Part shown: positions 1 to 64,000 of the stretch, piece by piece | How the letters are laid out: each line of letters opens with the position of its first letter | How positions within the stretch are numbered: the first letter of the stretch is position 1 | NCBI GenBank assembly: GCA_025774545.1 | Contig: JALGVU010000004.1 | Span: 2,130 to 66,129 of the forward strand | Direction: 5' to 3' | DNA: 64,000 nucleotides | From: a bacterium | GTDB taxonomy: Bacteria; Joyebacterota; Joyebacteria; Joyebacterales; Joyebacteraceae | Position numbers and translations under genes: made by a program | The notes under the pieces: generated by a model | The model's input: only the letters and a program-made list of their open reading frames with translations | Databases searched by the model: none | What the model was told of the DNA's origin: nothing

Positions 1-118
1 CGTCGCTGATGACGACCGCCACCTCCACGTCGATCTCGCCGGCGAGTGAACGATCGATGATCGCCTGGAGGTTCGAACCTCCGCCGGACGCGAGGACGCC
101 CACCTTGAGTTTCGCCAT
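1..118 (-). CDS. purN: phosphoribosylglycinamide formyltransferase PurN, N-terminal 39 codons only (gene runs off left edge)
   Basis: Reverse strand translates MAKLKVGVLASGGGSNLQAIIDRSLAGEIDVEVAVVISD, the classic PurN N-terminus with the GSNLQAI motif; GAGGAGGAG RBS 6 nt upstream of the ATG at 118. Confidence 0.7.
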   Translation of the reverse strand, partial: MAKLKVGVLASGGGSNLQAIIDRSLAGEIDVEVAVVISD

Positions 119-140
119 GTCGCTCCTCCTCAGAGCGGAT

Positions 141-1190
141 TCACCTCGGCCCGTGCGCGTCCTTCCCTGCCCGTCGTCGGCGGGACCCGAGGCTGCCTCG
201 ATATATCTCCTTCAGTGTCGCACGATCCGGAGCGGGCAGGAAGGCGGAAGTCGCGCCCGCGATCACGAGGCGATCGATCGCTTCGGGGCCGAGGTCGAGG
301 ACCTCGGCCGCGAGGTCGTACTCGCGAGAGATCGTCGTGTTCGAGAAGAAGCGGTTGTCGGTGGCGAGCGTTGCCGGGACGCCCGCCTCGATGAGCGCGG
401 GGAGCGGGTGCTCGTCGATCCGAGCGACGGCGCCCGTGTGCACGTTGCTCGTGAGGCAGACCTCGACGGCGACGTCGCGCTCGCGCAGGAGGGCCATCAC
501 GTCCGGGTCGTCGGCGGCCGACGTGCCGTGCCCGATCCGCTCGGCGCCGAGAACGGTGACGGCGTCGCGGACGTGGGACGGGTCGTGCCCCTCGCCCGCG
601 TGGACCGTCACGTGGAGCCCCGCGTCGCGCGCGGCGCGGAATGGGCGCTCGTAGCGTCGCGCGTCGAAGAGCGCCTCGTTTCCCGCCAGGCCGACGCCGG
701 CGACGCCGGAGCCGCGATGACGCGCCGCGAGAGAGACGAGCTCGTGAGCCTCGTCCGCGTCCATCCCCTCGATCACCGCGATCACGACGACCGCGCTCAC
801 CCAGTCGTCGGGGACCCGTGCGTGCACCCGCGTCACCCCGTCCTCGATGCCCCGGAGGACCGATTCGACGACGGCATCCGCGGCGAGCCCGCGCCGCGTG
901 TGGAGCACCGGGCACAGCCGGATCTCAGCGTGGCGAACGCCGTCCAGGTAGCAATCCCAGACGAGCTCGGCGGCGGCCCGTGTGAGCGCGCCCTCCGTCT
1001 GGAGGAGGCCGATCGTCGTCCCGAACCTGGCGAGGCACGACGGGAGCGTCATGCCTGGGTGGAACCGGAGCCGCTCGGCGAGGTCGTCGCCTCCTCCCGC
1101 GGGGCAGACGCCCTCGATGGATGCAAGCTCGACGAGGGTCTCTGTCCGAAGCGAACCGTCGAGGTGAACGTGCAGATCGGAGGCGAGCAT
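141..1190 (-). CDS. add: adenosine deaminase (ORF extends to 1268; conserved core starts at MLASDLHVHLDGS)
   Basis: HVHLDGS metal-binding motif, TSNxxT and 'VTVHAGE' motifs of the adenosine/AMP deaminase family; start chosen at the Met preceding the conserved N-terminus. Confidence 0.8.
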   Translation of the reverse strand: MLASDLHVHLDGSLRTETLVELASIEGVCPAGGGDDLAERLRFHPGMTLPSCLARFGTTIGLLQTEGALTRAAAELVWDCYLDGVRHAEIRLCPVLHTRRGLAADAVVESVLRGIEDGVTRVHARVPDDWVSAVVVIAVIEGMDADEAHELVSLAARHRGSGVAGVGLAGNEALFDARRYERPFRAARDAGLHVTVHAGEGHDPSHVRDAVTVLGAERIGHGTSAADDPDVMALLRERDVAVEVCLTSNVHTGAVARIDEHPLPALIEAGVPATLATDNRFFSNTTISREYDLAAEVLDLGPEAIDRLVIAGATSAFLPAPDRATLKEIYRGSLGSRRRRAGKDAHGPR

Positions 1191-1382
1191 GCGGCGATCC
1201 GGGGACGGGGGCCCGTGGTTGCTGTCATCTGGAGCCGTCTTCCGGGAACTCGATGCTTGACGGCCCATCGCATCGGAGCATAAGTTGGGTGGGGTCCCGC
1301 GTCAAGCCCGGCCGGGTGGCAGCCCGGCGCGACGGGGCCCGATCGCTTCTGACGGCCGCGTCCCTCAAGATCCGGAGACTCG

Positions 1383-2636
1383 ATGGCGACTGCTCAAGCT
1401 CCCACCCACGCTGTTCTCGACAACGGCCTCGTCGTGTTGGCCGCGCCCGTGCGGGGCTCGTCGCTCGTGGCCACCACGCTCCTCTACCGCGTCGGTTCGT
1501 ACCACGAGGTCCCGGGCAAGACCGGCCTCGCGCACCTCATGGAGCACATGATGTTCCGCGGAACGGAGCGATACCCGCGAGGCGCCATCGACGCGGCGAC
1601 GGGAGCGCGCGGCGGGGTGAACAACGCGCTGACGACCGCCGACTACACCGCCTACTACTTTGTTCTCCCCGCGGAACACTGGCGCGTCCCGCTCGAGCTC
1701 GAGGCCGATCGCATGTTCGGCTGCACGCTCGACCGTGCGTCCTTCGAGGTCGAGAAGCGGGTCGCGATCGAGGAGCGCAAGATGTTCGACGACGATCCCG
1801 AGGCCGCGCTCGACGAGGCGGTCGATTCGATCGCGCTCACGCGTCATCCCTACCGCCATCCCGTCGTCGGTCTTCGGGAGGACCTTCCCGGGCTCGGGCA
1901 CGACGACCTCCGGAGCTTCTACCGGGCGCACTACGGACCGAACAACGCCGTCCTGGCGGTCGCGGGCGACGTGGACCCGGAGCGGGTCATCGACGCCGCG
2001 CGCGAGCACTTCGGAGATCTTCCCAGGGTGCGGCTGTCGAGCGCGTCCCCAATCGCCGAGCCCCCGCAGACGACCCCGCGCCGCGTCGTGATCGAGCGCG
2101 AGGACGCGGCCGCCCCGCAGGCCGTCGTCGTCTACCGATGTCCGTCGGCGACCGACGAGAACGCGCCGGCCGTTGAGGTCCTCGCGGCGATTCTCGGGAC
2201 GGGCAGGGGGTCGCTCCTCCACCGGAGGTTCGTGGTGGGTGACGCCATCGCGGCGGAGGTCTCCGCGATGAGGCTCCTCCAGCGCGATCCGGGGCTCTTC
2301 TACGTCGCCGCGCAGCTCCACCCGGACGTCGAACCGGAGACGTTCGAGGACGGCGCCCTCTCGATCATCGAGGAGCTTCGCGGCAGCGGCGTCACCGAGG
2401 AGGACGTCGAGCGCGCGAAGAACGTGATTCGTCTCGATCTTCTCCTCGGCCGCGAGACGTGCCTGGGTCTCTCGGGAGCGCTCGGGTTCTGGGAGACGCT
2501 GGGAGGTTGGCGGTTGGGGGACGCGTATGAGGAGCGGCTCGACGCCGTCCGGCCCGACGACGTCGCCGGAGTTCTCGAGATCTACTTCGACCCCGATTCG
2601 AGGAGCAGCGCATGGCTCACGCCTCGCGGCGAGTAG
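1383..2636 (+). CDS. M16 family zinc peptidase, active subunit (insulinase/pitrilysin-like)
   Basis: HLMEH inverted zinc-binding motif (HxxEH) at residues ~51-55, typical M16 fold length (417 aa). Confidence 0.8.
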   Translation: MATAQAPTHAVLDNGLVVLAAPVRGSSLVATTLLYRVGSYHEVPGKTGLAHLMEHMMFRGTERYPRGAIDAATGARGGVNNALTTADYTAYYFVLPAEHWRVPLELEADRMFGCTLDRASFEVEKRVAIEERKMFDDDPEAALDEAVDSIALTRHPYRHPVVGLREDLPGLGHDDLRSFYRAHYGPNNAVLAVAGDVDPERVIDAAREHFGDLPRVRLSSASPIAEPPQTTPRRVVIEREDAAAPQAVVVYRCPSATDENAPAVEVLAAILGTGRGSLLHRRFVVGDAIAAEVSAMRLLQRDPGLFYVAAQLHPDVEPETFEDGALSIIEELRGSGVTEEDVERAKNVIRLDLLLGRETCLGLSGALGFWETLGGWRLGDAYEERLDAVRPDDVAGVLEIYFDPDSRSSAWLTPRGE

Positions 2637-3967
2637 CGCGGTCAGTCTTGGACAGCGGCCTGGTCGTGCTGGTCGACGAGCCGGATTCCCTCCCGGTCGT
2701 GAACCTGCTTCTGTCGCTCGATGCGGGCGCACGGCGGGACGCCGACGGGCTCCTCGGCCTCGCGTCGATCGTCGGGAGCCTCACGGCGGACGGTGCGGCC
2801 GACGTCTCCCCCGATGATCCGGCCATCCTGCTCGAGGCGGAGGGGGCGAGCCTCGACGTCGTGACGGGATACGAGCGAACGTCGATCTCGGTGACGGGGC
2901 TCTCGGCTCGGTTCGACGAGATCGTGGAGCTTCTCACGCAGCTCGTGCGGACGCCGCGGGCGACGGCCGACGACCTCGAGGCGGCGCAGCGCTCCCAGCT
3001 CACGGAGATCGCCGAGGAGGAGAGCGAGCCCTACCTGATCTGTCGGCGCGAGTTCTTCCGCGAGGTATACGGAGAGCATCCCCGCGGCCGTCAGGTCGCG
3101 GGATCGCGGGAGTCCGTCGAGCGGATAACGCGGGGCGACGTTCTGGAGTTCCGTCGCCGTCACTTCGTACCCGGCGGGGCGGTGCTCGCGGTGGCGGGCG
3201 ACGTCGACGCCGCGACGGCCGGGAGAACGATCGAACGGGCCTTCGCTGGTTGGACCGGGTCCGTTCCACCGGAGCCGCGCCCTCCGCTGCCTCCCCGCTT
3301 GAGCGAGAGCGTGACGCGCCGCATCCCGATGGCGCGGGAGCAGGTCCACGTGTCGCTCGGCGGTCTCGGGCTCGCCCGTTCGGATCCCGCCTACTACGCC
3401 GCGGCGGTTCTGGACGTCGTGCTGGGAGACAGCGCGGGGTTCGGATCGCGCCTGGCGACCCGTCTGCGCGAGGAGGCGGGGCTCGCCTACGTCGTCGAGA
3501 GCGACACGTGCGCGACCGCCGGGATCGATCCCGGCGTCTTCTGGGCGTACACGGCCACGTCGCCCGAGCACGTCGAGAGCGCGATCGACGGGATCCTCGA
3601 CGAGATGAGGCGCGTGCGCCGCGAGCCGCTGACGTCGGGCGAGCTCGAGTCCGCCATCGCCTACCTCCACGGGCGACACGAGCTCGAGCGCGAAACGGGC
3701 GAGTCGCGCGTCGTGCGTCTCGTGAGGGCTGAGCGATACGGTCTCGGCCTCGACTACGACGATCGCTACCGCTCGTTGGTCGAGTCGGTGACCGCCGACG
3801 ACGTGCTGGCGGTCGCGCGGCGGGTCGTCGATCCGGACCGGAGCGCGATCGTCGTGGTCGGCCCCGAAAGCGAGTCCGAAACCGAGGCCGGACGCGGTCC
3901 GGGAAGCGCGCCGGAACCGGGAAGCGCCCCGCGGCCCGACGTCGCGCCCGAGACCGGCCGGCCCTGA
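2612..3967 (+). CDS. M16 family peptidase-like protein, non-catalytic partner subunit
   Basis: Same domain architecture and N-terminal 'LDNGLVVL'-like region as the upstream gene but lacks HxxEH; 25-nt overlap with the upstream gene suggests a heterodimeric pair; low-complexity Pro/Glu/Ser tail. Confidence 0.65.
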   Translation: MAHASRRVARSVLDSGLVVLVDEPDSLPVVNLLLSLDAGARRDADGLLGLASIVGSLTADGAADVSPDDPAILLEAEGASLDVVTGYERTSISVTGLSARFDEIVELLTQLVRTPRATADDLEAAQRSQLTEIAEEESEPYLICRREFFREVYGEHPRGRQVAGSRESVERITRGDVLEFRRRHFVPGGAVLAVAGDVDAATAGRTIERAFAGWTGSVPPEPRPPLPPRLSESVTRRIPMAREQVHVSLGGLGLARSDPAYYAAAVLDVVLGDSAGFGSRLATRLREEAGLAYVVESDTCATAGIDPGVFWAYTATSPEHVESAIDGILDEMRRVRREPLTSGELESAIAYLHGRHELERETGESRVVRLVRAERYGLGLDYDDRYRSLVESVTADDVLAVARRVVDPDRSAIVVVGPESESETEAGRGPGSAPEPGSAPRPDVAPETGRP

Positions 3968-6432
3968 GCCCCGAGAGCCAGCCTCCGTCCGCTCGCCCAT
4001 CCCTCGACGATCGTTCCCGAACCGAGAACCCGCACCAGCACCGCGCCGTCCAGGTCGGTCCGGAAGACCGACGCGCCGCTCGACTCGAGCCGCTCGACGA
4101 CGCGCCGGTGAGGGTGGCCGTGCCGGCTCCGCAGCCCCACCGAGATGACCGCGACCGTGGGCCGGGCCTCCCGGAGGAACGGCCCGGTCGACGAGGTCGC
4201 CGATCCGTGGTGGGCCACCTTCAGGACGTCGGCGGGTGGGACGCCGGCGCTCGAGACGAGCGCGAACTCCGCGTCCCGCTCGATGTCCCCCGTGAGGAGC
4301 AGCGTCGGTCCGACGTCGACCGAGACGACGAGCGAGCGGTCGTTCTCGGAGAGCGATTCGAGACTGCGGTCGCCGTCGGGCCAGAGGACGACGAGCGCGT
4401 GCGGGCCTGACGCGAGGATCGTGTCGCCCCGCGCCACTTCGACGACCGGCACGCCGGCCCGCTCGGCCGCGGCCGCGACCTTGGAGAGCGCTGGACGGTC
4501 CCGGCCTCCGGGCGGAAGGACCAGCCTCCCGACGCGCACGTTGGCGAGGACGGCGGCCGCTCCCCCGGCGTGATCGGCGTGGCCGTGCGTGACGACGATC
4601 GCCTCGAGCCGCCTGATCCCGTTTCTCGCGAGATACGGAAGGACGACGTCGCGTCCCGCGTCCCGTCGGCTCCAGGCCTCGCCGCCGGGCCCCGCATCGA
4701 TCAGCACGTGGCGACCGCGGGGGACCGACACGAGCGCGGCGTCGCCGTCACCCACGTCGAAGAAGATCACCTGCGGGTAGCTGCTTCCCGGTCCCGTCGC
4801 GGCGAGCGCGACGGCCATGGTGACGGTAGCCGCGAGCACACAGACCGAGACGCGGCGCGCGCCCGTTGAGCGCCGACCCCTGGTCGCCGCGACCAGCGCG
4901 ACGACGACCCCGAGCGCCACGGGCCAGAATCGCCCGGCGACGGCCACCGACGCCCAGCGCGGCGCCGCCGCGAGGGCCGCGGCGGCGCTCATGCCCCGCA
5001 CGGAGAGCCACACGGTCGAAGCGAAGATCGACGACAGCCACGGCGCGACCGGGCCGCTGGCGAGCATCGCGATGCCCGATCCGACCGTGAGCCCCGCGAG
5101 AGGAACCACAACGAGGTTCGCCAGCGGGGCGATGAGCGAGATCTCGCCGATGTGCGCGATCATGACCGGCGCGACACCGAGCTGCGCGCCGAGCGAGATC
5201 GAGAGCGGACCGGCGAGCCGCTCCGCGACGGCGCGGGCCCGCGGGGTCTGCTTCGACGCGGTGGCGTCCCGCGGCCGGAGCCGGCCCACGAGCGCGCCGC
5301 GGATGGGGCCCGCGAGCAGGAGAATGCCGAGCGTCGCCGCGAAGGAGAGCTGGAAGCCGAGGTCGAACAGGGACCCGGGGCGGACGAGAAGAAGCGCGAG
5401 CGCAGCCACCCCGACGGTGTTGAGCGACGGGCACCGCCGCTCGAGCGAGCCCGAGAGTATGAGCGCGGTCGCCATCGTCACGGCCCGGACGACCGAGGGA
5501 CGCGGGCCGACGACGCACGCGAAGGCGACGAGGAAGGGAACGACGGCGAGCCTGGCCGCTCGCGGCGGCACGCGCGCGCTGCGGAGCAGGGCGTAGACGA
5601 TGAGGCCGATGAGGCCGACGTGGAGGCCCGAGACCGCGAGGACGTGGACGACTCCCGAACGCCGGAACGCGTCGAGAAGCAGGTCGGGCAGGTCGGAGCG
5701 GCGCCCGAGCAGGAGACCCGTGGTCACGGCTGCCGTGTGTGGATCGAGCCGGCGGGCGATCGAACGTTCGACCCAGGCCGCGGCCCCTCCCGAACCACCG
5801 CCGCCGGTGAGGAGCGTCGAACGGTCGACGTCGAAGGTCGCGTGGATCGAGCGGTTCGAGAGGTACGACGCGAAGTCGAACCCACCGGGGTTGCGGGCGC
5901 CGCGCGGAGGCTCGATCGTTCCCGCAAGACTCAGAAGGTCGCCGCGGGTAGGCGTCGGTGCGCCGCGAGGGAGCGAGGCCCACGCGAGGCCCGACGCCGG
6001 AACGGGGGCGCCGCCCCGGGCCGAGTCGCGCGCGGCGATCGCCCGGGCGACGATCCGGGGGCGATCGGTCGATCCTCCCCGAACCTCGAGAACGCGCGCG
6101 TCGATCTCGATGCGCGCGGCGGTCGCGACGAGGGACACGTCGTCTCTGGCCACCCGCTCGTGGCGCACCTCGTGCCAGAGGGCCCCGGCCGGGAGGAGCG
6201 CTGCCAGAAGCGCCACGTCGGCGAGAACGGCCCGCGCGGCGCCGCCGCGACTCGGCCGCGACCCTCCCCTTCCGACAACGATGTTGACACCCGTTGGGAG
6301 CGCGAGGAGGAGCGCCAAGGCCGCCGGCACGGCCGGCGGTCCGATGCCGAGCGCCCCGGAGAGCGCGATTCCGGCCGCGACGGAGACGGCGCAGAGCGCC
6401 GCGGGGATCCTGGCGTGGCAGATCGGCCGCAC
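3766..6432 (-). CDS. comEC: DNA internalization-related competence protein ComEC/Rec2 (DUF4131 + competence membrane domain + metallo-beta-lactamase domain)
   Basis: Polytopic membrane core, C-terminal MBL motif VVTHGHADHAGG and LKVAHHGS; 888 aa. Confidence 0.8.
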   Translation of the reverse strand: MRPICHARIPAALCAVSVAAGIALSGALGIGPPAVPAALALLLALPTGVNIVVGRGGSRPSRGGAARAVLADVALLAALLPAGALWHEVRHERVARDDVSLVATAARIEIDARVLEVRGGSTDRPRIVARAIAARDSARGGAPVPASGLAWASLPRGAPTPTRGDLLSLAGTIEPPRGARNPGGFDFASYLSNRSIHATFDVDRSTLLTGGGGSGGAAAWVERSIARRLDPHTAAVTTGLLLGRRSDLPDLLLDAFRRSGVVHVLAVSGLHVGLIGLIVYALLRSARVPPRAARLAVVPFLVAFACVVGPRPSVVRAVTMATALILSGSLERRCPSLNTVGVAALALLLVRPGSLFDLGFQLSFAATLGILLLAGPIRGALVGRLRPRDATASKQTPRARAVAERLAGPLSISLGAQLGVAPVMIAHIGEISLIAPLANLVVVPLAGLTVGSGIAMLASGPVAPWLSSIFASTVWLSVRGMSAAAALAAAPRWASVAVAGRFWPVALGVVVALVAATRGRRSTGARRVSVCVLAATVTMAVALAATGPGSSYPQVIFFDVGDGDAALVSVPRGRHVLIDAGPGGEAWSRRDAGRDVVLPYLARNGIRRLEAIVVTHGHADHAGGAAAVLANVRVGRLVLPPGGRDRPALSKVAAAAERAGVPVVEVARGDTILASGPHALVVLWPDGDRSLESLSENDRSLVVSVDVGPTLLLTGDIERDAEFALVSSAGVPPADVLKVAHHGSATSSTGPFLREARPTVAVISVGLRSRHGHPHRRVVERLESSGASVFRTDLDGAVLVRVLGSGTIVEGWASGRRLALGAQGRPVSGATSGRGALPGSGALPGPRPASVSDSLSGPTTTIALRSGSTTRRATASTSSAVTDSTNER

Positions 6433-6556
6433 GAGCGAGAGGCTCCTGGGGACGAACGGGGTCCATCCAAACGGAGCATCATCCGTACCTGAATGCAGGC
6501 GGTGTCGGTCGTGCTCGAAGTCGCTTGGTGTCGGCCGTACTCGAAAGCAGGTGGGA

Positions 6557-7918
6557 TCACCCTTCCGGGCCGAGTCGTCGGACCACGACGACCGTCATGT
6601 CGTCGGACGCCGTGCCCGGGCCGGCGAAGGAGTCCGCCTCCGTGATGAGCACCGACGCCATCACGCGCGCCGGCGCGCCGCGGGTTCTCGAGGCGGTCTC
6701 GATGATCCTCGCCTCGCCGAACGGCTCGTCTCCGTGCATCGCATCCGTGAGGCCGTCGGTGTAGATGATCAGGTAGTCGTTCGGCTCGATGTGAGTCCTT
6801 CCCTCGACGTACGTGATCCCCTCGAAGGTCCCGACGACCGTGCCGCCCTCCATCAGCCGCTCCACCTCGCCGGTCGCTCGCATGAGGAGAGGGGGATTGT
6901 GACCCGCGTTGACGTACGTGAGGGGCCCCTCGGGATCGAGCACGCCGTAGAAGAGGGTGGCGAAGTTCTCGGGCTCGGTGCTGCGGCACAGCGAGGTGTT
7001 CGCGCGCGCGATGATGGCGGCGATCGAGTAGATGTTCTCCACGTGCGATCTGAGCGTGCCCTGCAGCGACGCCGCGAGGAGGGCAGCCGGGACGCCCTTG
7101 CCGGACACGTCCGCGACCGCCACGCCGAGGTGGCGGTCCGGCAGCTCGAGGTAATCGAAGAAGTCCCCGCTGATCGTCTGGGTCGGGAGGTTCATCCCGG
7201 TGATCTCGTAACCCGGGACCTCCGGATCGGCGTCGGGGAGCAGACGCTCCTGAATCGTCCGGCCGAGATCGAGCTCGCGCTCGAGGCGGCGGCGGCTGGC
7301 GGCCTCCTCCTTGGCCCGGATGGCGTTCGCGTGGTTGCGCGCGTTGATGATCGCGACGCTCGCGACGCTCGCGAGCGCGGAGAGGAAGTCGCGGTCCCTC
7401 TCGCTGAACGCGTCGAGCTTCGGGCTCTGAACGTCGAAGACGCCGACCACCTTGCCCCGGAACACGAGGGGAACGACGAGCTCCGACTTCGCGCCGATGA
7501 GCCCGACCAGGTAGCGCTCCTCCCTCGAGACATCAGGCACGATCAGCGCCTCGCCGGTCTCCGCCACCCGCCCCGTCACGCCCTTGCCCACCGCCAGCTC
7601 GATCTCCTGAACCATACTCGGCGGATACCCGTACCGAGCGGCCACCCTGAGCCGCTGCTTGTCCCGGTCGATCAGGAGAATCGTGCAATACTCGAACCCC
7701 AGGAATCGGTGCGTGAGATAGAGCAGACGTTCGAGCACAGTCTCGAGGTCGAGCGTCGACACGATCGTGCGGACCGCTTCGAGCAGCGTCTCGTGCTCGA
7801 TACGGAGGCCCGCGTCGCCGTCTCTCTCTCGCGCGTGGTCGGGCGGTCCCCCGCCGCTGTGCTCGTCGTTCACGTCGCCGTCCTTTCGAGGCGCCTTCCG
7901 TTGCCTCCGACATGCCAA
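6557..7918 (-). CDS. GAF-domain sensor fused to PP2C/SpoIIE-type serine phosphatase (RsbU-like)
   Basis: N-terminal GAF-like region; C-terminal PP2C motifs (ISGDFFDY ... GVAVADVSGKG ... IIYTDGLTDA ... DDMTVVVV). Confidence 0.7.
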   Translation of the reverse strand: MACRRQRKAPRKDGDVNDEHSGGGPPDHARERDGDAGLRIEHETLLEAVRTIVSTLDLETVLERLLYLTHRFLGFEYCTILLIDRDKQRLRVAARYGYPPSMVQEIELAVGKGVTGRVAETGEALIVPDVSREERYLVGLIGAKSELVVPLVFRGKVVGVFDVQSPKLDAFSERDRDFLSALASVASVAIINARNHANAIRAKEEAASRRRLERELDLGRTIQERLLPDADPEVPGYEITGMNLPTQTISGDFFDYLELPDRHLGVAVADVSGKGVPAALLAASLQGTLRSHVENIYSIAAIIARANTSLCRSTEPENFATLFYGVLDPEGPLTYVNAGHNPPLLMRATGEVERLMEGGTVVGTFEGITYVEGRTHIEPNDYLIIYTDGLTDAMHGDEPFGEARIIETASRTRGAPARVMASVLITEADSFAGPGTASDDMTVVVVRRLGPEG

Positions 7919-8013
7919 GTCCCCAGAATCTAGCAGCTGCGCGCGCCGCCCACAAGATCTAAGCCCGGGAGCGCACGACCTGGTACAATCGTCGGGACGA
8001 GAACGGAGGGAAC

Positions 8014-8898
8014 TTGCGTCTTCAGGCGAAGGAGCTCCGCGACAGGGCGAGTCGGCTCGACCGGCTGGGTGATCCCTGCCGGTTGTGTCCGCGTGCCTGC
8101 GGCTCGCGGAGGGGCGCCGGTGAGCTGGGGGCGTGCGGGGCGACGCTCGAGGTCGAGGTGGCGAGCTACGGACCGCACCACGGCGAGGAGAGCGTGCTCG
8201 TCGGCCGCCGAGGATCCGGGACGATCTTCTTCTCCCACTGCAACCTCAGGTGCATCTTCTGCCAGAACTACGACATCAGCCATCTCGGACGAGGCCGCCC
8301 GACCACGCCGGACGATCTCGCCGGCATGATGCTCGAACTCGCTTCCCTCGGGTGCGCCAACATCAACCTCGTGACGCCGACGCACTACGCGGCGGGCATC
8401 GTGGCGGCCCTCGCCCTGGCCGCCGACCGGGATCTCGCGCTCCCCATCGTCTACAACTGCGGCGGGTACGAGTCGGTCGAGGTGCTGCGCCTGCTCGACG
8501 GGGTCGTCGACGTCTACATGCCCGATGCGAAGTTCGCCGATCCGGTCGCGGCCGCGCGCTTGAGCGGCGCACCCGACTATCCCGAGGTGATGCTGGCGGC
8601 GCTCCGTGAGATGCAGCGCCAGGTCGGCGACCTCGCCGTGGGCGACGACGGGCTGGCGACGTCGGGACTCCTCGTGCGCCACCTGGTCATGCCGGGGAAC
8701 CTCGCCGCGAGCGACGCCGTGCTCGAGCGGCTGGCGAGCCAGGTGTCGTCCAGGCTCTCCGTCAACGTCATGTCCCAGTATCGTCCCTGTTTCCGGGCCG
8801 TCGGCGCCGAGGGGCCCGTCGGGAGGGCCGTCACGAGGCAGGAGCACAGGGAGGCGGTTCGGCTGGCCAGGGAGCTCGGCCTGCGGATCGTGCCTTAG
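8014..8898 (+). CDS. radical SAM enzyme, PflX / pyruvate formate-lyase activating enzyme-like family
   Basis: CNLRCIFCQN (CxxxCxxC) radical-SAM cluster motif, ~290 aa, PflX-like spacing; TTG start in ORF track. Confidence 0.7.
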   Translation: MRLQAKELRDRASRLDRLGDPCRLCPRACGSRRGAGELGACGATLEVEVASYGPHHGEESVLVGRRGSGTIFFSHCNLRCIFCQNYDISHLGRGRPTTPDDLAGMMLELASLGCANINLVTPTHYAAGIVAALALAADRDLALPIVYNCGGYESVEVLRLLDGVVDVYMPDAKFADPVAAARLSGAPDYPEVMLAALREMQRQVGDLAVGDDGLATSGLLVRHLVMPGNLAASDAVLERLASQVSSRLSVNVMSQYRPCFRAVGAEGPVGRAVTRQEHREAVRLARELGLRIVP

Positions 8899-8932
8899 GT
8901 CCGACCGTGCCCTCGGCCCGGCCGATCTCGCG

Positions 8933-9021
8933 CCCCAGGCCAGTCCGATCCTGGTGCTGGTGCCCCAGGCCAGCCCAATCCAGGTGCTGGTGCCCAGGCG
9001 CGAGCCCAATCCTGGTGATGG
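8933..9021. repeat. 3 x ~30-nt imperfect tandem direct repeat (CCCCAGGCCAGyCCrATCCwGGTGCTGGTG)
   Basis: Read directly: three contiguous copies immediately downstream of the radical SAM stop; no spacers, so not CRISPR. Confidence 0.6.
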
Positions 9022-9084
9022 AGCCTCAGGACCTTAGTGTGTCGCGCCTGGCAGATGCGTCGGTGAATGCTCGTCAGACCGATA

Positions 9085-9119
9085 CTTGACATGTTGTTTG
9101 ATATGTGGTACTCTTGAGT
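9085..9119 (+). promoter_or_regulatory. sigma70-like promoter: TTGACA (9085-9090), 17-nt spacer, TACTCT (-10)
   Basis: Perfect -35 hexamer and TAxxxT -10 in a locally AT-richer stretch ~95 nt upstream of a small ORF with a strong RBS. Confidence 0.4.
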
Positions 9120-9211
9120 TGAGTCGAGGAACTGCCCCGAGACCCGGGGAAGCTCGGAACGTTGGACACCCGGGCCGGCCGACAAAAAGCACCCGCAAGG
9201 AGCGAGCAAAC

Positions 9212-9400
9212 GTGAGCGCCACCGCGAAAACACTTGGGATCGTCGTTCCCGTCCTGATCGCGACCACGTTCTGCCTGACCGTGCCGTTCATCATTATCGT
9301 GGCGGACGCGGCGGTGCTCCTCGCTGCGATTCTGATGTTCGTCGCGGAGCGCATGGAAGCCGCTCGCGTCGTCGACGAGGGTTACGACACCATCGAGTAG
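9212..9400 (+). CDS. small hydrophobic membrane protein (62 aa), GTG start
   Basis: AAGGAG RBS 9 nt upstream of GTG; product MSATAKTLGIVVPVLIATTFCLTVPFIIIVADAAVLLAAILMFVAERMEAARVVDEGYDTIE has two predicted TM helices. Confidence 0.45.
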   Translation: MSATAKTLGIVVPVLIATTFCLTVPFIIIVADAAVLLAAILMFVAERMEAARVVDEGYDTIE

Positions 9401-9576
9401 ACCACGCGCTCCATCGAGGCTCAACATGAACGGCGCTCGGACCGGTCGTGACCGGCTCGGGCGCCGCTTCTCGTGTTCGTCCGCTCGGCGGCCCTTGGCG
9501 CTCGAGGTTCGTCCTCGATCGCCCGCGACCACCGTCCGTCTCGTCCGACCCGCCGCCGGCCCGTCGGGGTGAGCGC

Positions 9577-9879
9577 CTACCTCCCTCTCCTCTTCCGCAC
9601 CGCACCGAGCTTGCCGGCCATCGTGAGCTCCTTGTCCCGACGATCGTCGATGACGACCGTCGTCAGGACTCTCACGACGTGCTCCCCGAAGGTGGACTCG
9701 TGCATGCGCGCGATCGCCTCGAGGATCTCCCTGAGATCTCCTTCAATCGCGGTTCCCATCGGATTGAGCTCGAAGCGGAGCCCCGTCGACTCCAGCACGT
9801 CCAGGCAGTGGGCGACGTGCTCGCTGATGCTCGCGCTCGACGTTCCTACCGGAACCACGCTCACCTGAACAACAGCCAT
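9577..9879 (-). CDS. MTH1187/YkoF family protein (DUF77; thiamine/ligand-binding ferredoxin-like fold)
   Basis: N-terminus MAVVQVSVVPVGTSSASISEHVAHCLDVLESTGLRFELNPMGTAIEG matches the MTH1187 family signature; 100 aa. Confidence 0.55.
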   Translation of the reverse strand: MAVVQVSVVPVGTSSASISEHVAHCLDVLESTGLRFELNPMGTAIEGDLREILEAIARMHESTFGEHVVRVLTTVVIDDRRDKELTMAGKLGAVRKRRGR

Positions 9880-9958
9880 GACCGTTTCCTCCCGCGCGTT
9901 CCACGGACGGAGCCGGAGAGGGCGCCGACACGGTGGTCCGGCGCGCGCCGCGGAGCCG

Positions 9959-10204
9959 TCAGTGTCCCTCCTCCTTGTCCACGACGAGGTTGGTCACCGT
10001 TCCCGTGACTCCCTCGATCGTGCGAAGCTGGTTCAACGTGAGATCGAGAAGCTCGTCGAAGGTCTCCGCCTCCACGAGGGCGATGATGTCCTGGTCGCCG
10101 CTCGTGAGATCGGCGGTCTTGACCTCGCGGCGTTCCAGGAGGGTGTCCCTCACCTCCCGCTCCTTCCCGGCGGCGACGTTGATCTTCACGTATGCTCGTG
10201 CCAC
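9959..10204 (-). CDS. stand-alone Lrp/AsnC C-terminal (RAM) ligand-binding domain protein, ~81 aa (GTG start)
   Basis: ARAYVKINVAAGKEREVRDTLLERREVKTADLTSGDQDIIALVEAETFDELLD resembles the AsnC-type effector domain; AAGGAGG RBS 5 nt before GTG at 10204. The ORF-track ORF extends further upstream to 10318. Confidence 0.5.
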   Translation of the reverse strand: MARAYVKINVAAGKEREVRDTLLERREVKTADLTSGDQDIIALVEAETFDELLDLTLNQLRTIEGVTGTVTNLVVDKEEGH

Positions 10205-10338
10205 TTGTGCCTCCTTGAACTCCGTCACAGGCGTCGTTTTCACCGTTCCGGTTTCGGGGCAGCCGATGCGCCCGTCTCGTGCCGCGGACCGCGGGCCCGC
10301 GGGAACAACGCCGAGCATCTACCAAAAGCGAGTCTCTG

Positions 10339-11163
10339 TCAACCTCGCGCCCGCTTGACGAATTCAAAACGTTCCGCGCGTATGTCGGTCACGAGTACCC
10401 TGTCGACGAGTTCGCCGGTCTCGGAGAGGATCGCCATCGCGATCTCGAACGCGGCATCCCTCGATTCCGACGGCACCTTGTTCAGAATCGGGCGGACGGT
10501 CGCCCCGGCCGGCACGCGCTTCATGCCCCCATCTGGTGCGGCCACGACGCGCGCCACGAGGTCCGGAGTCACCCGATCCCCCTCGGCGTAGGCGCGAAGG
10601 AGCTCTGGCCGGTGGACGGTGCCGTCGTCGATCCGGCGACCCAGGACGTCGAGCCCCACCATCGGGCAGACGATGGTCGCCCCTCCGGGAATCACGGGCT
10701 CGTGCTCGGCCGGCGCCTTGAGCGACCGCTGGCGCGAGCCGTCGGCTTCGACCAGGGTCGCGTCGGGCCCAACGGCCGCGGCGAGGGCCTCGAGGGCCGC
10801 GGGGGCGACGCCGACGAACTTCCCATCGGAGCCAAGCGCACTCGCCACGAAGAGGCTCCGATGCACGGCGAGATCCCGGCTGACGCGCGCGGTGCAGGCG
10901 CTTCCCACCGTTCTCGGCAGCGGGGGGACGTTCGCCACTCCGTCCGGCGGCCGGCAGGACGGACACAGGGCGACCGGCATGGCCTCCGCAACGCTCTGCC
11001 CGACCTTCGTCGTCGTCGACGCGAGCACTCTCCAGCCCACGCCGGCGAGTTCCTCGACGAGCCTCAGAAGCGCGGTCGTCTTCCCCCCTCCACCGACGAG
11101 CGCGACCACGTCGCCGCGGCCGACGCCGATCGCCTCGGAGAGGAGCGCGACTCGCGTCACTCT
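10339..11163 (-). CDS. YqeC-like protein (TIGR03172-type, probable selenium-dependent hydroxylase accessory protein family), GTG start overlapping upstream stop
   Basis: GDVVALVGGGGKTTALLRL and VLASTTTKVG motifs typical of YqeC. The ORF-track ORF 10339..11865 is an artefactual in-frame extension into the GGDEF gene. Real start is GTG at 11163 in a GTGA start/stop overlap with the upstream gene. Confidence 0.5.
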   Translation of the reverse strand, partial: RVTRVALLSEAIGVGRGDVVALVGGGGKTTALLRLVEELAGVGWRVLASTTTKVGQSVAEAMPVALCPSCRPPDGVANVPPLPRTVGSACTARVSRDLAVHRSLFVASALGSDGKFVGVAPAALEALAAAVGPDATLVEADGSRQRSLKAPAEHEPVIPGGATIVCPMVGLDVLGRRIDDGTVHRPELLRAYAEGDRVTPDLVARVVAAPDGGMKRVPAGATVRPILNKVPSESRDAAFEIAMAILSETGELVDRVLVTDIRAERFEFVKRARG

Positions 11164-12515
11164 TGCCGGATGTCCTTCCAGAAGACGGTCCTGTTCTTGC
11201 CGGTCCGCTTCGCCTCGAAGAGGGCAATGCGGTCGGCCTTGTCGATGAGGTCGCTCCTCGACTTCGCATCGAGCGGATAGAGCGCCCCACCGATACTGAT
11301 CGTGACGTCGCGCGTCGGGTCGTCGGACAGGCCGGTAACGAACCGCTGGGTCTCCACGTTGCTCCGGACACGCTCGGCTACCATCCTCGCGGTCTCGCGC
11401 GTCACGTCGGGGAGCACGAGCACGAACTCCTCCCCGCCGTAGCGCGCCACGATGTCGACCTGTCGAGCGTTCTCGGTCAGGATGCGTGCGACCTGCCTGA
11501 GGACGCTGTCGCCCGCCGCGTGGCCGAGCGTGTCGTTGATCTGCTTGAAGTCGTCGAGGTCCATGACCAGGAGCGCCAGCGCGTTTCCCGACCGCTTGCA
11601 GCGCTCGATCTCCCGCGTCAGCTGCTCGTCGAAGTACCGTCGGTTGTGGATCTCGCTCATGTGGTCGACGAAGATCAGCTCCTCGACCTCGAGTCTCCGC
11701 TTGATCAGGCCGCCCGCGAACTCGGCGATGAACTCGATGATGAACAGGTCCTCCGGCCCGTACGCTTCCGGACGCTCGGTCCACAGCTCCAGCACGCCGT
11801 AGACGTAGGCCTCGGCCTTGAGCGGAGCGACGACGAGCGAGCCGCCCACGCCGTGGGGGAAGCACCTCGCGTGGCGCTCGTCGGCCTGGACGTCGGGGAC
11901 GTGGAGCGAGCGCCCGCTCTCCTCCACCTCGGCCTTGAGGGGATCGGGGGTGATCCGCTCCTCATCCGGCCAGCGGTACACGTCGTCCAGCTCGCTCAGG
12001 GTCCGCGCCGACGAGTTCGACAGGCCTCGCGACATGAACACGGCGATGCGATCGTAACCGACTGCTTCGTGCAGCAGATCGTACAGACGATCGAGGGCGC
12101 CCACGAGATCGCTCCGGCGGCTCGAAGCGGCGACGGCGTCGAGGAGGGCCAGCGGAAGCGCGGGTGGCGCGCTGGGTGCGAGAGGCTTGGCGGCGGCCGA
12201 GGGCTCGCCCGCGGGCGGCTCCGGCACGGACGGCTCGGTCTGCTCCACCTGCGCCAGGGTGATCGAGATCGTGTCGAGCGAGGCGAGATCGCGGTAGCTG
12301 AGCCGAACGCGGCCGTCGGCCTCCTCTCGTCCGACGCGTTCGATCCGTCCCATCTCGCACAGACGCTCGAGCAGCCTCACTGCGCCCTCGCGAACCGCGC
12401 GTTCGTCGGCCTCGGCGAGGAGCGCGCGATAGAGATCGAGGCCCTCACGATCGAGCGCCCCCACCGGAATCAGCCGCTCGAGAAGCTCGAAGGATGTCAG
12501 CCTTCTTTTCCTCAT
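11157..12515 (-). CDS. GAF-GGDEF diguanylate cyclase (ORF extends to 12584)
   Basis: C-terminal GGDEF domain with RYGGEEF active site, D-x-LGH and KQINDT motifs; N-terminal GAF-like region. Confidence 0.8.
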   Translation of the reverse strand: MRKRRLTSFELLERLIPVGALDREGLDLYRALLAEADERAVREGAVRLLERLCEMGRIERVGREEADGRVRLSYRDLASLDTISITLAQVEQTEPSVPEPPAGEPSAAAKPLAPSAPPALPLALLDAVAASSRRSDLVGALDRLYDLLHEAVGYDRIAVFMSRGLSNSSARTLSELDDVYRWPDEERITPDPLKAEVEESGRSLHVPDVQADERHARCFPHGVGGSLVVAPLKAEAYVYGVLELWTERPEAYGPEDLFIIEFIAEFAGGLIKRRLEVEELIFVDHMSEIHNRRYFDEQLTREIERCKRSGNALALLVMDLDDFKQINDTLGHAAGDSVLRQVARILTENARQVDIVARYGGEEFVLVLPDVTRETARMVAERVRSNVETQRFVTGLSDDPTRDVTISIGGALYPLDAKSRSDLIDKADRIALFEAKRTGKNRTVFWKDIRQE

Positions 12516-12661
12516 TTCGTCCGTCCCAGTGCCGTGTCGTGGCCCCGGCTGCAATGCAATCCGGCACGTTTCTTTCAACAACAATCATAGACCATCGTCA
12601 AGAATCAGTCAAAGGGGCGGTCGCTCGAACGCCTCGTTTTCCTCTTGCGCGGAGGGCCCCG

Positions 12662-14224
12662 ATGGGGATAATGTCGTCTATCGTGAAACACGCAGGGCTG
12701 CTGCTCGCACTCATTGGGCTCGTGAGTCTTGCCGGCTGCAGTGGTACCGGCTCCACGGTGTCCCGGACACGAAGCTCGGACGTCACTGACACGTCCGAGA
12801 GGACCACCGTGGGAGACTCCCTCGACGCGGCCGACCGGCTCTACCGGGAGGCCCTCGCCCACTACGTCACCGATGCCTGGGACGAGGCCGCGCCTCTCCT
12901 CGAACGCGCCCTCGTGCTCCTCGACGGCGCGATTCCCGAGACCGAGGAGGGCGAGTCCGCCAGGGCCTCTCTCCAATCGCGCGTCTGCTACTTCCTCGAG
13001 ATCGTCTCCGATCACTGCGACGCCGTCCCCGATGCCGAAGGTGGCGCGGCCGGCGCCGACGCGCCCGTCGTGTCGGTCTCGCGCCGGAGCCGCGAGAGGA
13101 CGGAACGGACGAACTCGATCACGATCGTCCGGAACGACCGAGTCGAGTCGTGGATCAAGTACTTCCGGACGAGGGGCAAGAACGACATGACCCGGTGGCT
13201 CGGGCGGACGACACGCTACCGTCCAATGATCGACGAGGTTCTCGAGGAGTACGGCCTTCCTCACGAGCTCTTCTACCTTGCGATGATCGAGAGCGGGCTC
13301 AACCCGAACGCCTACTCGTCCGCGCACGCGGCGGGGATGTGGCAGTTCATCTCGAGCCGCGCGCGCATGTACGAGCTCCGGGTCGACTGGTGGGTCGACG
13401 AGCGGCGTGATCCCGAGAAAGCAACGCGGGCCGCGGCCGCCTATCTGAGCGATCTCTACGACATGTTCGGGTGCTGGGAACTCGCGCTCGCGGGATACAA
13501 CTCGGGAGAGGGACGCGTCATCCGCGCCCGGAAGAAGCACCCGTCGTGTCCGGACTACTGGTGCCTCGACCTTCCCCGGGAGACCGAGAACTTCGTCCCG
13601 AAGTTCATGGCGGCCGTCGTGATCGGCTCCGACCCCGAGGCGTACGGGTTCTCGGGGTGGAAGGAGGAACGGCCGCTCGAGTACGAGCCCATCGAGGTCA
13701 GGAGCGCCTTCGACCTCGACGTGATCGCGGAGGCCGCGGGCACGAACCGCGACGCCATCAAGCAGCTGAACCCAGCGCTTCGGCGTTGGTGCACCCCGAG
13801 CGACGCAGCGTGCACCGTCTACGTGCCTGCTGGGCGGGGCCCTCAGTGCCTCGCAGAGCTTGCCAAGGTCCCGGCCAGCGAGCGTGTGGCGTATCAGCGG
13901 CATCGCATCGGCCGGGGCGAGACGCTCTCTGACATCGCGGACGCCTACGGCACCAGCATCAAGGCGATCGCCTCGTTCAACGGTATCAGCAATCCCCACC
14001 GCATCCGGGCGGGCGAGCACGTCGTCATCCCCACGGGGGCGACCGGGAGCGGCGACGTCTACGCGGGGCTCGACGAGTCGCGGAGCTACAGGGTTCGCCG
14101 CGGCGACACGGTGTCATCGATCGCGAGGAAGTTCGGCAAGCGCACGAACAGCTTGCTTCGCGCGAACGGGCTCGGGTGGAGATCCAGGATCTACCCGGGC
14201 GACACACTCAAGATTCCGATGTAG
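12662..14224 (+). CDS. mltD: membrane-bound lytic murein transglycosylase D-like lipoprotein (SLT domain + 2 LysM)
   Basis: Lipobox LVSLAGCSG after the MGIMSSIVKHAGLLLALIG signal; SLT catalytic motif ESGLNPNAYSSAHAAGMWQF; two C-terminal LysM repeats (GETLSDIA..., GDTVSSIA...). Confidence 0.8.
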   Translation: MGIMSSIVKHAGLLLALIGLVSLAGCSGTGSTVSRTRSSDVTDTSERTTVGDSLDAADRLYREALAHYVTDAWDEAAPLLERALVLLDGAIPETEEGESARASLQSRVCYFLEIVSDHCDAVPDAEGGAAGADAPVVSVSRRSRERTERTNSITIVRNDRVESWIKYFRTRGKNDMTRWLGRTTRYRPMIDEVLEEYGLPHELFYLAMIESGLNPNAYSSAHAAGMWQFISSRARMYELRVDWWVDERRDPEKATRAAAAYLSDLYDMFGCWELALAGYNSGEGRVIRARKKHPSCPDYWCLDLPRETENFVPKFMAAVVIGSDPEAYGFSGWKEERPLEYEPIEVRSAFDLDVIAEAAGTNRDAIKQLNPALRRWCTPSDAACTVYVPAGRGPQCLAELAKVPASERVAYQRHRIGRGETLSDIADAYGTSIKAIASFNGISNPHRIRAGEHVVIPTGATGSGDVYAGLDESRSYRVRRGDTVSSIARKFGKRTNSLLRANGLGWRSRIYPGDTLKIPM

Positions 14225-14250
14225 CGGTGGCCGAGTGGGACGGCCGGCGC

Positions 14251-14346
14251 GTGACCGCGTTCGCCGACGGGCCCCCCACGAGTGACCGCGTTCGCCGACG
14301 GGCCCACCACGAAGTGACCGCGTTTGCCGACGAGGCCAGGCACAAA
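14251..14346. repeat. 3 x ~32-nt tandem direct repeat (GTGACCGCGTTCGCCGACGGGCCCmCCACGA)
   Basis: Read directly in the convergent intergenic region between mltD and the downstream lipoprotein gene; the third copy is degenerate. Confidence 0.6.
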
Positions 14347-14452
14347 GCGCAGCCCCGGATCCTCAGTGAGGGTCCGGGGCTTCCTCTTTGGCTCTCGGAA
14401 TGCCGCGAGTTCGAGGCTCAGCGCAGCGGCCTGGCCACCCCTCCGCGTCTTC

Positions 14453-15784
14453 CTAGTGCTCGGCGGTCTGACGGACCGGCCTCAGGACGGCCGTCCGCTT
14501 CAACTCGCCCGCCGGGACGTCGGAGACGATGGCGCGGATCATCGCGTCGTGGTTCTCGATCGGCTCCCAGAGCGACCAGTTGTTCCTGTAGCTCTTGAAG
14601 TCGATCGGGTACGTGTCGTCGAGTCCGATCACGGGGTTGCTTCGATGCAGCCACTCCATCCCAACGAAGAACTGCTTGTCGGGGAAGTGCGTGTCGTTGG
14701 AGATGTTCACCGCGTTCGGGATCACCAGCTCGAGCCACGCCTCCTCAGGGTAGAGCTCGCCGGGGTTCAGTCCCTCGTTGGCCTCGACGCCGGGGAGTAT
14801 GTCCTGGTTGGGACGCCAGACCAGCGCCCGGAACGGCTTCGTGCTGGGCGCCTCGGGGTCGTTCGGGTTGTCCACGTTGTCGTTCATGATGAAGAAGTGG
14901 ATCCCGATCACGTAGTTCGCCCAGGTCGGGGCCTGGAAGAGCGTGGCGAGCTTCATCCCGCGCTGCCCGGTCGTCTGGTTGTCGATCGAGCCGAACGAAC
15001 CGTCGTCCCACGTGAGCGTGGTGTCCTTGCCCTCGGCCACCCAGTCGATGCTGACCTGCTCGGACGAGACGTTCCCCGCGTAGTCGAAGGCCTCGACGTA
15101 GTACCGGATGAGCGAGTCAGGGTTGTTCACGGTCAGTGGCGGTGTTGTCAGCGGCACCCAGAACCGCACCGCATCCGGCCCCGGCGGGGCCTCGAAGGTG
15201 TCGTAGACCGTCGGCAGGAACTCGTTGATGCCGCCGTAGCGGACCCTCGTCCCGTCTGCCGTCGTGTTCGTTATCCCGACGAGCGTCAGTGCCGGGAGAC
15301 CCGTCGACCAGTTGCCCGATATCGGATCGAGCTCGGCGCCCTCGATCGGCGGCTCGAAGGCGACCGGAGGCGCCGTCATGTCGAGGAGGATGTCGATCTC
15401 CACGTTCTCGCTCGCCCGGTTGCCGTAGAGGTCGGTCACAGCAGCCGAGATCGTCTTGGCCCCCTCATCGCCGAGGTGGACACCGACGACCGTGAAACGC
15501 CCCAGCCCGCCGTCGTCGGGGACCGCCGGTGACGCCAGGGCGGTGCCCTTCGACTCACCGTTCACCATGATCTCGACCGTCGCACCGACCTCGGCGCGGC
15601 CGCGGACATTGATCGTTTGGCTGCTCAGGCTCGCACCGTCCTCCGGATTCGTGATCATCGTTCCGGTCGGCGGATCGTTGTCCGAACTCACGCCGGTCTT
15701 GCTGCAGCCAGCCGCGAGGACGAGCCCCACCGCCGCCGCGGTGATCGCGAGCATCGCGAGCCACCTTGTTCGTCCGTCTCTCAT
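14453..15784 (-). CDS. hypothetical secreted lipoprotein (443 aa)
   Basis: Signal peptide + lipobox LAAGCS; Thr/Asn/Asp-rich beta-rich sequence without recognisable catalytic motif; real gene on the strand opposite to the spurious ORF 14324..15532. Confidence 0.5.
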   Translation of the reverse strand: MRDGRTRWLAMLAITAAAVGLVLAAGCSKTGVSSDNDPPTGTMITNPEDGASLSSQTINVRGRAEVGATVEIMVNGESKGTALASPAVPDDGGLGRFTVVGVHLGDEGAKTISAAVTDLYGNRASENVEIDILLDMTAPPVAFEPPIEGAELDPISGNWSTGLPALTLVGITNTTADGTRVRYGGINEFLPTVYDTFEAPPGPDAVRFWVPLTTPPLTVNNPDSLIRYYVEAFDYAGNVSSEQVSIDWVAEGKDTTLTWDDGSFGSIDNQTTGQRGMKLATLFQAPTWANYVIGIHFFIMNDNVDNPNDPEAPSTKPFRALVWRPNQDILPGVEANEGLNPGELYPEEAWLELVIPNAVNISNDTHFPDKQFFVGMEWLHRSNPVIGLDDTYPIDFKSYRNNWSLWEPIENHDAMIRAIVSDVPAGELKRTAVLRPVRQTAEH

Positions 15785-15889
15785 CGACTCCGTCTCCTTC
15801 CGCAGGGAGAGCCTATCGTTGGACGATGCGCCGCCCCCTCAAGGCGCGAATCCGGCCGGTCCGGGCGGCCGTGAGCCCCGTGACGTCGG

Positions 15890-16984
15890 CTAGAAGCTGT
15901 AGGACGCCGACACCCTGTGACTCGAGTCCAGATACTCGTGTTTGCCGAACGCGTAGTTTATCGTGAAACCGCGATAGCCCACACCCGCTCCCGCGGTCAA
16001 CTGACCCATCGCAAGTCCCGCGCGGACGCTCACGTGATCCCCGTGTCCGTAGGTGAACTCCACGCCGTAGTGCGTGTCGGCCGAGATCGGGCCGACGTGG
16101 TACTCGTCGGCGGTGAGACGATTCTCGAAGCGGAAGTCCGCGTCGGCGGCGAGGATGATCCTCGCGTCCATCGTCTCGATCGGGCGCTCGTACGCGATCC
16201 CGAGTTTCGCCGTGGGCATGATCGACTCGCGCTCCTTCGTGTTCCACACGAGGAACGTGGTCGTCACGTCCTGGAGATTGGCTCCGAGCGTCGTCCCCTC
16301 CCAGAGCTCGTACTTGGCTCCGAGATCGAAGCCCACGCCGTAGCACGAGAAGCTGCCGACGCTCTTCCGCACGATCTTGAGGTTCCCGCCGAGCCGCAGC
16401 CTGTCCGATGTTCTCCTGCCGTAGCTCACCAGGAGGGCCATCTCGGCGTCGCTCTCCCAGTTGATCCGCGTCGGGTCGTAGATGATCCGCTCCCCGTCCT
16501 CCTCGAAGTCGGTGAACGGGATGTCGTCGACCGAAAGCCTGACCACGGTCACGGCGATGGCCGAGTCGTCGGACAGCGGGTGCACGTACGCCCCCGTGTC
16601 GTAGTCGACGACACTGCCGAAGGTCTCCGAGTGCATGAGTTGCACCGACCGGGTCGGGACGTCGGTCACGCCCGCCGGGTTCCAGTATCCAGTGGTGACG
16701 TCGTCGGAAACGGCGACGAAGGCGCTCCCCATGCCGAGCGCGCGGGCCCCGACTCCGTGCGTCAGGAACTCCCCCGCGTACTTGTTCGCTGCCGCGCCGG
16801 GAAGCGCAGAGGCGAGAAGCACGGCGGCGACGAGAATGAGCGGAATCGTAGGTCGGGCCGCCCGCCGGACAAGCCCGCGAACAGGCCTCTCTCGTTCTCT
16901 CGAGATCATCAGATCCCCTTCTAGCATGCTCGCATCCGGTTGTAAAGTCGAAAGGGAGCCCCGCCCGCGTGCGCGGGCCATCAT
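15890..16984 (-). CDS. PorV/FadL-like outer-membrane beta-barrel protein
   Basis: GARALGMGSAFVAVSDDVTTGYWNPAGV N-terminal motif shared by PorV (LptO) and FadL families; C-terminal aromatic residue (F); ATGA start/stop overlap with upstream small ORF; alternative internal starts at 16927/16909. Confidence 0.55.
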   Translation of the reverse strand: MMARARGRGSLSTLQPDASMLEGDLMISRERERPVRGLVRRAARPTIPLILVAAVLLASALPGAAANKYAGEFLTHGVGARALGMGSAFVAVSDDVTTGYWNPAGVTDVPTRSVQLMHSETFGSVVDYDTGAYVHPLSDDSAIAVTVVRLSVDDIPFTDFEEDGERIIYDPTRINWESDAEMALLVSYGRRTSDRLRLGGNLKIVRKSVGSFSCYGVGFDLGAKYELWEGTTLGANLQDVTTTFLVWNTKERESIMPTAKLGIAYERPIETMDARIILAADADFRFENRLTADEYHVGPISADTHYGVEFTYGHGDHVSVRAGLAMGQLTAGAGVGYRGFTINYAFGKHEYLDSSHRVSASYSF

Positions 16985-17277
16985 CGCTCGAGCTCCCGCC
17001 TCAAGAGCTCCGCCCGCACCCGCTCGTTCCTTCTGCCGGTCCGGACGATGTTCCTCCTCACCCTGTTCAGACGGGTCGTGAGTCTCATCGCTTCAAAGAG
17101 GTCGTGCTCTTCGTCCGAAAGGAACTTGAGGTTGCCCCGGTGCCACCGGAGCCTCTCCTCGAGGGCCGCGCCGTACTCGTGCATGTAGACCAGGGTCGAC
17201 GCCGAGACCCGCGCCAGCCGCGCGTCCTCCTCGTCCAGTCTGACCTCGGCCTGGGGAGCCTCGAACACGATTCCCAA
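16981..17277 (-). CDS. small hypothetical protein (98 aa) between the C25 peptidase and the PorV-like gene
   Basis: ORF in operon context with 4-nt overlap to the downstream gene; no recognisable domain. Confidence 0.35.
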   Translation of the reverse strand: MGIVFEAPQAEVRLDEEDARLARVSASTLVYMHEYGAALEERLRWHRGNLKFLSDEEHDLFEAMRLTTRLNRVRRNIVRTGRRNERVRAELLRRELER

Positions 17278-17290
17278 CGATCCCTCCCAC

Positions 17291-20200
17291 CTACCGGACG
17301 AGGATCATCTTGCGCGTCTCCTCGTGTTCGCCGACCGTGAGCCGGTAGAGATAGACGCCCGCTGCGACGTCGACGCCCAGCTCGTCCGTGCCCTCCCACG
17401 TCACGCTGTGCTCGCCGGCCCGCACGGGACCCCGCACGAGGGTCCGGATGAGGCGTCCCTGGACATTGTAGATCGCTAAGCTCGCCTCGGCCTCCCCGCG
17501 CATCGAGAACGTGATCGAGGTCGACGGGCTGAACGGATTCGGGCAGTTCTGGTGCAGGAGGGCCATCTCGCCGACCTCCTCCTCGCCGCCCGCGACACCG
17601 GTCCCCGACGGGGCCACGGCCGTCCCGACCGCGACGTCGTCGATGTAGACCCCCTCCTCGACGTCCGCGCCGTCGCTCGTGAAGCGGAACCTGACCTTGA
17701 GCGCGTCGCCGTTCATGTCTGGCACCAGGTAGCGGTACTCGAGCCAGTCGTTCCCGATCGATCCCAACATGTCGAGGGCGCCCCCGCTCCCGATGAAGTC
17801 GAGGGTGTCGACCGGGTCGCTTCCCGAGAGGAGTTCGACGAAGAAGCCGTCCTCGTGGTAGATCGGGAACTCGTACCAGCACCAGAACGACAGCTCCATG
17901 TTCGGGCCCGCGGTGAATTCGGGCGAGTCCAGATGGCAGTTCATGTCGTCGGCGTACTCCCACGTGTCGGTCGAGCCGCAGTACCAACTCGTCGCTCCCG
18001 AATGCGCTCTGTGCGACGTCAGGGTCCAGAGGTCCGACTCGCCTCCGTGATTCCATCCGGCCGCCCCGTCCTCGAAATCGTACGCCCGACCGACGTCGCC
18101 GACCGCGATGACGAGCGTGTCGCTGCTCGTTTCTCCCTCCGCCGTCTCGGTCGCGAACGACAGCTCCGGGAAGTGCGGCACCGGAATCCCGTGGGCGAGC
18201 TGGATCTCGAAGACCGCCTGGGCGAGCCCACCGCTCGGGATCCGCCCGAGTGAGGCGCTCCCGCCGGTCACGAACACGTCGGGATCGAGGCTCGCCAGGG
18301 TCGCCTCCGCCGCCGACGCGTCGGCCAGGCCGCCGTTCGTGACCTCGACCATGAGCTTGAGAATCTCGCCGGGTTCGGGCACACCGTTGCCGTTGCCGCC
18401 CCACGCATCGTCGACGTCGTAACCGCCGGTCGACAGGACGGCCGCCGCGACGGTGAGCGCGATCGTGCCCCCCCACGAGCCGCGGCCGCCGGCCGACACG
18501 ATGTCGACGTCGAGGTCGACGACGTGGCCGTCGGCGCAGCCCTCGACGATGCTGATCGAGAAGGCCGGCTCGCCCACGGCCGTCTCTCCGCCCGGAATGT
18601 CCGGATAGGCCGACTCGCCGGCGAGCACCTGCGCCCAGGGGTCGTCGGTCGTGATCGTCACGTCGACGCCGGTGGCTTCTTCCGTTCCGAAGTTCCTGAC
18701 CGTGAGGGAGAGGTCGACGGTCTCGCCGGGGCCGGCGAGTCCGTCGCCGTTGCCCGACGCGTCATCGATCGCGAGTCCCTCCCCCCTCAGGTAGACGCCC
18801 GACATGGCGACGGGCACCGTCGTTTCGTAGGGACGGCAGTCGGCCGCCGTGACCGTGAGCTCGAGGGTCTCCGGGACGGCCGTCTCGACGGCCATCGTCA
18901 CGGTTCCGTCGGAGCCGGTGTGCCCCCTTCCGTAGAGGTCGACGCCGTTGCGGAGACAGACGAGGGCGTCGGCCACGGGTCCTGTCGACGTCCGGACGGT
19001 CGCGTCGAAGATGAAGGTCCCCGCCACGACCGAGTGTGGGTGTTCGACGCTCAGAAGCGCCGGCTCGCGCGTCCAGATGGGCATCTCCGGGTCGCCCAGG
19101 AGATTCAGCTCATACTGGTGCCAGCGGTAGACGTTCTCTGACTGCGAGAACGGTATCAGGACGGCCTTGGCAGCCGCGAGGACGGCCCCCGCGTGGCGCA
19201 CCTCCTCGACAAAGAGGAAGCGGTAGAACTCCTGCATGAAGCGCTCGGAGTATCCGAAGCCCGGGTTGCCGGGGGACGCCCATCCGTAGCGGTCGTTCCC
19301 GATGAAGGCGACCGCGCCGCCTCCGGGGTTCCTGAGGAAGTGCTCCGCGATGCAGCTCTCCTCGAGGTCGAACGCGGCCGGCCAGCAGCCGATCGAATAG
19401 ACGACCGGCAGTCCCATCGCGTTCGTGAGGGCGTCGGCGTGCGAGCGGTTCATGTAGCCCTCGCCGCAGCCCATCACGGTGTACCAGGCGTGGCCGCTGT
19501 GCAGGAAGTGTCCCTTCCCGGCGTTGATTGCCTCGACGACGCTCGTGACGGACTCGTTTCCGAGCGTCTCGTAGAGCTTGGTGATCGGGTCGAATCGAGG
19601 CGGCACGGAGTCCCGGTCGATCCGGTTCAGGGCGATCCCCGAGTCCGTGAAGGGATCGTCCCACAGGATCTCGGCCGCCATGAGCATGTCCAGCTCGACG
19701 CCCGACGCCGAGGCCCTCTCGTAGTCGAGCACCTTCCCGACGAAGACCTCGGCCTCCTCGACGCTCGTGACCGGCGCGCGGCCGACGAAGACCTCCGGGT
19801 AGAGATCGACGTCGTCGTCGGTCTCACCGTACGTGTCGTCGCCGTCGAGGTTCCAGTCGCCGTCGAGGTCGGCGTAGTAGAGGTCGGCGGCGAGGTCGTC
19901 ATCCAACGCGTGGCCTCCGGCCTCGCAGGTCATGGCGTACGCGTGGCGCGCGGGCACCCAATCGGTGTCGCCTCCCAGGAGGATCCAGACCGAGCCCCAC
20001 GTCTCGTACGCGTCGGCGATGAAGGCCCTGATTCGCTCCTGGGTGTCGTCACCCGCGTACGTCGCGTCGATCCACTGCACAGTCACGATCGTCGCGGGCA
20101 CGCCCTTCTGCGACTTCCAGTCGGCGAGCGGAGCGAACGCCGCGGCATGGGCATCGTCGGCGATGATGACGTACTCGATGTCGTCGGGATCGAGGAGGGT

Positions 20201-20905
20201 CTCCTCGAGATCGAGCGAGGCCCTGGCCGGTCCGAGGCCCGAGACGTCGGTGAGAACAGCCCTGGCGAACCGGCCGGATTCGTGTTTCGCCGCGAGTCCC
20301 GGCGCCGCGGGGCCGTCCTCGTATCGGAGCCTCAGCACGACGCGGCTGAAGAACCGCAGGCGTCCGGTGTCTGGCAGGAACTGGAGCGGGTAGACGGAGA
20401 CGCCGACCGTCTGGCTCGCGCCGACTCTGGTGATCGATGACACCTCGGCGACGGCCGCCGGATACGCGGCGTGCCCTCCGTAGATCGTCTGATTCGGACG
20501 CGCGAACCGCCAGGACGGAAGGTCGATCCCCGGAATCGGGAGAATCCGAGGGCGTTGGGCCGGCCACGGCGTGACCCGTTGGAGTCGCTCGCGGCTCTCG
20601 GCGCTCGTGATCTCGAGGGTGACGAACGAGGCGCCGGGCGGGAGAGCGATCGTCACGGCCCTGACCGGAAGCTGCGGGCTTCCTACCTCACGCGTCAGGT
20701 CGCATGCGGCGAGCGTCACGACGTCGTAGCCGTTCCGACGGGACGTCTGGATGTCCTGCTCTCGGAACGCGACCGCGTGCTCGATGACGCCTGCGGACGC
20801 CACGCCCGGAAGCGCGACCGCGATGAGCACCGCCGTCAGGAAGCCGTATCGTCTCAACTGACTCGTCACGTCGGACACCTCCTCGGCGCCGGAACGCCTG
20901 GGCAC
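17291..20905 (-). CDS. gingipain-like C25 family cysteine peptidase with multiple Ig/CARDB-like domains and a T9SS-type (FlgD-Ig/Por secretion tail-like) C-terminal sorting domain
   Basis: Signal peptide; C25 catalytic-region similarity (HFLHSGHAWY His region, VVYSIGCWPAAFD Cys region); C-terminal LHQNCPNPFSPSTSITF...GVYLYRL motif characteristic of T9SS C-terminal domains. Confidence 0.7.
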   Translation of the reverse strand: MPRRSGAEEVSDVTSQLRRYGFLTAVLIAVALPGVASAGVIEHAVAFREQDIQTSRRNGYDVVTLAACDLTREVGSPQLPVRAVTIALPPGASFVTLEITSAESRERLQRVTPWPAQRPRILPIPGIDLPSWRFARPNQTIYGGHAAYPAAVAEVSSITRVGASQTVGVSVYPLQFLPDTGRLRFFSRVVLRLRYEDGPAAPGLAAKHESGRFARAVLTDVSGLGPARASLDLEETLLDPDDIEYVIIADDAHAAAFAPLADWKSQKGVPATIVTVQWIDATYAGDDTQERIRAFIADAYETWGSVWILLGGDTDWVPARHAYAMTCEAGGHALDDDLAADLYYADLDGDWNLDGDDTYGETDDDVDLYPEVFVGRAPVTSVEEAEVFVGKVLDYERASASGVELDMLMAAEILWDDPFTDSGIALNRIDRDSVPPRFDPITKLYETLGNESVTSVVEAINAGKGHFLHSGHAWYTVMGCGEGYMNRSHADALTNAMGLPVVYSIGCWPAAFDLEESCIAEHFLRNPGGGAVAFIGNDRYGWASPGNPGFGYSERFMQEFYRFLFVEEVRHAGAVLAAAKAVLIPFSQSENVYRWHQYELNLLGDPEMPIWTREPALLSVEHPHSVVAGTFIFDATVRTSTGPVADALVCLRNGVDLYGRGHTGSDGTVTMAVETAVPETLELTVTAADCRPYETTVPVAMSGVYLRGEGLAIDDASGNGDGLAGPGETVDLSLTVRNFGTEEATGVDVTITTDDPWAQVLAGESAYPDIPGGETAVGEPAFSISIVEGCADGHVVDLDVDIVSAGGRGSWGGTIALTVAAAVLSTGGYDVDDAWGGNGNGVPEPGEILKLMVEVTNGGLADASAAEATLASLDPDVFVTGGSASLGRIPSGGLAQAVFEIQLAHGIPVPHFPELSFATETAEGETSSDTLVIAVGDVGRAYDFEDGAAGWNHGGESDLWTLTSHRAHSGATSWYCGSTDTWEYADDMNCHLDSPEFTAGPNMELSFWCWYEFPIYHEDGFFVELLSGSDPVDTLDFIGSGGALDMLGSIGNDWLEYRYLVPDMNGDALKVRFRFTSDGADVEEGVYIDDVAVGTAVAPSGTGVAGGEEEVGEMALLHQNCPNPFSPSTSITFSMRGEAEASLAIYNVQGRLIRTLVRGPVRAGEHSVTWEGTDELGVDVAAGVYLYRLTVGEHEETRKMILVR

Positions 20906-21076
20906 AACAAACTAAGCCGCTCGACAGCCTGCGACGGTCGAATCGCGCCGCCCAGGACTGCTGTCGTCGGCAGGGGGTTCTCTCCTGATTCAGCCTTCAA
21001 TCACAGCTTGGACTCTCACGGGGCACGTGTCAAGCGGGGAACGGTCCCGATTCGCTGCTTTAGTGGCTAGCAGGCG

Positions 21077-21772
21077 TTATACCGGCGAATCCTCCCCTTC
21101 TCTCTCCTGTTCGGAGCCCCTGAGGTCTCGCTCGAGCGGACAGGATTCGCAGCGGGGCGTGGGGCGGCAGTGCTCCTTCCCGAGTCGGACGAGGAGCGCG
21201 TGATACTCGCCGTAGAGCGGCGCGTCGGGCGGGAGCGCGCGTTCGAAGAGACGCTGGACGTCGTCGTACGAGGCGCCCGGCTGGGTGAGCCGGTGTCGCT
21301 CGACGAAGCGGCGAGTGTAGGCGTCGACCACGAAGCGCGGGTGTCGCTTGGCGTAGAGCAGGATCGCGTCCGCGGTCTCGGGTCCCACACCCGTGATCGT
21401 GAGGAGCCAGGCTCGCAGTCGCTCGCCGTCGATCGCGAGCAGCCCGTCGAGCCCGTCGTCAAATCGAGCGATCACTGCGAGGATGTTCAGAAGGGTGCGC
21501 GCCTTCTGGCGGTAGAAGCCGGACGGGCGCACGAGCTCTTCGAGTCTTCCGCGGCCGAGCGCCGCCATCCCCTCGGTGGTCAGAGCCCCGTGCGTCCTGA
21601 GCGCTGCGATCGCGCGCTCCGCGTTCCTCCAGGCGGTGTTCTGCGTGAGCACGGCGCCGACGATGGTCTCGAAGGAGGATTCGGACGGCCACCAGCCCTG
21701 GGGTCCGTACGCTTCGAGGAGCGCCGCGTAGGCCTCGAGGAGTCGAGGGCCGGGGGTCCGTTCCTTCCGCAT
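21077..21772 (-). CDS. endonuclease III-like HhH-GPD DNA glycosylase with [4Fe-4S] cluster loop
   Basis: HhH-GPD region (LLTITGVGPETADAILLYA) and C-terminal Cys cluster CRPTPRCESCPL. Confidence 0.75.
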   Translation of the reverse strand: MRKERTPGPRLLEAYAALLEAYGPQGWWPSESSFETIVGAVLTQNTAWRNAERAIAALRTHGALTTEGMAALGRGRLEELVRPSGFYRQKARTLLNILAVIARFDDGLDGLLAIDGERLRAWLLTITGVGPETADAILLYAKRHPRFVVDAYTRRFVERHRLTQPGASYDDVQRLFERALPPDAPLYGEYHALLVRLGKEHCRPTPRCESCPLERDLRGSEQEREGEDSPV

Positions 21773-21841
21773 GAACGCTCCCTCAAAGACCGACAGGGCT
21801 CACCGCGAGCCCTGTCTCTTCGTTCCTGGCGCTGGATTCAG

Positions 21842-21930
21842 TGGTGCCCGGAGCGAGACTCGAACTCGCACAGGCATACGCCCACCACCCCCTCAAGATG
21901 GCGTGTCTACCAGTTCCACCATCCGGGCAC
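21842..21930 (-). tRNA. tRNA-Leu (anticodon GAG), 89 nt including CCA
   Basis: Reverse complement folds as a cloverleaf: acceptor GTGCCCG/CGGGCAC, Leu-type D-arm GGTGGAACTGGTAGAC, anticodon stem CCATC/GGTGG with loop TTGAGGG (U33, GAG 34-36), long variable arm, T-arm GAGTTCGAGTCTC, terminal CCA. Confidence 0.85.
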
Positions 21931-21999
21931 GCCTCACTGCTGTCGCCTCGGGCCGGTTCCCAGCGCGATGCGGGCCGTCAGCGTCGGACGATACTACGT

Positions 22000-22503
22000 C
22001 TACTCGCCTTCAGGTTCAATCGGATTCGGCTCCGGCGCCGTCTCGCCCTCGGCCGGCGGCGATGTCCCCTCCGGAAGCCCGCCCTCGGAATCGGGCGGTC
22101 CCTCCGTGGGCGCCTCGGGCAGCCCCTCGGTGGGCGCCTCGGGCAGCCCCTCGGTGGGCGTCTCGGGCAGCCCCTGCGGGATCCCCTCCTCGGTGACCAC
22201 GTCACCGACGGCGCTCACCGGCGTCGCCTGACGATTCTCGAGTCCGCCGGCGACGGTCCCTCCGCCGATCCGGCCGCGCACCACGAGTGCCATGGTGAGC
22301 GAGGTCAGCATAAACCCGATCGCCAGATAGCGCGTGGCCTTGGTGAGGAACGTCGCGGCCGCCTGTCCTCCGAACACGGCGCCCACGCCACCGCTCCCGC
22401 CGAAGGCTCCGGCAAGCCCTCCGCCCTTCCCCGATTGAAGCAGGACCACCACGATCAACCCAAGCGAGATCAGGACGTGGACCCCCAGAATGGCTCCGTA
22501 CAT
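22000..22503 (-). CDS. secG: preprotein translocase subunit SecG with repetitive Pro/Glu-rich C-terminal extension
   Basis: LLQSGKGGGLAGAFGG SecG signature; C-terminal 3x GLPEAPTE repeat (24-nt tandem repeat at ~22090-22170). Confidence 0.8.
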   Translation of the reverse strand: MYGAILGVHVLISLGLIVVVLLQSGKGGGLAGAFGGSGGVGAVFGGQAAATFLTKATRYLAIGFMLTSLTMALVVRGRIGGGTVAGGLENRQATPVSAVGDVVTEEGIPQGLPETPTEGLPEAPTEGLPEAPTEGPPDSEGGLPEGTSPPAEGETAPEPNPIEPEGE

Positions 22504-22545
22504 GTCTTCCTCCGAACGCTCTCCGATCGGACCCGGCCGATCGAA

Positions 22546-23307
22546 TCAGGGAGCGGAGCGCACGATCTCCGTGAAGCTCTCCGCGTCGAGGCTGGCGCCG
22601 CCCACCAGGACCCCATCGATGTCGGTCTCTGCCATGAGGCTGGCGGCATTCTCCGCCTTCACGCTGCCGCCGTAGAGGATGCTGATCCCGTCGGCGGAAC
22701 GTCCCCCAAACATATCAACAAGACGGCCACGAATCAAGCGGTGAACCTCATTCGCCATCTCGGGCGTCGCGGTCCGTCCCGTCCCGATCGCCCAGACGGG
22801 CTCGTAGGCGAGCACCAGCCGGTGGGCGTGGTCCGGAGCGACCTCCGAAAGCCCGGTCTCGACCTGCCTCCGGACGACCTCCTCCGTTCTGCCCGCCTCC
22901 CTCTCCTCGAGCGACTCGCCCACGCAGACGATCGGCGTGAGGTCTCCCCCGAGCACGGCCTTGAGCTTGCGGTTCACCTCGGCGTCGGTTTCACCGAAGA
23001 TCGAGCGGCGCTCCGAGTGTCCGATGAGCACGAACTCGACCCCGGCCGCCTCGAGCATGGGGACCGACACCTCGCCGGTGAAGGCGCCCCCGGGCTCCCA
23101 GAAGACGTTCTGTGCGCCGATGCCGACGGCGCTCCCCTTTGCCGCGTCGACCGCCGTCTCGATGGCGACCGTGGGAGGACAGACGAGCACCGTGGCTCTC
23201 GTGTCGATCCCGGCGAGGCGGTTCCTGAATAGCTGGATCAGCCGCCGCGTCTCCGCAATCGTCTTGTTCAGTTTCCAGTTCCCGGCGACGATCGTCCTTC
23301 GAGTCAC
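22546..23307 (-). CDS. tpiA: triose-phosphate isomerase
   Basis: VAGNWKLNKT, IGHSERR, AYEPVWAIGTG motifs. Confidence 0.9.
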   Translation of the reverse strand: MTRRTIVAGNWKLNKTIAETRRLIQLFRNRLAGIDTRATVLVCPPTVAIETAVDAAKGSAVGIGAQNVFWEPGGAFTGEVSVPMLEAAGVEFVLIGHSERRSIFGETDAEVNRKLKAVLGGDLTPIVCVGESLEEREAGRTEEVVRRQVETGLSEVAPDHAHRLVLAYEPVWAIGTGRTATPEMANEVHRLIRGRLVDMFGGRSADGISILYGGSVKAENAASLMAETDIDGVLVGGASLDAESFTEIVRSAP

Positions 23308-23332
23308 TGTCTACACTCCGCTCTGGCTCCGG

Positions 23333-24538
23333 TCAGACAGCGTCCGTGAGCGCTTCGACGCCCGGGAGCGGCCTACCCTCGAGGAACATGAGGGACGCGC
23401 CGCCGCCGGTCGAGATGTGCGTCAGCCGGTCGGCGACTCCCGCCTTCGCGATCGCCGCCGCGGAATCCCCTCCCCCGATGATGCTCGTGGCACCCGCGTC
23501 CGTCGACTCGGCAACGGCCTCGGCGATCGCGTTCGTTCCCTCAGCGAAGGGCTCGATCTCGAAGACTCCGAGCGGCCCGTTCCACACGATCGTCTTGGCG
23601 TCACGGACGACGGCGGCGAACGCTTCGATGGTTCGGGGCCCGATGTCGACGCCCTTCCAGCCGGCCGGCACCCCGTCCTCGATCGACACGACCCTGGACG
23701 CGGCGCCCTCCTCGACGTCCTCCGCGGCAACGAGATCGACCGGGAGCGTGATCACCTTCCCCGCGTCGCGCGCCGCCTCGAGGATCGCGCGGGCCGTCTC
23801 GAGCCGGTCCTCCTCGAGGAGCGAGTCGCCCACGGCGAAGCCCTGGGCCTTCAGGAACGTGAAGGCCATGCCGCCGCCGACCAGGAACGTGTCGACCTTG
23901 GGCAAGAGATTCTCGATGACCCCAATCTTGTCTGACACCTTCGCGCCGCCCAGGATCGTGACGTAGGGCGGTTCCGGGGATTCCGTCGCCTGGGCAAGAT
24001 GGCGGAGCTCGTTCTCCATGAGGAAGCCCATCGCCCGTTCCTCGAAGTGGGCCGTCACACCGACGGTCGAGGCGTGTGCGCGATGCGCGGTGCCGAACGC
24101 GTCGTCGACGTAGACGTCGCCCATCCGGGCGAGCCGGAAGGCGAAGTCGGGCTCGTTCTTCGTCTCGCCGCGGTGGAACCTGAGGTTCTCGAGGAGCAGG
24201 ACGTCGCCGTTCCCCATCCGGGCCACCAGCCCCTCGGCCGTGTCGCCCACGCAGTCGGGGGCCATGGTCACGCCGAGTCCGAGGAGTTCGGCCAGGCGTG
24301 CCGCCACGGGCCGGAGCCTCATGGCGTCGACGAGCTCGCCCTTGGGCCTCCCGAGGTGCGACGCGAGGACCGCCTTGCCGCCCGCGTCCACGATGTGCCT
24401 CACGGTCGGGAGCGCGCTCCGGATCCTCGTGTCGTCCGTGATCTCTCCCCTGTCGTTCAGGGGGACGTTGAAGTCGACGCGGGTGAGCACGCGCCTGCCC
24501 TCAACGGCGAGGTCGTTCACGTGCAGCTTCTGCGTCAT
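23333..24538 (-). CDS. pgk: phosphoglycerate kinase
   Basis: Full-length PGK with conserved N-domain (RVDFNVP) and C-terminal GGGAS motif. Confidence 0.9.
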   Translation of the reverse strand: MTQKLHVNDLAVEGRRVLTRVDFNVPLNDRGEITDDTRIRSALPTVRHIVDAGGKAVLASHLGRPKGELVDAMRLRPVAARLAELLGLGVTMAPDCVGDTAEGLVARMGNGDVLLLENLRFHRGETKNEPDFAFRLARMGDVYVDDAFGTAHRAHASTVGVTAHFEERAMGFLMENELRHLAQATESPEPPYVTILGGAKVSDKIGVIENLLPKVDTFLVGGGMAFTFLKAQGFAVGDSLLEEDRLETARAILEAARDAGKVITLPVDLVAAEDVEEGAASRVVSIEDGVPAGWKGVDIGPRTIEAFAAVVRDAKTIVWNGPLGVFEIEPFAEGTNAIAEAVAESTDAGATSIIGGGDSAAAIAKAGVADRLTHISTGGGASLMFLEGRPLPGVEALTDAV

Positions 24539-24548
24539 ACGCCGTTCC

Positions 24549-25553
24549 TCACTTCCGGGCGACCAGCTTCATCATGTCGACCATGCGCGCGGCGTAGCCC
24601 GCCTCGTTGTCGTACCAGCCGAAGATCTTCACGAGGTCTCCGCCCTGGACCTTCGTCAGGAGGCTGTCGAAGATGCAGGAGTGCCGGTCGCCGATGATGT
24701 CGATTGAGACAATGGGTTCGTCGGTGAATCCGAGGTAGCCCTTGAGTGAACCCTCCTTCGACGCCTTCAGGAAGGCGGCGTTGATCTCCTCGGCGGTCGT
24801 CTTCTTCTCGAGCTGGACGGTGAAGTCGACGATCGAGCCGTCCGGCGTCGGGACGCGGATCGCCATCCCGTCGAGCTTGCCCTTGAGCTCAGGCATGACG
24901 ATGGTGATGGCCTTCGCGGCTCCCGTCGTCGTGGGGATCATCGAGACGGCGGCCGCGCGGGCCCGCCTCAGGTCCTTGTGGGGGAAGTCGAGGATCCTCT
25001 GGTCGCTCGTGTAGCCGTGGATCGTCGTCATGAGGCCCCGGACGATGCCAAAGTTGTCCAGAAGGACCTTGACCATCGGCGCCGCGCAGTTCGTCGTGCA
25101 CGAGGCCGTGGAGATGATGTCGTGCTTGTCCTGATCGTAGTCGCCGTCGTTGACGCCCATCACGATCGAGATGTCCGGCTCCTTCGCGGGCGCCGAGATC
25201 ATGACCTTCCCCGCGCCGGCGGTGAGGTGCTTCGAGGCCCCCGCGCGGTCCCTGAACTTGCCGGTCGACTCGATGACGACGTCGACACCGAGCTCCTTCC
25301 ACGGAAGGCCGGCGGGGTCCTTCTCGGAGTAGATCTTGAACCGGTCCCCGTTGACGACGATCTCGTCGCCCTCGACCGTGACGTCGCCGTCGAAGCGCCC
25401 GTGGACCGAGTCGTACTTGAACAGGTGCGCAAGCGTCGCCGCGTCCGTGAGATCGTTCACCGCGACGAGGTTGAAGTCGGGATTGTCCTTGGCGGTCCGG
25501 AGGACGAGCCTGCCGATGCGGCCGAATCCATTGATCGCGTAGTTGAGAGTCAA
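24549..25553 (-). CDS. gap: glyceraldehyde-3-phosphate dehydrogenase
   Basis: INGFGRIGR Rossmann motif and ASCTTNCAAP catalytic Cys motif. Confidence 0.9.
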   Translation of the reverse strand: MTLNYAINGFGRIGRLVLRTAKDNPDFNLVAVNDLTDAATLAHLFKYDSVHGRFDGDVTVEGDEIVVNGDRFKIYSEKDPAGLPWKELGVDVVIESTGKFRDRAGASKHLTAGAGKVMISAPAKEPDISIVMGVNDGDYDQDKHDIISTASCTTNCAAPMVKVLLDNFGIVRGLMTTIHGYTSDQRILDFPHKDLRRARAAAVSMIPTTTGAAKAITIVMPELKGKLDGMAIRVPTPDGSIVDFTVQLEKKTTAEEINAAFLKASKEGSLKGYLGFTDEPIVSIDIIGDRHSCIFDSLLTKVQGGDLVKIFGWYDNEAGYAARMVDMMKLVARK

Positions 25554-25563
25554 CGTGAACCTC

Positions 25564-26487
25564 CTAGATCTTCCCGGTCGACCCGAACAGCTCCATCTTC
25601 GATTTGACCACTTCCTTCATGCCTTCTCGCGCCGCGGCCAGGATCTTCCTTGGATCGAAAACCTCCGGCGTCTCCGCGAGAACCTGCCGGACGCGGGCGG
25701 TGAACGCAAGTCTGAGATCGGTGTCGATGTTGACCTTCGCGATGCCGTGCGCAACGGCCTCCCTGATGCTCTCGGGAGGCACGCCCCTGGCGCCTGGGAG
25801 CACCGCTCCGTAGCGCTGGGCCAGTCCGAGGACGTCGGGCGGCACGGCGGACGCCCCGTGCAGCACGAGAGGCACGGCGACGCGCTCGGCGATCTTCCTC
25901 AGTCTGTCGATCGCGAGCTTGGGCTCAGACTTGAACTTGTAGGCGCCGTGCGAGGTGCCGATGGCGACCGCGAGGGAGTCGCAGCCGGTTCGCTCCACGA
26001 ACTCGCGGGCCTCATCGGGGTCCGTGTAGGTGGCCTCAGACGCCGCGACCGCAATCTCGTCCTCGATGCCCATGAGCCTGCCGAGCTCCGCCTCGACCGA
26101 GACGCCGCGAGGCGCCGCCATCTCGACGACCTCCTTCGTGACACGCACGTTCTCCTCGAACGGCAGGTGAGATCCGTCGATCATGACGGAACTCCACCCG
26201 TGCTCGAGGCAGCTCCGGACCACGTCGAGATCGGTGCCGTGGTCGAGGTGGAGCGCGGCGGGCACGCCGGCGCGCTCCGCGAGATCCTCAACCATGAAGC
26301 GGATCTGCTCGTGGCCGGCGTAGGTGATCGCCGATTGCGACGTCGCCACCATCACGGGCGATCGCATCTCGGAGGCCGCCTCGAAGACGGCCTGCGTGAT
26401 CTCCAGGTTGCTCGTGTTGAACGCGCCCACGGCGTAGCCGTCGGCTCGGGCCGGCGCGAGGATGTCCTTGCCGGTGACGAGCGTCAC
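25564..26487 (-). CDS. fba: class II fructose-/tagatose-bisphosphate aldolase
   Basis: Class II FBA N-terminal GAFN motif, metal-binding His residues (LHLDHG), 307 aa. Confidence 0.8.
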   Translation of the reverse strand: MTLVTGKDILAPARADGYAVGAFNTSNLEITQAVFEAASEMRSPVMVATSQSAITYAGHEQIRFMVEDLAERAGVPAALHLDHGTDLDVVRSCLEHGWSSVMIDGSHLPFEENVRVTKEVVEMAAPRGVSVEAELGRLMGIEDEIAVAASEATYTDPDEAREFVERTGCDSLAVAIGTSHGAYKFKSEPKLAIDRLRKIAERVAVPLVLHGASAVPPDVLGLAQRYGAVLPGARGVPPESIREAVAHGIAKVNIDTDLRLAFTARVRQVLAETPEVFDPRKILAAAREGMKEVVKSKMELFGSTGKI

Positions 26488-26542
26488 GTCCTGTGTCCCC
26501 TCCGCGTTCGGGTTCCTGTGGTGATCCCGGTCGTTCGACGGC

Positions 26543-27592
26543 CTATCCGAAGAACGTCCGCGCGACCTCGTAGAGCTCCGAGTCGACCCGCTTGAGCGAT
26601 TCGGTCGCGTGCGACATCTCGATCGGGATGATCCTGTCGCCGGTGACGCTCGCCATCTTGCCGAAATCGCGTTCCTGGACGAGGTCGGCCGCCAGCACGC
26701 CGAAGCGAGTGCCGAGCACCCGATCGAAGGCCGTGGGCGTGCCGCCCCGCTGGATGTATCCGAGCACGCTCACGCGCGTCTCGTACCCGGTGTCGGCCTC
26801 GATGGCCCTCGCGAGCTCGTTTCCGATGCCGCCCAGCCTCACGTGACCGAACGCGTCGGTCCCGCCCTGCTTCACGACGAGCCCGTGGTTCTCGCCGTCC
26901 TCTCCCTTGACGGGGAACTCAGCGCCCTCGGCGACCACGACGATGCTGAAGTTCTTCCCGCGCCCGTGGCGCTTTCGGATGACGTCGCAGACCTCCTCGA
27001 GCGTGAACGGTATCTCGGGGATCAGGATCAGATCGGCGCCTCCGGCGATCCCCGCCTTGACGGCGATCCAGCCGGTGTGGCGTCCCATGACCTCGACCAC
27101 GACGACGCGGTTGTGCGATTCCGCGGTCGTGTGGAGGCGGTCGATGGCCTCGGTCGCGATGTGGACGGCAGTGTCGAAGCCGAACGTGAAGTCGGTGCCG
27201 CTGATGTCGTTGTCGATCGTCTTGGGCACTCCGACGATCGGCAGCCCTTCCTGGTAGAGCCGGTAGCCGACCCCGAGCGTGTCCTCACCGCCCACGGCGA
27301 TCAGCCCGGCGAGTTCGTCGCTCTCGAACTGCCGCTTGATCGCCTCCGGTCCGCCTTCGGTCTTGTACGGGTTCGTCCTCGACGTCCCCAGAATCGTGCC
27401 TCCGCGCGGGAGGATCCCGGACACCTCGTCCATTCCGAGCGGCAGCGTGTTCCCGTGCATCACACCCGCCCAGCCGTATCGGTACCCCAGGACCTGTCCC
27501 CCGTACTTGCCGATGGTGCGACGCACGATCGCGCGGATCACGGCGTTCAGTCCGGGGCAGTCGCCCCCACCGGTCAGAACTCCGACCTTCAT
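26543..27592 (-). CDS. pfkA: 6-phosphofructokinase (group III, actinobacterial-type; ATP- or PPi-dependent). The ORF extends to 27847 but the conserved start is MKVGVLTGGGDCPGLN
   Basis: GGDCPGLNAVIRA N-terminal motif, GGDGT-like and PFK core; ATG at 27592 chosen to match the conserved N-terminus. Confidence 0.8.
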   Translation of the reverse strand: MKVGVLTGGGDCPGLNAVIRAIVRRTIGKYGGQVLGYRYGWAGVMHGNTLPLGMDEVSGILPRGGTILGTSRTNPYKTEGGPEAIKRQFESDELAGLIAVGGEDTLGVGYRLYQEGLPIVGVPKTIDNDISGTDFTFGFDTAVHIATEAIDRLHTTAESHNRVVVVEVMGRHTGWIAVKAGIAGGADLILIPEIPFTLEEVCDVIRKRHGRGKNFSIVVVAEGAEFPVKGEDGENHGLVVKQGGTDAFGHVRLGGIGNELARAIEADTGYETRVSVLGYIQRGGTPTAFDRVLGTRFGVLAADLVQERDFGKMASVTGDRIIPIEMSHATESLKRVDSELYEVARTFFG

Positions 27593-27678
27593 GTCGTCCT
27601 CCGTGTTCGTGTCGCTGAGCGAGCGGGCTCGCGAGGCCTGCTCAGATCGAAGATGGTAGACTCGTCTCGCTCCGGATG

Positions 27679-28515
27679 TCAACCGCTTTTCCCCGAGCCC
27701 GTGTGCTCTTCGGGCACGCCGCGCCCCGCGGGCAGGCTCGGGCTCCGCGATCGTCTCCCGGCGCCCGAGCGGTGCGCTCCCTCCCCGCCGCTCGAACTCC
27801 CCGTCCGTTCCGGGACCCGGACTCGGCGGGCCGCGACGGCCAGGCACGCGACCGACGAGGCGTCGGCTTCGGCCAGCGCGTCCCGGGCGGCCCGCATCGT
27901 GGCGCCGGTCGTCACGACGTCGTCGAGGAGCAGAAGGCGCCGTCCCCGCGTGAGCGCGCGCACGCCCAGGAAGGCTCCCCGGACGTTGACCTCCCTCTCG
28001 CGCCGGCCGAGGCGAGCCTGACTCCTCGTCGATCGCGCGCGGACGAGAGCGCCCGGGATCACGGGAAGATCAAGGAGTCGCGCGAGGGATAGCGCGATGA
28101 GCTCGGCCTGGTTGAAGCCGCGCTCGCGCCGCCTCGTTCGGTGGAGCGGCACGGGCACGACGGCGTCGATCCCGGACGGGACGGCGACGCGCACGTGAGG
28201 AGCGACGAGGGCCGCGAGATCACCGGCGATCGAGGTGCGGCCGTCGTACTTGAGGGCGCGAATCAGCTCGCGGGCCGGCCCCTCGAAGTCCGCGACGTGC
28301 CACACGACGAGCGGCCCCGCTTCGACCTCGCAGAGCGCGGAGTCCGGGGCAACGAGGAAGGCTCGCGAGCGGGTCGCGATCGCCCGCAGGCAGAGGGCGC
28401 AGAGGTGCTTCTCCGGCGCGTCGAGTTGCCCGCCGCACGCGAGGCAGGAGTCCGGGAAGATGAACCCGAGAATCGCGGCGAGCGCGCGGGACGAGACTCG
28501 TTCGAACGTGGTCAC
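27679..28515 (-). CDS. comFC: ComF family phosphoribosyltransferase-domain protein (ComFC)
   Basis: N-terminal double Zn-ribbon (CLACG...CALC), C-terminal PRTase motif LLLLDDVVTTGATM. Confidence 0.7.
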   Translation of the reverse strand: MTTFERVSSRALAAILGFIFPDSCLACGGQLDAPEKHLCALCLRAIATRSRAFLVAPDSALCEVEAGPLVVWHVADFEGPARELIRALKYDGRTSIAGDLAALVAPHVRVAVPSGIDAVVPVPLHRTRRRERGFNQAELIALSLARLLDLPVIPGALVRARSTRSQARLGRREREVNVRGAFLGVRALTRGRRLLLLDDVVTTGATMRAARDALAEADASSVACLAVAARRVRVPERTGSSSGGEGAHRSGAGRRSRSPSLPAGRGVPEEHTGSGKSG

Positions 28516-28560
28516 GGTGGCGCGTCCCCGGGGCGGGGCGTTGCTCGGTTCTGTGGGGCG

Positions 28561-29355
28561 TTACGATCGCTGCGCGGCGCGCGCCCTCCGGGAGAGATAC
28601 GCCATGAAGCCGGCTGCGATGAGGACGAGCACGATGCCCATCGCCTGGTTGCTCGAGACGTGCCAGCCCTCGCCCTTCCGGACCATCGACATCGGCTCGT
28701 AGTAGCGGATCGGATCGATGAGGAAGCGGTAGACGGACAGGAGGATCACGAAGAGCCACGTCAGGAAGCCCTCGAACGGTTTCCGTCGCTCGACGGCGAG
28801 CAGGACCGCGAGGATGACGAGCGCAGCGATGGTCGCGTAGAGCTGGGTCGGATGGACGGCCACGCCGGGGAACTGGGTGCCGGCGACCGACTCCGGGGGG
28901 AACGTGGCGGCCCACGGGCGTGCGCACGCCTGGCCGAAGCAGCATCCGTTCAGGAAGCAGCCGACCCGCCCGATCGCGATGCCGAGCGCCAGCGAGGGAG
29001 CGACGACGTCGGCGCCCCTCCACGGGTCGATGCCGCGCCTCGCGAAGAAGATGAGCCCGACCAGAAAACCCGCGGCGATGCCGCCGTACTGCGTCAGACC
29101 ACCGTCCCAGATGCGAAACGCCGCCAGGGGATCGAGCTGGAAGTAGGTCCAGTGCACGATCACGTAGGCCGCGCGGGCGCCGGCGATCGAGGCCAGGATG
29201 ACGAAGAAGGCGAAGTCGATGATGACGTCGGGGTCGAGGCCGTTCGCCTTGGCGCGGCGTCGCGCGAGCCAGATTCCGACGGCGAAGGCCAACGCCATCG
29301 CGACGCCGTAACTCCGGATCGGTAGTCGGCCGAGATGGAAGAGGATCGGAATCAC
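28561..29355 (-). CDS. lgt: prolipoprotein diacylglyceryl transferase
   Basis: Lgt signature region (GRVGCFLNGCCFG) and membrane topology. Confidence 0.85.
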   Translation of the reverse strand: MIPILFHLGRLPIRSYGVAMALAFAVGIWLARRRAKANGLDPDVIIDFAFFVILASIAGARAAYVIVHWTYFQLDPLAAFRIWDGGLTQYGGIAAGFLVGLIFFARRGIDPWRGADVVAPSLALGIAIGRVGCFLNGCCFGQACARPWAATFPPESVAGTQFPGVAVHPTQLYATIAALVILAVLLAVERRKPFEGFLTWLFVILLSVYRFLIDPIRYYEPMSMVRKGEGWHVSSNQAMGIVLVLIAAGFMAYLSRRARAAQRS

Positions 29356-30579
29356 CTAGTACTCCATCCTTCGAAGGCCCATGCCCAACACGATTCCGAT
29401 CGACATGAGCGTAACGAGGAGCGACGAGCCGCCGTAGCTCAGGAACGGCAGCGGCATTCCCGTGACCGGCAGGAGCCCGAGGGTCACCCCTATGTTGATC
29501 GCCGACTGGATGAAGAGTGTGCTGGCGATGCCGACGATCACGAGGCTCGCGAACCGGTTACGGACCTGCCCCGCAAGCTGGATCATCCTGAGCACGAGGT
29601 AGAGGTAGAGCGTCAGCACGATCAGGCAACCCAGGAACCCGAACTCCTCGGCAACGACCGAGAAGATGAAGTCGGTGTGCTGCTCCGGGAGGAACGCGAA
29701 GTTCTTCTGCGTTCCCTGCAGGAAGCCCTTCCCCAGGGCGGCCCCGGAGCCGATGGCGATCCGGGACTGGATCAACTGATACCCCGTGCTGAAACGGTAC
29801 TTCTCGGGGTTCAGGAATGCAATGACTCTGTGCTTCTGGTAGTCCTCGAGGGAGTGCCAGAGGAACGGCCCGAGCCGCCCGGTCACGATGCTCGTGATGA
29901 AGATCAGGAGCTTGTCGATGATGAGCATTCGGGACAGATAGAGAAGCCACCCCAGGAGCCCGAGGTAGATCGTCCAGGCGAGCCAGTGGAACGCGAGGAC
30001 CATGCTGATCACGGGCGTCGCGAGGAGCAGCAGGTAGACGGGACGGACCCCCGCCCAGTAGAGCATCGGGATCATGAGCAGAAGGAAGATCACCGAGGTG
30101 CCGAGATCGGGCTCCCGAAGCACGAGCCCCGTCGGGACCAGGACGAGGAGAAGCGGGATCGTCAGGTGGATCGGCCGCTCGACCCTGGTCTTCCGCCTTG
30201 CGAGGTAGCGTGCCAGGATGAGGATCACGGCGTACTTCGCGAGCTCCGAGGGTTGAAGCCGCATCGGTCCGACGTCGAACCAGCGCCGCTCGCCGGTCTT
30301 CCCCACGCCGATGACGAGGACCGCGATGAGGAGAAGCAGGATGACCCCGTAGATGATCGGTGAGAGCGCCTCGAGCGTGTCCTGCGACACGAACATCGCT
30401 GCGAACATGACGATCATACCGATCGCCGCCCAGAGCGCCTGCCTCTTCGCGAGCATCGAGAGCGCCGGGTCGCTCTCGCCGTGCGTCGCGCTGTAGATCA
30501 TCACGATCCCGAGAACGACGAGGAGGAGCGTCGCCGTCAGGATTCCGGTGTCGAAGTCCCTGAGCTGCCTACGGTCCAC
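29356..30579 (-). CDS. rodA: SEDS family peptidoglycan polymerase RodA (FtsW/RodA/SpoVE); ORF extends to 30735, GTG start at 30579 with AAGGAG RBS
   Basis: SEDS polytopic membrane protein immediately downstream of PBP2 in an mreBCD-mrdA-rodA cluster. Confidence 0.8.
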   Translation of the reverse strand: MDRRQLRDFDTGILTATLLLVVLGIVMIYSATHGESDPALSMLAKRQALWAAIGMIVMFAAMFVSQDTLEALSPIIYGVILLLLIAVLVIGVGKTGERRWFDVGPMRLQPSELAKYAVILILARYLARRKTRVERPIHLTIPLLLVLVPTGLVLREPDLGTSVIFLLLMIPMLYWAGVRPVYLLLLATPVISMVLAFHWLAWTIYLGLLGWLLYLSRMLIIDKLLIFITSIVTGRLGPFLWHSLEDYQKHRVIAFLNPEKYRFSTGYQLIQSRIAIGSGAALGKGFLQGTQKNFAFLPEQHTDFIFSVVAEEFGFLGCLIVLTLYLYLVLRMIQLAGQVRNRFASLVIVGIASTLFIQSAINIGVTLGLLPVTGMPLPFLSYGGSSLLVTLMSIGIVLGMGLRRMEY

Positions 30580-32635
30580 GGTCGTCTCCTTGCGTCCCGG
30601 TCCCGCGCGTCGCGTCGCCTTCCGCGCCCTCTGTCGCAGCCTCCGGCCGCCGTGGTTCGCGCGCGGGCCCTCCGCCTCCTTGGTCGCCGTCGCCGGCCCC
30701 GGGCGAGGGCCGCTCCTGAGGCGGCGCGTGTCCATCGTGCGTCCTCACGGACGCCTCACCCGCCGTGGGCTCCGGTGGCTCCCACTCGGTCAGGAGCTCC
30801 GACCGCGCGGGTTCCGTCTCGGGAGGCCGGACGGCCGGCGGCGCGTCCTCGATCCTGAGATACGCCTTCATGACGTCGCGAGCGATCGGCGCCGCGATGG
30901 CGCCTCCCCCGCCGGCATTCTCGACGATGACGGCGATGGCGATCTCCGGATCGTCGGCGGGAGCGAAGGCGATGAACCACGCGTGGTTCTCACCGTGCGG
31001 GTTCTGTGCCGTACCGGTCTTGCCCCCCACCTCGATGCCCGGGATCCTCGCCAGCTTCCCCGTGCCGTTCGGAGCCTCGACCACTCCGAGCATCGCGCGG
31101 CGGAGGAAGTCGATGGTCTCGTCGCTGTACGGGAGCTCGTACGCCGTCGAACGCTTCGGTGTGCCCAGCACGCGTCCCGAGCGGGTCTGCACCTGTTTGA
31201 GCAGGTGCGGCGTCACCGCGACGCCTCCGTTGACGATGGCGGCAGTCAAGCAGGCGGCCTGTATCGGCGTCACCAGGAGCTCGCCCTGCCCGATCGCCAG
31301 GTTGAGAACGACGCCGCGGCTCCACTTCCCGCGGCCGTACCTCCTGTCGTACCACCTGGGCGTCGGCACGTTGCCGGGGACCTCGCCGGCGACGTCGACC
31401 CCCGTGACGCGGCCCAGTCCGCTCCGCTCGGTCCAGCCCATGAGGGTCGGCACGCCGAGCCTCGCGCCGAGTTGATAGAAGAAGACGTCGCATGACTCGA
31501 TGATGCCGTCCAGGAGCCCGACGACCCCGTGACCCTCAGCTCGCCAGCACCTGAACGTCCGAATGCCGTACTTGTACGCGCCCTTGCAGGTCACGTGCTC
31601 GCGCCGCTCCGCGACGATACCGGTCTCGAGGCCCACCGCGGCGGTGACGAGCTTGAACGCACTGGCGGGAGGATACGCTGCCTGGATCGTCCTGTTCAGA
31701 AGCGGGTGCGTCGGCGAGCTGGTGAGCTCCGACCACTCACTCGTCGAGACGCCGTCCGCGAGCGAGTTCGGGTCGGGGCCCGGATGGGACGCGAAGACGA
31801 GCACGTCCCCGTTCGACGGGTCGAGCGCCACGATCGCGCCGGCGGCGAACTCGCCGAGCCTCTCATCCGCGACCCGCTGGGCCACGGCGTCGATGGCGAG
31901 GATGACGTCGTGCCCAGGCTTCGCCTCCCGCGAGTGTCCGCCGAAGGGACGAAGCTCGCGGCCCGACGCGTCGTAGACCCAGTACTCGATGCCGTCCTCT
32001 CCGCGCAGCTGCGGTTCGTATCGGCGCTCCATACCCGCCTTGCCGATCATGTCGCCAGAGCGGTACCCGAGCGACGCCTTCGTCTCGAGCTCGGCCTCCG
32101 ACACCTCGCCCACGTAGCCGAGCGCGTGATTGGCGAGGCGGATCTCCGGGTAGCGCCTGGCGGCGGTGACGTCGACCTTGACGCCCGGGAGCTCGGAGCG
32201 TCGCTCCTCGATGCGCGAGACCTGAGCGAAGGTGGCGTCCTCGACGAGCGTGACGCTTCCGTAGAAGTTCGTGCGCGCCTCCGCGAGGCGGCCGGCCACC
32301 TCGATCTCCTCGAGTTCGAGCAGCAGCGCGAGCTTCTTTGCGAGGTCCACGTCGTCACGCCCGCGTCGGCGGCTCAGGGTGACCGAGTGCGAGACCCGGC
32401 TGTCGGCGAGGACCGTGCCGTGCCTGTCGAGGATGACGCCGCGCGGCGCGCGGACGACGAAGCCCTGGACGTAATTGTCCTCCGAGAGCTCACGATAGAA
32501 GCCGCCGCGGGCAAGCTGATACCACCCAAGCCGCGCGATCGTCAGCGCGAAGAGAGCGACGGCGACCCATCTGAGGCCCCGCGATCTCGATCGTGCGGCC
32601 TCGAGCGCCTCGATGCCGTTACCTGAGGGAGTCAC
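30569..32635 (-). CDS. mrdA: penicillin-binding protein 2 (class B transpeptidase) with a long low-complexity C-terminal tail
   Basis: PBP dimerisation domain, SxxK/SxN/KTG transpeptidase motifs (KTGTAQ), location after mreD. Confidence 0.85.
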   Translation of the reverse strand: MTPSGNGIEALEAARSRSRGLRWVAVALFALTIARLGWYQLARGGFYRELSEDNYVQGFVVRAPRGVILDRHGTVLADSRVSHSVTLSRRRGRDDVDLAKKLALLLELEEIEVAGRLAEARTNFYGSVTLVEDATFAQVSRIEERRSELPGVKVDVTAARRYPEIRLANHALGYVGEVSEAELETKASLGYRSGDMIGKAGMERRYEPQLRGEDGIEYWVYDASGRELRPFGGHSREAKPGHDVILAIDAVAQRVADERLGEFAAGAIVALDPSNGDVLVFASHPGPDPNSLADGVSTSEWSELTSSPTHPLLNRTIQAAYPPASAFKLVTAAVGLETGIVAERREHVTCKGAYKYGIRTFRCWRAEGHGVVGLLDGIIESCDVFFYQLGARLGVPTLMGWTERSGLGRVTGVDVAGEVPGNVPTPRWYDRRYGRGKWSRGVVLNLAIGQGELLVTPIQAACLTAAIVNGGVAVTPHLLKQVQTRSGRVLGTPKRSTAYELPYSDETIDFLRRAMLGVVEAPNGTGKLARIPGIEVGGKTGTAQNPHGENHAWFIAFAPADDPEIAIAVIVENAGGGGAIAAPIARDVMKAYLRIEDAPPAVRPPETEPARSELLTEWEPPEPTAGEASVRTHDGHAPPQERPSPGAGDGDQGGGGPAREPRRPEAATEGAEGDATRGTGTQGDDRGP

Positions 32636-33116
32636 CGGCGATCGCCCTCCAGCCCCACACCCGCGCGAGCACGAAGACCACGATGCCGAGCGCCGCCGTG
32701 TACGCCGCTCCTAGAACGCTGGGAGGGAGGAAGCTGTTACGGAAGATGTCCATCTGGTGGCGGTAGTAGACGACGTAATAGATGAAGTCTCGCAAGAGCG
32801 TCGCGACGAAGAGGACGCCGAACTGCACGAAGACGTTGGCCTTCACGAGATGGTCCCACACCCCGCCCGTCGTGAAGCCGACTATGGTCAGCCCGAGCGA
32901 ACTCAGGCCCAGGTACTCCGGGAACGCCGAGTTCGAGACGAGTCCCATGAGGAATCCGGCGATCGTCACGACGCGCGCGCCCAGGTAGAGCCCGCCGTAC
33001 ACGAGCACGAGCACGAGGAAGTCGGGACGGACGCCGCGGATGTCGAAGACGTGTGCGTACTCGGCATCGAGCACGACGGCGGCGTATGCGAGGAGCGCGA
33101 ACACCCACGGACGCAT
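32619..33116 (-). CDS. mreD: rod shape-determining protein MreD
   Basis: Small polytopic membrane protein between mreC and mrdA; 17-nt overlap with mrdA. Confidence 0.7.
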   Translation of the reverse strand: MRPWVFALLAYAAVVLDAEYAHVFDIRGVRPDFLVLVLVYGGLYLGARVVTIAGFLMGLVSNSAFPEYLGLSSLGLTIVGFTTGGVWDHLVKANVFVQFGVLFVATLLRDFIYYVVYYRHQMDIFRNSFLPPSVLGAAYTAALGIVVFVLARVWGWRAIAGDSLR

Positions 33117-34064
33117 CTAGTCGGTGCCCTCCTCTTCTCCGGTGCGGGGCCCGCTCCCGAGCACGGGCGGCTCCTCGCCCTCCGGGAGCGCGTCGAGCAG
33201 GCCGAGTTCCCTCAGCAGAGACTCCTGCTGCGCGTCGAGCAGGTCGGGGGGCGCGGTGCGAAGGCCGGTTTCCACGAACACCTGGCGGAGCGCGTGGAGC
33301 TCGACCGCGAGCTGAACGCGCACGGAGAGCTCGAGCGGACCCTCCGCGACTGAGGTCACGGTCCCGATCACGAGTCCGGGCGGGTAGATTCCCCCGAGGC
33401 CCGAGGTGACGACCTCGTCCCCGGCGACGACGTCCGAGCCCGACTCCAGGTACTTCATGTTCCATCCGAGGAGCTCCGACGACTGCCCGACGCGAGGCCG
33501 CACGATGCCCATGACCCCGCTTCGATTGATCACAGCGCTCGCTCCCGCGGTCGCGGCCGAGAGCGGTTCGACGTACGCGCGCTCCTGCAGCACGCTGACG
33601 ACCTTGCCGACGACGCCCTCGGGGGCCACGACGGCCTTGCCGGTCACGACCCCGTCCCTCTTGCCCTTGTCGATCTCGATCCGCTCGCTCAGCCGAACGC
33701 CCGGCAGCCGCGTCACGCGTGCGGGGACGACCTCGAGATACCCCTCCTCCGAGGAACTCACGAGGAAACGGACGACCTCGCGGATTCGCGCGACCTCCGC
33801 CCGTTCCCGGTCGAGCGCGCGCAGCTGCTCGCTGCGTGTGATCAGGAGAGACCGAAGCGCCTCGTTCTCCCTGCGGACGCCCGCAAGATCGGCGCCTCCA
33901 CGTTTCATGGCTCGGAACGGGCGGACCATGAGGTCGCACGCCGCGGAGAGCGCGTCCTTCTGCGGCGGTGGCAGGAGCATCAGTGAAAACGAGAGTAGCG
34001 TGCAGACGATGAAGGCGGACAGCTCGCGGTTTTCGCGGAAGAGCCGGGCGAGCAGAGCGAACAT
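33117..34064 (-). CDS. mreC: rod shape-determining protein MreC
   Basis: N-terminal TM + coiled coil, C-terminal beta domains, position directly after mreB. Confidence 0.75.
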   Translation of the reverse strand: MFALLARLFRENRELSAFIVCTLLSFSLMLLPPPQKDALSAACDLMVRPFRAMKRGGADLAGVRRENEALRSLLITRSEQLRALDRERAEVARIREVVRFLVSSSEEGYLEVVPARVTRLPGVRLSERIEIDKGKRDGVVTGKAVVAPEGVVGKVVSVLQERAYVEPLSAATAGASAVINRSGVMGIVRPRVGQSSELLGWNMKYLESGSDVVAGDEVVTSGLGGIYPPGLVIGTVTSVAEGPLELSVRVQLAVELHALRQVFVETGLRTAPPDLLDAQQESLLRELGLLDALPEGEEPPVLGSGPRTGEEEGTD

Positions 34065-34073
34065 CCCGTCTTC

Positions 34074-35129
34074 CTATCTTTTCGCCGGCCTCATCAGGAC
34101 GGGCTCGTAGTGGGAGAGGCTCTCGAGTATCTTGCCCGTTCCGAGAACCACGCACGTGAGCGGGTTCTCGACGACGTTGATCGGGAGCTTCGTCTCCTCT
34201 CGGAGAAGCACGTCGAGTCCCCGCAGGAGCGATCCGCCGCCGGTCATCACGATGCCGCGATCGACCAGGTCGGCCGCCAGCTCCGGAGGCGTCTCCTCGA
34301 GCGAAAGCTTGAGCGCTTCGACGATGGCGGAGATGGGTTCCTGAAGCGCCTCCCTGATCTCCTCCGACGTGATCTTGAGCGTGCGCGGGACGCCTCCGAC
34401 GAGATCGCGTCCCTTGACGTCGACCTCCATCTCCTCCTCGAGTGGGTAGGCCGACCCGATCTGGATCTTGACCTGCTCGGCGGTCTGCTCCCCGATCAGG
34501 AGATTGTAGCTCCGGCGGAGGTGGCTCATGATTGCCTCGTCCATCTCGTCGCCGCCGACGCGGACCGACGTGTGATTGACGATGCCGGAGAGGGCGATCA
34601 CGGCGATCTCGGTCGTGCCGCCGCCGATGTCGACGACCATGTTCCCCGCGGGTTTCTCGACCGGAAGGCCGACGCCGATGGCGGCCGCAATGGGCTCCGC
34701 GACGAGGAAGACCTCGCGGGCCCCCGCGTGCTCGGCGGAGTCCTGCACGGCGCGCCGCTCGACCTCCGTGATGCCGGAGGGCACGCAGATGACCATGCGC
34801 GGTCGCACGAGGAGCCGCCGTCTTTGGACCTGCAGGATGAACTCCCGAAGGAGATCCTCGGTTCCCTCGAAGTCGGCGATGACGCCGTCCTTCATCGGGC
34901 GCACGGCACTGATGCCGTCGGGCGTCCGCCCGAGCATCTCCTTGGCCTTGCTGCCGACCGCCACCACGTTCCCGGTGGCCTTCTCGATCGCGATGACCGA
35001 CGGCTCGTTCAGGACGACGCCCCTGCCTTTGACGTAGATGAGCGTGTTGGCGGTGCCGAGATCGATCGCGACGTCGTTCACGAGTCCGAGGATGGAGTCG
35101 AAGAGCATGATCGTCTTTCCGTTTCTCAT
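34074..35129 (-). CDS. mreB: rod shape-determining actin homologue MreB (start may be the internal Met at 35108)
   Basis: [11 protein letters not shown] phosphate-1 motif and full actin-like ATPase fold. Confidence 0.9.
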
Positions 35130-35154
35130 GGGAGGCCCGCCGGCGCTCCCGCGG

Positions 35155-35865
35155 CTACATGTGCCCGAGTTCCTTCAGGCTGACGAAGCCCTGACTTGCG
35201 ATGACGACGTGATCCAACACCTCGATGCCGAGGATCCTGCCCGCCTCGACGAGCCGTTCCGTCACCAGGAGGTCCTCCTGGCTCGGTTCGGGAAGACCCG
35301 ACGGGTGGTTGTGTAGAAGAACAATCGCCTGCGCGCTCTCCGAAACGGCGGCCTTGAACACCTCCCTCGCGTGGACGATCGACGCGTTCAAGGAGCCGAC
35401 CGAGATCGTCCTGACACCAAGGATACGGTTCTTGGTGTTGAGGAGGATCGCGCGGAAGTGCTCGCGGTCGAGCGCCGACATCTCGCGCATGAACATATCG
35501 GCGACATCCTCGGGCCCCGTCAGGTAGACCTTCGGCGCCCGACCCTCGTGCGCCCGGAGCCTCCTCGCGAGTTCGCGCGCGGCCTTGAGCCGCGCCGCGA
35601 TGCTCCTCCCGACTCCCCTGACCTCCGTCAGGCTCGAGGGCGGCTCTCTCAGCACGGCGCCGAGAGTTCCGAAGCGCCCGATGAGAGCCCTGCCCACGTC
35701 CACGACCGGGAGCGATCCCGTGCTCCCCGAAATGAGAACGCACAGAAGCTCCAGGTCGGACAGCCCTACCGGTGGCAGGTCGCTCTCTGATGCGAGCCGC
35801 CACGTGTGACCGGAATCCTTGCTTCCCCGCACGTCACCCCGCCCAAGTCCCGGCAACGCTAGCAC
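35155..35865 (-). CDS. radC: RadC-family JAB-domain protein (UPF0758)
   Basis: HhH N-terminus and C-terminal JAMM-like HNHPSG motif. Confidence 0.8.
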
Positions 35866-35881
35866 AAGCTTGTGAAAATCA

Positions 35882-37237
35882 TCAAGCGGTTTCTAACGGC
35901 TCGGGGCGCTCGCCCTCGAGCGCGACCGGCTTCGCCACGAGATCGAAACCGCTGACCTTCTCGATCGCCACGCGCACGAACGTCCCCGGACGAAGCGAGA
36001 ACGCAGAGGGTCGCTCGATCAACACCGTTCCGTCCATCTCCCACGCTTGACCGGCCGTGCGGGCCGTCGCGTGCTCGTCGACGTCGTCGATCAGGACGAT
36101 CACCTCGGAGCCGAGCGCCCGGCGCCCTCTCGCCTCCGCGATCTCCTCCATCGCGTCCACGATGAGGCGCGCGCGTGCCGCGGCCACCTCTCCGGGAACC
36201 TGCCCCTCCAGATGAAACGCCGGCGTCCCGGCCTCGGCTGAGAACTCGAAGACGCCGAGGTAGTCGATGTTCCCTTCCTCCACGAACGCCAGGAGTTCCT
36301 CGAACTCCTCCTCGTCCTCACCGGGAAACCCGATCATCACCGAGCTCCGGACGGTCACGCCGGGAACGGCGTTCCGCAGCCGCCCGATGAGAGACCGGAC
36401 GCCGGCGCCGTCGATTCCCCTGCCCATGCCCGCGAGGACGCGGTCGGAGACGTGCTGAATAGGAACATCGAGGTAAGGCACGACCCCCCGTTCCGATGCC
36501 ATCGCTCCGAGGAGTTCCTCGGTGACGTGGGCAGGATGCGTATAGAGCACGCGGATCCACGGAACGCCGAGCTCGGAGAGGTCGCCGATGAGCTCCGGCA
36601 GGAGACTTCCAGAAGCAATGTCCGTGCCGTAAGCGGTCGTGTCCTGGGCGATGAGGTTGATTTCCTTGACGCCCGCATCGAGGAGCCCCCGGACTTCCTC
36701 GATGACCGAGGAAGGCGTCCGGCTCCGAAGGGCCCCCCGGATCGAGGGGATCGTGCAGTAGTGGCAGTGGTTGTCGCACCCCTCGGCGATCTTGACATAC
36801 GCGAGATGCGGTGGTGTGGCGAGGATCCGGGGCGCCGTGTGATCGACGAGCGCGGCGCCGTCGCCCACCCGGTAGACGCGCGCGGACGAGGCGAGCGTCG
36901 CGAGGACGTCCTCGATCTCGTGAAACGACGAGCACCCGACAACGGCGTCCACACCGGGGAAGATCTCGAACGTCTCCTCGAGGAAGCGCTGCGGCAGGCA
37001 CCCGGCGACGATGACGCTCCCGACCACGCCCTCACGCTTGGCCGCCAGACACTCTTCAACGATCGCTCTCGATTCCGCGATGGCGGCCGAGATGAACGAG
37101 CAGGTGTTCACGATGACGACGTCGGCGCCCCGCACGTCGCCCACGAGCGCGTGGCCGGCCTCGTCGATGAGGCCGAGCATGACCTCGGCGTCGACGAGGT
37201 TCTTGGGGCACCCAAGGGTGATGAGAGCGACCTTCAT
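35882..37237 (-). CDS. rimO: ribosomal protein S12 methylthiotransferase RimO
   Basis: MKVALITLGCPKN N-terminus, radical-SAM CDNHCHYC motif, C-terminal TRAM domain. Confidence 0.85.
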   Translation of the reverse strand: MKVALITLGCPKNLVDAEVMLGLIDEAGHALVGDVRGADVVIVNTCSFISAAIAESRAIVEECLAAKREGVVGSVIVAGCLPQRFLEETFEIFPGVDAVVGCSSFHEIEDVLATLASSARVYRVGDGAALVDHTAPRILATPPHLAYVKIAEGCDNHCHYCTIPSIRGALRSRTPSSVIEEVRGLLDAGVKEINLIAQDTTAYGTDIASGSLLPELIGDLSELGVPWIRVLYTHPAHVTEELLGAMASERGVVPYLDVPIQHVSDRVLAGMGRGIDGAGVRSLIGRLRNAVPGVTVRSSVMIGFPGEDEEEFEELLAFVEEGNIDYLGVFEFSAEAGTPAFHLEGQVPGEVAAARARLIVDAMEEIAEARGRRALGSEVIVLIDDVDEHATARTAGQAWEMDGTVLIERPSAFSLRPGTFVRVAIEKVSGFDLVAKPVALEGERPEPLETA

Positions 37238-37379
37238 GAATGGAGTCTCTGAGTGATCGAAGGCTCACGCGGCTCGCGGGGAGGTCGATCGCAAAGGCGG
37301 CCGTCGCGTCGGGCGTTCGGCGCCCCCGCGCTTCTCCTCGGCGCCGCGCCGCCGGTCAGGCTCGTGCTCGAGCCGGTTG

Positions 37380-38192
37380 TCAGCGTGACCCGTACGGCGA
37401 GCCCGTGATCAGCTCGGTCCCCTCGGGCCTTCGCAACACGAACTCCCCCGCCGGGACCGTCACGTCGTAGCTCGACGCGTGCATCGTGTAGGTCGTCCGA
37501 TCGCCGGTGCTGGCGAAGGCGACGATCCGTGTGACCGACCGCGCGTTGGTGTCGATCGACACCTCGACGCGGACCGGCTCGCTGAAGGCGGTCGACGGCT
37601 TGAGGATCAACGTCGTGATCGAGCCCCGGGGCTCAGCCGCGAAGGGCGCGGTCCTGTCAGGCTCGAACTGCCTGAGCAGACGGGCCGGGTCGAGCGCGAC
37701 GTCGGCGGAATCGACCGCCGCGACGAAGAACTGGCTCGTGGCCGGCGAGTAGACCCACAGGCTGTCTTGAGCGACGACGATCCTTCCGCCGTCGGCATAG
37801 CGTATCGAGATGTTTCCCGGACGTTCGAGCAGAAGCACGCCCGACACCGACATCGTGGAGTCGGCGAGCGCCCAGTAGCTGTCCTGGGTGAATCCGATCC
37901 GGTACGAACGAGCGTCGTCGTATCGCTCGATCACGCGCGCGATCAGCTCGCGCGCCCGGGCGACGTCCGGCGACGTCTCGGCGCTCGTCGCGGTCACGGA
38001 GGGAGCGTCTGCGATCAGAAGGGCGGCCGTCGCCGCGGCGTTCCCGGGCGCCGCGCCTGCGCTCGTCGCGGCCGCGGTGAGCAGAAGCAAGAAGGCGGCC
38101 GCTGCCAATCCGGCCGCCGCAAGTGCCTTTCGCGCGGACCGCCACCCGGGCGCTCCGCACCATGTGCTATCGCTCTTCGTCCTCGTCAGCAT
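37380..38192 (-). CDS. lolA: LolA-like outer-membrane lipoprotein carrier protein. The ORF-track N-terminus (to 38390) is an out-of-register read through the ftsK acidic tail; real start is ATG 38192
   Basis: Signal peptide MLTRTK...LLLLTAAATSAGA followed by a LolA-like beta-rich domain; conserved ftsK-lolA synteny; start overlaps ftsK 3' end by 26 nt. Confidence 0.55.
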   Translation of the reverse strand: MLTRTKSDSTWCGAPGWRSARKALAAAGLAAAAFLLLLTAAATSAGAAPGNAAATAALLIADAPSVTATSAETSPDVARARELIARVIERYDDARSYRIGFTQDSYWALADSTMSVSGVLLLERPGNISIRYADGGRIVVAQDSLWVYSPATSQFFVAAVDSADVALDPARLLRQFEPDRTAPFAAEPRGSITTLILKPSTAFSEPVRVEVSIDTNARSVTRIVAFASTGDRTTYTMHASSYDVTVPAGEFVLRRPEGTELITGSPYGSR

Positions 38193-40695
38193 CGCCGTCC
38201 TCTTCCTCTTCTTCCTCCTCGCCGTCCTCGTGCTCTTCTTCTTCTTCCTCCTCCTCCGCTTCTTCCTCCTCGACGTCTTCCTCATCGAGGTCTTGTTCTT
38301 CCGCTGCTTCCTCACCCTCCTCTTCTGCCTCTTCCGCCTCCCACTCCTCCCCATCACCGTATTCGTCGCTCGAATCCTCTTCGCCTTCAACGGTCGCCGG
38401 CGGTTCGGCGACGGCCGTCGCGACCCGGACCGGACCGAAGTCCTCGAGATACTCCGGACCGACGAGGACGTCCCTCGCCTTGCTTCCCTTGAACGGGCCG
38501 ACGATGCCGTTCGCCTCGAGGAGGTCCATGAGGCGCCCGGCGCGCGCGTAGCCGACCGAGAGCCGCCGCTGGAGAAGCGACGTCGAGCCCACCTGCGTGC
38601 CGACGACCACCTCGATGGCCTGATCGTAGAGGTCGTCCTTCTGCACGGCGGCGAGCTTCGCCATGCCGCTCTTGTCCTCGAGGTCGAACAGGTACTCCGG
38701 CGGCCCCTGACGCCTCAGGTGCGACACGATCCTGGCGGTCTCCTCCGGGGAGATGTACGCCCCGTGGAGGCGGATGGGATCGGGCTTTCCGGTCGGCAGG
38801 AAGAGCATGTCCCCGCTGCCGAGGAGCGTCTCCGCTCCGTTGCGATCGAGAACCGTCCTGGAGTCGGTCATCGAGATGACGCGGAACGCGATCCGCGAGG
38901 CGAAGTTCGCCTTGATGACGCCCGTGATGACGTCGACCGACGGGCGCTGGGTGGCGAAGACGAGGTGAATCCCGACGGCTCTCGCCATCTGGGCCAGCCT
39001 CTGGACCGGCGCCTCGACCTCGCGGGGCGCCCGAACCATGAGATCGGCGAACTCGTCGACGATGACGACGATGTGCGGGAGCTTGTGCTGGTCGTCCGGA
39101 GGAAGCGCCTCGATCCCGTCGCCCTCCGCGATGCGTCGGTTGAACCCGTAGATGTCGCGAACGGTGAGGGTCGACAGAACGTCGTACCGGCGGTCCATCT
39201 CCCCGACGAGCCACTGGAGGGCCATCGCGGCCTGCTTCGCGTCCGTGACGATCGGGGCGATGAGGTGGGGGATCCCCGAGTACCTGGGAAGCTCCAACCT
39301 CTTGGGGTCGATCATCAGGAACCGAACATCCTCAGGCGTCGAGCGAAAGACCAGTCCCGTCAGGAGCGCGTTCAGGCAGATGCTCTTCCCCGCGCCGGTC
39401 GCGCCCGCGACGAGCAGGTGCGGCATCTTGGCGAGGTCGGAGCAGTAGACGCGGCCCGTCGTGTCCTTCCCCAGCGCGAGCGGGATCTCGGACCGCACCT
39501 CGTGGAACGCCTCGGCGGCGAGGATGTCCTTGAGATAGACGAAGGCCGGATGTTCGTTCGGGATCTCGATCCCGACGGCGCCGCGCCCCGGGATCGGGGC
39601 GATGATCCTGATCGCCGTCGCCTTCATGGCGAGCGCGAGGTCGTCCTGGAGGTTCGCGATCTGGCTGACCTTCACGCCGCGCGCCGGCTCGAGCTCGAAG
39701 CGGGTGATGATCGGGCCCGGGTGGACCTGAACGACGGCCGCGTCGACCCCGAAGTCGGCGAGCCTGTCCTCGAGAAGCTGCGATCGAGCGAGGAGCTCCT
39801 CGCGGGAGACCTCCCGGTGCGCGTTGTCGGGCGGGTCGTCGAGGAGCGAGAGGGGCGGCGGCCGGTACTCGCCCGCAGGGCGGCGCTGCTTGGCCCGCAC
39901 CCGCTGGCGCGACGCGGCCTTCGCCTGGACGATGCGAGGCGGCTTCGGTTTCGCGCGCCTCGGGACTCCCACGGGCGGAGGAGCTTTCTCCTCCTGCTTC
40001 GCCTTCGCGCGTCCCTCGCGCTTCGCACGCGCCGGCGCTGCCTTCTCCGTCGCTCTGCGCTCCGCCCTCTCGGGGCGGGAGCGTTCGGCCTTCGATGCGC
40101 GCTTCGGGCGGTCGCGCGCGGGACGGTCGGACGTCGTCTGCGAGACCGTCCAGTTCCACACCGACGTTGCCGCCGTAGCGACCCACTCTCCGAACCGGAC
40201 GAAGGGGGCCGCGGCGACCTCGAGATCGAACTCGGTCGTCAGGAGAGCGATTCCGAAGATCCCGCCGAGCCCCACGAGGAAGGTCCCGATCTCCCCGATG
40301 TGCCGGGTCCCGAAGTCGGCGAGAAACGCCCCGACGACGCCGGACACGCCGAGCGCGCGATCGCCGGCCAGGAGGTAGGCGAGCGAGACGGCGATCATCG
40401 AGACGGCGAAGATGAAGACGCTCCGGAGGGCCAGAACCTCGGGGTCCGTGTCGGCAATCCTGTTCCATCCCCACAGGATGAGCAGGAGAGGGACCAGCCA
40501 CGCCGTGAGTCCGAGGAGGTTGAACATCCAATCGGAGATCTGGCGGTTCTGCACGCCGAGCTGTGTGGTCCAGATCTCAGAGCCGAGATCGCCGGACGCC
40601 GCGAAGTACGTGTGCGTGCCGAGGCTGACCGCGAGGAGGAGGCCCATGACGAGGAGCAGGACTCCGACGAACTGCCGTCTCTTCTCGTCGGTCAT
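38167..40695 (-). CDS. ftsK: DNA translocase FtsK (ORF track over-extends to 41412; real start MTDEKRRQFVGVLLLV at 40695)
   Basis: N-terminal 4-TM domain, Pro/Ala/Lys-rich linker, motor domain Walker A GATGAGKS, C-terminal gamma (winged-helix) domain, poly-Glu acidic tail. Confidence 0.9.
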   Translation of the reverse strand: MTDEKRRQFVGVLLLVMGLLLAVSLGTHTYFAASGDLGSEIWTTQLGVQNRQISDWMFNLLGLTAWLVPLLLILWGWNRIADTDPEVLALRSVFIFAVSMIAVSLAYLLAGDRALGVSGVVGAFLADFGTRHIGEIGTFLVGLGGIFGIALLTTEFDLEVAAAPFVRFGEWVATAATSVWNWTVSQTTSDRPARDRPKRASKAERSRPERAERRATEKAAPARAKREGRAKAKQEEKAPPPVGVPRRAKPKPPRIVQAKAASRQRVRAKQRRPAGEYRPPPLSLLDDPPDNAHREVSREELLARSQLLEDRLADFGVDAAVVQVHPGPIITRFELEPARGVKVSQIANLQDDLALAMKATAIRIIAPIPGRGAVGIEIPNEHPAFVYLKDILAAEAFHEVRSEIPLALGKDTTGRVYCSDLAKMPHLLVAGATGAGKSICLNALLTGLVFRSTPEDVRFLMIDPKRLELPRYSGIPHLIAPIVTDAKQAAMALQWLVGEMDRRYDVLSTLTVRDIYGFNRRIAEGDGIEALPPDDQHKLPHIVVIVDEFADLMVRAPREVEAPVQRLAQMARAVGIHLVFATQRPSVDVITGVIKANFASRIAFRVISMTDSRTVLDRNGAETLLGSGDMLFLPTGKPDPIRLHGAYISPEETARIVSHLRRQGPPEYLFDLEDKSGMAKLAAVQKDDLYDQAIEVVVGTQVGSTSLLQRRLSVGYARAGRLMDLLEANGIVGPFKGSKARDVLVGPEYLEDFGPVRVATAVAEPPATVEGEEDSSDEYGDGEEWEAEEAEEEGEEAAEEQDLDEEDVEEEEAEEEEEEEEHEDGEEEEEEEDGDADEDEER

Positions 40696-40784
40696 GTGAT
40701 CGAAGAGCGCCACGTGGCGAGCCTCCGGTCGAGCGGGCCACGGCGTCACCGCGGGAGGACTCGAGGAGCAAGGGCGCGATGTGC

Positions 40785-41522
40785 CTACCGGCGATTCGAG
40801 CCCTGCGTGCTGATCCTGCCGTCGGCGACGATCGGGACGGTGTCGTACTTGTCGATCTTCGAGCAGAACTCCAGGTCGTCGGCGAACCCGAGCTCGGCCA
40901 GCACCTGGCCGTGCGATGAGATCCTGACGACGCCGCCGACGTCGTCCATCGACTCCGCGAGCGCGCTGGCGGCGACCGCAGCGTCGTTCAGCGTGAGCTT
41001 GCCGCGGAAGCTCTCCTCGAGCTTCCGCACCATCAGCCCGCCGCAGACGAAGTCCTCGAGGGAGAGCTGTCGGAGATTGCCGGAACACAGGATGGCGACC
41101 TTCTTCGGGCGGGCCGCGAGGACGTGCTTCACGACTGCGCTGACATTCAGGAAGCAGCCGATCACGATCTCGTCGGCGGGCGAGCTCTGGGCGATCGCGA
41201 CGGTCCCGTTGGAGGTCGAGAAGATCAGTGTCTTCCCCTTGACGACATTCCGGGCGTACTCGATGGGCGAGTTGCCGAGGTCGAACCCCTCGATCTTCTT
41301 GCCCTCGCGCTCCCCGCCCAGGAGCGTCTTCTTGCGGTCGAGCGTCGGAATCAGCTTCGTCGCGTCCTCGACTTGTGCGACGGGGATGATCCTCTCGACC
41401 CCGTTCTCGCACGCGTGAACGATGGTGCTCGACGCCCGCAGCACGTCGATGATCACGACGTGCTTGCCCTTGGCGTGGGCTTCCGAGAAGCCGTTCGGCT
41501 CGCTGTGGAGGTTCAGTTCCAT
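40785..41522 (-). CDS. 2-phosphosulfolactate phosphatase (ComB) family protein
   Basis: VIIDVLRASST motif and overall 245-aa ComB family similarity. Confidence 0.7.
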   Translation of the reverse strand: MELNLHSEPNGFSEAHAKGKHVVIIDVLRASSTIVHACENGVERIIPVAQVEDATKLIPTLDRKKTLLGGEREGKKIEGFDLGNSPIEYARNVVKGKTLIFSTSNGTVAIAQSSPADEIVIGCFLNVSAVVKHVLAARPKKVAILCSGNLRQLSLEDFVCGGLMVRKLEESFRGKLTLNDAAVAASALAESMDDVGGVVRISSHGQVLAELGFADDLEFCSKIDKYDTVPIVADGRISTQGSNRR

Positions 41523-41523
41523 G

Positions 41524-42894
41524 CTATTGAGCTACCGCCAGTTCCTTCTCAGCCTTTTTTTTTCGTTCCAGGGTGCCCGTGTCGAAGGCGCCCGCGACGA
41601 AGTCGGGGTCGTTCATCATCTTCACGTGGAACGGGATCGTCGTGGCCACGCCCTCGATGACGAACTCCTCGAGCGCCCTCCGCATGCGCGCGATCGCCTC
41701 CGCGCGCGTGTTTCCGTAGGCCAGGAGCTTTGCGATCATGGAGTCGTAGTGCGGGGGGATGAAGTAGCCGCTGTAGACGTGCGTGTCGACTCGTATCCCC
41801 GGTCCGCCGGGCACGTAAAACTCGGCCACGTGGCCCGGCCGCGGCGCGAAGTCCTTGTCGGGATCCTCCGCGTTGATCCGGCACTCGATCGCGTGGCCCC
41901 TCAGGATCACACCGGACTGATCGAACGGCAGAGGCTCCCCCGCCGCGATCCTGATCTGCTCCTTGACCAGATCGATGCCGGTCACGAGCTCCGAGACAGG
42001 ATGCTCGACCTGGATGCGCGTGTTCATCTCCATGAAGTAGAAGTCGCCCCGCGAATCGAGCAGGAACTCGATCGTCCCGGCACTCTTGTAGGCGATCTCG
42101 CTCGCGCCCCGCACGGCCGCTTCCCCCATGCGCGCGCGCAATTCGGGCGTCACCGCGGGCGACGGTGACTCCTCGATGAGCTTCTGGTGTCGTCGCTGGA
42201 TGGAGCAGTCCCTCTCGCCCAGATGGACGACGTGGCCGTGGCGATCCCCGAGAATCTGGAACTCGATGTGGCGCGGCTCGACCACGAGCTTCTCGATGTA
42301 GAGGTCGCCGTTGCCGAACGCGGCCTCCGCCTCGCCGCGGGCCACCGCGATGTTCCGAACGAGCTCCTCGGGATCGGCGGCGGCGCGCATGCCCTTTCCG
42401 CCTCCGCCGGCCGAGGCCTTCACCATCACTGGGTAGCCGATCTCGTCAGCGATGGACAGGGCCTCATCGTCGCTCGTGACGATCCCCTCGCTTCCAGGGA
42501 TGATCGGCACGCCCGCGCGCGCCATCATCTTCCGCGCCTGAGCCTTGTCTCCCATGAGCCGCATCATGTCGCCGGTCGGCCCGATGAACGTTATCTCGTG
42601 CGCCTCGCAGATCTCCGCGAAGCCGGCGTTCTCGGCGAGGAAGCCGTAGCCTGGATGGAGGGCGTCGGCCCCCGTCACCTCGGCCGCCGATAGGATCGCC
42701 TGCACGTTCAGATAGCTCTCGGCCCCGGGAGCGGGCCCGACGCAGACGGCCTCGTCGGCGAACTTCACGTGTAGCGAGTCGACGTCGGCCTCCGAGTGGA
42801 TCGCGACCGTCGGGATGCCGAGCTCGTGACACGCGCGCATCACCCGGAGGGCGATCTCTCCCCTGTTGGCGACCAGGATCTTCTCGAGCATCAC
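41524..42894 (-). CDS. accC: acetyl-CoA carboxylase biotin carboxylase subunit
   Basis: [18 protein letters not shown]-terminus, ATP-grasp motifs. Confidence 0.9.
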
Positions 42895-42934
42895 ACTCTC
42901 CGCGCCCCCGTTCGTCTGGGGACCTCTGCTCCGC

Positions 42935-43420
<486 letters not shown>

Positions 43421-43452
43421 CTCGCCTCCAGAACGAGGCCGGAAACGGGCGG

Positions 43453-44010
43453 TCAGGCCCGCGAGACGTACGCCCCCGAGCGGGTGTCGATCTTCACGAT
43501 CTGGCCCTCCTGGAGGAAAAGCGGGACCTGCACCACGGCTCCGGTCTCGAGCGTCGCGGGTTTCGAACCCCCAGAGACGGTGTCTCCCTTGACACCGGGG
43601 TCGGTCCGGACGATCTCGAGCTCGACGAAGTTCGGCATCTCGACGACGATGGGCTCAGCTCCGTCGAAGAGCATCTCGACCTCGAGACCCTCCTTCATGA
43701 ACTGCGCCTTGTCCTCGCCCACGGCCTCGGGTGTCAACGCCAACTGCTCGTAGTTGTCGAGTTTCATGAAGTGCAACAGGTCGTCGCGATAGAGGAACTG
43801 GGCCTTCTGCCGTTCGAGTCGGACGTCGTTGATCTTCTCGCCTGCACGCCAGGTGATCTCCAGCACTCGGCCGGTTCTGACCTCCTTGAGCTTGCTGCGC
43901 ACGAATGCGCCGCCCTTTCCCGGCTTGACGTGGAGGAACTCAACGACGGTGAAGAGCTTGCCGTCCTTGCGGATGACCATACCGTTGCGGAAGTCGTTGC
44001 TCGTGGCCAT
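43453..44010 (-). CDS. efp: elongation factor P (ORF extends to 44211)
   Basis: MATSNDFRNGMVI N-terminus and KPGKGGAF lysine loop (the lysine that is beta-lysylated/rhamnosylated in other species). Confidence 0.9.
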   Translation of the reverse strand: MATSNDFRNGMVIRKDGKLFTVVEFLHVKPGKGGAFVRSKLKEVRTGRVLEITWRAGEKINDVRLERQKAQFLYRDDLLHFMKLDNYEQLALTPEAVGEDKAQFMKEGLEVEMLFDGAEPIVVEMPNFVELEIVRTDPGVKGDTVSGGSKPATLETGAVVQVPLFLQEGQIVKIDTRSGAYVSRA

Positions 44011-44285
44011 GTGTCCCTCGGTTGTGTACCTCGTTCCCCGGTCCAACAATGGGTGCAGAATACACCGCACTCCCCCCTTCGTCAACCGGTATGTTCCCGC
44101 CCGGACGCCGCTCCCCACAGCAAAGAAACCCGGCAACCGACGGCGTGAAGCCGGATTGCCGGGACGCCGAACCGCGCTGGTTCCGGGAAGCCCGGGGCTC
44201 GCGACCTTCACGGCCGCGTCCAGAGAGTCTCGGTCGGACCGGGGCGAGCGCAGCGAGGTCGCTCAGTCCGGCGCCACGGCCCCGC

Positions 44286-45188
44286 CTACTCGACGGCCGC
44301 GAGGCTCTGCCGGTACTCCTCGAGCTTCGTTCTTGCCTGAAGGTCGTCCGTGTTGCGCTCGAGGATCGCCTCGCAGATCTCGATGGCGCGGGTGAAGAGC
44401 CCCTGGCGGGCGTAGATCTCAGCGAGCGTGAGCGTGGCGATGCCGGAGAGCTCGTCTTCCCGCGTGCCGGCCTCCTCGGGGTCGACCGGCGCGGCGAAGA
44501 GATCGGCCAGATGGGCCAGCTCAAGCGACAGGCTGCCCACCTCCCGCTCCCGGGCGGCCGGCTGGATCATCGGACGATCCTCGCTCGACGGGATGATGAG
44601 CGGAGGCCGGTCGGCCGCGGGCTCGGCGTCCGGAGGCCGGTCGGCCGCGGGCTCATCGCGCGGAGGTTGGTCGGCTGGGGGCTCGTCGTGCGAAGGCCGG
44701 TCGGCCGCGGGCTCATCGCGCGGAGGTTGGTCGGCCGGGGGTTCGTCGTGCGGAGGCCGGTCGGCCGCGGGCTCATCGCGCGGAGGTTGGTCGGCTGGGG
44801 GCTCGTCGTGCGAAGGCCGGTCGTCGGCCGGAGACGGCGGGGTCAACGCGGCGTCCGGCGCTTCCGCCCGGGCGCGGGTCTCACAGTCGTCCAAGTAGGC
44901 GCGGGCCTCGATGTTGTCGGGATCGCCGGCGAGCACCACGCGGAAGGCGGCTTCGGCTTCGTCGCTCCTGTCGAGGGCCAGTGCCCTCGCGAGAACGACG
45001 CGGATCGACAGGTGGTCCGGGAATTCCCCGAGGGCATCCCTCGCGAGCGCGACGGCCTCATCGACTCTGCCCTGGAGTCGGTAGGCTTCCGCGAGCGGGG
45101 CGAGGACGCGGGGTGACCTCCGCTCGGAGAGCCTCTCTTCAAGGGCGCGGATGGCGCCGTCCAGAGCGTCTCGGTCCGGAGCCTTCAA
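44286..45188 (-). CDS. TPR-repeat protein with internal 20-aa tandem repeats (RPxHDEPPADQPPRDEPAAD)
   Basis: TPR-like helices at both ends; 60-nt tandem repeat x ~3.8 at 44606-44836. Confidence 0.6.
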   Translation of the reverse strand: MKAPDRDALDGAIRALEERLSERRSPRVLAPLAEAYRLQGRVDEAVALARDALGEFPDHLSIRVVLARALALDRSDEAEAAFRVVLAGDPDNIEARAYLDDCETRARAEAPDAALTPPSPADDRPSHDEPPADQPPRDEPAADRPPHDEPPADQPPRDEPAADRPSHDEPPADQPPRDEPAADRPPDAEPAADRPPLIIPSSEDRPMIQPAAREREVGSLSLELAHLADLFAAPVDPEEAGTREDELSGIATLTLAEIYARQGLFTRAIEICEAILERNTDDLQARTKLEEYRQSLAAVE

Positions 45189-45248
45189 CGGCGTGTTCCT
45201 GTGGGTTTCGGGTCGCGGAGGCGACGGTCAGAGGTCCTGACCGGCTGA

Positions 45249-45277
45249 ACGCTAGCAGAGGCTCTACCAGGTGTCAA
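45249..45277 (-). promoter_or_regulatory. candidate sigma70-like promoter (TTGACA-17-TAGCGT) upstream of the TPR/efp genes
   Basis: Minus-strand TTGACA at 45277-45272, 17-nt spacer, TAGCGT at 45254-45249. Confidence 0.25.
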
Positions 45278-45319
45278 GACGAAAGCCCGCGCCTCGGCGG
45301 TGAAGCTGCGGCACCACGG

Positions 45320-46327
45320 CTACGGCCGCGGCGCGTGGACCGCGAACGTTCGCGCGAAGGCGTCGAGGTTTCTCATGAGCGACGTCTTGTCGAGGGCCGG
45401 AGCGAAGAGCGACGCGTCGACCATGTAGATGCGTCGCCGGGACGGCTCGTGGAAGCAGTACGTGCGGAACGGTCCGCCTCCCACCAGCTCCCTGTTTCCC
45501 CACCAGCCGGAGACGCGAAGGGCCTCGTGGCCGGCAAACTCCACGCTCTCGATCTCGAACGGCCGCCTTCGCTCGATCACGTCGCCATCGTAGTACTGTC
45601 CCGTGAGCTCCTCGCGTTTCGCCACGACGAAGTCGCCGGTGAGTTGGACTCCCTCGGCGTCGAACCACGAGATGAAGATGTTCCTGTCCGGACGTGTGCG
45701 ACGGAAGAAGACAAACCCCCGGTCGGCGTGCGTGGTGAAGAACTCGTACCCCGTGGGAGGCGCGATCGACCACCCGAACCGGTCGGCGAGGGCCGCTTCG
45801 ACGCCCTCTCTCCGTCCATCGCTCCGGAGCTTGTCGACGGCGCGTTCGACCGCAGCGTTCTCGTACGCGACGACGAGATCGCGCCCCCCGCGCCCGAGGA
45901 ACGCCAGGAGCTCGGCCTCGTCCCGGGCCATGATGGTGCCCACGAACTGGCCCTTGGCCCAGACGTCTCGGTCCACGTGGAGACGTGGAGGTCCGCCGGG
46001 CTCGAGTCCCGGCATGCGCCTTCTCACGACGCGCTCCACTTCCCCGCCCGTCCAGGTCCCGATGAGGAGGATCTGCCGGCGGTTCGCGAGATCGCGGGCC
46101 TCCGAGGGGGTCGTGAGCGTCGTGCTGAACGCCGGCTCTCCGAGCAGCCAGGACACCTCGCTCTCCATGAGGGCGACGGCCGCCGCGGCCGCGCGATCGG
46201 TCGCCCGGCCGTCGTGCATCACGATCAGATCGTTGCTCTCGCCCACCGCCGTGACCACGGGCCCCGAGCACGAGAGGCACGAGAGGATCATGACGGTCGC
46301 GAGAAGCGCAGTCCTGAGTCTCATCAT
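45320..46327 (-). CDS. hypothetical lipoprotein (DUF4837-like), 335 aa; the ORF-track ORF 45320..46903 is over-extended
   Basis: MMRLRTALLATVMILSCLSCSG signal/lipobox; start ATG overlaps stop of upstream gene (ATGATGA). Confidence 0.45.
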   Translation of the reverse strand: MMRLRTALLATVMILSCLSCSGPVVTAVGESNDLIVMHDGRATDRAAAAAVALMESEVSWLLGEPAFSTTLTTPSEARDLANRRQILLIGTWTGGEVERVVRRRMPGLEPGGPPRLHVDRDVWAKGQFVGTIMARDEAELLAFLGRGGRDLVVAYENAAVERAVDKLRSDGRREGVEAALADRFGWSIAPPTGYEFFTTHADRGFVFFRRTRPDRNIFISWFDAEGVQLTGDFVVAKREELTGQYYDGDVIERRRPFEIESVEFAGHEALRVSGWWGNRELVGGGPFRTYCFHEPSRRRIYMVDASLFAPALDKTSLMRNLDAFARTFAVHAPRP

Positions 46328-47142
46328 CAGTTCCCCCACGAGAGGAGATCTTCCCAATCGAGGACCCTCACACCCGGCGGAATCTCCAGGGCGAAGTCCT
46401 CCCTGCGAACGGGATCGCTCGTCTTCAGGGACTCGAAGCGGAGCTTGACCTTCATCTCGCGGCTCGTGCGCTCGAACGCCGTCATCTCGATCGTTCTCGG
46501 CGCCGCGAGTCCCGCCTTCCAGCCGTGGTCGCCGTAGACGATCGTCACACGCTCGTCCTCGTCGGCGCGCCCGATGTCGATCCTCCTCACGGTCGACAGG
46601 ACCGGGTCGATCTCGACCGAGACGGGCCGGTCGGCGAGCGAACCCCTCACGACGATGAGCTCCTCGTCCCAGAGAGCGGTGGCGTCCTCGAGCCGCGCGA
46701 GGAAGCGAGCGTCCGGGAGGCCAACGAGAAAGGCCGCCGGGTCCTCCGTCCGGACTCCTCCGAACACGTCCTCGAAGCAGCCCTCGACGAGGGTGAGCCT
46801 GGCTGGGAAGTAGGCGCGGGCACAATCGTCCTCGATGGTCGCGAGCGCCGTGAGTGATGTTCCCATGATGCCGAGCTCCGGGCGGAGGTCCGCGCGAAGC
46901 CACGCCGGGCGGCTGTAGACGAGGGCGAACACGAACTTGAGCCTGCGGCCCCCCATGACCACCTCGCCCTTCCCGGAGCCTCGGAGCGCCGAGCCGTCGG
47001 CGAGATGCGAGTCGAGAGACGCGGCCAGGTCGGTAAGCTCGGCCCGCGAGATCGGATCACCGGCGGGAGGCACGCGCGCACAGCCCGCGCAGATCAGAAG
47101 CGCGAGAACGAACAGACGCGCGGATCGGGTGAATCGTGTCAC
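46327..47142 (-). CDS. LolB/DUF4292-like outer-membrane lipoprotein
   Basis: Lipobox LLICAGCA; beta-rich LolB-like pattern; 4-nt overlap with upstream TPR gene. Confidence 0.45.
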   Translation of the reverse strand: MTRFTRSARLFVLALLICAGCARVPPAGDPISRAELTDLAASLDSHLADGSALRGSGKGEVVMGGRRLKFVFALVYSRPAWLRADLRPELGIMGTSLTALATIEDDCARAYFPARLTLVEGCFEDVFGGVRTEDPAAFLVGLPDARFLARLEDATALWDEELIVVRGSLADRPVSVEIDPVLSTVRRIDIGRADEDERVTIVYGDHGWKAGLAAPRTIEMTAFERTSREMKVKLRFESLKTSDPVRREDFALEIPPGVRVLDWEDLLSWGN

Positions 47143-48467
47143 GGTTCCTCCTCGGCTGCTTCTTCCTCCAGCTTGGAGGCCTTCTCGATTCTCTCCCGGA
47201 GTGTCGCGCTGTCCGGCTCGACCGCGAGGCCCCGCGCCCAGGCGGCGATCGCCTCGTTCGTTCGTCCGAGAGCGTAGAGCGCGTCCCCCAGGTGCTCGAG
47301 GACGACCGCGTCGTCTCCGCTCTGATCGGCGGCGAGCGTCAGCTCACGCCGGGCGTCCTCGAGTCGGCCAAGACGGAAGAGGGTCCATCCGAGCGTGTCC
47401 CGAACGAAGCCGTTGCCGGGCCGAAGCTCGACAGCGCGCTCGGCGTAGTCGAGGGCCCGGTCGAGATCGCGGCCCTCCTCGGCCAGCGCGTAGGCGATGA
47501 AGTTCAGCGCTTCGACCGACGCAGGCCGGATCGCCAGCGCCTCCTCGTAGGCCTCGAGCGCAAGATCGAGCTCGCCCGCGTCGTACCTGACCGAGCCCAA
47601 CGCGCCGAGGAGCTCGGGCGTCCGACCGTGCGCCGTGATGGCGCGGTCGAGGAGACCGAGCGCGCGATCGGTCGCTCCGAACGACGAGTATCCTTTCGCG
47701 AGCGCCGCCGCCTCCGTCGGCGTCGGGGTCGTGCCCGCGACCAGCTCCGTGAGTTCGGCGACGCCCTCCTCGGTCCGGCCCAGATCGATCAGGAGCCTCG
47801 CGAGCACCGACCCGAAGGCGCGGTTGTCGGGCTCGAGCCGTCTCGCGCGCTTGAGCTCGATCACCGCCTCCTCGGTCCTCTCCTGGAGGAGCAGGACGCT
47901 CGCATAGAGGAACGCGATCCGCGGGGAGAGTGAGTCCACCATCGAGCGCTCGCGGTAGAGCTCGCCGGCGTCGTCGGTCCGACCCTGTTCGACGAGCGCC
48001 TGTCCGAGCAGCGCGACGAGCAGGCTCGGAGCGCCCGGAGCGGTCGCGTGCTCGCGCACCGCGGCATCGGCCTCTTCGGGCTCCCCAGCGGCGAGCAGGA
48101 GCTCCGTGTGGACCGCGACGGCCTCGAGGTTCGTCGGACACAGATCGCGTACCTCCTCGATGCGGGGACGCGCGTCCTCGAGACGGCCGAGCGCGAGCTG
48201 GACCCGCGCGGTCGCCGTGATGATCTCGCAATGACCGGGGTCGAACGAACCGGCCCGGCGATACTGGACCAGCGCCTCGGACAGGAGCCCCTCGACCTCC
48301 ATGAGCCGTCCGAGGCTGTAGTGCAGGTAGGCCTGCGCCGCCAGTCCCGGGCGGGGGCCCGAAGCGGCGGAGGGGATCGCCCCGGCTCCGGGAAGGCCGA
48401 GCGCGCACGCGGCCACGAGGATGACGAGAGCCGCACGGGCGGCGGTTGCTGTGCTGCGATGCTTCAA
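47139..48467 (-). CDS. secreted multi-TPR repeat protein
   Basis: Signal peptide then ~9 TPR-like repeats. Confidence 0.6.
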   Translation of the reverse strand: MKHRSTATAARAALVILVAACALGLPGAGAIPSAASGPRPGLAAQAYLHYSLGRLMEVEGLLSEALVQYRRAGSFDPGHCEIITATARVQLALGRLEDARPRIEEVRDLCPTNLEAVAVHTELLLAAGEPEEADAAVREHATAPGAPSLLVALLGQALVEQGRTDDAGELYRERSMVDSLSPRIAFLYASVLLLQERTEEAVIELKRARRLEPDNRAFGSVLARLLIDLGRTEEGVAELTELVAGTTPTPTEAAALAKGYSSFGATDRALGLLDRAITAHGRTPELLGALGSVRYDAGELDLALEAYEEALAIRPASVEALNFIAYALAEEGRDLDRALDYAERAVELRPGNGFVRDTLGWTLFRLGRLEDARRELTLAADQSGDDAVVLEHLGDALYALGRTNEAIAAWARGLAVEPDSATLRERIEKASKLEEEAAEEEP

Positions 48468-48827
48468 CGTGTGAGCCTCCGTTCACGGGACGCGGCGAGT
48501 GTAGCACGCGCTGATCAGGCGCCTCAAGGACGATGCCGGCCGCCGAACGTCGGCATGCCCTCAAGGGGCGCCTCAAGGACTGAGGCGCGGCCGGCCACCG
48601 TCGCATTCAAGGGAGCGGCGGCGCGAAGGGTCCCGATTCTCCCGCCTCCGCGCCTTTGACTCGCACGGGGCCGTGTGGTAGGCTGAATCCTGAGGCGGCC
48701 GTGGACGTCGAACACCCCGAGGGACGCGGTCGTGCGTCCCCACGGTCGCGCGAGGCGCCGCTTCGATCCGGCTCGAGCGGCGGCCACGACCGAGCCGATC
48801 ACACACTACGCTGGAGAGGGGGCGGGC

Positions 48828-49358
48828 ATGATGAGAAGGCCACCGGCGCTCCTCGGAGCCCTGCTTCTCCTGACGCTCATCGTCACGGCGGGCTGCTACA
48901 CGGTCCTCAGGCATCCGACGGGGACCGACGTGGTTCAGGAGGACAGCTACTACAGGAGTTGCGCCGACTGTCACGCGGACGCGCAGTTCTACCATGCGTA
49001 CTCCCATCCCTACTACCGCTACGGACGCTCGCACTACCGGTGGAACGGCTACTACGGTTCGCCCTGGTGGTACGACTACTGGTGGTACGAGGACTACGAG
49101 GATGGCGACTCGCCCGACGTCGAGCGCGGCTCGCGGCACCTCTGGCACAAGGGAGGATGGGCCTCGGACGGCTGGGGCCTGAAGGGCTCCACGTCGACGT
49201 CGACGCCGCCTCCGGCGGCCGCGCCCGCGTCTCCGCCGTCCCAGCCACAGAATGAGGGCGGAAAGCGCACCGAGGAGAAGAAGCACGAGGAGAAGAAGGA
49301 GAAGGAGAGCGAGAAGAGCTCACGGCAGCTTTGGAGACCCAGGAAGAAGGGGTCCTAG
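48828..49358 (+). CDS. Tyr/Trp/His-rich small lipoprotein with Lys/Glu-rich tail (ORF starts 48732; real start at the MMRRPPALLG signal)
   Basis: GGAGAGGGGG RBS; lipobox LIVTAGC; aromatic-rich segment CADCHADAQFYHAYSHPYYRYGRSHYRWNGYYGSPWWYDYWWYEDYEDGD. Confidence 0.45.
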   Translation: MMRRPPALLGALLLLTLIVTAGCYTVLRHPTGTDVVQEDSYYRSCADCHADAQFYHAYSHPYYRYGRSHYRWNGYYGSPWWYDYWWYEDYEDGDSPDVERGSRHLWHKGGWASDGWGLKGSTSTSTPPPAAAPASPPSQPQNEGGKRTEEKKHEEKKEKESEKSSRQLWRPRKKGS

Positions 49359-49378
49359 AGACGAGGAGGAGTGAAGCG

Positions 49379-50683
49379 ATGAGAATCGACGGGCCAAGGG
49401 CCCTTCTTCACCTGGCCGCCTTCGCCGCCGTTCTAGCCTTCGGGACCACGGCCGCGGCGTACGACGGATTCATCGCCCCCCTGGACGAGATCCCGCTCAC
49501 GTCTTCCTCGCTCGTCGGGGCGCGCGCCATGGGCATGGGCGGAGTGGCCTTTGCGGTCGCAGACGACGCGTCCGCCATCTCCACGAACCCGGCCGCCCTG
49601 GCACGCCTGAGAAGGGTGGAGATATCGGGCGGGCTTTCGAGAACGAGCGACGAGATGACGGGCGAGGCCTTCGGGGAGGAGTTCGACTCCACGCTCTCCC
49701 GCACGAGGTTCTCGTCGTTCCGGTTTGCCTACCCCTTCCCGACCTTCCGCGGGAGCCTCGTCGTGGGACTCGCGACCGATCTGGCCTACGACTTCGACGA
49801 CGACTTCCTGGCGTTCTACGAGGACGACTTCACGGGCAGCGGGGGGCAGGCCATCCCGCAGGCCGAGAGCTTCATCGCCGAGGGCTCGATTCAGGCGTGG
49901 CGGCTGGGGGCGGCGATCGAGGCGTCGGAAAAAGTGTCGCTCGGCGCCACGGTCTCGTACTTCTCCGGCGACTACGAGCAGAACTTCGTCTGGGACGTGC
50001 GCGTCGACGACGGCGACCTGCCGGTCGGGTACGACGCATTCACGCAGTACCAGTTCCGAACGAGCTCAGACGTCAGGGACGCCTGGCGGGCGTCCCTGGG
50101 CGGGCTCTTCTACGCCGCCGACAACCTCGCCGTGGCGCTCGTGCTCGACTCCCCGGTCACACTCACGTTCGACGGGGTCATCTCGGAGGCGGCCAGGCTG
50201 CCCGGGGAGGATCTCGAGTCTGCCGAACCCCTGCTCTTCACCGACAAGATCACCCTCCCCTTCGGGTTCGGCGGAGGGCTCGCCTTCAATCCGACCGACC
50301 ACATCATGATCGGCGCGGACGTCTACTACACCGACTGGTCCGAGATCCGCTACGAGACGCCGGACGACATCATCGATCCTGTGACGCGCCGCCTGCCGTA
50401 CGAGGCGACGACCGAGTACCGCGTCGGCGTCGAGGTGACGCTGCCCGCGTGGCCGATCAGACTACGGGGCGGGTACGCGTCCAGGCCGGTCCCGTACCAG
50501 GTGTTGAACGTCGAGGAGGATCGCTCGTACTTCACGTTTGGCGCCGGCCTCCTCATCGACACGGTCTTCACCGTCGACGCGGCGGTCGTCCTGGGTGGCT
50601 ACGAGCGGGCGGGCGACGGGTACGACTACACCGAGACGGTCGACGACACGCGCTTTCTTCTGGAGGCGACGTACCGGTTCTGA
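49379..50683 (+). CDS. PorV/FadL-like outer-membrane beta-barrel protein (second copy)
   Basis: AGGAGGA RBS; signal peptide; GARAMGMGGVAFAVADDASAISTNPAAL motif; C-terminal YRF. Confidence 0.55.
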   Translation: MRIDGPRALLHLAAFAAVLAFGTTAAAYDGFIAPLDEIPLTSSSLVGARAMGMGGVAFAVADDASAISTNPAALARLRRVEISGGLSRTSDEMTGEAFGEEFDSTLSRTRFSSFRFAYPFPTFRGSLVVGLATDLAYDFDDDFLAFYEDDFTGSGGQAIPQAESFIAEGSIQAWRLGAAIEASEKVSLGATVSYFSGDYEQNFVWDVRVDDGDLPVGYDAFTQYQFRTSSDVRDAWRASLGGLFYAADNLAVALVLDSPVTLTFDGVISEAARLPGEDLESAEPLLFTDKITLPFGFGGGLAFNPTDHIMIGADVYYTDWSEIRYETPDDIIDPVTRRLPYEATTEYRVGVEVTLPAWPIRLRGGYASRPVPYQVLNVEEDRSYFTFGAGLLIDTVFTVDAAVVLGGYERAGDGYDYTETVDDTRFLLEATYRF

Positions 50684-50731
50684 TCGGCCCACCGCGCAGG
50701 CCAGCGCGTTCGTCCCCGCGGAGAAAAGAGA

Positions 50732-50770
50732 GAGGCTCGGCAGTCGGTCTGCCGAGCCTCGTCGTTTTCG
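50732..50770. terminator. bidirectional Rho-independent terminator (12-bp GC stem GAGGCTCGGCAG/CTGCCGAGCCTC, 5-nt loop, T-tracts on both sides)
   Basis: Perfect inverted repeat read directly, followed by GTCGTTTTCG on + and TCTCTTTTCTCC on the minus strand; lies between convergent genes. Confidence 0.55.
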
Positions 50771-50887
50771 TGGCGGATCGATTCCGTGCTGGCCCCTGGA
50801 ACCCGCGTCGTCTCGCGTCCCATCCCGCGCCCGCGATGCACGCGAGCGTGTCACACCCTCAGCGACGTCCAGCGGCGAGCGCGCCCC

Positions 50888-51289
50888 CTACTCGACAGGA
50901 ACGTGCTGCTTGACGTAGTCCTCGAGGGTGGCGCGAGTGGCCGGGTCCATGCCCGTGAAGAAGCACGCGATCCGGTAGCCGCCCGACTCCCCGCCGGCCG
51001 GCTGGCACCTCACCACGACGCCGTGCGTCTTCACCACTTCGTTCTTGGTCTGCCCCCTGCGGTTTCTCACGGGGAGCACCATCGCTATCTGGAGCTTCGT
51101 GAGGGGCGCGATGAAGTGCACGACGTGGCAGTAGACGCCCTCCGCGCCGACGTTGATGCTCTCGGTCGTGATCGACTCGGCTGGGAACGTCTCGTCGGCG
51201 CTCGACAGCTGCAGGGCGATCTGCGCGTCGACACGATGCGACTTCCGGCGGTCGCTCCCGGACCAGTCTTCCCTCTTCTTGTCGCTCAT
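50888..51289 (-). CDS. PilZ-domain c-di-GMP binding protein (putative)
   Basis: RRKSHR (RxxxR) motif near the N-terminus followed ~25 residues later by a degenerate D/NxSxxG-like ESINVGAEG segment; 133 aa. Confidence 0.45.
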   Translation of the reverse strand: MSDKKREDWSGSDRRKSHRVDAQIALQLSSADETFPAESITTESINVGAEGVYCHVVHFIAPLTKLQIAMVLPVRNRRGQTKNEVVKTHGVVVRCQPAGGESGGYRIACFFTGMDPATRATLEDYVKQHVPVE

Positions 51290-51346
51290 TCGTCCTCCGG
51301 AAGCTCCCCTGGGACGACCTGGAGCTTCAACCCGGCGCTCCGAACG

Positions 51347-51898
51347 CTACGGGGCAACGAGCCTCGTACCGGCTGACGTCAGGAACTCCGATCCTCCGAG
51401 GTGATGCAATGTGTGGAAAGGCCTCCTCAGCCGCAGGCGACCGTCGAACGCCTCTCTCTCGACGGCGGCCGACACGACCTCTCCGACAAAGAGCGTGTGA
51501 TCTCCCACCGACGGCGCCTTCACCACGCGGCACTCGATGTGCGCGAAGCACTCCGCGACCCGAGGCGCGTCGACGATCGCTGACGCAGAACGCGTGAGTC
51601 GGGCCCCCTGAAACTTGTCGCCGTTCCGTCCCGACCTCGTCCCACAGTACCAGACGGCGGAAAGGAGCCCGGAGGCGGGCACGTTGATCACGTACGCGCG
51701 CGACCTCGCGATCAGCTCGTGGGAGTAACGCCCGGGAGCAATCGCGATCGCCACCATCGGCGGGTCGATGCTCACGGGCGTCGTCCAGGCCAGGGTGATG
51801 AGATTGTCGCGCTCTCTGTGTCGGGAAGACACGAGCACGGTCGGCCCATGATTCAGGAGCCGCGCCGTTTGCGAAGGCTTGACCGTCCTCTTCGGCAT
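51347..51898 (-). CDS. flavin reductase-like FMN-binding domain protein
   Basis: Flavin_Reduct family pattern (LITLAWTTPVSIDPPMVAIAI ... HTLFVGEVV). Confidence 0.7.
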   Translation of the reverse strand: MPKRTVKPSQTARLLNHGPTVLVSSRHRERDNLITLAWTTPVSIDPPMVAIAIAPGRYSHELIARSRAYVINVPASGLLSAVWYCGTRSGRNGDKFQGARLTRSASAIVDAPRVAECFAHIECRVVKAPSVGDHTLFVGEVVSAAVEREAFDGRLRLRRPFHTLHHLGGSEFLTSAGTRLVAP

Positions 51899-51913
51899 CG
51901 AGCGACCTCTCCC

Positions 51914-52009
51914 CTAGCGTCCCTTCTTCTTGTGCCTGTCCTTCCTGCGGCGCTTCTTCAGCTTGTGCTTCGCCATCTTCCTGCGGCGCTTCTTCTTCAG
52001 GCTGGCCAT
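51914..52009 (-). CDS. 31-aa highly basic small protein, bS22 (mycobacterial ribosomal protein)-like. Not in the supplied ORF track
   Basis: Minus-strand ATG at 52009 preceded by GAGGGGG RBS; translates MASLKKKRRRKMAKHKLKKRRRKDRHKKKGR, closely resembling bS22 MGSxxKKRRKRMxKKKHRKLL. Confidence 0.45.
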   Translation of the reverse strand: MASLKKKRRRKMAKHKLKKRRRKDRHKKKGR

Positions 52010-52017
52010 GTTCCCCC

Positions 52018-52353
52018 TCAGGTTTGGCGCTCGGTGGTCTGCGGATCGACCGCGGTCTCTCGGCCTCCGCCATCGGACCAGTTGACGCGCTCCTTCAGAA
52101 ACTTGCTCGGCTTGAATACTGGGACCATCTTCTCAGGCACGACGACCTTCTGCGAACGGTCCCTCGGGTTGTACTTCATGCTGGCTTTGCGCCTCTTCAC
52201 CTTGAACGTCCCAAACTCCCGGATCTCGATGTGCTTGTGCCGCGCGAGCGAATCCTTGATCGCTTCGAGCAGGGCCTCGATCACCGCGGCGACGTCGCGC
52301 TTCGTCAACCCCGTCGTGGCGGCTACCCGGTCGACAAGATCGGCTTTCGTCAT
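52018..52353 (-). CDS. HU/IHF family DNA-binding protein (ORF extends to 52488)
   Basis: MTKADLVDRVAATTGLTKRDVAAVIEALLEAI ... FGTFKV ... NPRD arm motif; GGAGG RBS before ATG 52353. Confidence 0.8.
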   Translation of the reverse strand: MTKADLVDRVAATTGLTKRDVAAVIEALLEAIKDSLARHKHIEIREFGTFKVKRRKASMKYNPRDRSQKVVVPEKMVPVFKPSKFLKERVNWSDGGGRETAVDPQTTERQT

Positions 52354-52539
52354 GGCGCACAACCTCCGTGGTGGAGTCGACACCCGCCGTCGGGGTCGCC
52401 ACCTCCGCGCCGTCCCGCGGTCCATCCTGGTTCTGGTGCGGCGGGGTGGCGCAGGACAGGGGCACCTCGCCCATCCGGCGGCACACACAAATCACATCCT
52501 AGCAACCGGTCGGAGGTCTGTCAAATGCTTTCGTAGAGG

Positions 52540-53433
52540 TCACTTGCCGGGCCTGTAGAGGTACTGCGCCCCCAGGTTCGACGCAGGACGCTCGAGGGCT
52601 CGGCTCGCTGCGCCCGCCAGCATGTCCCAGAGCGTCAACTGCCTACGCCTGACCGGCTCCTGCACCCGGGGGGCTCCCTCGATCCCCCCCATTCTCCCCG
52701 CCACGGCGATCGCGTCCTCGAGCGTGCCGAGGCCGTCGACCAGCCCGGCCGCGAGCGCCTGGCGCCCCGACATGATGCGTCCGTCGGCGACGGCTCGGAC
52801 TTCGTCGATCGACATGTCGCGCTCGAGCGCGACCGTCTCGACGAACTGATCGTGGATGTCGTCGATCGTCGTCTGGAGGAGCTCACGCTCCTTCTCGGTG
52901 AGGGTCCTGCTCCAGGTCCCGGTGTCCTTGAACTCGCCGCTCTTGATCGTCTCGAAGCTCAGGCCGATCTTCTCGAAGAGCTCCTCCATGATCGTGAACG
53001 ACATGATCACACCGATGCTCCCGGTGAGCGTCCCCGGGTTTGCGAGCACGCTGTCTGCCGGGCAGGCCACGTAGTATGCTCCGGAAGCGGCCACGGATCC
53101 CATGGAGGCTACGACGGGCAGTCCCCCGTCCCGTATCTCGACGAGCTTCTCGTACATCTCCTGTGACGCGGCAACGCCTCCTCCCGGGCTGTCGAGCCGG
53201 AGCACGATCGCGCGGATTCCGGGATCGTCCGCCATGGTATCGAGATCGTCGACGACGACCCTGGCGTCAGCGATCAGCCCCTCGATCCTCACGAGCCCGA
53301 CCCGCGCCCCGTACGACGGCAACGAGATCCTCTGGCCGAGGAGCGATTCGATGGTGATGAGCGTGATGAGGAAGATGACGAGAATCGCGACGATCCCCGC
53401 AAGCCAGCCCCAGATGCATCCCTTCCGTGTCAT
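52540..53433 (-). CDS. sppA: signal peptide peptidase SppA (S49 family, 36K type)
   Basis: N-terminal TM, S49 catalytic Ser region (GSVAASGAYY) and Lys dyad context. Confidence 0.8.
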   Translation of the reverse strand: MTRKGCIWGWLAGIVAILVIFLITLITIESLLGQRISLPSYGARVGLVRIEGLIADARVVVDDLDTMADDPGIRAIVLRLDSPGGGVAASQEMYEKLVEIRDGGLPVVASMGSVAASGAYYVACPADSVLANPGTLTGSIGVIMSFTIMEELFEKIGLSFETIKSGEFKDTGTWSRTLTEKERELLQTTIDDIHDQFVETVALERDMSIDEVRAVADGRIMSGRQALAAGLVDGLGTLEDAIAVAGRMGGIEGAPRVQEPVRRRQLTLWDMLAGAASRALERPASNLGAQYLYRPGK

Positions 53434-53472
53434 GTGGTAGACCTCGTTCCGGATTGAGGGGGTCGGGGGCGG

Positions 53473-54348
53473 CTACCCCTTTCCCAGTGCCTTCTGAACC
53501 TCTCTGATCACCGCCTGCACGATCGCTTCGTCCGGCGACCCTTGACCGCTGGTCCGCGGTGGAGCCGCCGGCCCGGCTCCCGCCGTCGATGGGGTCTCCT
53601 GGTCGGCCGTCGTCCGAGCGGGCGGCGACGTTCGAGCCTGGCTCTCCTTCTCCTCGCTGTCTGAGGTGTCGCAGGCTCCGCAGGAGAAACAGCTTGCAGC
53701 TCCGTCGGCGAGACCGAGCTTCTCACGCACGTCGAGGAGCTTCCTGACCTCATCCCGCGTCAGAGGAGACGCGCCGCCGAGTATCCTGGCCGAGAGAGTG
53801 ATCTCGGCGAAGTGCTCCACGGTCTCGAGGCGGAAGTACGCCCGGTCGATGTCCGCACCGAGCGTCAGGACGCCGTGGTTCCGGAGCAGCAGCGCGTTGT
53901 AGTTCCCGATGAAGGCGTCGATCGACTCGGGGACCTCGGGCGTCGAGGGCGTCGCGTAGTCCGTGAGCGGCACCTGCCCGAGCGTCAGGATCACCTCGGG
54001 GAGCACGCACTGGGCGAGCGGTACTCCGGCCACGGCGAAGCCGGTGGCGCGCGGCGGGTGCGCGTGGACGATCGCGTCGACGTCTCGCCGTCGCTCGTAG
54101 ACGAAGAGGTGCATCGGGAGCTCCGAGGACGGCGCGCGCGCGCCCGAGATCTGCCGGCCCCGGGCGTTCACGATCGCGAGCTCCTCCAGACGAAGGAAGC
54201 CCTTCGAGACACCGGTCGGCGTCACCAGAATCCTGTCGTCGGACAATCTGACGCTCAGGTTGCCGTCGTTGGCGGCGACGTAACCCCGCTGCCAGATGCG
54301 GCGGCCGATCTCGACGATCTGGCGCCTGGCCTCGAACTCGGACGGCAC
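53473..54348 (-). CDS. class II aldolase/adducin family protein (fuculose-/rhamnulose-1-phosphate aldolase-like) with C-terminal linker + amphipathic helix (putative BMC encapsulation peptide)
   Basis: Class II aldolase Zn-binding His pattern (HAHP ... H); C-terminal Ser/Thr/Pro/Ala-rich linker followed by terminal helix DEAIVQAVIREVQKAL. Confidence 0.8.
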   Translation of the reverse strand: MPSEFEARRQIVEIGRRIWQRGYVAANDGNLSVRLSDDRILVTPTGVSKGFLRLEELAIVNARGRQISGARAPSSELPMHLFVYERRRDVDAIVHAHPPRATGFAVAGVPLAQCVLPEVILTLGQVPLTDYATPSTPEVPESIDAFIGNYNALLLRNHGVLTLGADIDRAYFRLETVEHFAEITLSARILGGASPLTRDEVRKLLDVREKLGLADGAASCFSCGACDTSDSEEKESQARTSPPARTTADQETPSTAGAGPAAPPRTSGQGSPDEAIVQAVIREVQKALGKG

Positions 54349-54445
54349 GGGATCGCTCCTCAGGGGTCGCCGGCGGCACGCGGCCGGCGGCGGTGACGTT
54401 TCCTGTCGGCTGGGCCGGCCGAGCGCCGGCCCCCCGGCGGCGGGA

Positions 54446-54718
54446 CTACTCCTCGACGTCGATGCTGTCGATGACGCCGACGATGACGGTGCGAATGGGC
54501 GGGTTGTCGAGTCCGGTCACGAGGGCGGCCGAGCCTCCCTCGTCGACCACGAGCACGGTGTCTCCCCTTCCCGCCTGGACCGAGTCGACGGCGAGGATCG
54601 TCTCGTCGAGACTCGTGCCGTCGGGATCGAGCCTCTCGACGATGAGGAGTTTCCGGCCGTTCATCGCGTCGTGATGAACCGTCGAGACGACCTCGCCGAT
54701 GACCCGTCCGATGAACAC
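54446..54718 (-). CDS. BMC vertex protein, EutN/CcmL/PduN family (BMC-P #3), GTG start
   Basis: VFIGRVIGEVVSTVHHDAMNGRKLLIVERL matches Pfam03319 N-terminus; AAGGAG RBS; the ORF-track ORF 54446..55078 is over-extended. Confidence 0.8.
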   Translation of the reverse strand: MFIGRVIGEVVSTVHHDAMNGRKLLIVERLDPDGTSLDETILAVDSVQAGRGDTVLVVDEGGSAALVTGLDNPPIRTVIVGVIDSIDVEE

Positions 54719-54723
54719 GCCGC

Positions 54724-55014
54724 TCACTCCTTGGGGAAGATCGATTCGCCTCCGACGGTCACGTGATCGACGATGCCGACGATCGCCGCGTCCGCGGGAT
54801 TGAACGTGGGACTCAGGGCCTTCGCGGCCTCGCGCGACTTGACGAAGTAGACGAGCTGGCCGGGCGCGGCGCTCACGGTGTCGACCGCGACGAGAGGCGT
54901 CCCCCGCTCCTCGAGGAGGTGCGTGAGGGGCTGGACGACCAACATGCGTTTCCCCGTCAGCGAATCCACCTTCGCGGTCGCCCACACGGTTCCGATCACC
55001 CTCGCCAGGTGCAA
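54724..55014 (-). CDS. BMC vertex protein, EutN/CcmL/PduN family (BMC-P #2)
   Basis: MHLARVIGTVWATAKVDSLTGKRMLVVQPL N-terminus. Confidence 0.8.
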   Translation of the reverse strand: MHLARVIGTVWATAKVDSLTGKRMLVVQPLTHLLEERGTPLVAVDTVSAAPGQLVYFVKSREAAKALSPTFNPADAAIVGIVDHVTVGGESIFPKE

Positions 55015-55028
55015 GGCTGCCTCCGCGC

Positions 55029-55577
55029 CTAGAAGACCTTCGGCCCGAGATCCTCGTGCGGTCTCGGGATGACGACACTCCGGACGAGGTTGCCCCCGCG
55101 CTTCGCGACCGCGAGAGCGGCCTCGGTGGCCGCCTCGACGTCGTAGATCTCGCCGGTCATCGTGAAGAACGCCTTTCCCCCGAGTCCCTTCGCGAGGCGG
55201 ATCTCGATGAGCTTGACCGGCGCGGCCTTCGCGGCCGCGTCGGCCGCGAGGATGCTCGATGCCACCGTGAACGTCTCAACGACGCCGAGCGCGCCGAGGG
55301 CGGACACCTCCGTCGCGCCCAGGATCGCCGGGAAGACGTCAGGGTGGACGTGCGGGATGAAGAGGGTGTCGGCGACGACGTCGCCGCCGACGGCGGCGCC
55401 CCTCTCGAGCGACGCCTCGACCGACGACACGTCACCCGCGACGAGCACCATGAACTTGCCGGGGCAGATCGCGGTTGCCTCCAGGATCTCGACGTCGGCC
55501 GTCTTGGCCATCTCGTCGGTGACCGCGATCCCGATCGCGATGCTGATCGTCTCGACGAGTCCGATGGCTTCCTTCAC
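55029..55577 (-). CDS. tandem-domain BMC shell protein (BMC-T, PduT-like)
   Basis: Two PF00936-like domains (GLVET...VTDEMAKTADVEIL and GVVETFTVASSILAADAAAKAAPVKLIEI); 182 aa. Confidence 0.75.
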   Translation of the reverse strand: MKEAIGLVETISIAIGIAVTDEMAKTADVEILEATAICPGKFMVLVAGDVSSVEASLERGAAVGGDVVADTLFIPHVHPDVFPAILGATEVSALGALGVVETFTVASSILAADAAAKAAPVKLIEIRLAKGLGGKAFFTMTGEIYDVEAATEAALAVAKRGGNLVRSVVIPRPHEDLGPKVF

Positions 55578-55646
55578 GAAGCACTGCCTCCCTCAGGCGC
55601 GATCCCCGTTGGGTCGCGCTCTTCCGCTCCACCGCGCCGTCCCGGC

Positions 55647-56975
55647 TCACGCGGCGATGACGATCTCCTCCGCGGTGATCGATTCGATCGTACCCGCGAT
55701 GCTCGCGTGCACGCGGGCGCCGAGCTTGCCATCGGGGATCTCGCCAACGACGTCCCCTTCGAGCACGCGGTCTCCCTCGGCGACCACCGGCCGCGCGGCG
55801 GCGCCGATGTGCTGGGTCGTTCTGAGGAAGACGCGCGCGGGCTCGAGCCGGCGTTCGTCGAGAGGAGCCGGCCCATCGTACTCCGAGAGCCCCAGTCGCT
55901 GCACGAGCCTCGCTGACGGTATCTGCCGGTACTCGCGCACGTCGTCGGGCTTGAGGTCGGCCCGGCGGTGCGGATTCACCACGCCTCGGCGCGTGAGTTC
56001 GGCCTTGAGGTCCGCGAGGATCCGCCGCGGGCGAATCCCGAGGGGGCACGCGAAGAGCTCGCACATGCCGCACTCGCAGCAGAGGAACGCCGACGTGACG
56101 TGCTCGTGATCCTCGGGCAACGTGTCGTACTGCACGGCCCGCACCGTGCGGTGCGGCTTCAGGTCGTGTCCCAGGAGCGCGCGCGGACAGAGCTCCGTGC
56201 AGGCGAGGCACTGACAGCAGGCCGCCCGCGCGATCCGGAGCATCTGCGCCCGCGACTCGGTCCGCGCGGTCACCATGGTGTGATCCGGCGGAAGCACGAT
56301 GAGCCCGCCGACCGTCTTCGTCAGCGGCACCGCGTGGCTCGACGCGATCGTCCCCATCATCGGACCGCCGACGATCACGGCCGCGTCGTCGACCGTCACG
56401 CCGCCCGCGCGGTCGATGATCTCGCCGATCGGCGTTCCGATCGGCACGGTCAGGGTCGCCGCGGCTGCGACCTCTCCCTGGACGGTCACCATCCTCGAGG
56501 TCACGGGCCGTCCCTCGACCGCGTCTGCGATCTGCGCGAGGGTCGTGACGTTGTTCACGACCACGCCCACGTCGAGCGGGATCCCGCCCTCGGGGACGAC
56601 GCGCCCCGTGACGTCGAAGACCAGCAGGAACTCATCGCCCGCGGGATAGACGTTCTCGAGGAGCTTGAGCTCGATCGCGGAATCGGCCGGCAGAACGCGC
56701 TCGATCGCCTCGCCCGCCCGCCTGTTCTTCCTCTTGACGGCGAGGACCACACGGCTCGCTCCGACCGATTCGGCGAGAAGCTCGAGACCGCGTACGACCC
56801 GATCGGGCCGCGAGACGAGAAGCTCGGTGTCCGACCGGATCAGCGGCTCGCACTCGGCGCCGTTCGCGAGGAGCACGTCCACGTCGGCCCTCGCCTTGAC
56901 GTGCGTCGGGAACCCGCCCCCGCCCGCACCGACGACGCCCGCCTTCTCGATCGCTGTGGCCACCTGATTGTCCAC
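55647..56975 (-). CDS. PduS/RnfC-like NADH-binding flavoprotein with two [4Fe-4S] ferredoxin motifs
   Basis: N-terminal GVVGAGGGGFPTHVKA (RnfC/PduS nucleotide-binding), CCQCLACTELCP and CCECGMCELFACP cluster motifs; C-terminal barrel-like GDRVLEGDVVGEIPDGKLGARVHASIAGTIESI segment. Confidence 0.7.
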   Translation of the reverse strand: MDNQVATAIEKAGVVGAGGGGFPTHVKARADVDVLLANGAECEPLIRSDTELLVSRPDRVVRGLELLAESVGASRVVLAVKRKNRRAGEAIERVLPADSAIELKLLENVYPAGDEFLLVFDVTGRVVPEGGIPLDVGVVVNNVTTLAQIADAVEGRPVTSRMVTVQGEVAAAATLTVPIGTPIGEIIDRAGGVTVDDAAVIVGGPMMGTIASSHAVPLTKTVGGLIVLPPDHTMVTARTESRAQMLRIARAACCQCLACTELCPRALLGHDLKPHRTVRAVQYDTLPEDHEHVTSAFLCCECGMCELFACPLGIRPRRILADLKAELTRRGVVNPHRRADLKPDDVREYRQIPSARLVQRLGLSEYDGPAPLDERRLEPARVFLRTTQHIGAAARPVVAEGDRVLEGDVVGEIPDGKLGARVHASIAGTIESITAEEIVIAA

Positions 56976-57050
56976 GGTTCGTTGCGTCTCCAGGCGCTTC
57001 TGCCGCGTGCCCGCGCGTCCTCGGGGAGCTCGGTCCTCGGGGACGGCGCG

Positions 57051-58484
57051 CTACACGATGCGGAAGTGGTCGACGAGCGTACACCGCCGCTCGCGCGTGA
57101 AGGTGCGCGCGGACGTGAGTCCCTCGCCGGTCGGGCTCGCGATGGTGAACGACGTGAAGCCCTCGCCGCCAAAGCTGAGCCCGGCGAACGACGGCCCGTT
57201 CTTCACGAAGATCGAGACGTCCATGACGCGGGCCATCCGAGAGAGAACATCGATGTTCTTGGAATGGGCCACCGCAGTATGTCCGTAGCCCCGCTCCACC
57301 TCGCGCGCGAAGTCGATCGCCTCGGCGGCCGTCTCGACGGTCACGAGGGGGATGATCGGCATCATCTGCTCCGTCCACACGAGCGGATGGGAGCGATCGG
57401 CGTCGAAGAACGCGATCCTCGCGTCGGAGCGGCACGGGAGGCCCGCCGCATCGAGGATGACGGACACGTTCTTCCCGACGAAGTCCCGCGCGACGGGCGA
57501 GCTCCTCCCCGGTCCCAGGTTCTCCGTCAGGACGAGATCGGTGACACGGTCGACCACGGGCCCCCTGAGCTCGACCGCCCCGGCCTGTCTGAGGGCGTCC
57601 TTCAGGGCGTCCGCGATGGCGCGAACCGCGACGATCTCCTTCTCCGCGATGCACACGATGTTGTTGTCGAGGCTCGCGCCGGCGATGATGTCGCGGGCGG
57701 CCTTCGGCAGATCGGCCGTCTCGTCGACCACGACGGGGGGGTTCCCGGGACCCGCGGCGATCACCTTCTTGCCCGACTGCATGGCGGCCTTGACGACGCC
57801 GGGGCCGCCGGTCACCACGAGAAGCCGGATTCCGGGATGGGACATGACGGCCTGCGCGGTCTCGATCGAGGGCTCGTTCACGGTGTGGAGAAGCGCCCTC
57901 GGTCCCCCGGCCTCCGAGATGGCGCGGTTCAGAATGTCGATCGTCGTCAGAGAGACGACGCGAGCCGACGGATGGGGATTGAAGACGACGGCGTTGCCGC
58001 CGGCGACCATCCCGATGGCGTTGCAGATGATCGTCTCGGACGGGTTCGTCGAGGGGGTGACGGAGCCGATCACGCCGTAGGGCGCATGTTCGACGAGGGT
58101 CAGGCCGTGGTCGCCCGAGTAGGCCGTGGGCGCGAGGTCCTCGAGGCCGGGCGTCTTCGTGATCGCGAGGGTGTTCTTGCGGATCTTGTCCTCGTAGCGC
58201 CCGAGTCCGGTCTCGTCGACGGCGAGCCTCGACAGCCGCTCGACGTTCTCGAGGGCGGCCCGGCGCATCGCATCGATCATGGCGCGGCGTCGCTCGAGCG
58301 GGACGTCGCGGTATTCGAGGAAGCTCGTGCGGGCGGCGGCCGCGGCCGCGTCGACGCTCCCGAGGATACCGCGTCCGTCGAACGGAGGCGGCGCCTGCGG
58401 CGTCTCGAGCGCCTGTCCGCGCGCCGTCAGCTCGTCGAGCACCTTGCCGACGATCGTCTCGATTGAGGGGGCGTCTCTCTCCAC
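57051..58484 (-). CDS. CoA-acylating aldehyde dehydrogenase (EutE/PduP family) with N-terminal amphipathic helix (putative encapsulation peptide)
   Basis: ALDH fold with catalytic Cys (NNIVCIAEKE) and EutE/PduP-like spacing; N-terminal SIETIVGKVLDELTARG helix + Pro-rich linker. Confidence 0.85.
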   Translation of the reverse strand: MERDAPSIETIVGKVLDELTARGQALETPQAPPPFDGRGILGSVDAAAAAARTSFLEYRDVPLERRRAMIDAMRRAALENVERLSRLAVDETGLGRYEDKIRKNTLAITKTPGLEDLAPTAYSGDHGLTLVEHAPYGVIGSVTPSTNPSETIICNAIGMVAGGNAVVFNPHPSARVVSLTTIDILNRAISEAGGPRALLHTVNEPSIETAQAVMSHPGIRLLVVTGGPGVVKAAMQSGKKVIAAGPGNPPVVVDETADLPKAARDIIAGASLDNNIVCIAEKEIVAVRAIADALKDALRQAGAVELRGPVVDRVTDLVLTENLGPGRSSPVARDFVGKNVSVILDAAGLPCRSDARIAFFDADRSHPLVWTEQMMPIIPLVTVETAAEAIDFAREVERGYGHTAVAHSKNIDVLSRMARVMDVSIFVKNGPSFAGLSFGGEGFTSFTIASPTGEGLTSARTFTRERRCTLVDHFRIV

Positions 58485-58587
58485 GTGTGAACGATCCTCG
58501 ATGAGGAACGGCGATCCCGAGAGGGGCGAGCCTCACGGACCCGCGTCGCGGCCCGTCGGCCCTTGCTCCCCGCCTGGGATCGCCGTC

Positions 58588-58878
58588 CTAGGACTTGTTA
58601 TAGACGATGCTCCCGTCGACCTCGACCGAGTCGACGATGGCCATGATCACGGCATCGGCGGGGCGGTCCTGCGTGATCTCCGTCTGACGAGCCGAGCTGC
58701 CGCTGGCGTAGAGCACGACCTCCCCGGGACCCGCCCCGACGGCGTCGATCGCGACGACGAACGCGCCGGTCTCGCCGCCCTCCAGATCGATCTGCTTGAC
58801 GATCTGGAGCTTCGTCCCGACCAGCTTCTCGTTCTTGACGGTCGAGACGACCGTCCCCACGACCTTCCCGAGATTCAT
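58588..58878 (-). CDS. BMC vertex protein, EutN/CcmL/PduN family (BMC-P #1)
   Basis: [31 protein letters not shown]-terminus. Confidence 0.8.
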
Positions 58879-58972
58879 GCCGCTTCTCCCGCATCGCGCG
58901 ACTCTCCCGCCCCGGGGTCGTGCTGTCCACGCACGGGGAGCGAGTACTCGGCGCGCCTCGTCGGTGTCCTGG

Positions 58973-59269
58973 CTACTTCGATCTGACGTTCGCGGTCTTC
59001 CCTATCGGCAGCACGTCCTCGAGGCTCGCGTGCGGCTTCGGGATCACGTGCGTCGTGAGAAGCTCGCCGACCTTGCTGGCCGCCGCCATGCCCGCGTCGA
59101 CCGCGGCGCGCACTGCCGCCACGTCCCCACGGACGACGGCCGTGACGTATCCCCCGCCGACCTTCTCGTACCCCACCAACGTCACCTTCGCCGCCTTGAC
59201 CATGGCGTCGGACGCCTCCACCATGCCGATGAAACCTCTCGTCTCGATCATGCCGAGGGCCTCGCCCAT
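58973..59269 (-). CDS. BMC hexamer shell protein (BMC-H, PF00936); ORF extends to 59323
   Basis: [57 protein letters not shown] canonical BMC-H. Confidence 0.85.
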
Positions 59270-59344
59270 CGCAACCTCCTCGAGCGAATCCTGGATCTTC
59301 GTATCGCCTGCGCGTCTGCCCACGCGGCCGCCGTCGGCGCGCCG

Positions 59345-59617
59345 TCAGGTGAGCAGAATGTCCTCGAGCATCTCATGCGGCGCGGGGATCACGTGGTACG
59401 AGACGAGCTCGCCGACCTTCGACGCGGCCTCGGCGCCGGCCGCCACCGCCGCCTTCACCGCCCCCACGTCTCCCCGAACCAGCGACGTGACGTATCCCCC
59501 GCCGATCTTCTCGTACTTCGTCAGGGTGACGTTCGCCGTCTTGACCATCGCGTCGGTCGCCTCGATGAGGCCGATGACGCCCTTGGTCTCTACCATTCCT
59601 AGAGCAAGACCGGGCAA
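59345..59617 (-). CDS. BMC hexamer shell protein (BMC-H, PF00936)
   Basis: [58 protein letters not shown]. Confidence 0.85.
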
Positions 59618-59657
59618 ATGGACCCCCTCCGTCGGTAGCTGACGTACATCCCCGAGC

Positions 59658-60305
59658 CTACCGGAGTATCTCGATCGTCATCGGCGACCGAACGTCGGCC
59701 GCGTTGCCGTCGTCCGTGTCGACGTGAAGCTCGAGGGCCGCCGTCTTCCCAACTCGGATGAGCACGCTCTCGAGGACGAGCGCCCTCACGCCCGCGAACC
59801 GCACCCGGACCAGATCGCCGTCCTTCACACGGCGGATCGTCGCGTCGCGCTCGGTCATGTGGATGTGACGCGTGGCCCGTATGGCCCCTTCCCTGAGCGC
59901 CACGGTTCCGGCCGGGCCGACGAGCGTGAGAGGCTCGCTGCCCGCGAGGTCGCCGGAGCGCCGAACGGGCGGGTCGATCCCCAGCCGGATTGCGTCGGTC
60001 CTCGAAAGCTCCACCTGGGTGTAGTTCCTCGTCGGTCCGAGGATCCTCACCCCCTCGATCGCGCGCATGGAGCGCCCGACGATCGTCACCCTCTGCTCCG
60101 AGGCAAACTCACCAGGCTGGCCGAGGTCCCGGAGCTTCGTGAGGGCGAACCCGTCGCCGTAGAGCGCGTCGAGGCCGCCCCGGGAGATGTGCGCGTGCCG
60201 GGCAGACACGTTGACCGGAATCCCGGTGGCGTCGGATCGGCGTGCCGGCTCGTCTCCCTGGAGCCTCCGGAGGACCTCCGATGCTATCCTCTCGACGTCC
60301 TCCAT
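59658..60305 (-). CDS. pduL: phosphate acyltransferase PduL (PTAC) with N-terminal amphipathic helix. ORF extends to 60527; ATG at 60305 with GGAGGG RBS
   Basis: Duplicated PduL motifs with catalytic His (VSARHAHIS ... ATRHIHMT); N-terminal [14 protein letters not shown] helix. Confidence 0.8.
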
Positions 60306-60393
60306 CCCTCGACCCTCCGCTGCGCGCACCTGCGGGAGACAAACCTCCCCGCTGCGGGCGCGGAAGTCCACTCTCGGCCCTGAGTTGAGCGCG

Positions 60394-60422
60394 AGTCTAG
60401 CAGAGGGTCCTGAGACTGTCAA
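60394..60422 (-). promoter_or_regulatory. candidate sigma70-like promoter for the BMC operon (TTGACA-17-TAGACT), ~90 nt upstream of pduL
   Basis: Minus strand: TTGACA at 60422-60417, 17-nt spacer, TAGACT at 60399-60394. Confidence 0.3.
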
Positions 60423-60500
60423 CGGAAACGGACGGGAGGAGGGACGCCGTGATGAGTCGACGGGAAGGACCCGTCTCGGGCGCGGTGCGCACCGTCGGGC

Positions 60501-60550
60501 GCCAACGAAGAAACCCCCGGCTGACACCTTGTGGGAGGACCAGCCGGGGG
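60501..60550 (-). terminator. Rho-independent terminator-like hairpin (10-bp stem CCCCCGGCTG/CAGCCGGGGG, 17-nt loop) followed on the minus strand by TTTCTTCGTT
   Basis: Perfect inverted repeat 60514-60523 / 60541-60550; U-rich tail on the minus strand only; lies between the glycosyltransferase genes and the BMC operon. Confidence 0.4.
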
Positions 60551-60910
60551 CTCTTCAGTTCAGACGCGTTCCCCGCGTGTGCCGTGCAACAGGTACGGTA
60601 CGACTCATTCTCTGGATGGGGATCAGCCCACGACCTGGTGAATGCTCACGAGCATGGCAGGGAACGCATCATGCCCCTTGGTATCTGGAGCATCTAACGA
60701 AGCAGGATCCGTGCCATCATGAGGAAGCGGTGCGAGGGGCGGGCTCCGCCGTTCAGGCCCAAAGGCTGGGCCGTTTCGGGCGGGTGGCCGATGTTGCAGC
60801 GCCCGCTGTGGGCGCTATGAAGCCCTCGTTTCTGCAACGGGCGGCGACGTAGGAGCGGTCTCCCGACGGCGAGGCGGCAGCGGTCAGTCGGTGGTGAGGT
60901 AGAGGAACGA

Positions 60911-61867
60911 TCAGCGTGCCCTGCGCTCAAGCGCCGCCGCGAGTCCGCGGCGGTACGCCCCCGCGATGAGACAGAGAACCGCGGGACGCGAGAGCGGCCC
61001 CAAGTGAACGCTACGCGCCACGGCTCTCACGAGCGCGCTCACGGGGCGGTTCGTGACGAAGCGGAGCACGAGCTTCCTCGCGGCAAGGGGGAACGGGTCG
61101 CCGGGCGCGGGAGGAAGGAGCCCGGCGACCGAGAGCTCGCCCGCGCGGCCGGGATGCCGCTCGAGAAGTGCTAAGAGAGGCTCGGCCGTCTCGAAGCGCT
61201 TGTCGAGGACTTGGTCGAGGGTCTGCCGGTGGACGTGGTGCGAGATTGCCTCGGCACAGTACCAGAACTTGAGGCCGGCGTCGTTCTCGAGGCGGAAGGC
61301 GATCTCGGTGTCCTCGAAGCCGTAGTTCTTGAAGCTCTCGTCGAAGAGCCCGACCGCGAGGAGATCGGCGCGGGCGACCGAGGAGTTGTTGGTGACGAAA
61401 TAGCGCGCCGGGGAACGCCCGCCCGGCGCGAGCTTGCGGACCCCCGTGCCGTCCAGATACGTGTAGATCGTGGACCGCCCCAGTTCGGGAGCCTGGGTCG
61501 CGTCTCCGATCGCGACGGCCCGGTCGTGGGTCTCGTGAAACGCCACGTGCGCCTCGATGAGTCCCTCGTCGCAGCGCATGTCGTCGTCGACGAAGACGAC
61601 GAGGTCGTTTCCGGCGGCCCGGATGGCCGTGTTCCGGGCGGCGGCCCTCCCCCGGTTCTCCTCGTGTCTCACCGCGACGAGCTTGAAGGGCGGCTCGAGC
61701 GCCTCGAGGAACGCGGGGGTGTCGTCGGCGGAGCAATCATCGACGACGACGACCTCGATGAGGTCCATCGGATACGTCTGCCGGGAGAGCGACGCGAGCG
61801 TCTCGGCGAGGTTCTCCAGCTTTCCGTACGTCGGCATGACGACGCTCACGGTGCTACGGGGCGGCAT
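60911..61867 (-). CDS. family 2 glycosyltransferase
   Basis: VVMPTYGKLENLAETLASLSRQTYP ... VVDDCSADDT (GT-A DxD region). Confidence 0.75.
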   Translation of the reverse strand: MPPRSTVSVVMPTYGKLENLAETLASLSRQTYPMDLIEVVVVDDCSADDTPAFLEALEPPFKLVAVRHEENRGRAAARNTAIRAAGNDLVVFVDDDMRCDEGLIEAHVAFHETHDRAVAIGDATQAPELGRSTIYTYLDGTGVRKLAPGGRSPARYFVTNNSSVARADLLAVGLFDESFKNYGFEDTEIAFRLENDAGLKFWYCAEAISHHVHRQTLDQVLDKRFETAEPLLALLERHPGRAGELSVAGLLPPAPGDPFPLAARKLVLRFVTNRPVSALVRAVARSVHLGPLSRPAVLCLIAGAYRRGLAAALERRAR

Positions 61868-61870
61868 CCC

Positions 61871-62965
61871 TCAACGCCTCCAGTTCCGGACGAGCTCCTC
61901 GCAGAGCTCCTCCATCCTCGCCATGTGCGCGCCGTGGTCGGCGTCGGTCTGGACCTTCGCGGCGGCCGCCGCGGCGATCGACTCGCGCAGCTCCCCCGAA
62001 TCGATCAGACGCAGGATCGCGTTCTCGAGCGCCTCCTGGTCGCGCGGGGCGACGACGAGACCCGTCGTCCCGTCCTCCACCCACTCGAGCGCGGACGCGA
62101 GGCTCGACACCACGGGTGGCGACCCGCAGGCCATGGCCTCGAGGAGCGAGACCGGCGTGGCGTCGACCGACGGCACCGTCAGGAAGGCGTCCGAGATCAC
62201 GAGGTAGGCCGGGAGCTCCCCGTGTGGGATCCTCCCCACGAAGTGCGCGCGCTCGTCGATCCCGAGGCCGCAGGCTAACGCCCGGAGCTCGCTGTCGTCC
62301 CCCTCGTTGCCCGCGATGATGAAGTGCGTCGTCGGGCGCGCCTCGAGGACCCGCGGGATCGCGCGAACGATCACGTCGATGTTGTAGTAGGCCTGCGTGA
62401 AGCTCCTGATGCTGATCACGACCGGGGCGTCTGAGGGAATGCCGAGACGCTCGCGGACGTCGGACGGGGCGTCGGGTCTGAAGTTCGCGAGATCGACGCC
62501 CCACTGGACGACGCGACAGGCGTCCCTGCTCGCGCCCATCCGGACGGCGTGCTCGAGGATGTCCTCGGAGTCTCCGGTCACGAGGTCGGCACTCCGGAGG
62601 ACGTGGCGGGCGAGCCGCCCCTTCATGAACGACGTGTGGGGTGTGAGATAGACGTCGTCGCCCCAGACGGTCATGATGAACGGATGGAAACCCGAGAAGG
62701 CGCCCCAGTAGCCGTAACCCGTCAGGAAGTGCGTGTGCAGAAGATCGGGCTCGATCGCGGCGAGGATCCTCCGCACCTTGCGGAGAGCGACCGCGTAGTG
62801 GAGCGGCTTCCAGGGAATGCCGGTTCGGATGTCGTAGACCTTGACGCCAGCGATCGGCGAGGGCTGGACCGTCATGAGGTGGACGTCGTGGCCGCGCTCG
62901 ACGAAGTGCGAGAGCCACCGCTCGGTGTGGATGTGTCCGCCGATTGACAGGTACGCGATCCTCAT
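61871..62965 (-). CDS. family 4 (GT-B) glycosyltransferase, 364 aa; the ORF-track ORF 61871..63976 is over-extended
   Basis: MRIAYLSIGGHIHTERW N-terminus and C-terminal EAMACGSPPVVS...DGTTGLVV GT4 motif; stop overlaps the GT2 start region. Confidence 0.75.
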   Translation of the reverse strand: MRIAYLSIGGHIHTERWLSHFVERGHDVHLMTVQPSPIAGVKVYDIRTGIPWKPLHYAVALRKVRRILAAIEPDLLHTHFLTGYGYWGAFSGFHPFIMTVWGDDVYLTPHTSFMKGRLARHVLRSADLVTGDSEDILEHAVRMGASRDACRVVQWGVDLANFRPDAPSDVRERLGIPSDAPVVISIRSFTQAYYNIDVIVRAIPRVLEARPTTHFIIAGNEGDDSELRALACGLGIDERAHFVGRIPHGELPAYLVISDAFLTVPSVDATPVSLLEAMACGSPPVVSSLASALEWVEDGTTGLVVAPRDQEALENAILRLIDSGELRESIAAAAAAKVQTDADHGAHMARMEELCEELVRNWRR

Positions 62966-63003
62966 GCTGCCCCGATCGTGAGAGGTCGGTCCCAGGCGTA
63001 CGG

Positions 63004-64000
63004 TCAGAGCGTGACCGAGAGCCCGGTCCGGGGGACTCCCTCCATCCTCCTGGCGTGGTTCCTGAGGTACCCCGCGGCGACCCACACGAAGAGCCACACG
63101 AGCGGCACGACCTTGAAGGAGTGGTTCAGAACGTGCTGGAACGCGGTCCACCGCGCCTCGGGGTTGTCTCCGGGCACGTCGTAGAGGATGAAGAGCGTGG
63201 GCGCGGCCGCGAGGGCGTAGATCACCCAGAGCACGCGCGCCCGCGTCTTCGCGTAGTAGAGGACGAACAGCGGAAGCAGGAGCACGTAGTGGTACTCCCA
63301 CACCTCCCTGAACACGAAGAAGTAGACCATCGTCCAGAGGCCGAGCGACTCGAGGAAGTCGAACGGCTTCTTTCTGAAGGTGACCCAGAGGCTCGTGACG
63401 ACCGGCGCGAGCATCGTGAGGAAGACGAGCCCGCGGGTGACCGAGAGCTTGAGCGGCCCGATGTAGGCGGCGATCTCGGACGCCTGCGGGAAGAACCTCA
63501 TCTTGAGGGTCATGAGAAGCGCCAGGACCCCCAAGTTGCCGGAGTACGGGTAGAGCGTGAGCGAGAAGTTGTCGTGCGCGAAGCTCCCCACGCCCGTTTG
63601 ACGGAAGGCGAGATACGGGATCGTCGTGACGATCAGGAGCGCGGCCGCGATCGCGATCGTCCGGTAGCGGCGGAGCTTGAAGAGGATCGGGACGTAGAGG
63701 ATCGTGAGGTGCTTGATGAGCACGCTCGCGATCCAGTTCCACTCGAACGCGCGCATCCTCCCCCGCGAGTACCCGAGCGCCGTGAAGAAGACGAGGACGG
63801 CCATCGGGAAGGTCAGCTGTCCCATGTACTGCTCGATGTAGAAGGGCGTGTACATGAGCCACATCGAGGCGAGGTAAGCGAAGAGCGAACGGTCTATCAC
63901 CATCCGCCAGGTCCCCCAGAGCGCGGCCAGGAGCACGAGCTCGATCAGGACCACCCAGAGCCAGTAGGCGGCCCACGGCCCGAGCGCGTTCAGCGGCACG
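63004..64000 (-). CDS. polytopic membrane protein, probable GT-C-type glycosyltransferase (DUF2029-like); N-terminus beyond window edge
   Basis: ≥8 hydrophobic helices, Tyr/Trp-rich loops; location in a glycosyltransferase cluster. Confidence 0.45.
   Translation of the reverse strand, partial: VPLNALGPWAAYWLWVVLIELVLLAALWGTWRMVIDRSLFAYLASMWLMYTPFYIEQYMGQLTFPMAVLVFFTALGYSRGRMRAFEWNWIASVLIKHLTILYVPILFKLRRYRTIAIAAALLIVTTIPYLAFRQTGVGSFAHDNFSLTLYPYSGNLGVLALLMTLKMRFFPQASEIAAYIGPLKLSVTRGLVFLTMLAPVVTSLWVTFRKKPFDFLESLGLWTMVYFFVFREVWEYHYVLLLPLFVLYYAKTRARVLWVIYALAAAPTLFILYDVPGDNPEARWTAFQHVLNHSFKVVPLVWLFVWVAAGYLRNHARRMEGVPRTGLSVTL

Follow-up and report, generated by a model that had tools for sequence, protein, structure and literature searches.

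A conserved four-gene operon combining a predicted gingipain-type C25 peptidase with a PorV/PorQ-family barrel in an Eisenbacteria-type bacterium

The genome of an uncultured Eisenbacteria-type, FCB-related bacterium carries a four-gene operon in which the gene for a predicted gingipain-type C25 peptidase is linked to that for a barrel of the PorV/PorQ family. The explanation that we favour, and to which we give about an even chance of being right, is that the peptidase is a protease zymogen and a substrate, by virtue of a type-A C-terminal sorting domain (CTD), of a type IX-like secretion pathway, and that the barrel is its cognate outer-membrane partner. The pair is a recognisable, if slightly unusual, form of a secretion and anchoring arrangement that is already known, and no new type of system; public annotation already names the two products 'C25 family cysteine peptidase' and 'PorV/PorQ family protein'.

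Organisation and conservation of the operon

The original prediction drew together three open reading frames – a 1204-aa peptidase, a 98-aa protein and a barrel – as one operon. All three lie on the minus strand of the window (the whole 64-kb stretch of DNA that was analysed), carry the motifs quoted for them, and show the codon-position GC of genuine genes (GC3 0.86-0.90, in a window of 68% GC). Their linkage is conserved; the prediction had, however, omitted a fourth conserved gene (14453..15784), and its figure of 1204 aa describes the longest peptidase reading frame, whereas the likely start gives 1192 aa.

17291..20905, minus strand: C25 peptidase ORF, longest form (1204 aa, GTG start)
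17291..20869, minus strand: gene 1, peptidase, likely form (1192 aa, GTG start, GAGGAGG ribosome-binding site)
16981..17277, minus strand: gene 2, small ORF (98 aa, TTG start, GGGAGG site)
15890..16984, minus strand: gene 3, barrel, longest form (364 aa, ATG start)
15890..16909, minus strand: gene 3, barrel, shorter form (339 aa, ATG corresponding to Met26, preceded by GAAGGGG)
14453..15784, minus strand: gene 4, lipoprotein (443 aa, lipobox LAAG/C)
14351..14381, strand not assigned: terminator-like hairpin, GC-rich with a 14-bp stem, between the convergent gene 4 and mltD

The transcription unit is a four-gene operon of co-directional, tightly spaced genes. The peptidase stop and the 98-aa ORF are 13 nt apart; the ATGA overlap that had been predicted exists (16981-16984), but it joins the stop of the 98-aa ORF to the longest reading of the barrel and becomes a gap of 71 nt if the barrel is the shorter form. 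A further 105 nt separate barrel and lipoprotein, beyond which lies the hairpin, likely a bidirectional terminator that ends the operon. The GTG at 20869 is the likely start of the peptidase because GAGGAGG precedes it and because the resulting protein is a 100% match to a database entry of the same 1192 aa (P0001). For the barrel, gene callers use the 364-aa form; nonetheless the ATG at 16909, which gives 339 aa and a signal peptide ending ...PGAAA/NKY, may be the real start, since homologues (308-364 aa) are mostly of 320-345 aa.

The four-gene block recurs in about 24 loci, all from one Eisenbacteria clade and all in the same housekeeping neighbourhood. In all loci whose peptidase is at least 52% identical, the gene order is preserved as far as the length of the contig allows: C25, small ORF, barrel, lipoprotein. 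Barrel identity across these loci is 65-74%, the 98-aa ORF recurs at its position in about 20 of them with 47-66% identity, and the lipoprotein gene is always 3' of the barrel. The linkage of peptidase and barrel is conserved, not accidental, and their pairing is confined to this one clade. The families themselves are both widespread in the FCB candidate phyla, and SprA and the system for type IX secretion (T9SS) are treated in the literature as characteristic of the FCB superphylum (PMC12611786, PMC11285876); the suggestion that such a pair is unusual in a non-Bacteroidota genome was therefore overstated.

The peptidase and its sorting domain

The large protein reads as a gingipain-type C25 peptidase with an intact His/Cys dyad, its predicted features being as follows (all on the minus strand).

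20792..20869: Sec signal peptide, residues 1-26 (...ALPGVASA/GV), from sequence reading; N-terminal helix 3-19 in the model
20225..20791: gingipain-like N-terminal prodomain, approximately residues 27-215, from Propeptide_C25 (PF08126) and the family profile
19079..20173: C25 catalytic domain, residues 233-597, from Peptidase_C25 (PF01364)
19490-19492: codon of catalytic His460, from alignment to RgpB
19385-19387: codon of catalytic Cys495, from alignment to RgpB
18110..19072: Ig-like domain (about 600-690), then two beta-sandwich domains (about 694-920), all-beta in the model
17627..18079: MAM-like or 'choice-of-anchor J' jelly-roll domain, residues 931-1081, from sub-cutoff HMM matches and conservation
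17294..17563: T9SS type-A, FlgD-Ig-like CTD, residues 1103-1192, from TIGR04183, FlgD_ig and seven strands in the model

Matches to the C25 family are not a product of chance: Peptidase_C25 scores 213 bits against a cutoff of 23 (E=7.7e-63), and Propeptide_C25 reaches 24.3 bits against 22 in the prodomain. A profile of the peptidase family finds the prodomains of Kgp (5mun, 9.4e-11) and RgpB (4ief_A, 1.4e-9) as well as the RgpB catalytic domain (1.6e-24). His460 and Cys495, which align with His211 and Cys244 of RgpB (within the RgpB motifs YTGHGS and DVACVNGDF), are invariant in all 34 of 34 family members. The predicted model superposes on RgpB with a TM-score of 0.81 and on Kgp with 0.73, normalised to target, with the Ig-like domain falling inside both structural alignments. 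These profile and fold matches bear out the gingipain-like label first given to the protein. Towards the C-terminus, CARDB and NPCBM_assoc match the Ig-like and beta-sandwich region weakly, and the MAM-like domain touches NF038128 (2.3e-5) and InhA-like_MAM (7.6e-4), both under their cutoffs. That domain is strongly conserved across phyla. The protein is also conserved over its full length, relatives at about 40% identity retaining all domains and a length of some 1190 aa.

RgpB and Kgp, gingipains of Porphyromonas gingivalis (C25 in MEROPS, T9SS cargo), share with this protein a signal peptide, inhibitory prodomain, caspase-like His/Cys domain, Ig-like domain and type-A CTD. The resemblance has bounds: identity is only about 19%, ahead of its CTD the present peptidase has two additional beta-sandwich domains and one of MAM-like type, and the S1 residue of RgpB, Asp163, falls in an insertion relative to this peptidase. 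Gingipain genes are not known to be encoded beside porV.

The call of a T9SS sorting domain stands on TIGR04183 (29.9 bits, cutoff 23) and is joined by FlgD_ig (40.3 bits against 27, E=3.1e-10); the Pfam model Por_Secre_tail (PF18962), by contrast, falls short at 19.6 bits against 27. The motifs LHQNCPNPF (17531-17557) and YLYRL (17339-17353) are present, and PNPF, GVYLYRL and RKMILVR are conserved. In the model the CTD comprises seven strands over approximately 88 aa at the extreme C-terminus. Cleaved CTDs of cargo proteins belong to this same short size class, while the retained CTDs of PorU and PorZ are elongated (about 96-108 aa) by an extra beta-hairpin, itself reported to be functionally dispensable (PMC11285876). 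The CTD is, moreover, a modular tag on very many unrelated exoproteins: relatives number 281,243 cluster representatives at E<=1e-3, and the closest tags (50-66% identity) form the C-termini of subtilase, beta-helix, LVIVD and lactonase propeller, and FG-GAP proteins. The clade itself supplies a further ORF with a CTD, at locus L015.

The barrel and its companions

Gene 3 is predicted to encode a FadL-fold barrel of the PorV/PorQ family that is neither FadL nor BamG. It passes the model for that family (NF033709, 116.7 bits, cutoff 90), as do seven relatives (105-133 bits), and bears the N-terminal motif GARALGMG...DD...YWNPAG. Searched as a profile against the PDB it has a single significant match, PorV (1.5e-9). 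The structural model (pLDDT 84) places the N-terminal segment inside a FadL-type barrel, and its best fold match is again PorV (8gl6_F, 5e-12, TM 0.62/0.58), with 6h3i_F also among the top. The equivalog models all fail: PorV (NF033710) at 29.2 bits against 250, PorQ (NF033711) at 59.8 against 220, and PorV2 (NF052325) at 192.7 against 325, the last being the top specific model for the barrel and for every relative tested (164-230 bits). The original description of a PorV/FadL-like barrel thus holds as regards the PorV/PorQ family, with no match to FadL, but not as regards PorV proper, for which the score is 29 against 250. Scoring as FadL, the outcome that would have told against that description, was not seen, PorV being both the sole PDB sequence match and the top fold match. 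To call gene 3 'PorV the shuttle' is analogy and not family membership, because the barrel fails the PorV equivalog and scores higher on PorQ and PorV2.

The two remaining products are lineage-specific. The 98-aa protein is rich in Arg and Glu (20 K+R, 18 D+E), with a maximum hydropathy of 0.5; it has no signal peptide, no hydrophobic segment and no Pfam family match even at E<=1, and is probably cytoplasmic. The lipoprotein has an N-terminal Ig-like domain and a Gly26-Cys27 pair that is invariant among its homologues; these number only 73, all Eisenbacteria-type and all annotated 'hypothetical', and gene 4 matches no family and no PDB relative.

Function of the peptidase–barrel pair

The favoured explanation can be set out as a series of steps. 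The protease would pass the inner membrane via Sec, be recognised by its CTD, and cross the outer membrane through an SprA-type translocon encoded elsewhere in the genome; this route is assumed, the 45 proteins scanned in the 64-kb window including none of the T9SS core (SprA, PorK/L/M/N, PorW, PorT). The co-encoded barrel would bind the CTD and either shuttle the protease or dock it at the cell surface, a step that we infer from gene linkage and family analogy only, and model on PorV with PorU, PorQ with PorZ, and SprF-like barrels with type-B cargo. Removal of the prodomain would then activate the protease and lead to degradation of extracellular protein. The lipoprotein is probably an envelope accessory of the protease–barrel complex, and the 98-aa protein may be a regulator.

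Each of these models is alike in part. In the PorU-PorV attachment complex of Bacteroidota, as here, the gene for a C25 CTD protein lies beside that for a PorV-family barrel. It differs in that the present peptidase fails the PorU model and is gingipain-like, with a prodomain and a short CTD, and in that the barrel fails the PorV model, two lineage-specific genes are added, and no PorZ or PorQ partner was seen. In the known complex the peptidase keeps its CTD, which the barrel holds (PMC10202324). PorQ-PorZ, and type-B CTD proteins with their SprF/PorP-like barrels, offer the precedent of one CTD protein being served by its own PorV-like barrel; they differ from the present case, which has a type-A CTD, a protease as cargo and a barrel of another subfamily (PorQ model 60 against 220). 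Such dedicated barrels are often encoded beside their CTD protein (PMC10202324; see also PMC9143113), and a review has put forward the idea of cognate PorV-like barrels for particular CTD proteins (PMC10202324). Closest by name is the putative type IX sorting system that NCBIfam designates PorU2/PorV2 (NF052324, NF052325), PorV2 being the barrel's top specific model and PorU2 touching the catalytic region of the peptidase at 28 bits; both scores are nonetheless well under cutoff (325 bits for PorV2, 450 for PorU2), and our literature search found no paper describing PorU2 or PorV2.

A further issue is whether the peptidase is cargo or machinery. The adjacency of porU and porV is typical of Bacteroidota, and the presence of a C25 CTD protein beside a PorV-family gene – here found only in the Eisenbacteria clade, at peptidase identities of at least 52% – is also the signature of the PorU sortase. 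The original prediction did not weigh this signature. PorU is itself a C25-family CTD protein that stays bound to PorV (roles in PMC10202324), and the present protein could be its functional equivalent, a CTD signal peptidase or sortase which with the barrel as its PorV would make a minimal 'attachment complex' processing all other cargo CTDs. PorU is the best named NCBIfam match for 34 of 34 family members, and PorU2 is touched by 32 of them; the locus is fixed amid cell-envelope housekeeping genes; and the operon-linked clade shows relatively stronger conservation of the CTD (CTD/catalytic identity ratio 0.91, against 0.69 elsewhere). Conservation of the ~1190-aa protein with all its domains across phyla, together with a conserved place amid genes of the core envelope, would fit a component of the machinery as well. 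We nevertheless regard this equivalence as rather doubtful. On the PorU model NF033707 the protein reaches 81 bits where 420 are required, and no family member does better than E=4.6e-34; the family profile reaches PorU (6za2, 2.4e-6) through the CTD alone but the gingipains through prodomain and catalytic domain; and Foldseek places RgpB and Kgp (about 1e-19 to 1e-20) ahead of PorU (2e-13). The inhibitory gingipain-type prodomain and the short seven-strand CTD, without the extra hairpin of retained PorU and PorZ CTDs, likewise speak against it. In other FCB phyla, relatives of the peptidase often occur in several copies per genome, with no adjoining barrel (several genomes hold at least two paralogues), which fits expectation for cargo enzymes. 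Orthology to PorU can be ruled out, given the NF033707 score and a catalytic region nearer to gingipains. There is a more elaborate form of the idea, which we judge unlikely: that a gingipain-type peptidase with a prodomain took on the signal peptidase or sortase role, and with barrel, lipoprotein and small protein constitutes a minimal attachment module independent of PorU-PorV-PorQ-PorZ, in this clade and perhaps in further FCB candidate phyla that may be without a canonical PorU.

Doubt may also be directed at the partnership itself. One general PorV-like protein may be all that the lineage has, and gene 3 may encode it, in place of a dedicated partner. The barrel would then be a general shuttle or an outer-membrane housekeeping protein that adjoins one cargo gene by inherited order. 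In KSB1, Cloacimonadota and other Eisenbacteria, barrels that look like orthologues (41-48% identity, same NCBIfam profile) occur by themselves in housekeeping surroundings, beside mutS, yicC-gmk or lapAB; the peptidase CTD resembles a generic cargo tag; and from tpiA-secG through to mltD the clade's entire gene neighbourhood is frozen, so synteny alone proves little. Yet the four genes have operon-like spacing, perhaps including an ATGA overlap, and one terminator only; two of them are lineage-specific and found only with the block; and in a Cloacimonadota locus the relative of the barrel is again flanked by CTD proteins. We consider this general role decidedly improbable. Still less is to be said for a barrel unrelated to protease secretion, be it a hydrophobic-compound transporter of FadL/TodX type or a BAM subunit of BamG type, which we hold to be highly improbable. 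BamG, itself a barrel like FadL, is conserved in FCB phyla (PMC12611786), and gene 3 shares with both FadL/TodX and BamG the fold and the N-terminal segment inside the barrel: TbuX, TodX and FadL come close behind PorV when folds are compared (E 4e-10 to 2e-7, TMq 0.48-0.61). The sequence shows no such resemblance: FadL/Toluene_X (PF03349) gives no match at E<=0.01, the profile search of the PDB brings up no chain of FadL at E<=1, and there is no BamG family match (NF053685). The BamG chains 9hjm_F and 9n2d_B rank a distant 31st and 35th by fold (E ~1e-5, TM 0.47-0.50), and it is a second barrel in the window (49331-50683) that takes the BamG match.

If the protease is an ordinary cargo protein, then what we report is a useful yet unsurprising annotation. 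The wider question is how CTD proteins are sorted, anchored and processed in the uncultured FCB-related phyla, experiments on type IX secretion having been made almost only in Bacteroidota. The conserved operon supplies a concrete protease–barrel pair for the study of CTD–barrel recognition outside that phylum, and is a candidate for the organisation of surface proteolysis, or of CTD processing, in a lineage widespread in soil and sediment.

Organisation of the operon

The three minus-strand ORFs described in the original prediction – a C25 peptidase, a 98-aa protein and an outer-membrane barrel – were recovered at exactly the coordinates claimed, and all three show the GC pattern by codon position that marks real genes in a window of roughly 68% GC. 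A co-directional lipoprotein gene follows after 105 nt, and then a hairpin; the unit therefore comprises four genes, not three.

Features of the operon
17291..20905, minus strand: C25 peptidase, longest ORF (1204 aa)
16981..17277, minus strand: ORF of the 98-aa protein
15890..16984, minus strand: barrel (364-aa ORF)
14453..15784, minus strand: lipoprotein (443 aa), co-directional, 105 nt after the barrel
14351-14381: 14-bp GC-rich hairpin between the lipoprotein gene and a convergent mltD-like gene

The peptidase most likely begins with the GTG at 20869, which a GAGGAGG precedes by seven to eight bases; the resulting 1192-aa product is present in public data (database entry P0001). An ATGA overlap does exist between the 98-aa ORF and the longest reading of the barrel, but the peptidase stop is separated from the 98-aa start by a gap of 13 nt. 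Because barrel homologues are mostly 320-345 aa in length, the barrel may plausibly begin at the ATG at 16909 (Met26) instead. A search upstream of the operon for a sigma-70 consensus promoter found none. Just upstream of the promoter region, between an endonuclease III-like gene and secG, lies a tRNA-Leu(GAG) (21842-21928, minus strand).

Neither the 98-aa protein nor the lipoprotein matched anything in Pfam, even at E<=1. The former is Arg/Glu-rich, lacks both signal peptide and hydrophobic stretch, and is kept in the same position at 47-66% identity in about 20 loci; on reading, the pattern VS..TL.YM gives the impression of being HTH-like. In the lipoprotein the lipobox is invariant, and the N-terminus gives a weak Ig-like signal. 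Its homologues number only 73, none from outside this lineage and every one annotated as hypothetical; a profile search against the PDB returned no relative, and comparison with the peptidase found no similarity.

Identity of the peptidase and the barrel

In the peptidase Pfam recognises Peptidase_C25 (E=7.7e-63), Propeptide_C25 (above cutoff) and FlgD_ig (3.1e-10), while NCBIfam places the T9SS type-A sorting domain TIGR04183 above its cutoff. In alignment the His and Cys of the active site correspond to His211 and Cys244 of RgpB, and neither varies among 34 homologues drawn from several phyla. An AlphaFold model (pLDDT 78) gives the domain order: a signal helix, a beta-rich prodomain (27-215) and an alpha/beta catalytic domain (233-597), followed by an Ig-like domain, two beta-sandwich domains, a MAM-like jelly roll (931-1081), a low-confidence linker and a seven-strand C-terminal sorting domain (CTD; 1103-1192).

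The best named NCBIfam match of the peptidase is PorU, which raises the possibility that the operon holds a porU-porV pair instead of a cargo protein and its shuttle. Orthology with PorU was nonetheless rejected. The PorU model scored 81 bits against a cutoff of 420, with no family member close; the PDB profile search met the PorU structure 6za2 through the CTD only; and in Foldseek PorU (2e-13) stood behind Kgp and RgpB, which came first with E values of about 1e-19 to 1e-20 and TM scores of 0.73-0.81 normalised to the target. In the PDB the peptidase-family profile retrieved RgpB (1.6e-24), Kgp (1.5e-11) and the prodomains of both gingipains (about 1e-10). Given this failure of the PorU model, together with the gingipain matches by profile and by fold and the TIGR04183 score, the original description of a gingipain-like enzyme with a T9SS C-terminal domain was correct. 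In some members of the C25 family – the database homologues P0073, P0092 and P0101, and others of Zixibacteria type – a dockerin (PF00404) stands in place of the FlgD-Ig/T9SS CTD, so that one and the same enzyme body seems to have been joined to more than one kind of anchoring module.

When the last 93 residues of the peptidase were searched exhaustively, 281,243 cluster representatives came up at E<=1e-3. The nearest single-copy matches (50-66% identical) are strictly C-terminal and occur in proteins of 113 to 1289 aa, ten of them including a subtilase, a beta-helix protein with dockerin, LVIVD and lactonase-type propeller proteins, and FG-GAP and Ig-repeat proteins. This distribution is that of a T9SS cargo tag, and the tag on the peptidase is a generic one, not an unusual one; no further CTD-bearing ORF was found within the window, where the peptidase is the sole carrier. 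Among operon-linked peptidases pairwise identity of the CTD is 62%, about equal to that of the MAM-like domain, with 68% for the catalytic domain, whereas in CTD-bearing relatives elsewhere the CTD stands at 44% against 64% for the catalytic domain. The higher relative conservation of the operon-linked CTD may hint at an extra constraint, such as a fixed binding partner.

The barrel passed the NCBIfam cutoff for the PorV/PorQ family (116.7 bits against 90) and fell below that of each equivalog: 192.7 against 325 for PorV2 (of a putative type IX sorting system), 59.8 against 220 for PorQ and 29.2 against 250 for PorV. Its model (pLDDT 84) has the FadL barrel fold and begins with a helical segment. 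Structurally it comes nearest to the PorV of the substrate-bound translocon (8gl6_F, 5e-12), whereas TbuX, TodX and FadL rank lower and BamG chains lower by far; a profile of 38 homologues has as its sole PDB sequence match the PorV of F. johnsoniae (1.5e-9). The barrel does not score clearly as FadL, the outcome that the original prediction had named as its refutation.

The window contains a second barrel of the FadL/PorV superfamily (450 aa; 49331-50683, plus strand) with the PorV-family N-terminal motif. Its top NCBIfam match is BamG, a Bacteroidota BAM-complex subunit, at 68 bits and under the 250-bit cutoff; it may be the BamG-like subunit predicted for FCB phyla (PMC12611786).

Distribution and synteny

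For each of the four proteins, the nearest homologues belong to MAGs named Candidatus Eisenbacteria, a phylum that NCBI classes as incertae sedis, or 'Effluviviaceae'; one paper places Eisenbacteria as sister to Joyebacterota, itself a member of the FCB superphylum. A profile scan of species-representative genomes yielded 367 relatives of the peptidase, and synteny was examined by tblastn on 88 loci. About 24 loci with a peptidase at least 52% identical belong to one Eisenbacteria clade, and wherever the contig suffices all show a conserved block in the order tpiA, secG, (nth), C25, small ORF, barrel, lipoprotein, followed on the other strand by mltD. In our window the last of these, convergent with the operon, encodes an MltD-like lytic transglycosylase with two LysM domains (12494-14224, plus strand); its position is kept in all clade loci that reach that far.

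Loci with a peptidase at most 46% identical – from Zixibacteria, Latescibacterota, KSB1, Ignavibacteria, Gemmatimonadota, Cloacimonadota, Calditrichaceae, WOR-3 and three other Eisenbacteria MAGs – have none of the other three operon genes, and several of these genomes carry two or more C25 paralogues. Conservation of the C25-barrel pair was looked for beyond Eisenbacteria and not found, no barrel adjoining the C25 gene at the loci from the first six of these groups or at others. The barrel's distant relatives (41-48% identical, same NCBIfam profile) stand alone beside mutS, yicC-gmk-rpoZ or lapA-lapB, and no C25 neighbour was found beside them. In its distribution the peptidase family therefore resembles exoenzymes that occur in several copies per genome throughout the FCB-related candidate phyla, and the barrel resembles an envelope protein of wide conservation. 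The joining of the two with two lineage-specific genes in one operon is a feature of one clade.

Three further loci deserve mention. At a Cloacimonadota locus (L007:4546-12265) a barrel relative of 47% identity directly follows a 1325-aa CTD protein and also adjoins two opposite-strand genes, one for a CTD protein and one for an M14 peptidase that has a MAM-like domain; outside Eisenbacteria, too, a barrel of this family may thus be encoded close to cargo, though cargo of another kind. An Ignavibacteria locus (L047:759-1676 and 7706-11035), the only one outside Eisenbacteria with relatives of both barrel and C25 in view, has a barrel relative (41% identity) with the C25 relative some 6 kb downstream of it. 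Finally, in another Eisenbacteria MAG (L089:9001-12621) glycosyltransferases are followed by a barrel relative (45% identity) and then by lapA- and lapB-like genes, an LPS-assembly neighbourhood that may hint at a link between the barrel family and surface glycolipid.

T9SS context and a possible export route

SprA, PorK/L/M/N, PorW and PorT were all missing from the 45 window proteins scanned; the gene content is one of glycolysis, cell-shape, competence, acetyl-CoA carboxylase and microcompartment genes. The apparent microcompartment locus (about 53473-60527, minus strand) encodes a class II aldolase, a PduT/EutM-type shell protein, an RnfC-like protein, a CoA-acylating aldehyde dehydrogenase (644 bits) and the phosphate propanoyltransferase PduL, along with several small ORFs (90-116 aa) that may be shell proteins. 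Beside ftsK lies a gene for a LolA-like periplasmic lipoprotein chaperone (37380-38390, minus strand; 49.7 bits, below cutoff). LolA homologues are reportedly important for T9SS and gliding in Bacteroidota.

The original prediction regarded the cargo-barrel pair as unusual in a non-Bacteroidota genome. The 2016 TXSScan survey found the T9SS confined to Bacteroidetes; recent work describes SprA as an 'FCB-specific T9SS translocon' missing from Chlorobiota only (PMC12611786), and names several FCB phyla besides Bacteroidota that are likely to possess a T9SS (PMC11285876). T9SS-type genes are therefore not in themselves surprising here. Our literature search found no paper on T9SS in Eisenbacteria, and none on PorU2/PorV2.

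What is shown here is which genes and domains the operon holds, how it is laid out and how far it is conserved; the route by which the protease would be exported, bound and activated is inferred. In this best-supported reading, held with moderate confidence, the zymogen would be exported by Sec, recognised via its CTD and passed across the outer membrane through an SprA-type translocon encoded elsewhere; the co-encoded PorV/PorQ-family barrel would then take it over and shuttle or dock it on the surface, after which the prodomain would be removed. The lipoprotein would be an accessory, and the 98-aa protein perhaps a regulator. There is precedent for PorV-like barrels that handle particular CTD proteins: PorV with PorU, PorQ with PorZ, and SprF-like barrels with type-B cargo (PMC10202324).

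The leading alternative, in which the protease is the lineage's PorU-equivalent sortase, is less likely: linkage to the barrel gene, full-length conservation of the peptidase and the housekeeping location of the locus speak for it, but the prodomain and catalytic domain are of gingipain type, the CTD is short and generic, and unlinked paralogues exist elsewhere. It is distinctly improbable that the barrel gene encodes a general shuttle and is merely syntenic with one cargo gene. That the barrel is itself a FadL or a BamG protein seems very remote. It matched neither the FadL/Toluene_X family nor BamG; PorV alone emerged from the PDB profile search and led the fold search, where BamG chains lay far down; and it is the second barrel (49331-50683) that resembles BamG.

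The observation from which the original prediction set out is confirmed, and its interpretation is supported in part only. The genes of the operon are recognisable members of known families, already so named in public annotation. Their conserved four-gene arrangement, outside Bacteroidota and with subfamilies that fall below the PorU, PorV, PorQ and PorV2 equivalog cutoffs, is a new variation on the known theme of a CTD protein plus its cognate PorV-like barrel. The finding would be of greater interest were it true that the peptidase replaces PorU.

Follow-up and report, generated by a model that had tools for sequence, protein, structure and literature searches.

An aldolase-associated bacterial microcompartment locus, probably a metabolosome, conserved in Ca. 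Effluviviacota/Eisenbacteria

The window analyzed here, a stretch of bacterial DNA of 64 kb, carries on its minus strand (53473-60305) an operon of ten co-directional genes that, with a probability of about 0.75, specifies a catabolic bacterial microcompartment (BMC), a metabolosome of the aldolase-associated class operating by the pathway proposed below. Its features are collected in Table 1. An earlier note on this DNA had counted eleven co-directional genes, although its own list named ten; the shared direction holds, and the count is ten. All ten ORFs are intact, all ten products pass the Pfam gathering thresholds, and most starts are preceded by a GGAGG-like Shine-Dalgarno sequence (GGAGG ahead of an ATG in the case of BMC-H 2). 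BMC-P 2 and BMC-P 3 overlap by 4 nt (GTGA), the start of the latter lying over the stop codon of the former. The locus had been taken to end at 60422, but this position belongs to the -35 hexamer of a predicted, conserved promoter; the start codon of PduL is the ATG at 60305, and the N terminus of the protein is conserved among orthologs.

Table 1. Features of the BMC operon and its immediate surroundings, in the direction of transcription
Feature	Position	Strand	Description
Predicted operon promoter, sigma-70-type	60394..60422	-	TTGACA, 17-nt spacer, TG-n-TAGACT; consensus scan
PduL-type phosphotransacylase	59658..60305	-	215 aa; PF06130, E = 3e-66
BMC-H 1	59345..59617	-	90 aa; PF00936, E = 8e-29; edge motifs KTAN / PAPH
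BMC-H 2	58973..59269	-	98 aa; PF00936, E = 1e-29; edge motifs KAAK / PKPH
BMC-P 1	58588..58878	-	96 aa; PF03319, E = 6e-29; upstream of dehydrogenase gene
CoA-acylating aldehyde dehydrogenase (AldDh), EutE/PduP type	57051..58484	-	477 aa; PF00171, E = 8e-36
MNdh (PduS homolog; PduS/RnfC-like)	55647..56975	-	PF01512 + PF10531 + PF13534 + PF13375; E = 4e-41 (PF01512)
BMC-T^SE, PduT-type tandem-domain trimer	55029..55577	-	182 aa; 2 x PF00936, E = 2e-42
BMC-P 2	54724..55014	-	96 aa; PF03319, E = 2e-26
BMC-P 3	54446..54727	-	93 aa; PF03319, E = 2e-23
Class II (FucA-fold) aldolase-family enzyme	53473..54348	-	291 aa; PF00596, E = 2e-47
S49 (SppA-like) signal-peptide peptidase	52540..53433	-	PF01343, E = 2e-49

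At least 13 species-level genomes of Ca. Effluviviacota/Eisenbacteria share the operon together with its promoter and flanking genes. The conservation set comprises 19 loci (L001-L019), six of them on cut contigs, which have the same gene order and share 55-93% amino-acid identity. The promoter, TTTCCGTTGACA-17-TGnTAGACT, is kept in 18 of these 19 loci, ~85 nt upstream of PduL, and it is from this conserved, sigma-70-type element that the operon would be transcribed, with no linked regulator. The S49 peptidase gene, co-directional with the operon and 39 nt downstream of it, is syntenic in all orthologous loci that reach that far (L001-L005, L007, L009-L012, L014, and L016-L019) and is missing from the sister loci L021 and L040; it is probably a conserved neighbor rather than a BMC component. 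The next promoter-like site after the operon lies at 52496-52524, ahead of an HU gene, and the S49 gene may be co-transcribed with the operon.

The shell proteins all pass the thresholds of PF00936 or PF03319, which bears out the earlier proposal of a complete shell set of two BMC-H hexamers, a tandem trimer, and three pentamers. The shell itself would be assembled from the two BMC-H paralogs, the BMC-T^SE trimer, and the triplet of divergent BMC-P proteins. BMC-H 1 is 79-93% identical across the orthologous loci, and BMC-H 2 is 70% identical to it. BMC-P 1, for which the closest solved structure is a BMC-P of Haliangium ochraceum (5V74, E = 7e-29), shares only 36-39% identity with BMC-P 2 and BMC-P 3. 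BMC-P 2 is the positional ortholog of the first of the two P genes that follow BMC-T in HO/SPU/MIC7-like loci, and BMC-P 3 likewise has positional orthologs in related loci.

A core converting aldehyde via acyl-CoA to acyl-phosphate, also proposed previously, is supported by profile matches and intact catalytic motifs in both enzymes. AldDh scores 644 bits against NCBIfam PRK15398 (cut-off 403) and has its catalytic Cys278 within the motif CIAEKE, and PduL scores 231 bits against PRK15070 (cut-off 209) and has its two RH(A/I)H motifs (residues 36 and 146). The N-terminal helix of AldDh, IETIVGKVLDEL, and the variable linker that accompanies it are kept in 19 orthologs; that of PduL is also conserved and is followed by a linker of varying length. 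Both enzymes carry encapsulation peptides at their N termini, and such amphipathic helices with variable low-complexity linkers are conserved on AldDh, PduL, and the aldolase in up to 19 orthologs.

Neither a B12 diol dehydratase nor EutBC, a glycyl-radical enzyme, or an alcohol dehydrogenase is encoded in the locus, as had been noted, and none was found among the ~55 Pfam-scanned ORFs spanning the 64-kb window. The missing alcohol dehydrogenase would be accounted for by recycling of NAD+ through MNdh and BMC-T^SE. The domains of MNdh, an FMN- and NADH-binding flavoprotein, run in the order PF01512 - PF10531 - PF13534 - PF13375, with PF13375 at the C terminus, which is the circular permutation published for this protein; it has GAGGGGFP at residue 16 (the GxGGxGFP motif) and two [4Fe-4S] Cys motifs (253-264 and 299-311), and its closest solved relative is RnfC 7ZC6, aligned over RnfC residues 122-417. 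The neighboring BMC-T is closest to the PduT-type structures 3NWG (3e-47) and 3N79, whereas the structural HO BMC-T 5DIH is matched at only 1e-25, and its pore motif is Cys38-Pro-Gly-Lys (CPGK, residue 38). A CP(G/S)K motif is universal in BMC-T proteins adjoining MNdh (PMC11626177), and because the four-domain order, the adjacency to BMC-T, and this motif all fit the definition given there, we identify the pair as MNdh and BMC-T^SE. The module is found without an alcohol dehydrogenase in 361 BMC loci and regenerates NAD+ through electron export (PMC11626177). That the PduS-like protein and the Cys-pore BMC-T constitute this published NAD+-recycling module had been overlooked in the earlier note.

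The class II aldolase, whose gene closes the operon in every complete Effluviviacota locus, is indeed the sole candidate aldehyde-generating enzyme in the locus. Residues 1-215 form its catalytic domain; a Cys220-x2-Cys223-x2-Cys226 motif and a disordered linker follow, and residues 274-288 are an encapsulation peptide at the C terminus. Because this peptide is conserved, the enzyme is very probably lumenal. AlphaFold models the core with pLDDT > 90 and the linker (227-270) with < 50, and places a helix at 272-287. The fold is FucA-like (TM-score ~0.9, normalized to target), the top Foldseek matches being YgbL/OtnC, DrdA, and FucA, from all of which the enzyme is roughly equidistant. Across 40 homologs there is no variation at Glu76, His95, His97, and His158 or at Thr43 and Gly46 of the phosphate site.

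In the pathway that we infer, a ketose-1-phosphate would pass into the shell and be split by the encapsulated aldolase into DHAP, which would exit to glycolysis, and a short-chain aldehyde. The encapsulated AldDh would convert the aldehyde to acyl-CoA with formation of NADH, and PduL would then produce acyl-phosphate, recycling CoA within the shell. Regeneration of NAD+ would fall to MNdh rather than to an alcohol dehydrogenase, with electrons passing from its two [4Fe-4S] clusters to a [4Fe-4S] cluster that Cys38 would coordinate in the BMC-T^SE pore and from there to the outside of the organelle, while the acyl-phosphate would yield ATP through a kinase whose gene lies elsewhere in the genome. 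Catalogued types with the same enzyme set have received the same functional proposal. Substrate supply and the ATP-yielding step are not visible here, since the 64-kb window contains no sugar kinase, sugar isomerase, or acetate kinase and no locus-linked transporter or regulator.

The earlier note had likened the aldolase to those acting on fuculose- and rhamnulose-1-phosphate; the fold agrees, but that substrate choice is one of several, no NCBIfam equivalog cut-off being reached. Formation of lactaldehyde from L-fuculose-1-P or L-rhamnulose-1-P can be suggested only tentatively, and the same caution applies to glycolaldehyde or acetaldehyde from a pentulose-1-P or 5-deoxypentulose-1-P; some other substrate is only slightly less likely than either. 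A possible, though not favored, alternative departs from the main proposal in the substrate alone: the organelle would salvage nucleosides or SAM by-products, the aldolase cleaving D-ribulose-1-P, 5-deoxyribulose-1-P, or 5-methylthioribulose-1-P to glycolaldehyde, acetaldehyde, or (methylthio)acetaldehyde. Its function would then resemble the one proposed for SPU/HO-type BMCs, in nucleic-acid catabolism, and not the fucose/rhamnose use of PVM. AldDh nests inside the H-P-AldDh-T-P-P radiation that includes HO-type and SPU-like loci, with the MUF3 AldDh as outgroup, and the MIC7 and HO enzymes have been related to those of SPU3/5/7, predicted to handle acetaldehyde (Sutter 2021). The aldolase itself is less accommodating, as its nearest relatives outside the clade include that of a DeoR-regulated MUF3-type locus (L082, 52% identity), and MUF2/3 have been grouped functionally with PVM (Sutter 2021). 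Haloarchaeal ribulose-1-phosphate aldolase is the second-best NCBIfam profile (118 bits), but all the aldolase profile scores are far under their cut-offs; DrdA, a 5-deoxyribulose-1-P aldolase (6BTD/6BTG), is structurally as close as FucA. The 64-kb window contains no fucose or rhamnose genes, but neither it nor the locus has RpiB or DeoC, which true SPU loci possess, and the flux of SAM by-products would seem too small for an organelle.

It is improbable, in our estimation, that the proposed metabolosome has a signature enzyme other than the aldolase-family protein, which would instead be a decarboxylase, epimerase, dehydratase, or accessory enzyme, with the aldehyde coming from elsewhere, e.g. 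as free aldehydes or as acetaldehyde made by a satellite module of EutBC type. The best profile of the protein, OtnC decarboxylase (132 bits), and the structure it matches best, YgbL, both represent members of the fold that are not aldolases, but the OtnC score is half the cut-off of 250 and barely over those of the FucA and ribulose-1-phosphate aldolase profiles, and the FucA-type Zn ligands, catalytic Glu, and phosphate-site residues do not vary. Moreover, DHAP, the OtnC product, is no substrate for an acylating AldDh, which would leave a decarboxylase in the lumen without a role, and both the encapsulation peptide and the terminal position of the gene are conserved. The aldolase may nevertheless not be the sole aldehyde source, because the main loci of L021 and L040 lack it while retaining PduL-H-H-P-AldDh-MNdh-T-P. 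EutBC/EutL satellite modules accompany the HO, SPU3, and SPU6 types (Sutter 2021), and ethanolamine-utilization genes occur in some MAGs of this phylum (2024 paper). A decaying or silent relic, or shell genes lacking a working pathway, as the absence of a linked regulator, kinase, or transporter might suggest, is very hard to reconcile with intact reading frames, ribosome-binding sites, and catalytic residues, with the conservation of order, sequence, and promoter described above, and with > 100 close homologs of the aldolase in environmental metagenomes.

The suggestion that the locus represents a distinct new BMC type does not survive comparison with the catalogs. MIC4, MUF2, and MUF3 combine class II aldolase, AldDh, PduL, PduS/PduT, and a BMC-P triplet (Sutter 2021), and in the sister phylum Latescibacteria the same enzyme set is present in the "SPU-like" locus (Axen 2014); both studies drew the same sugar-phosphate inference for such loci. 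The shell/AldDh backbone, H-P-AldDh-T-P-P(-aldolase), is that of HO-type II, MIC7, and SPU-like loci, and BMC genes in this phylum have already been reported (2024 paper). We found no functional papers on this locus or on MIC4, MIC7, MUF2, MUF3, or HO. The operon, vertically inherited in Ca. Effluviviacota/Eisenbacteria, is a further example of an already catalogued kind of organelle, a kind itself known from sequence and with predicted substrates.

The metabolosome locus consists of ten tightly packed minus-strand genes at 53473-60305 with high third-position GC, set in a window of approximately 68% G+C. Neighboring genes are separated by about 100 nt at most, and in one pair they overlap by 4 nt (GTGA). 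Every gene call of the earlier note, which was made by a model from the sequence alone, lies above the Pfam gathering score; its count of eleven genes falls to ten, the number that its own list also contains. The coordinate at which it placed the end of the locus, 60422, belongs to the -35 box of the operon promoter and not to a gene.

Features of the metabolosome locus and of the region upstream of it
Feature	Position	Strand	Profiles and motifs
PduL	start ATG at 60305	-	PF06130, 3e-66; both RHxH motifs
BMC-H (two genes)	within 53473-60305	-	PF00936 above gathering score
BMC-P (three genes)	within 53473-60305	-	PF03319 above gathering score
CoA-acylating aldehyde dehydrogenase (AldDh)	within 53473-60305	-	PF00171 above gathering score; Cys278
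PduS/RnfC-like protein (MNdh)	within 53473-60305	-	PF01512 + PF10531 + PF13534 + PF13375
Tandem-domain BMC-T	within 53473-60305	-	two PF00936 domains
Class II aldolase	within 53473-60305	-	PF00596, 2e-47
Structured non-coding element, approximately 105 nt	60564-60669	-	between GT2 gene and BMC promoter
GC-rich terminator-like hairpin following the element	~60508-60565	-	sequence varies, structure kept

The shell, aldehyde-oxidizing and cofactor-recycling components by which a metabolosome is defined are encoded together. Of the six shell genes, three encode BMC-P, two BMC-H and one a tandem BMC-T, and each exceeds the gathering score. AldDh matches PRK15398, the EutE/PduP-type model, at 644 bits, has its Cys278 within the motif CIAEKE and keeps the helix of an encapsulation peptide (EP). 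CoA recycling would fall to a PduL-type PTAC with a conserved N-terminal EP. In AldDh the N terminus is an amphipathic helix (IETIVGKVLDEL) followed by a linker that varies in length and sequence among the 19 orthologues, and the N terminus of PduL is built likewise. The aldolase, the only candidate in the locus for an aldehyde-generating signature enzyme, has approximately 75 extra C-terminal residues that form a low-complexity, variable linker and then a conserved helix (EAIVQAVIREVQKAL). In its AlphaFold2 model, pLDDT is above 90 throughout the FucA-like core, drops below 50 in the disordered residues 227-270 and is around 80 in a terminal helix at 272-287. Because this arrangement of helix and linker is the standard EP architecture, AldDh, PduL and aldolase are all predicted to be lumenal. 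Catalytic and cofactor motifs are intact and, judged from these, the parts of the locus look functional.

The remainder of the 64-kb window was covered by five Pfam batches comprising approximately 55 further ORFs. The statement of the earlier note that the locus has no B12 diol dehydratase, EutBC, glycyl-radical enzyme or alcohol dehydrogenase holds across the whole window. The same Pfam survey found no acetate kinase (PF00871), RpiB, DeoC, DeoR or Ldh/Mdh gene in locus or window, no fucose- or rhamnose-pathway genes in the window and no regulator linked to the BMC locus. What the survey did find outside the locus is housekeeping only: glycolysis, MreBC, PBP2, RodA, EF-P, AccC and glycosyltransferases. 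The glycolytic genes form a minus-strand cluster at 22546-28069, in which PFK, class II FBP aldolase, GAPDH, PGK and TPI are contiguous and are followed by SecG. Its enzymes would handle DHAP released by the BMC aldolase; since the cluster is a housekeeping one, 27-31 kb from the BMC locus, no specific link is implied.

Recycling of NAD+ would be provided for by the pair MNdh/BMC-T^SE, and no alcohol dehydrogenase is encoded anywhere in the window. MNdh, an Fe-S flavoprotein homologous to PduS, contains the motif GAGGGGFP and two copies of CxxCxxCxxx(x)CP, and its domains run in the order PF01512, PF10531, 4Fe-4S dicluster and PF13375 (9-150, 162-208, 252-314 and 378-437, respectively). RnfC_N (PF13375) is therefore at the C terminus rather than the N terminus, a permutation relative to RnfC, and RnfC structures align to MNdh over RnfC residues 122-417 only. 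The BMC-T gene begins 69 nt past the MNdh stop; its product has the pore motif Cys38-Pro-Gly-Lys and is far better matched by PduT-type structures (3NWG, 3e-47; 3N79) than by the structural BMC-T of Haliangium ochraceum (5DIH, 1e-25). The published definition of the pair specifies four domains with a permuted PF13375 at the C terminus of MNdh and a universally conserved CP(G/S)K in BMC-T^SE, the two genes being adjacent in 97% of loci (Sutter et al. 2024, PMC11626177). In the model proposed there, MNdh oxidizes lumenal NADH and the electrons pass via an Fe-S cluster in the shell protein to the outside; 361 BMC loci carry the pair without an alcohol dehydrogenase. By domain order, adjacency and pore motif, the predicted products of the locus match this pair. 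With these features present, the missing alcohol dehydrogenase represents a known design rather than a gap.

The aldolase has the sequence hallmarks of the class II aldolase/adducin fold: E76, H95, H97, H158, T43, G46 and S75 show no variation among 40 homologues. The first four are the catalytic Glu and the three His metal ligands (E73, H92, H94 and H155 in the numbering of Escherichia coli FucA), and T43, G46 and S75 belong to the phosphate site. No NCBIfam equivalog cut-off is reached, the top profile being the OtnC decarboxylase (132 bits versus a cut-off of 250); the profile for the haloarchaeal ribulose-1-P aldolase gives 118 bits (cut-off 300). Identification as FucA itself fails, with 76-114 bits against cut-offs of 250-400 for TIGR01086, NF004527, NF005302 and NF040649. 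In PDB searches by sequence and by fold, the nearest structures are YgbL/OtnC (32% identity), the 5-deoxyribulose-1-P aldolase DrdA (29%) and FucA (24-28%), with target-normalized TM-scores near 0.9. On this evidence the aldolase is about equally distant from all three, and these searches do not permit a substrate to be assigned. Nor do the neighbors help, as the locus is flanked by conserved housekeeping genes.

The enzyme keeps the metal, phosphate and acid/base sites known from DHAP-dependent aldolases, which makes retro-aldol cleavage of a ketose-1-phosphate its most economical reading. This is also the only reading that would feed AldDh. The aldehyde produced could be lactaldehyde, glycolaldehyde, acetaldehyde or something else. 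The mechanistic logic of the earlier note, that of a metabolosome fed by an aldolase, is reasonable and matches published proposals: both Axen et al. (2014, PLoS Comput Biol 10:e1003898) and Sutter et al. (2021, Nat Commun 12:3809) proposed a sugar phosphate as the source from which the class II aldolase produces the aldehyde.

Between the catalytic domain and the linker with its EP, the aldolase carries the motif CFSCGAC (residues 220-226; window 53671-53691). Its three cysteines, Cys220, Cys223 and Cys226, are each at least 90% conserved among the 40 homologues, in a region modeled at low confidence (pLDDT approximately 50-60). Such a Cys-rich motif, usually C-x2-C-x2-C, recurs in the BMC class II aldolases of the window clade and of the more distant loci L082, L071, L033, L059, L067 and L051, and so spans several locus types (window clade, MUF3-like and HO/MIC7-like). 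The motif may serve as a redox, metal or Fe-S site; the consulted portion of the catalogue text (Sutter et al. 2021) makes no mention of it. NCBI holds an identical copy of the window aldolase, and among metagenomic proteins of 250-320 aa there are more than 100 homologues, with identities of 55-78%. One homologue, 59% identical, is encoded away from any shell gene in a MAG labeled Bacteroidota (protein P0102, loci L084/L085); it has a reduced C-x2-C motif and a C-terminal EP-like helix, and its gene adjoins two GFO_IDH_MocA oxidoreductase genes. This may be a satellite cargo gene, and the oxidoreductase neighbors may hint at the sugar pathway.

A scan of one genome per GTDB species with AldDh returned 19 orthologous loci (L001-L019) at 66-79% identity, all from MAGs labeled Candidatus Eisenbacteria, 'Effluviviaceae' or unclassified seep/hydrothermal bins. 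The 13 that are long enough all share the order GT2-PduL-H-H-P-AldDh-MNdh-T-P-P-aldolase-S49 peptidase-HU (where H, P and T are the shell proteins), and nine of these have a flavin reductase gene after HU as well. MAG names such as BHB10, Meg22, SY70 and Bin_501 suggest that these genomes come from the data set that defines Ca. Effluviviacota (GTDB VGIX01). The 2024 phylum paper, in the parts consulted, gives the phylum a G+C content of 59-70% and a root shared with Eisenbacteria and Latescibacteria. Shell genes and 'PduP' are noted there, with the conclusion only that toxic aldehydes might be sequestered; in those same parts the BMC is not typed, the aldolase, PduL and PduS go unmentioned, and the portions of the supplements consulted make no mention of fucose, rhamnose or fuculose.

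The predicted operon promoter (60394-60422, minus strand) is of the sigma-70 type, with TTGACA, a 17-nt spacer and TG-n-TAGACT, and is kept in 18 of the 19 orthologous loci. The arrangement TTTCCGTTGACA-17-TGnTAGACT is nearly invariant, while protein identity between these genomes is only 55-90%. Around the operon, housekeeping genes show conserved synteny (GT2, SppA-like S49 peptidase, HU and flavin reductase). The near-invariant promoter, the lack of a linked regulator in the window and the housekeeping synteny suggest a core-genome BMC that is constitutive or globally controlled, which is unusual for metabolosomes. Downstream of the aldolase gene, only 39 nt, free of any terminator-like site, separate it from the gene for the SppA-like S49 peptidase (52540-53433, minus strand), and a promoter-like site next occurs at 52496-52524, ahead of the HU gene. 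The peptidase gene keeps its position in all Effluviviacota loci that reach that far, is absent from the sister loci L021 and L040, and may be co-transcribed with the BMC operon.

In the sister loci, both from Candidatus Eisenbacteria, the genes at approximately 7750-14300 run PduL-H-H-P-AldDh-MNdh-T-P and are followed directly by the HU gene. This main locus is without the third BMC-P and the aldolase which, by analogy with HO type I, may be on a satellite locus. More distant relatives of AldDh, at 50-64% identity, are found in Acidobacteriota, Bdellovibrionota, Planctomycetota, Chloroflexota, Spirochaetota, Verrucomicrobiota and Myxococcota. Nearly all have the backbone H-P-AldDh-T-P-P, sometimes then an aldolase, and usually no PduL or MNdh. 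It corresponds to the HO-type II/MIC7/SPU-like backbone in Sutter et al. (2021), whose catalogue types the genome of locus L056 as HO. In a neighbor-joining tree of AldDh, the window clade is sister to L021 and L040, followed by the Eisenbacteria locus L033 (H-P-AldDh-T-P-P-aldolase), with one MUF3-type AldDh, from Firmicutes, as outgroup. In the aldolase tree the sister of the window clade is instead a group containing the MUF3-type aldolase (52% identical), HO-like aldolases being farther away; the MUF3-type locus, L082, has the order DeoR-aldolase-H-H-H-PTAC-P-AldDh-MNdh-T-AckA. Together with the comparison of backbones, the two trees give the locus a mosaic look. It looks like an HO/MIC7-like shell and AldDh backbone to which PduL with a second BMC-H and an MNdh/T^SE module were added, along with a MUF3/MIC4-like aldolase that was either gained or retained. 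As both trees are distance-based and unbootstrapped, we treat the mosaic as a lead.

The locus was compared with the catalogued types through their descriptions (Sutter et al. 2021, Supplementary Data 2). By description, its enzyme content equals that of MIC4 minus acetate kinase. In MIC4, too, AldDh carries an N-terminal EP and is accompanied by a PTAC, a pfam00596 aldolase and a BMC-P triplet; its PduS homologue adjoins a PduT-type BMC-T with a pore cysteine in one operon, and its hosts include FCB-group phyla. All of the MIC4 features are matched by description, with the exception of the pfam00871 acetate kinase, which is absent from both locus and window. The AldDh lineage also looks different by description: that of MIC4 is described as closest to MUF2/MUF3, whereas the AldDh of the locus is nearest to HO/SPU/MIC7-like enzymes, with MUF3 as outgroup. 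Similar too, by description, is an 'SPU-like' locus from Latescibacteria single-cell genomes, which combines AldDH, PduL and PduS and has DeoC replaced by a class II aldolase (Axen et al. 2014).

MIC7, catalogued from Candidatus Eisenbacteria and Latescibacteria, shares with the locus its superphylum, the N-terminal EP of AldDh, two BMC-H and the BMC-P triplet, and the MIC7-like backbone H-P-AldDh-T-P-P is seen in the Eisenbacteria loci L033 and L071. A PduS homologue and a pore Cys accompany BMC-T^s in two of six MIC7 loci (Sutter et al. 2021). In the parts of the catalogue trees consulted, the Eisenbacteria example RBG_16_71_46 appears only as MIC7 with a 'drab' BMC-T, a class without the pore Cys, and the BMC-T tree has no 'dullTeal' entry for MIC7. 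Host group and triplet fit MIC7, but the locus goes beyond it, for it also encodes PduL, MNdh, the aldolase and, upstream, a second BMC-H, so that it is not assigned to this type.

MUF3 of Clostridia and MUF2 of Gemmatimonadetes resemble the locus in AldDh, PTAC and pfam00596 aldolase, and in having the EP C-terminal on the aldolase and N-terminal on AldDh and PTAC (Sutter et al. 2021). The MUF3-type L082 also shares the internal order PTAC-P-AldDh-MNdh-T and the aldolase CxxCxxC motif followed by an EP. MUF3 differs in its single BMC-P, three BMC-H, acetate kinase, DeoR regulator and distant AldDh, and MUF2 in its fused BMC-H variants and an aldolase that is usually on a satellite locus. The HO type (H. 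ochraceum), type II above all, has the same H-P-AldDh-T-P-P order with a pfam00596 aldolase after P-P and an N-terminal EP on AldDh, and the best solved relative of the BMC-P P1 of the locus is the H. ochraceum BMC-P 5V74. However, HO is without PTAC, its BMC-T lacks the pore cysteine, BMC-T^dp is present, and PduS/T is rare and confined to satellite loci.

The PVM type of Planctomycetes and Verrucomicrobia (Erbilgin et al. 2014) has a class II aldolase as signature enzyme, AldDh, PduL, a wealth of BMC-P and the reaction logic proposed here (ketose-1-P to DHAP and aldehyde, then acyl-CoA and acyl-P). Membership of this type is rejected: locus and window contain no PF00871, DeoR or Ldh/Mdh, whereas PVM loci encode a DeoR regulator, an acetate kinase and, to recycle NAD+, a lactate/malate-dehydrogenase-like enzyme; and the host is Effluviviacota/Eisenbacteria-like. 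PVM differs further in that most of its MNdh/T^SE pairs (18 of 20) lie on satellite loci and not, as here, within the operon. The substrate is proven for PVM.

The gap upstream of the operon was examined for an eleventh gene, a riboswitch and a tRNA. It contains no tRNA and no Rfam family at gathering score; a weak 6S-like match (25 bits versus a gathering score of 46) does not identify the element found there as 6S RNA. This element of approximately 105 nt has 80-94% DNA identity in all Effluviviacota loci, above that of the neighboring genes, and is predicted to fold as one long hairpin with 31 pairs, of which six show compensatory double changes. In L007 and L008 it is 1.8 kb from PduL, and a covariance model also finds it in the Eisenbacteria locus L033 (59 bits), where approximately 4.4 kb separate it from the BMC genes downstream. 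The element is probably a small RNA gene in its own right, of unassigned family.

We regard the locus as a further case, and arguably a new subtype, of the known aldolase-associated metabolosomes that are predicted to recycle NAD+ via MNdh/BMC-T^SE, in a phylum whose BMC genes had previously been noted and, in the parts of its description consulted, not typed. The distinctive new type that the earlier note envisaged is not supported by the comparison with MIC4 and the 'SPU-like' Latescibacteria locus. The locus neither founds a category of its own nor bears directly on any long-standing question, and a specialist would not be surprised by it. A bolder reading would make it a regulator-less, core-genome organelle, inherited phylum-wide rather than an inducible niche module, that oxidizes a ketose-1-phosphate other than those derived from fucose or rhamnose. 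With MNdh/BMC-T^SE present and no alcohol dehydrogenase, such an organelle would export all of its reducing equivalents, possibly into the flavin-based chain for extracellular electron transfer that has been reported from Ca. Effluviviacota, making it an electrogenic fermentation organelle in which CxxCxxC, as a metal or Fe-S site, perhaps links the aldolase with the redox module. We think it improbable that this whole picture is correct.

Aldolase-associated metabolosomes (MIC4, MIC7, MUF2/3, HO and ACI) are widespread, and PVM alone has been studied experimentally; no functional work on MIC4, MIC7, MUF2 or MUF3 was found in the literature. The value of the locus lies in its compactness, which could make its ten genes a test system for assembling shells in a heterologous host, for finding what BMC class II aldolases cleave and for testing electron export through the shell free of interference from an alcohol dehydrogenase. 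For the ecology of the group, it sharpens the 2024 description of Ca. Effluviviacota.

Follow-up and report, generated by a model that had tools for sequence, protein, structure and literature searches.

Putative encapsulation peptides at the termini of three enzymes in an aldolase-type microcompartment operon

A compact microcompartment (BMC) operon of ten genes lies on the minus strand at positions 53473-60305 of the window, the whole stretch of 64,000 nucleotides that was analysed. The genes follow each other in the order PduL, two BMC-H, BMC-P, AldDH, a PduS/RnfC-like flavoprotein, BMC-T, two BMC-P and a class II aldolase. The shell genes amount to two BMC-H, one BMC-T and three BMC-P.

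59658..60305, minus strand: PduL-type phosphotransacylase gene, 215 residues (PF06130 over residues 30-205, E = 2.8e-66)
58973..59617, minus strand: two BMC-H shell genes (59345-59617 and 58973-59269; PF00936, E = 8e-29 and 7e-30)
58588..58878, minus strand: first BMC-P (pentamer) gene (PF03319, E = 6e-29)
57051..58484, minus strand: CoA-acylating aldehyde dehydrogenase (AldDH) gene, 477 residues (PF00171)
55647..56975, minus strand: PduS/RnfC-like flavoprotein, MNdh type (Complex1_51K, SLBB, Fer4_17 and C-terminal RnfC_N)
55029..55577, minus strand: BMC-T shell protein with tandem BMC domains (two PF00936 stretches)
54446..55014, minus strand: second and third BMC-P genes (54724-55014 and 54446-54718; PF03319, E = 2e-26 and 9e-25)
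53473..54348, minus strand: class II (FucA-like) aldolase gene, 291 residues (PF00596 over residues 9-185, E = 1.8e-47)

The start of the third BMC-P gene was set at GTG 54718. In the BMC-T sequence, C38 sits in an ICPGK motif; the pore-cysteine role is taken from the literature (PMC11626177). The flavoprotein carries no terminal extension, as its domains span residues 9-437 of 442 and the TIGR01945 alignment runs from residue 3. The operon contains no alcohol dehydrogenase gene, and the flanking genes are housekeeping genes. The same ten-gene order is found again in L001 (Candidatus Eisenbacteria), L004 and L037.

The original prediction placed a helix at one terminus of each of three enzymes, the aldolase, AldDH and PduL, and all three peptides are indeed present on these genes. 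The peptides and the segments which tether them are located as follows.

53671..53691, minus strand: aldolase cysteine motif C220-x2-C223-G-A-C226, opening the C-terminal extension (conservation)
53536..53670, minus strand: aldolase low-complexity linker, residues 227-271 (composition and AlphaFold2 disorder)
53488..53535, minus strand: aldolase C-terminal helix, residues 272-287 (PDEAIVQAVIREVQKA), putative encapsulation peptide (AlphaFold2 and hydrophobic moment)
58425..58463, minus strand: AldDH N-terminal helix, residues 8-20 (IETIVGKVLDELT), putative encapsulation peptide (AlphaFold2/DSSP and moment)
58395..58424, minus strand: AldDH linker, residues 21-30 (ARGQALETPQ; the 5JFL alignment starts after it, at residue 31)
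60258..60299, minus strand: PduL N-terminal amphipathic helix, residues 3-16, putative encapsulation peptide (moment and conservation)
60225..60257, minus strand: PduL linker, residues 17-27 (variable length in homologues)

The aldolase is the candidate signature enzyme of the operon. Its fold superposes on FucA and YgbL structures (Foldseek, target-normalised TM 0.88-0.90 over ~210 columns) and all four metal-binding residues (E76, H95, H97 and H158) are invariant. Beyond this domain, the C-terminal end reads ...SPDEAIVQAVIREVQKALGKG. The extension had been described as a linker of ~55 residues rich in Ser, Thr, Pro and Ala. This composition is confirmed: these residues make up 57% of positions 214-271, with 2% large hydrophobics, against 26% in the domain, and 60% of positions 227-271, where large hydrophobic residues are absent. 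However, the segment starts with a conserved CxxCGAC motif and its disordered part comprises only ~45 residues (225-270, AlphaFold2 pLDDT <50). Residues 220-226 read CFSCGAC, and among 88 close homologues conservation is 90% or higher at C220, C223, G224 and C226, and C114 is invariant; a CxxCxxC motif occurs in 131 of the 348 aldolase relatives examined. The distance from the cysteine motif to the helix spans 8-71 residues (104 homologues). AlphaFold2 places the helix confidently at 272-287 (block pLDDT 87-90). Positions I276, V277, V280, I281 and V284 are hydrophobic across the family, but the residues are interchangeable.

AldDH begins with M/V-ERDAPSIETIVGKVLDELTARGQALETPQAPPPFDGRG. The NCBIfam model PRK15398 matches residues 7-477 with 644 bits, and the closest PDB relatives are the BMC AldDH structures 5JFL and 4C3S. 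DSSP assigns the helix at 8-20 on an AlphaFold2 model of low confidence in this region (pLDDT <50 over residues 1-27). Among 62 homologues V15 never varies, and conservation at I8, I11, V12 and L19 is 90% or higher. The stretch QAPPPFDGRG had been taken for a Pro-rich linker. A linker does exist at about residues 21-30, since the alignment to BMC AldDH structures begins at residue 31; FDGRG, in contrast, belongs to the conserved domain start. PPPFDGRG follows the linker, G39 is at least 90% conserved, FDGRG is the A5 consensus, and FDGRG(I/V) recurs at the N-termini of the closest AldDH homologues. Between the helix and an in-domain landmark lie 63-112 residues in 99 homologues.

PduL starts at ATG 60305, which is preceded by GGAGG, and the N-termini of its homologues start at the equivalent methionine; they give no support to a longer reading frame from GTG 60527. 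The helix has a hydrophobic moment of 0.77 at 100 degrees (shuffle p ~0.008-0.01). In 67 homologues conservation reaches 90% at V4, 94% at A8, 100% at E10 and V11, and 99% at R14 and L15. The crystallised, peptide-deleted PduL core 5CUO aligns from residue 28, downstream of the helix. In 110 homologues, 11-73 residues separate the end of the helix from the IPVxVSxRH motif.

All three peptides present one hydrophobic face (i, i+3, i+4, i+7, i+8, i+11) with the consensus x-E-x-I-[VA]-x-x-V-[LI]-x-x-[LV]. Across the 50 proteins predicted in the window, a strict regular expression for this pattern matches once per ~1,400 residues. The claimed amphipathic periodicity depends on the stretch considered. 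For the exact strings first proposed, moments at 100 degrees are modest (aldolase 0.49, AldDH 0.34, PduL 0.71), with shuffle p values of 0.06, 0.20 and 0.03, and the AldDH string in particular is weak. The periodicity is borne out for the 13-residue cores (0.71 for the aldolase 13-mer IVQAVIREVQKAL, 0.52 for AldDH, 0.79 for PduL) and for the family averages, which reach 0.41 for the aldolase (p = 0.05, borderline), 0.54 for AldDH (p = 0.02) and 0.77 for PduL (p = 0.008). Judged overall, the cores are no less amphipathic than the N-terminal peptides of E. coli EutC (moment 0.61) and EutE (0.44), which we take to be validated targeting peptides, as shown for the Salmonella orthologues. The hydrophobic pattern of EutC (QIEEIVRSVMASM) and EutE (DIEQVVKAVLLKM) is identical to that of the peptides here, e.g. 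DEAIVQAVIREV. In AldDH and PduL homologues the hydrophobic positions are mostly 90-100% conserved. Furthermore, each peptide falls outside the catalytic domain by Pfam, NCBIfam and PDB boundaries, and the tethers range from ~10 to ~70 residues (99-110 homologues per family).

Comparison with non-BMC relatives confirms that the extensions are extra. E. coli FucA (215 residues) has no C-terminal extension; solved aldolases of 200-222 residues match only residues 4-213 and none has the C-terminal segment. Two short metagenomic homologues, P0380 and P0404, also lack it and both reside in non-BMC neighbourhoods. AdhE-type non-BMC dehydrogenases have no N-terminal peptide, their alignment beginning only at AldDH residue 42-57. 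In species-representative genomes, shell genes lie within the fetched flanks of 63 of 75 extended aldolase genes, while three of four short ones have none in their flanks. The association is strong and not absolute, because 12 extended genes have no shell gene in flanks of at most 10 kb, much shorter for several (L018, L038, L039, L051, L053, L054, L057, L060, L063, L064, L067 and L080), and the short gene L016 adjoins shell genes.

Taken together, the three terminal helices are very probably encapsulation peptides of an aldolase-type metabolosome (PVM-like, an informal label), as originally predicted; every sequence-level criterion applied points this way for all three enzymes. Their anatomy is that of a 13-16 residue amphipathic helix joined to the catalytic domain by a flexible tether of variable length. 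We infer that the aldolase, AldDH and PduL are lumenal. The peptides are real but textbook material: precisely these three families are already known to carry them, C-terminally in BMC aldolases, N-terminally in BMC phosphotransacylases and at either end in BMC AldDH (PMC4594438; PMC4784909).

By analogy with Pdu, Eut and related systems, the conserved face would bind hydrophobic grooves between shell hexamers during assembly and may also drive co-aggregation of the cargo enzymes; peptide binding between shell tiles has been described (PMC11157265). The aldolase, the CoA-acylating AldDH and PduL would in this way be packaged together. Native peptides are not always efficient at loading cargo into minimal shells. 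Within the shell, the aldolase would generate an aldehyde (probably lactaldehyde, derived from a deoxy-sugar phosphate), which AldDH would convert to acyl-CoA while PduL would recycle CoA. The operon has no alcohol dehydrogenase; NAD+ regeneration probably falls instead to the PduS-like flavoprotein, and electrons may leave through the cysteine-bearing BMC-T. An MNdh/BMC-T(SE) module is known from loci without AlcDH (PMC11626177).

A different emphasis, to which we give a small share of the probability, is that the helices act mainly in cargo-cargo aggregation or oligomerisation and seed an enzyme core; no more than one or two would touch the shell, and the rest would piggyback. Such peptides are reported to cause aggregation and to alter the oligomeric state of PduL, and core-first assembly with piggybacking has been proposed (PMC4594438; PMC4784909). 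Furthermore, the three peptides have one consensus in common and could therefore interact with one another or compete for a single binding site. However, their equal conservation across homologues argues for selection on each, and the proposal refines the encapsulation-peptide model rather than replacing it.

It is very improbable that the helices serve the enzymes as normal structural or regulatory elements, such as active-site lids or oligomer contacts, unrelated to microcompartments. Amphipathic helices are common in proteins, and a sliding-window scan finds in each enzyme an internal helix whose moment is equal or higher. The C-terminal tail of E. coli FucA contributes to catalysis, and PDB entries exist for its Y113F/Y209F mutants. 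Yet solved and free-living homologues manage without these segments, and between each helix and its domain lies a disordered tether whose length differs widely, which is incompatible with a fixed structural role. This explanation is largely refuted. Least credible of all, the PduL and AldDH peptides would be untranslated start-codon artefacts in a genome of ~68% G+C with plentiful GTG/TTG starts, but initiation at the next in-frame start (codon 15 or 69 in AldDH, codon 33 in PduL) would truncate the helix or the conserved domain, homologues sharing 57-80% identity retain the amino-acid sequence of the peptides with hydrophobic positions 90-100% conserved, and Shine-Dalgarno-like GGAGG/GAGGA precedes the chosen starts.

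Among known systems, the PVM-like or 'SPU-like' loci with MNdh (PduS) and BMC-T(SE) resemble this operon in their aldolase, AldDH, PduL and PduS homologue, in the BMC-P gene triplet and in having no alcohol dehydrogenase; the subtype is informal here. Unlike in those loci, no DeoR regulator, acetate kinase or sugar kinase/isomerase adjoins the operon. The main text of the 2021 catalogue (Sutter et al. 2021) makes no mention of the host lineage, which is nearest to Candidatus Eisenbacteria MAGs.

The BMC class II aldolases of PVM, PVM-like, GRM5, ACI and SPU5 loci (Aussignargues et al. 2015, Sutter et al. 2021) likewise combine PF00596 with a peptide at the same terminus, and their extension is missing from non-BMC homologues. 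Helix lengths are similar (~13-16 residues here, ~17 published), and the poorly conserved linker of ~45-58 residues falls within the published range of 23-81. In contrast to the unconserved published linker, that of the present enzyme and most close relatives opens with CxxCGAC.

AldDH shares with the PduP/EutE-type enzymes and EutC of the Salmonella and E. coli Pdu/Eut systems the same hydrophobic pattern and a nearly identical consensus, with SIETIVGKVLDEL as the AldDH counterpart of the E. coli peptides. PRK15398, the EutE/PduP subfamily model, aligns from residue 7 and therefore takes in the peptide. The enteric peptides differ in that the AlphaFold2 confidence of the AldDH helix is low here. 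To our knowledge, only the enteric Pdu/Eut proteins have been the subject of direct targeting experiments. Lastly, PduL conforms to its described relatives (Erbilgin et al. 2016; Gu et al. 2024; peptide and aggregation in PMC4784909): PF06130 is preceded by a ~16-residue N-terminal helix and a short linker. The linker extends to 73 residues in the relatives examined here compared with the 1-35 tabulated in 2015 (PMC4594438), and PduL otherwise agrees with them in all matters of substance.

The three core enzymes that carry putative encapsulation peptides are encoded in a minus-strand operon of ten tightly packed genes (53473-60305), in a window with a G+C content of ~68%. From PduL to the aldolase, the genes are the following (BMC, bacterial microcompartment; BMC-H, BMC-T as well as BMC-P, shell protein types):

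59658-60305, minus strand: PduL-type phosphotransacylase (PTAC; PF06130)
59345-59617 and 58973-59269, minus strand: two BMC-H genes (PF00936)
58588-58878, minus strand: first BMC-P gene (PF03319)
57051-58484, minus strand: CoA-acylating aldehyde dehydrogenase (AldDH; PF00171)
55647-56975, minus strand: PduS/RnfC-like flavoprotein (Pfam domains)
55029-55577, minus strand: tandem-domain BMC-T (PF00936)
54724-55014 and 54446-54718, minus strand: second and third BMC-P genes (PF03319)
53473-54348, minus strand: class II aldolase (PF00596)

Six shell genes (PF00936 or PF03319; two BMC-H, one BMC-T and three BMC-P) are interspersed among the three enzyme genes, and the combination of a PF00596 aldolase with an AldDH (PF00171) and a PTAC (PF06130) is that of an aldolase-type (PVM-like) locus. 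In PVM-type loci, BMC-P genes equal or outnumber BMC-H genes (PVM and PVM-like shells: PMC4207490), as they do here, with three BMC-P against two BMC-H genes and one BMC-T. As to L-fuculose or L-rhamnulose phosphate as a possible substrate, which would yield lactaldehyde, the best NCBIfam matches of the aldolase (OtnC, ribulose-1-phosphate aldolase and FucA) all fall far under the cut-offs, and no sugar kinase or isomerase is encoded near the operon.

The genes flanking the operon are unrelated to it and of housekeeping type: an S49 peptidase, an HU-like ORF recognized by eye, a flavin reductase and a glycosyltransferase. Farther away lie MreB, MreC, PBP2, FtsK, AccB, AccC, EF-P and a contiguous glycolysis cluster (22546-27847, minus strand) comprising triosephosphate isomerase, phosphoglycerate kinase, GAPDH, class II fructose-bisphosphate aldolase and phosphofructokinase. 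This cluster could process DHAP from the compartment aldolase, though it is 26 kb distant. A 1,204-residue protein encoded at 17291-20905 (minus strand) combines a gingipain-like peptidase C25 domain with a C-terminal FlgD Ig-like domain; the large ORFs adjoining its gene (14453-15784 and 15890-16984) have no Pfam match. Furthermore, a 60-bp tandem repeat (44600-44823; 3.7 copies, 92% identity) inside the ORF at 44286-45188 (minus strand) translates into repeats rich in proline and acidic residues (…DEPPADQPPRDEPAADRP…), at the centre of a predicted 300-residue protein whose flanks appear TPR-like by eye. Upstream of the operon, a gap of ~600 bp (60306-60910) separates the PduL start from the glycosyltransferase gene (60911-61867). 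An Rfam scan of the window, this gap included, gave zero matches, and the operon therefore has no upstream riboswitch.

Among named relatives, those closest to the operon proteins are from Candidatus Eisenbacteria MAGs. The ten-gene order (PduL, H, H, P, AldDH, PduS, T, P, P, aldolase) recurs exactly in three of the aldolase loci from species-representative genomes:

L001, 4000-10780: Candidatus Eisenbacteria MAG
L004, 1251-7434: unclassified MAG
L037, 4533-10627: unclassified MAG

Loci of Neomoorella, Lachnospiraceae and Ignavibacteria share this gene set but arrange it differently. Synteny with the three loci shows only that this locus type is recurrent.

All terminal peptides quoted in the original prediction, at the C-terminus of the aldolase and the N-termini of AldDH and PduL, were found in the sequence. 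Their amphipathicity had been judged by eye. When computed, it holds for the family profiles and the 13-residue cores but is weak for the exact strings originally quoted. For the latter, the Eisenberg moments at 100 degrees are 0.49, 0.34 and 0.71 (aldolase, AldDH and PduL; shuffle p = 0.06, 0.20 and 0.03), unimpressive values on their own. When the helix limits were those of AlphaFold2 and hydrophobicity was averaged within each family alignment, the moments at 100 degrees came to 0.41 for the aldolase (p = 0.05), 0.54 for AldDH (p = 0.02) and 0.77 for PduL (p = 0.008), and the 13-residue cores give 0.71, 0.52 and 0.79. The cores are on a par with or above the N-terminal peptides of E. coli K-12 EutC and EutE, which, with sequences from the genome record, give 0.61 and 0.44.

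Hydrophobic residues stand at i, i+3, i+4, i+7, i+8 and i+11 in all three peptides, which share the consensus x-E-x-I-[VA]-x-x-V-[LI]-x-x-[LV]. Over the 50 proteins predicted in the window, a strict regular expression for the helix pattern finds one match per ~1,400 residues. At protein termini it otherwise matches only the hydrophobic N-terminal stretch of the S49 peptidase, by eye probably a signal or membrane segment, and two BMC-P proteins at their N-termini (in one of them at the C-terminus too). Secondary-structure prediction, proposed as a check, returned helices for two of the peptides (AlphaFold2 and DSSP). The aldolase helix spans residues 272-287 and is confident (pLDDT 87-90; 88-sequence alignment), and that of AldDH spans residues 8-20 at low confidence, with pLDDT below 50 for residues 1-27. 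The periodicity of the PduL N-terminus suggests a helix there as well.

The peptides are located outside the catalytic domains. In the aldolase, Pfam covers residues 9-185 and AlphaFold2 models a confident domain to about residue 210, followed by a stretch with pLDDT below 50 (residues 225-270). None of the 38 distinct solved class II aldolase-family sequences that align to the domain extends past residue 220. The solved FucA- and YgbL-type aldolases (200-222 residues) align inside residues 4-213, and E. coli FucA (215 residues), encoded in the fuc operon without shell genes, aligns to residues 9-200. Foldseek superposed ~210 columns, with TM-scores of 0.88-0.90 normalized to the target and 0.64-0.66 normalized to the query. 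For AldDH, BMC-type structures align from residue 31-39, and the alignments with AdhE and other non-BMC enzymes begin at AldDH residue 42-57, equivalent to AdhE residues 7-24. A search with the 39 N-terminal AldDH residues against solved structures returned only a chance match (E = 0.9). In PduL, the Pfam domain begins at residue 30 and the crystallized peptide-deleted PduL (5CUO) aligns from residue 28. The extensions are therefore additional to the enzyme folds, since FucA, the solved aldolases, two short metagenomic aldolases (P0380 and P0404) and AdhE lack them; absence of the PduL peptide from non-BMC homologues is taken from the literature only (PMC4784909).

The PduL start is assigned to the ATG at 60305, downstream of a GGAGG. 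A longer ORF from a GTG at 60527, in the upstream gap, looks spurious and is unsupported because ~100 PduL homologues start with M-[DE]-[DE]-V-[ED]-[RK].

Across ~120 homologues per family, conservation is seen in the helix but not in the tether. PduL residues V4, A8, E10, V11, R14 and L15 are 90-100% conserved; in AldDH, V15 never varies, and conservation is at least 90% at I8, I11, V12 and L19; aldolase positions 276, 277, 280, 281 and 284 are I, V or L in every homologue. Tether length ranges from 8 to 71 residues in the aldolases and from 11 to 73 in PduL, with a 49-residue spread in AldDH. The proline-rich linker described for AldDH includes FDGRG, a conserved string that is part of the domain start (58389-58415, minus strand, residues 24-32 onward). 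In the closest AldDH homologues, FDGRG(I/V) recurs right behind the tether; it is also the consensus of the alignment (FDGRGI, residues 35-40). In more distant BMC AldDHs, G-(V/I/A)-F takes its place. FDGRG(I/V) may be a clade-specific domain start.

Species-representative genomes were scanned with a 12-sequence aldolase alignment; the 80 aldolase loci recovered belong to groups that include Eisenbacteria, Acidobacteriota, Latescibacterota, Bacillota and Ignavibacteria. As the strict regular expression under-called peptides, for example in L001, the loci were classed by extension length. Complete aldolase genes are present in 79 of the 80, and 75 of these 79 are extended. Shell genes were matched inside the fetched flanks of 63 of the 75 extended aldolases, and three of the four short aldolases (L023, L025 and L033) had no shell match, the fourth being L016. 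P0380 and P0404, with 46-51% identity, lie amid unrelated, non-BMC genes; two further short controls, P0450 and P0419, were left out of the context comparison, their contigs being ~1 kb long. The association between extension and shell genes is strong, not absolute. Twelve of the 75 extended aldolases lack a shell gene in the flanks fetched, which reach at most 10 kb, possibly because contigs are short or the loci are satellites. Four loci (L038, L039, L051 and L080; aldolase at 10001 in each) encode a C-terminal extension with an amphipathic terminal helix, while the 6-10 kb to each side are free of shell, AldDH and PduL genes. These may be satellite loci, or else enzymes that bear the peptide but are encoded apart from the shell genes. 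Conversely, a short aldolase of 226 residues in a Caldithrix MAG (L016, 10001-10666) and a 238-residue aldolase that lacks a recognizable terminal helix in a Phycisphaerales MAG (L055, 10001-10669) adjoin 4-5 shell genes.

The aldolase linker is a variable tether, but it is not wholly unconserved, for it starts with a conserved CxxCGAC motif. Two features are relevant here:

53671-53691, minus strand: CxxCGAC motif, aldolase residues 220-226, between the domain and the low-complexity tether
54007-54009, minus strand: aldolase C114

In 88 close homologues, the motif positions (C220-F-S-C223-G-A-C226) show at least 90% conservation, and C114 does not vary. Among 348 aldolase relatives, 131 have a CxxCxxC motif; cysteine-rich variants occur in Clostridia and a two-cysteine variant in Acidobacteria. 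In the 2015 survey, aldolase linkers were high in cysteine (5.5%), yet without sequence conservation (PMC4594438). No cysteine or Fe-S feature of BMC aldolases, the CxxCGAC motif included, was found in the literature searched, and this conserved motif in a supposedly unconserved linker is the sole element possibly beyond published descriptions.

A four-cysteine metal site formed by C114, C220, C223 and C226 was considered but dropped as a claim and kept as a lead, its association being inconsistent outside the close clade. C114 and the tail cysteines occur together in 112 of 119 close-clade sequences; the association is moderate among 150 diverse representatives (odds ratio 3.9) and reversed among 79 genome loci (odds ratio 0.23). 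Three or more cysteines in the segment co-occur with a PduS-like gene in shell-associated loci (19/24 vs 4/38), a contrast confounded by phylogeny, as it largely sets an Acidobacteria ACI-type clade against the rest; the co-occurrence is therefore a lead and not a result. On this lead, the motif could, though with low probability, be a metal, Fe-S or redox-sensitive site, possibly including C114, which could couple aldolase activity or tethering to an electron-export module of PduS-like flavoprotein and cysteine-pore BMC-T.

These two proteins are encoded by adjoining genes (55029-56975, minus strand), and none of the ten operon genes encodes an alcohol dehydrogenase. The MNdh module has been defined by PF01512, PF10531, a 4Fe-4S dicluster and a C-terminally permuted PF13375, together with a pore-cysteine BMC-T and an AldDH (PMC11626177). 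Pfam confirms this domain order in the PduS-like protein, with RnfC_N at residues 378-437, and the BMC-T carries C38 within ICPGK. By its Pfam and NCBIfam boundaries, the flavoprotein has neither a terminal extension nor an encapsulation peptide. With a PduS-like protein, a C38 BMC-T and no alcohol dehydrogenase, the operon fits the MNdh / BMC-T(SE) module (Sutter and colleagues 2024, PMC11626177), a published electron-export route for NAD+ recycling.

Every available sequence-level test favours the proposal that linker and terminal helix form BMC targeting peptides, and the three helices are supported as putative encapsulation peptides. By analogy with other systems, they would bind shell grooves and promote cargo co-aggregation, leading to lumenal packaging; a peptide binding site has been located between tessellating shell tiles (Gu et al. 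2024, PMC11157265). The result favours an annotation of the ten genes as a functional metabolosome operon of the aldolase type, in which the three core enzymes would be co-packaged. Its significance is small: an uncultured, Eisenbacteria-like lineage appears to use a standard BMC targeting device. The peptide boundaries could be used to design targeting tags, or to choose where to truncate the enzymes for soluble expression.

The helices match the published definition of encapsulation peptides (Kinney 2012; Aussignargues 2015): they are short (~15-20 residues by the definition), amphipathic and terminal, lie outside the catalytic domain behind a variable, poorly conserved linker, are missing from non-BMC homologues, and belong to genes in a locus with shell genes. 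They also occupy published termini. Among 1,065 encapsulation peptides surveyed by Aussignargues et al. (2015), 21 of the 23 class II aldolases associated with BMCs bore a C-terminal peptide of ~17 residues, with linkers of 23-81 residues, and their alignment also included 12 non-BMC aldolases; peptides were N-terminal on PTAC and N- or C-terminal on AldDH (PMC4594438). PVM, PVM-like and ACI loci likewise encode an aldolase with a C-terminal peptide (Sutter et al. 2021). Lastly, the E. coli EutC (QIEEIVRSVMASM) and EutE (DIEQVVKAVLLKM) peptides also match the consensus of the three peptides, and one consensus common to these and to the enteric Eut peptides would imply a highly conserved shell-binding interface.
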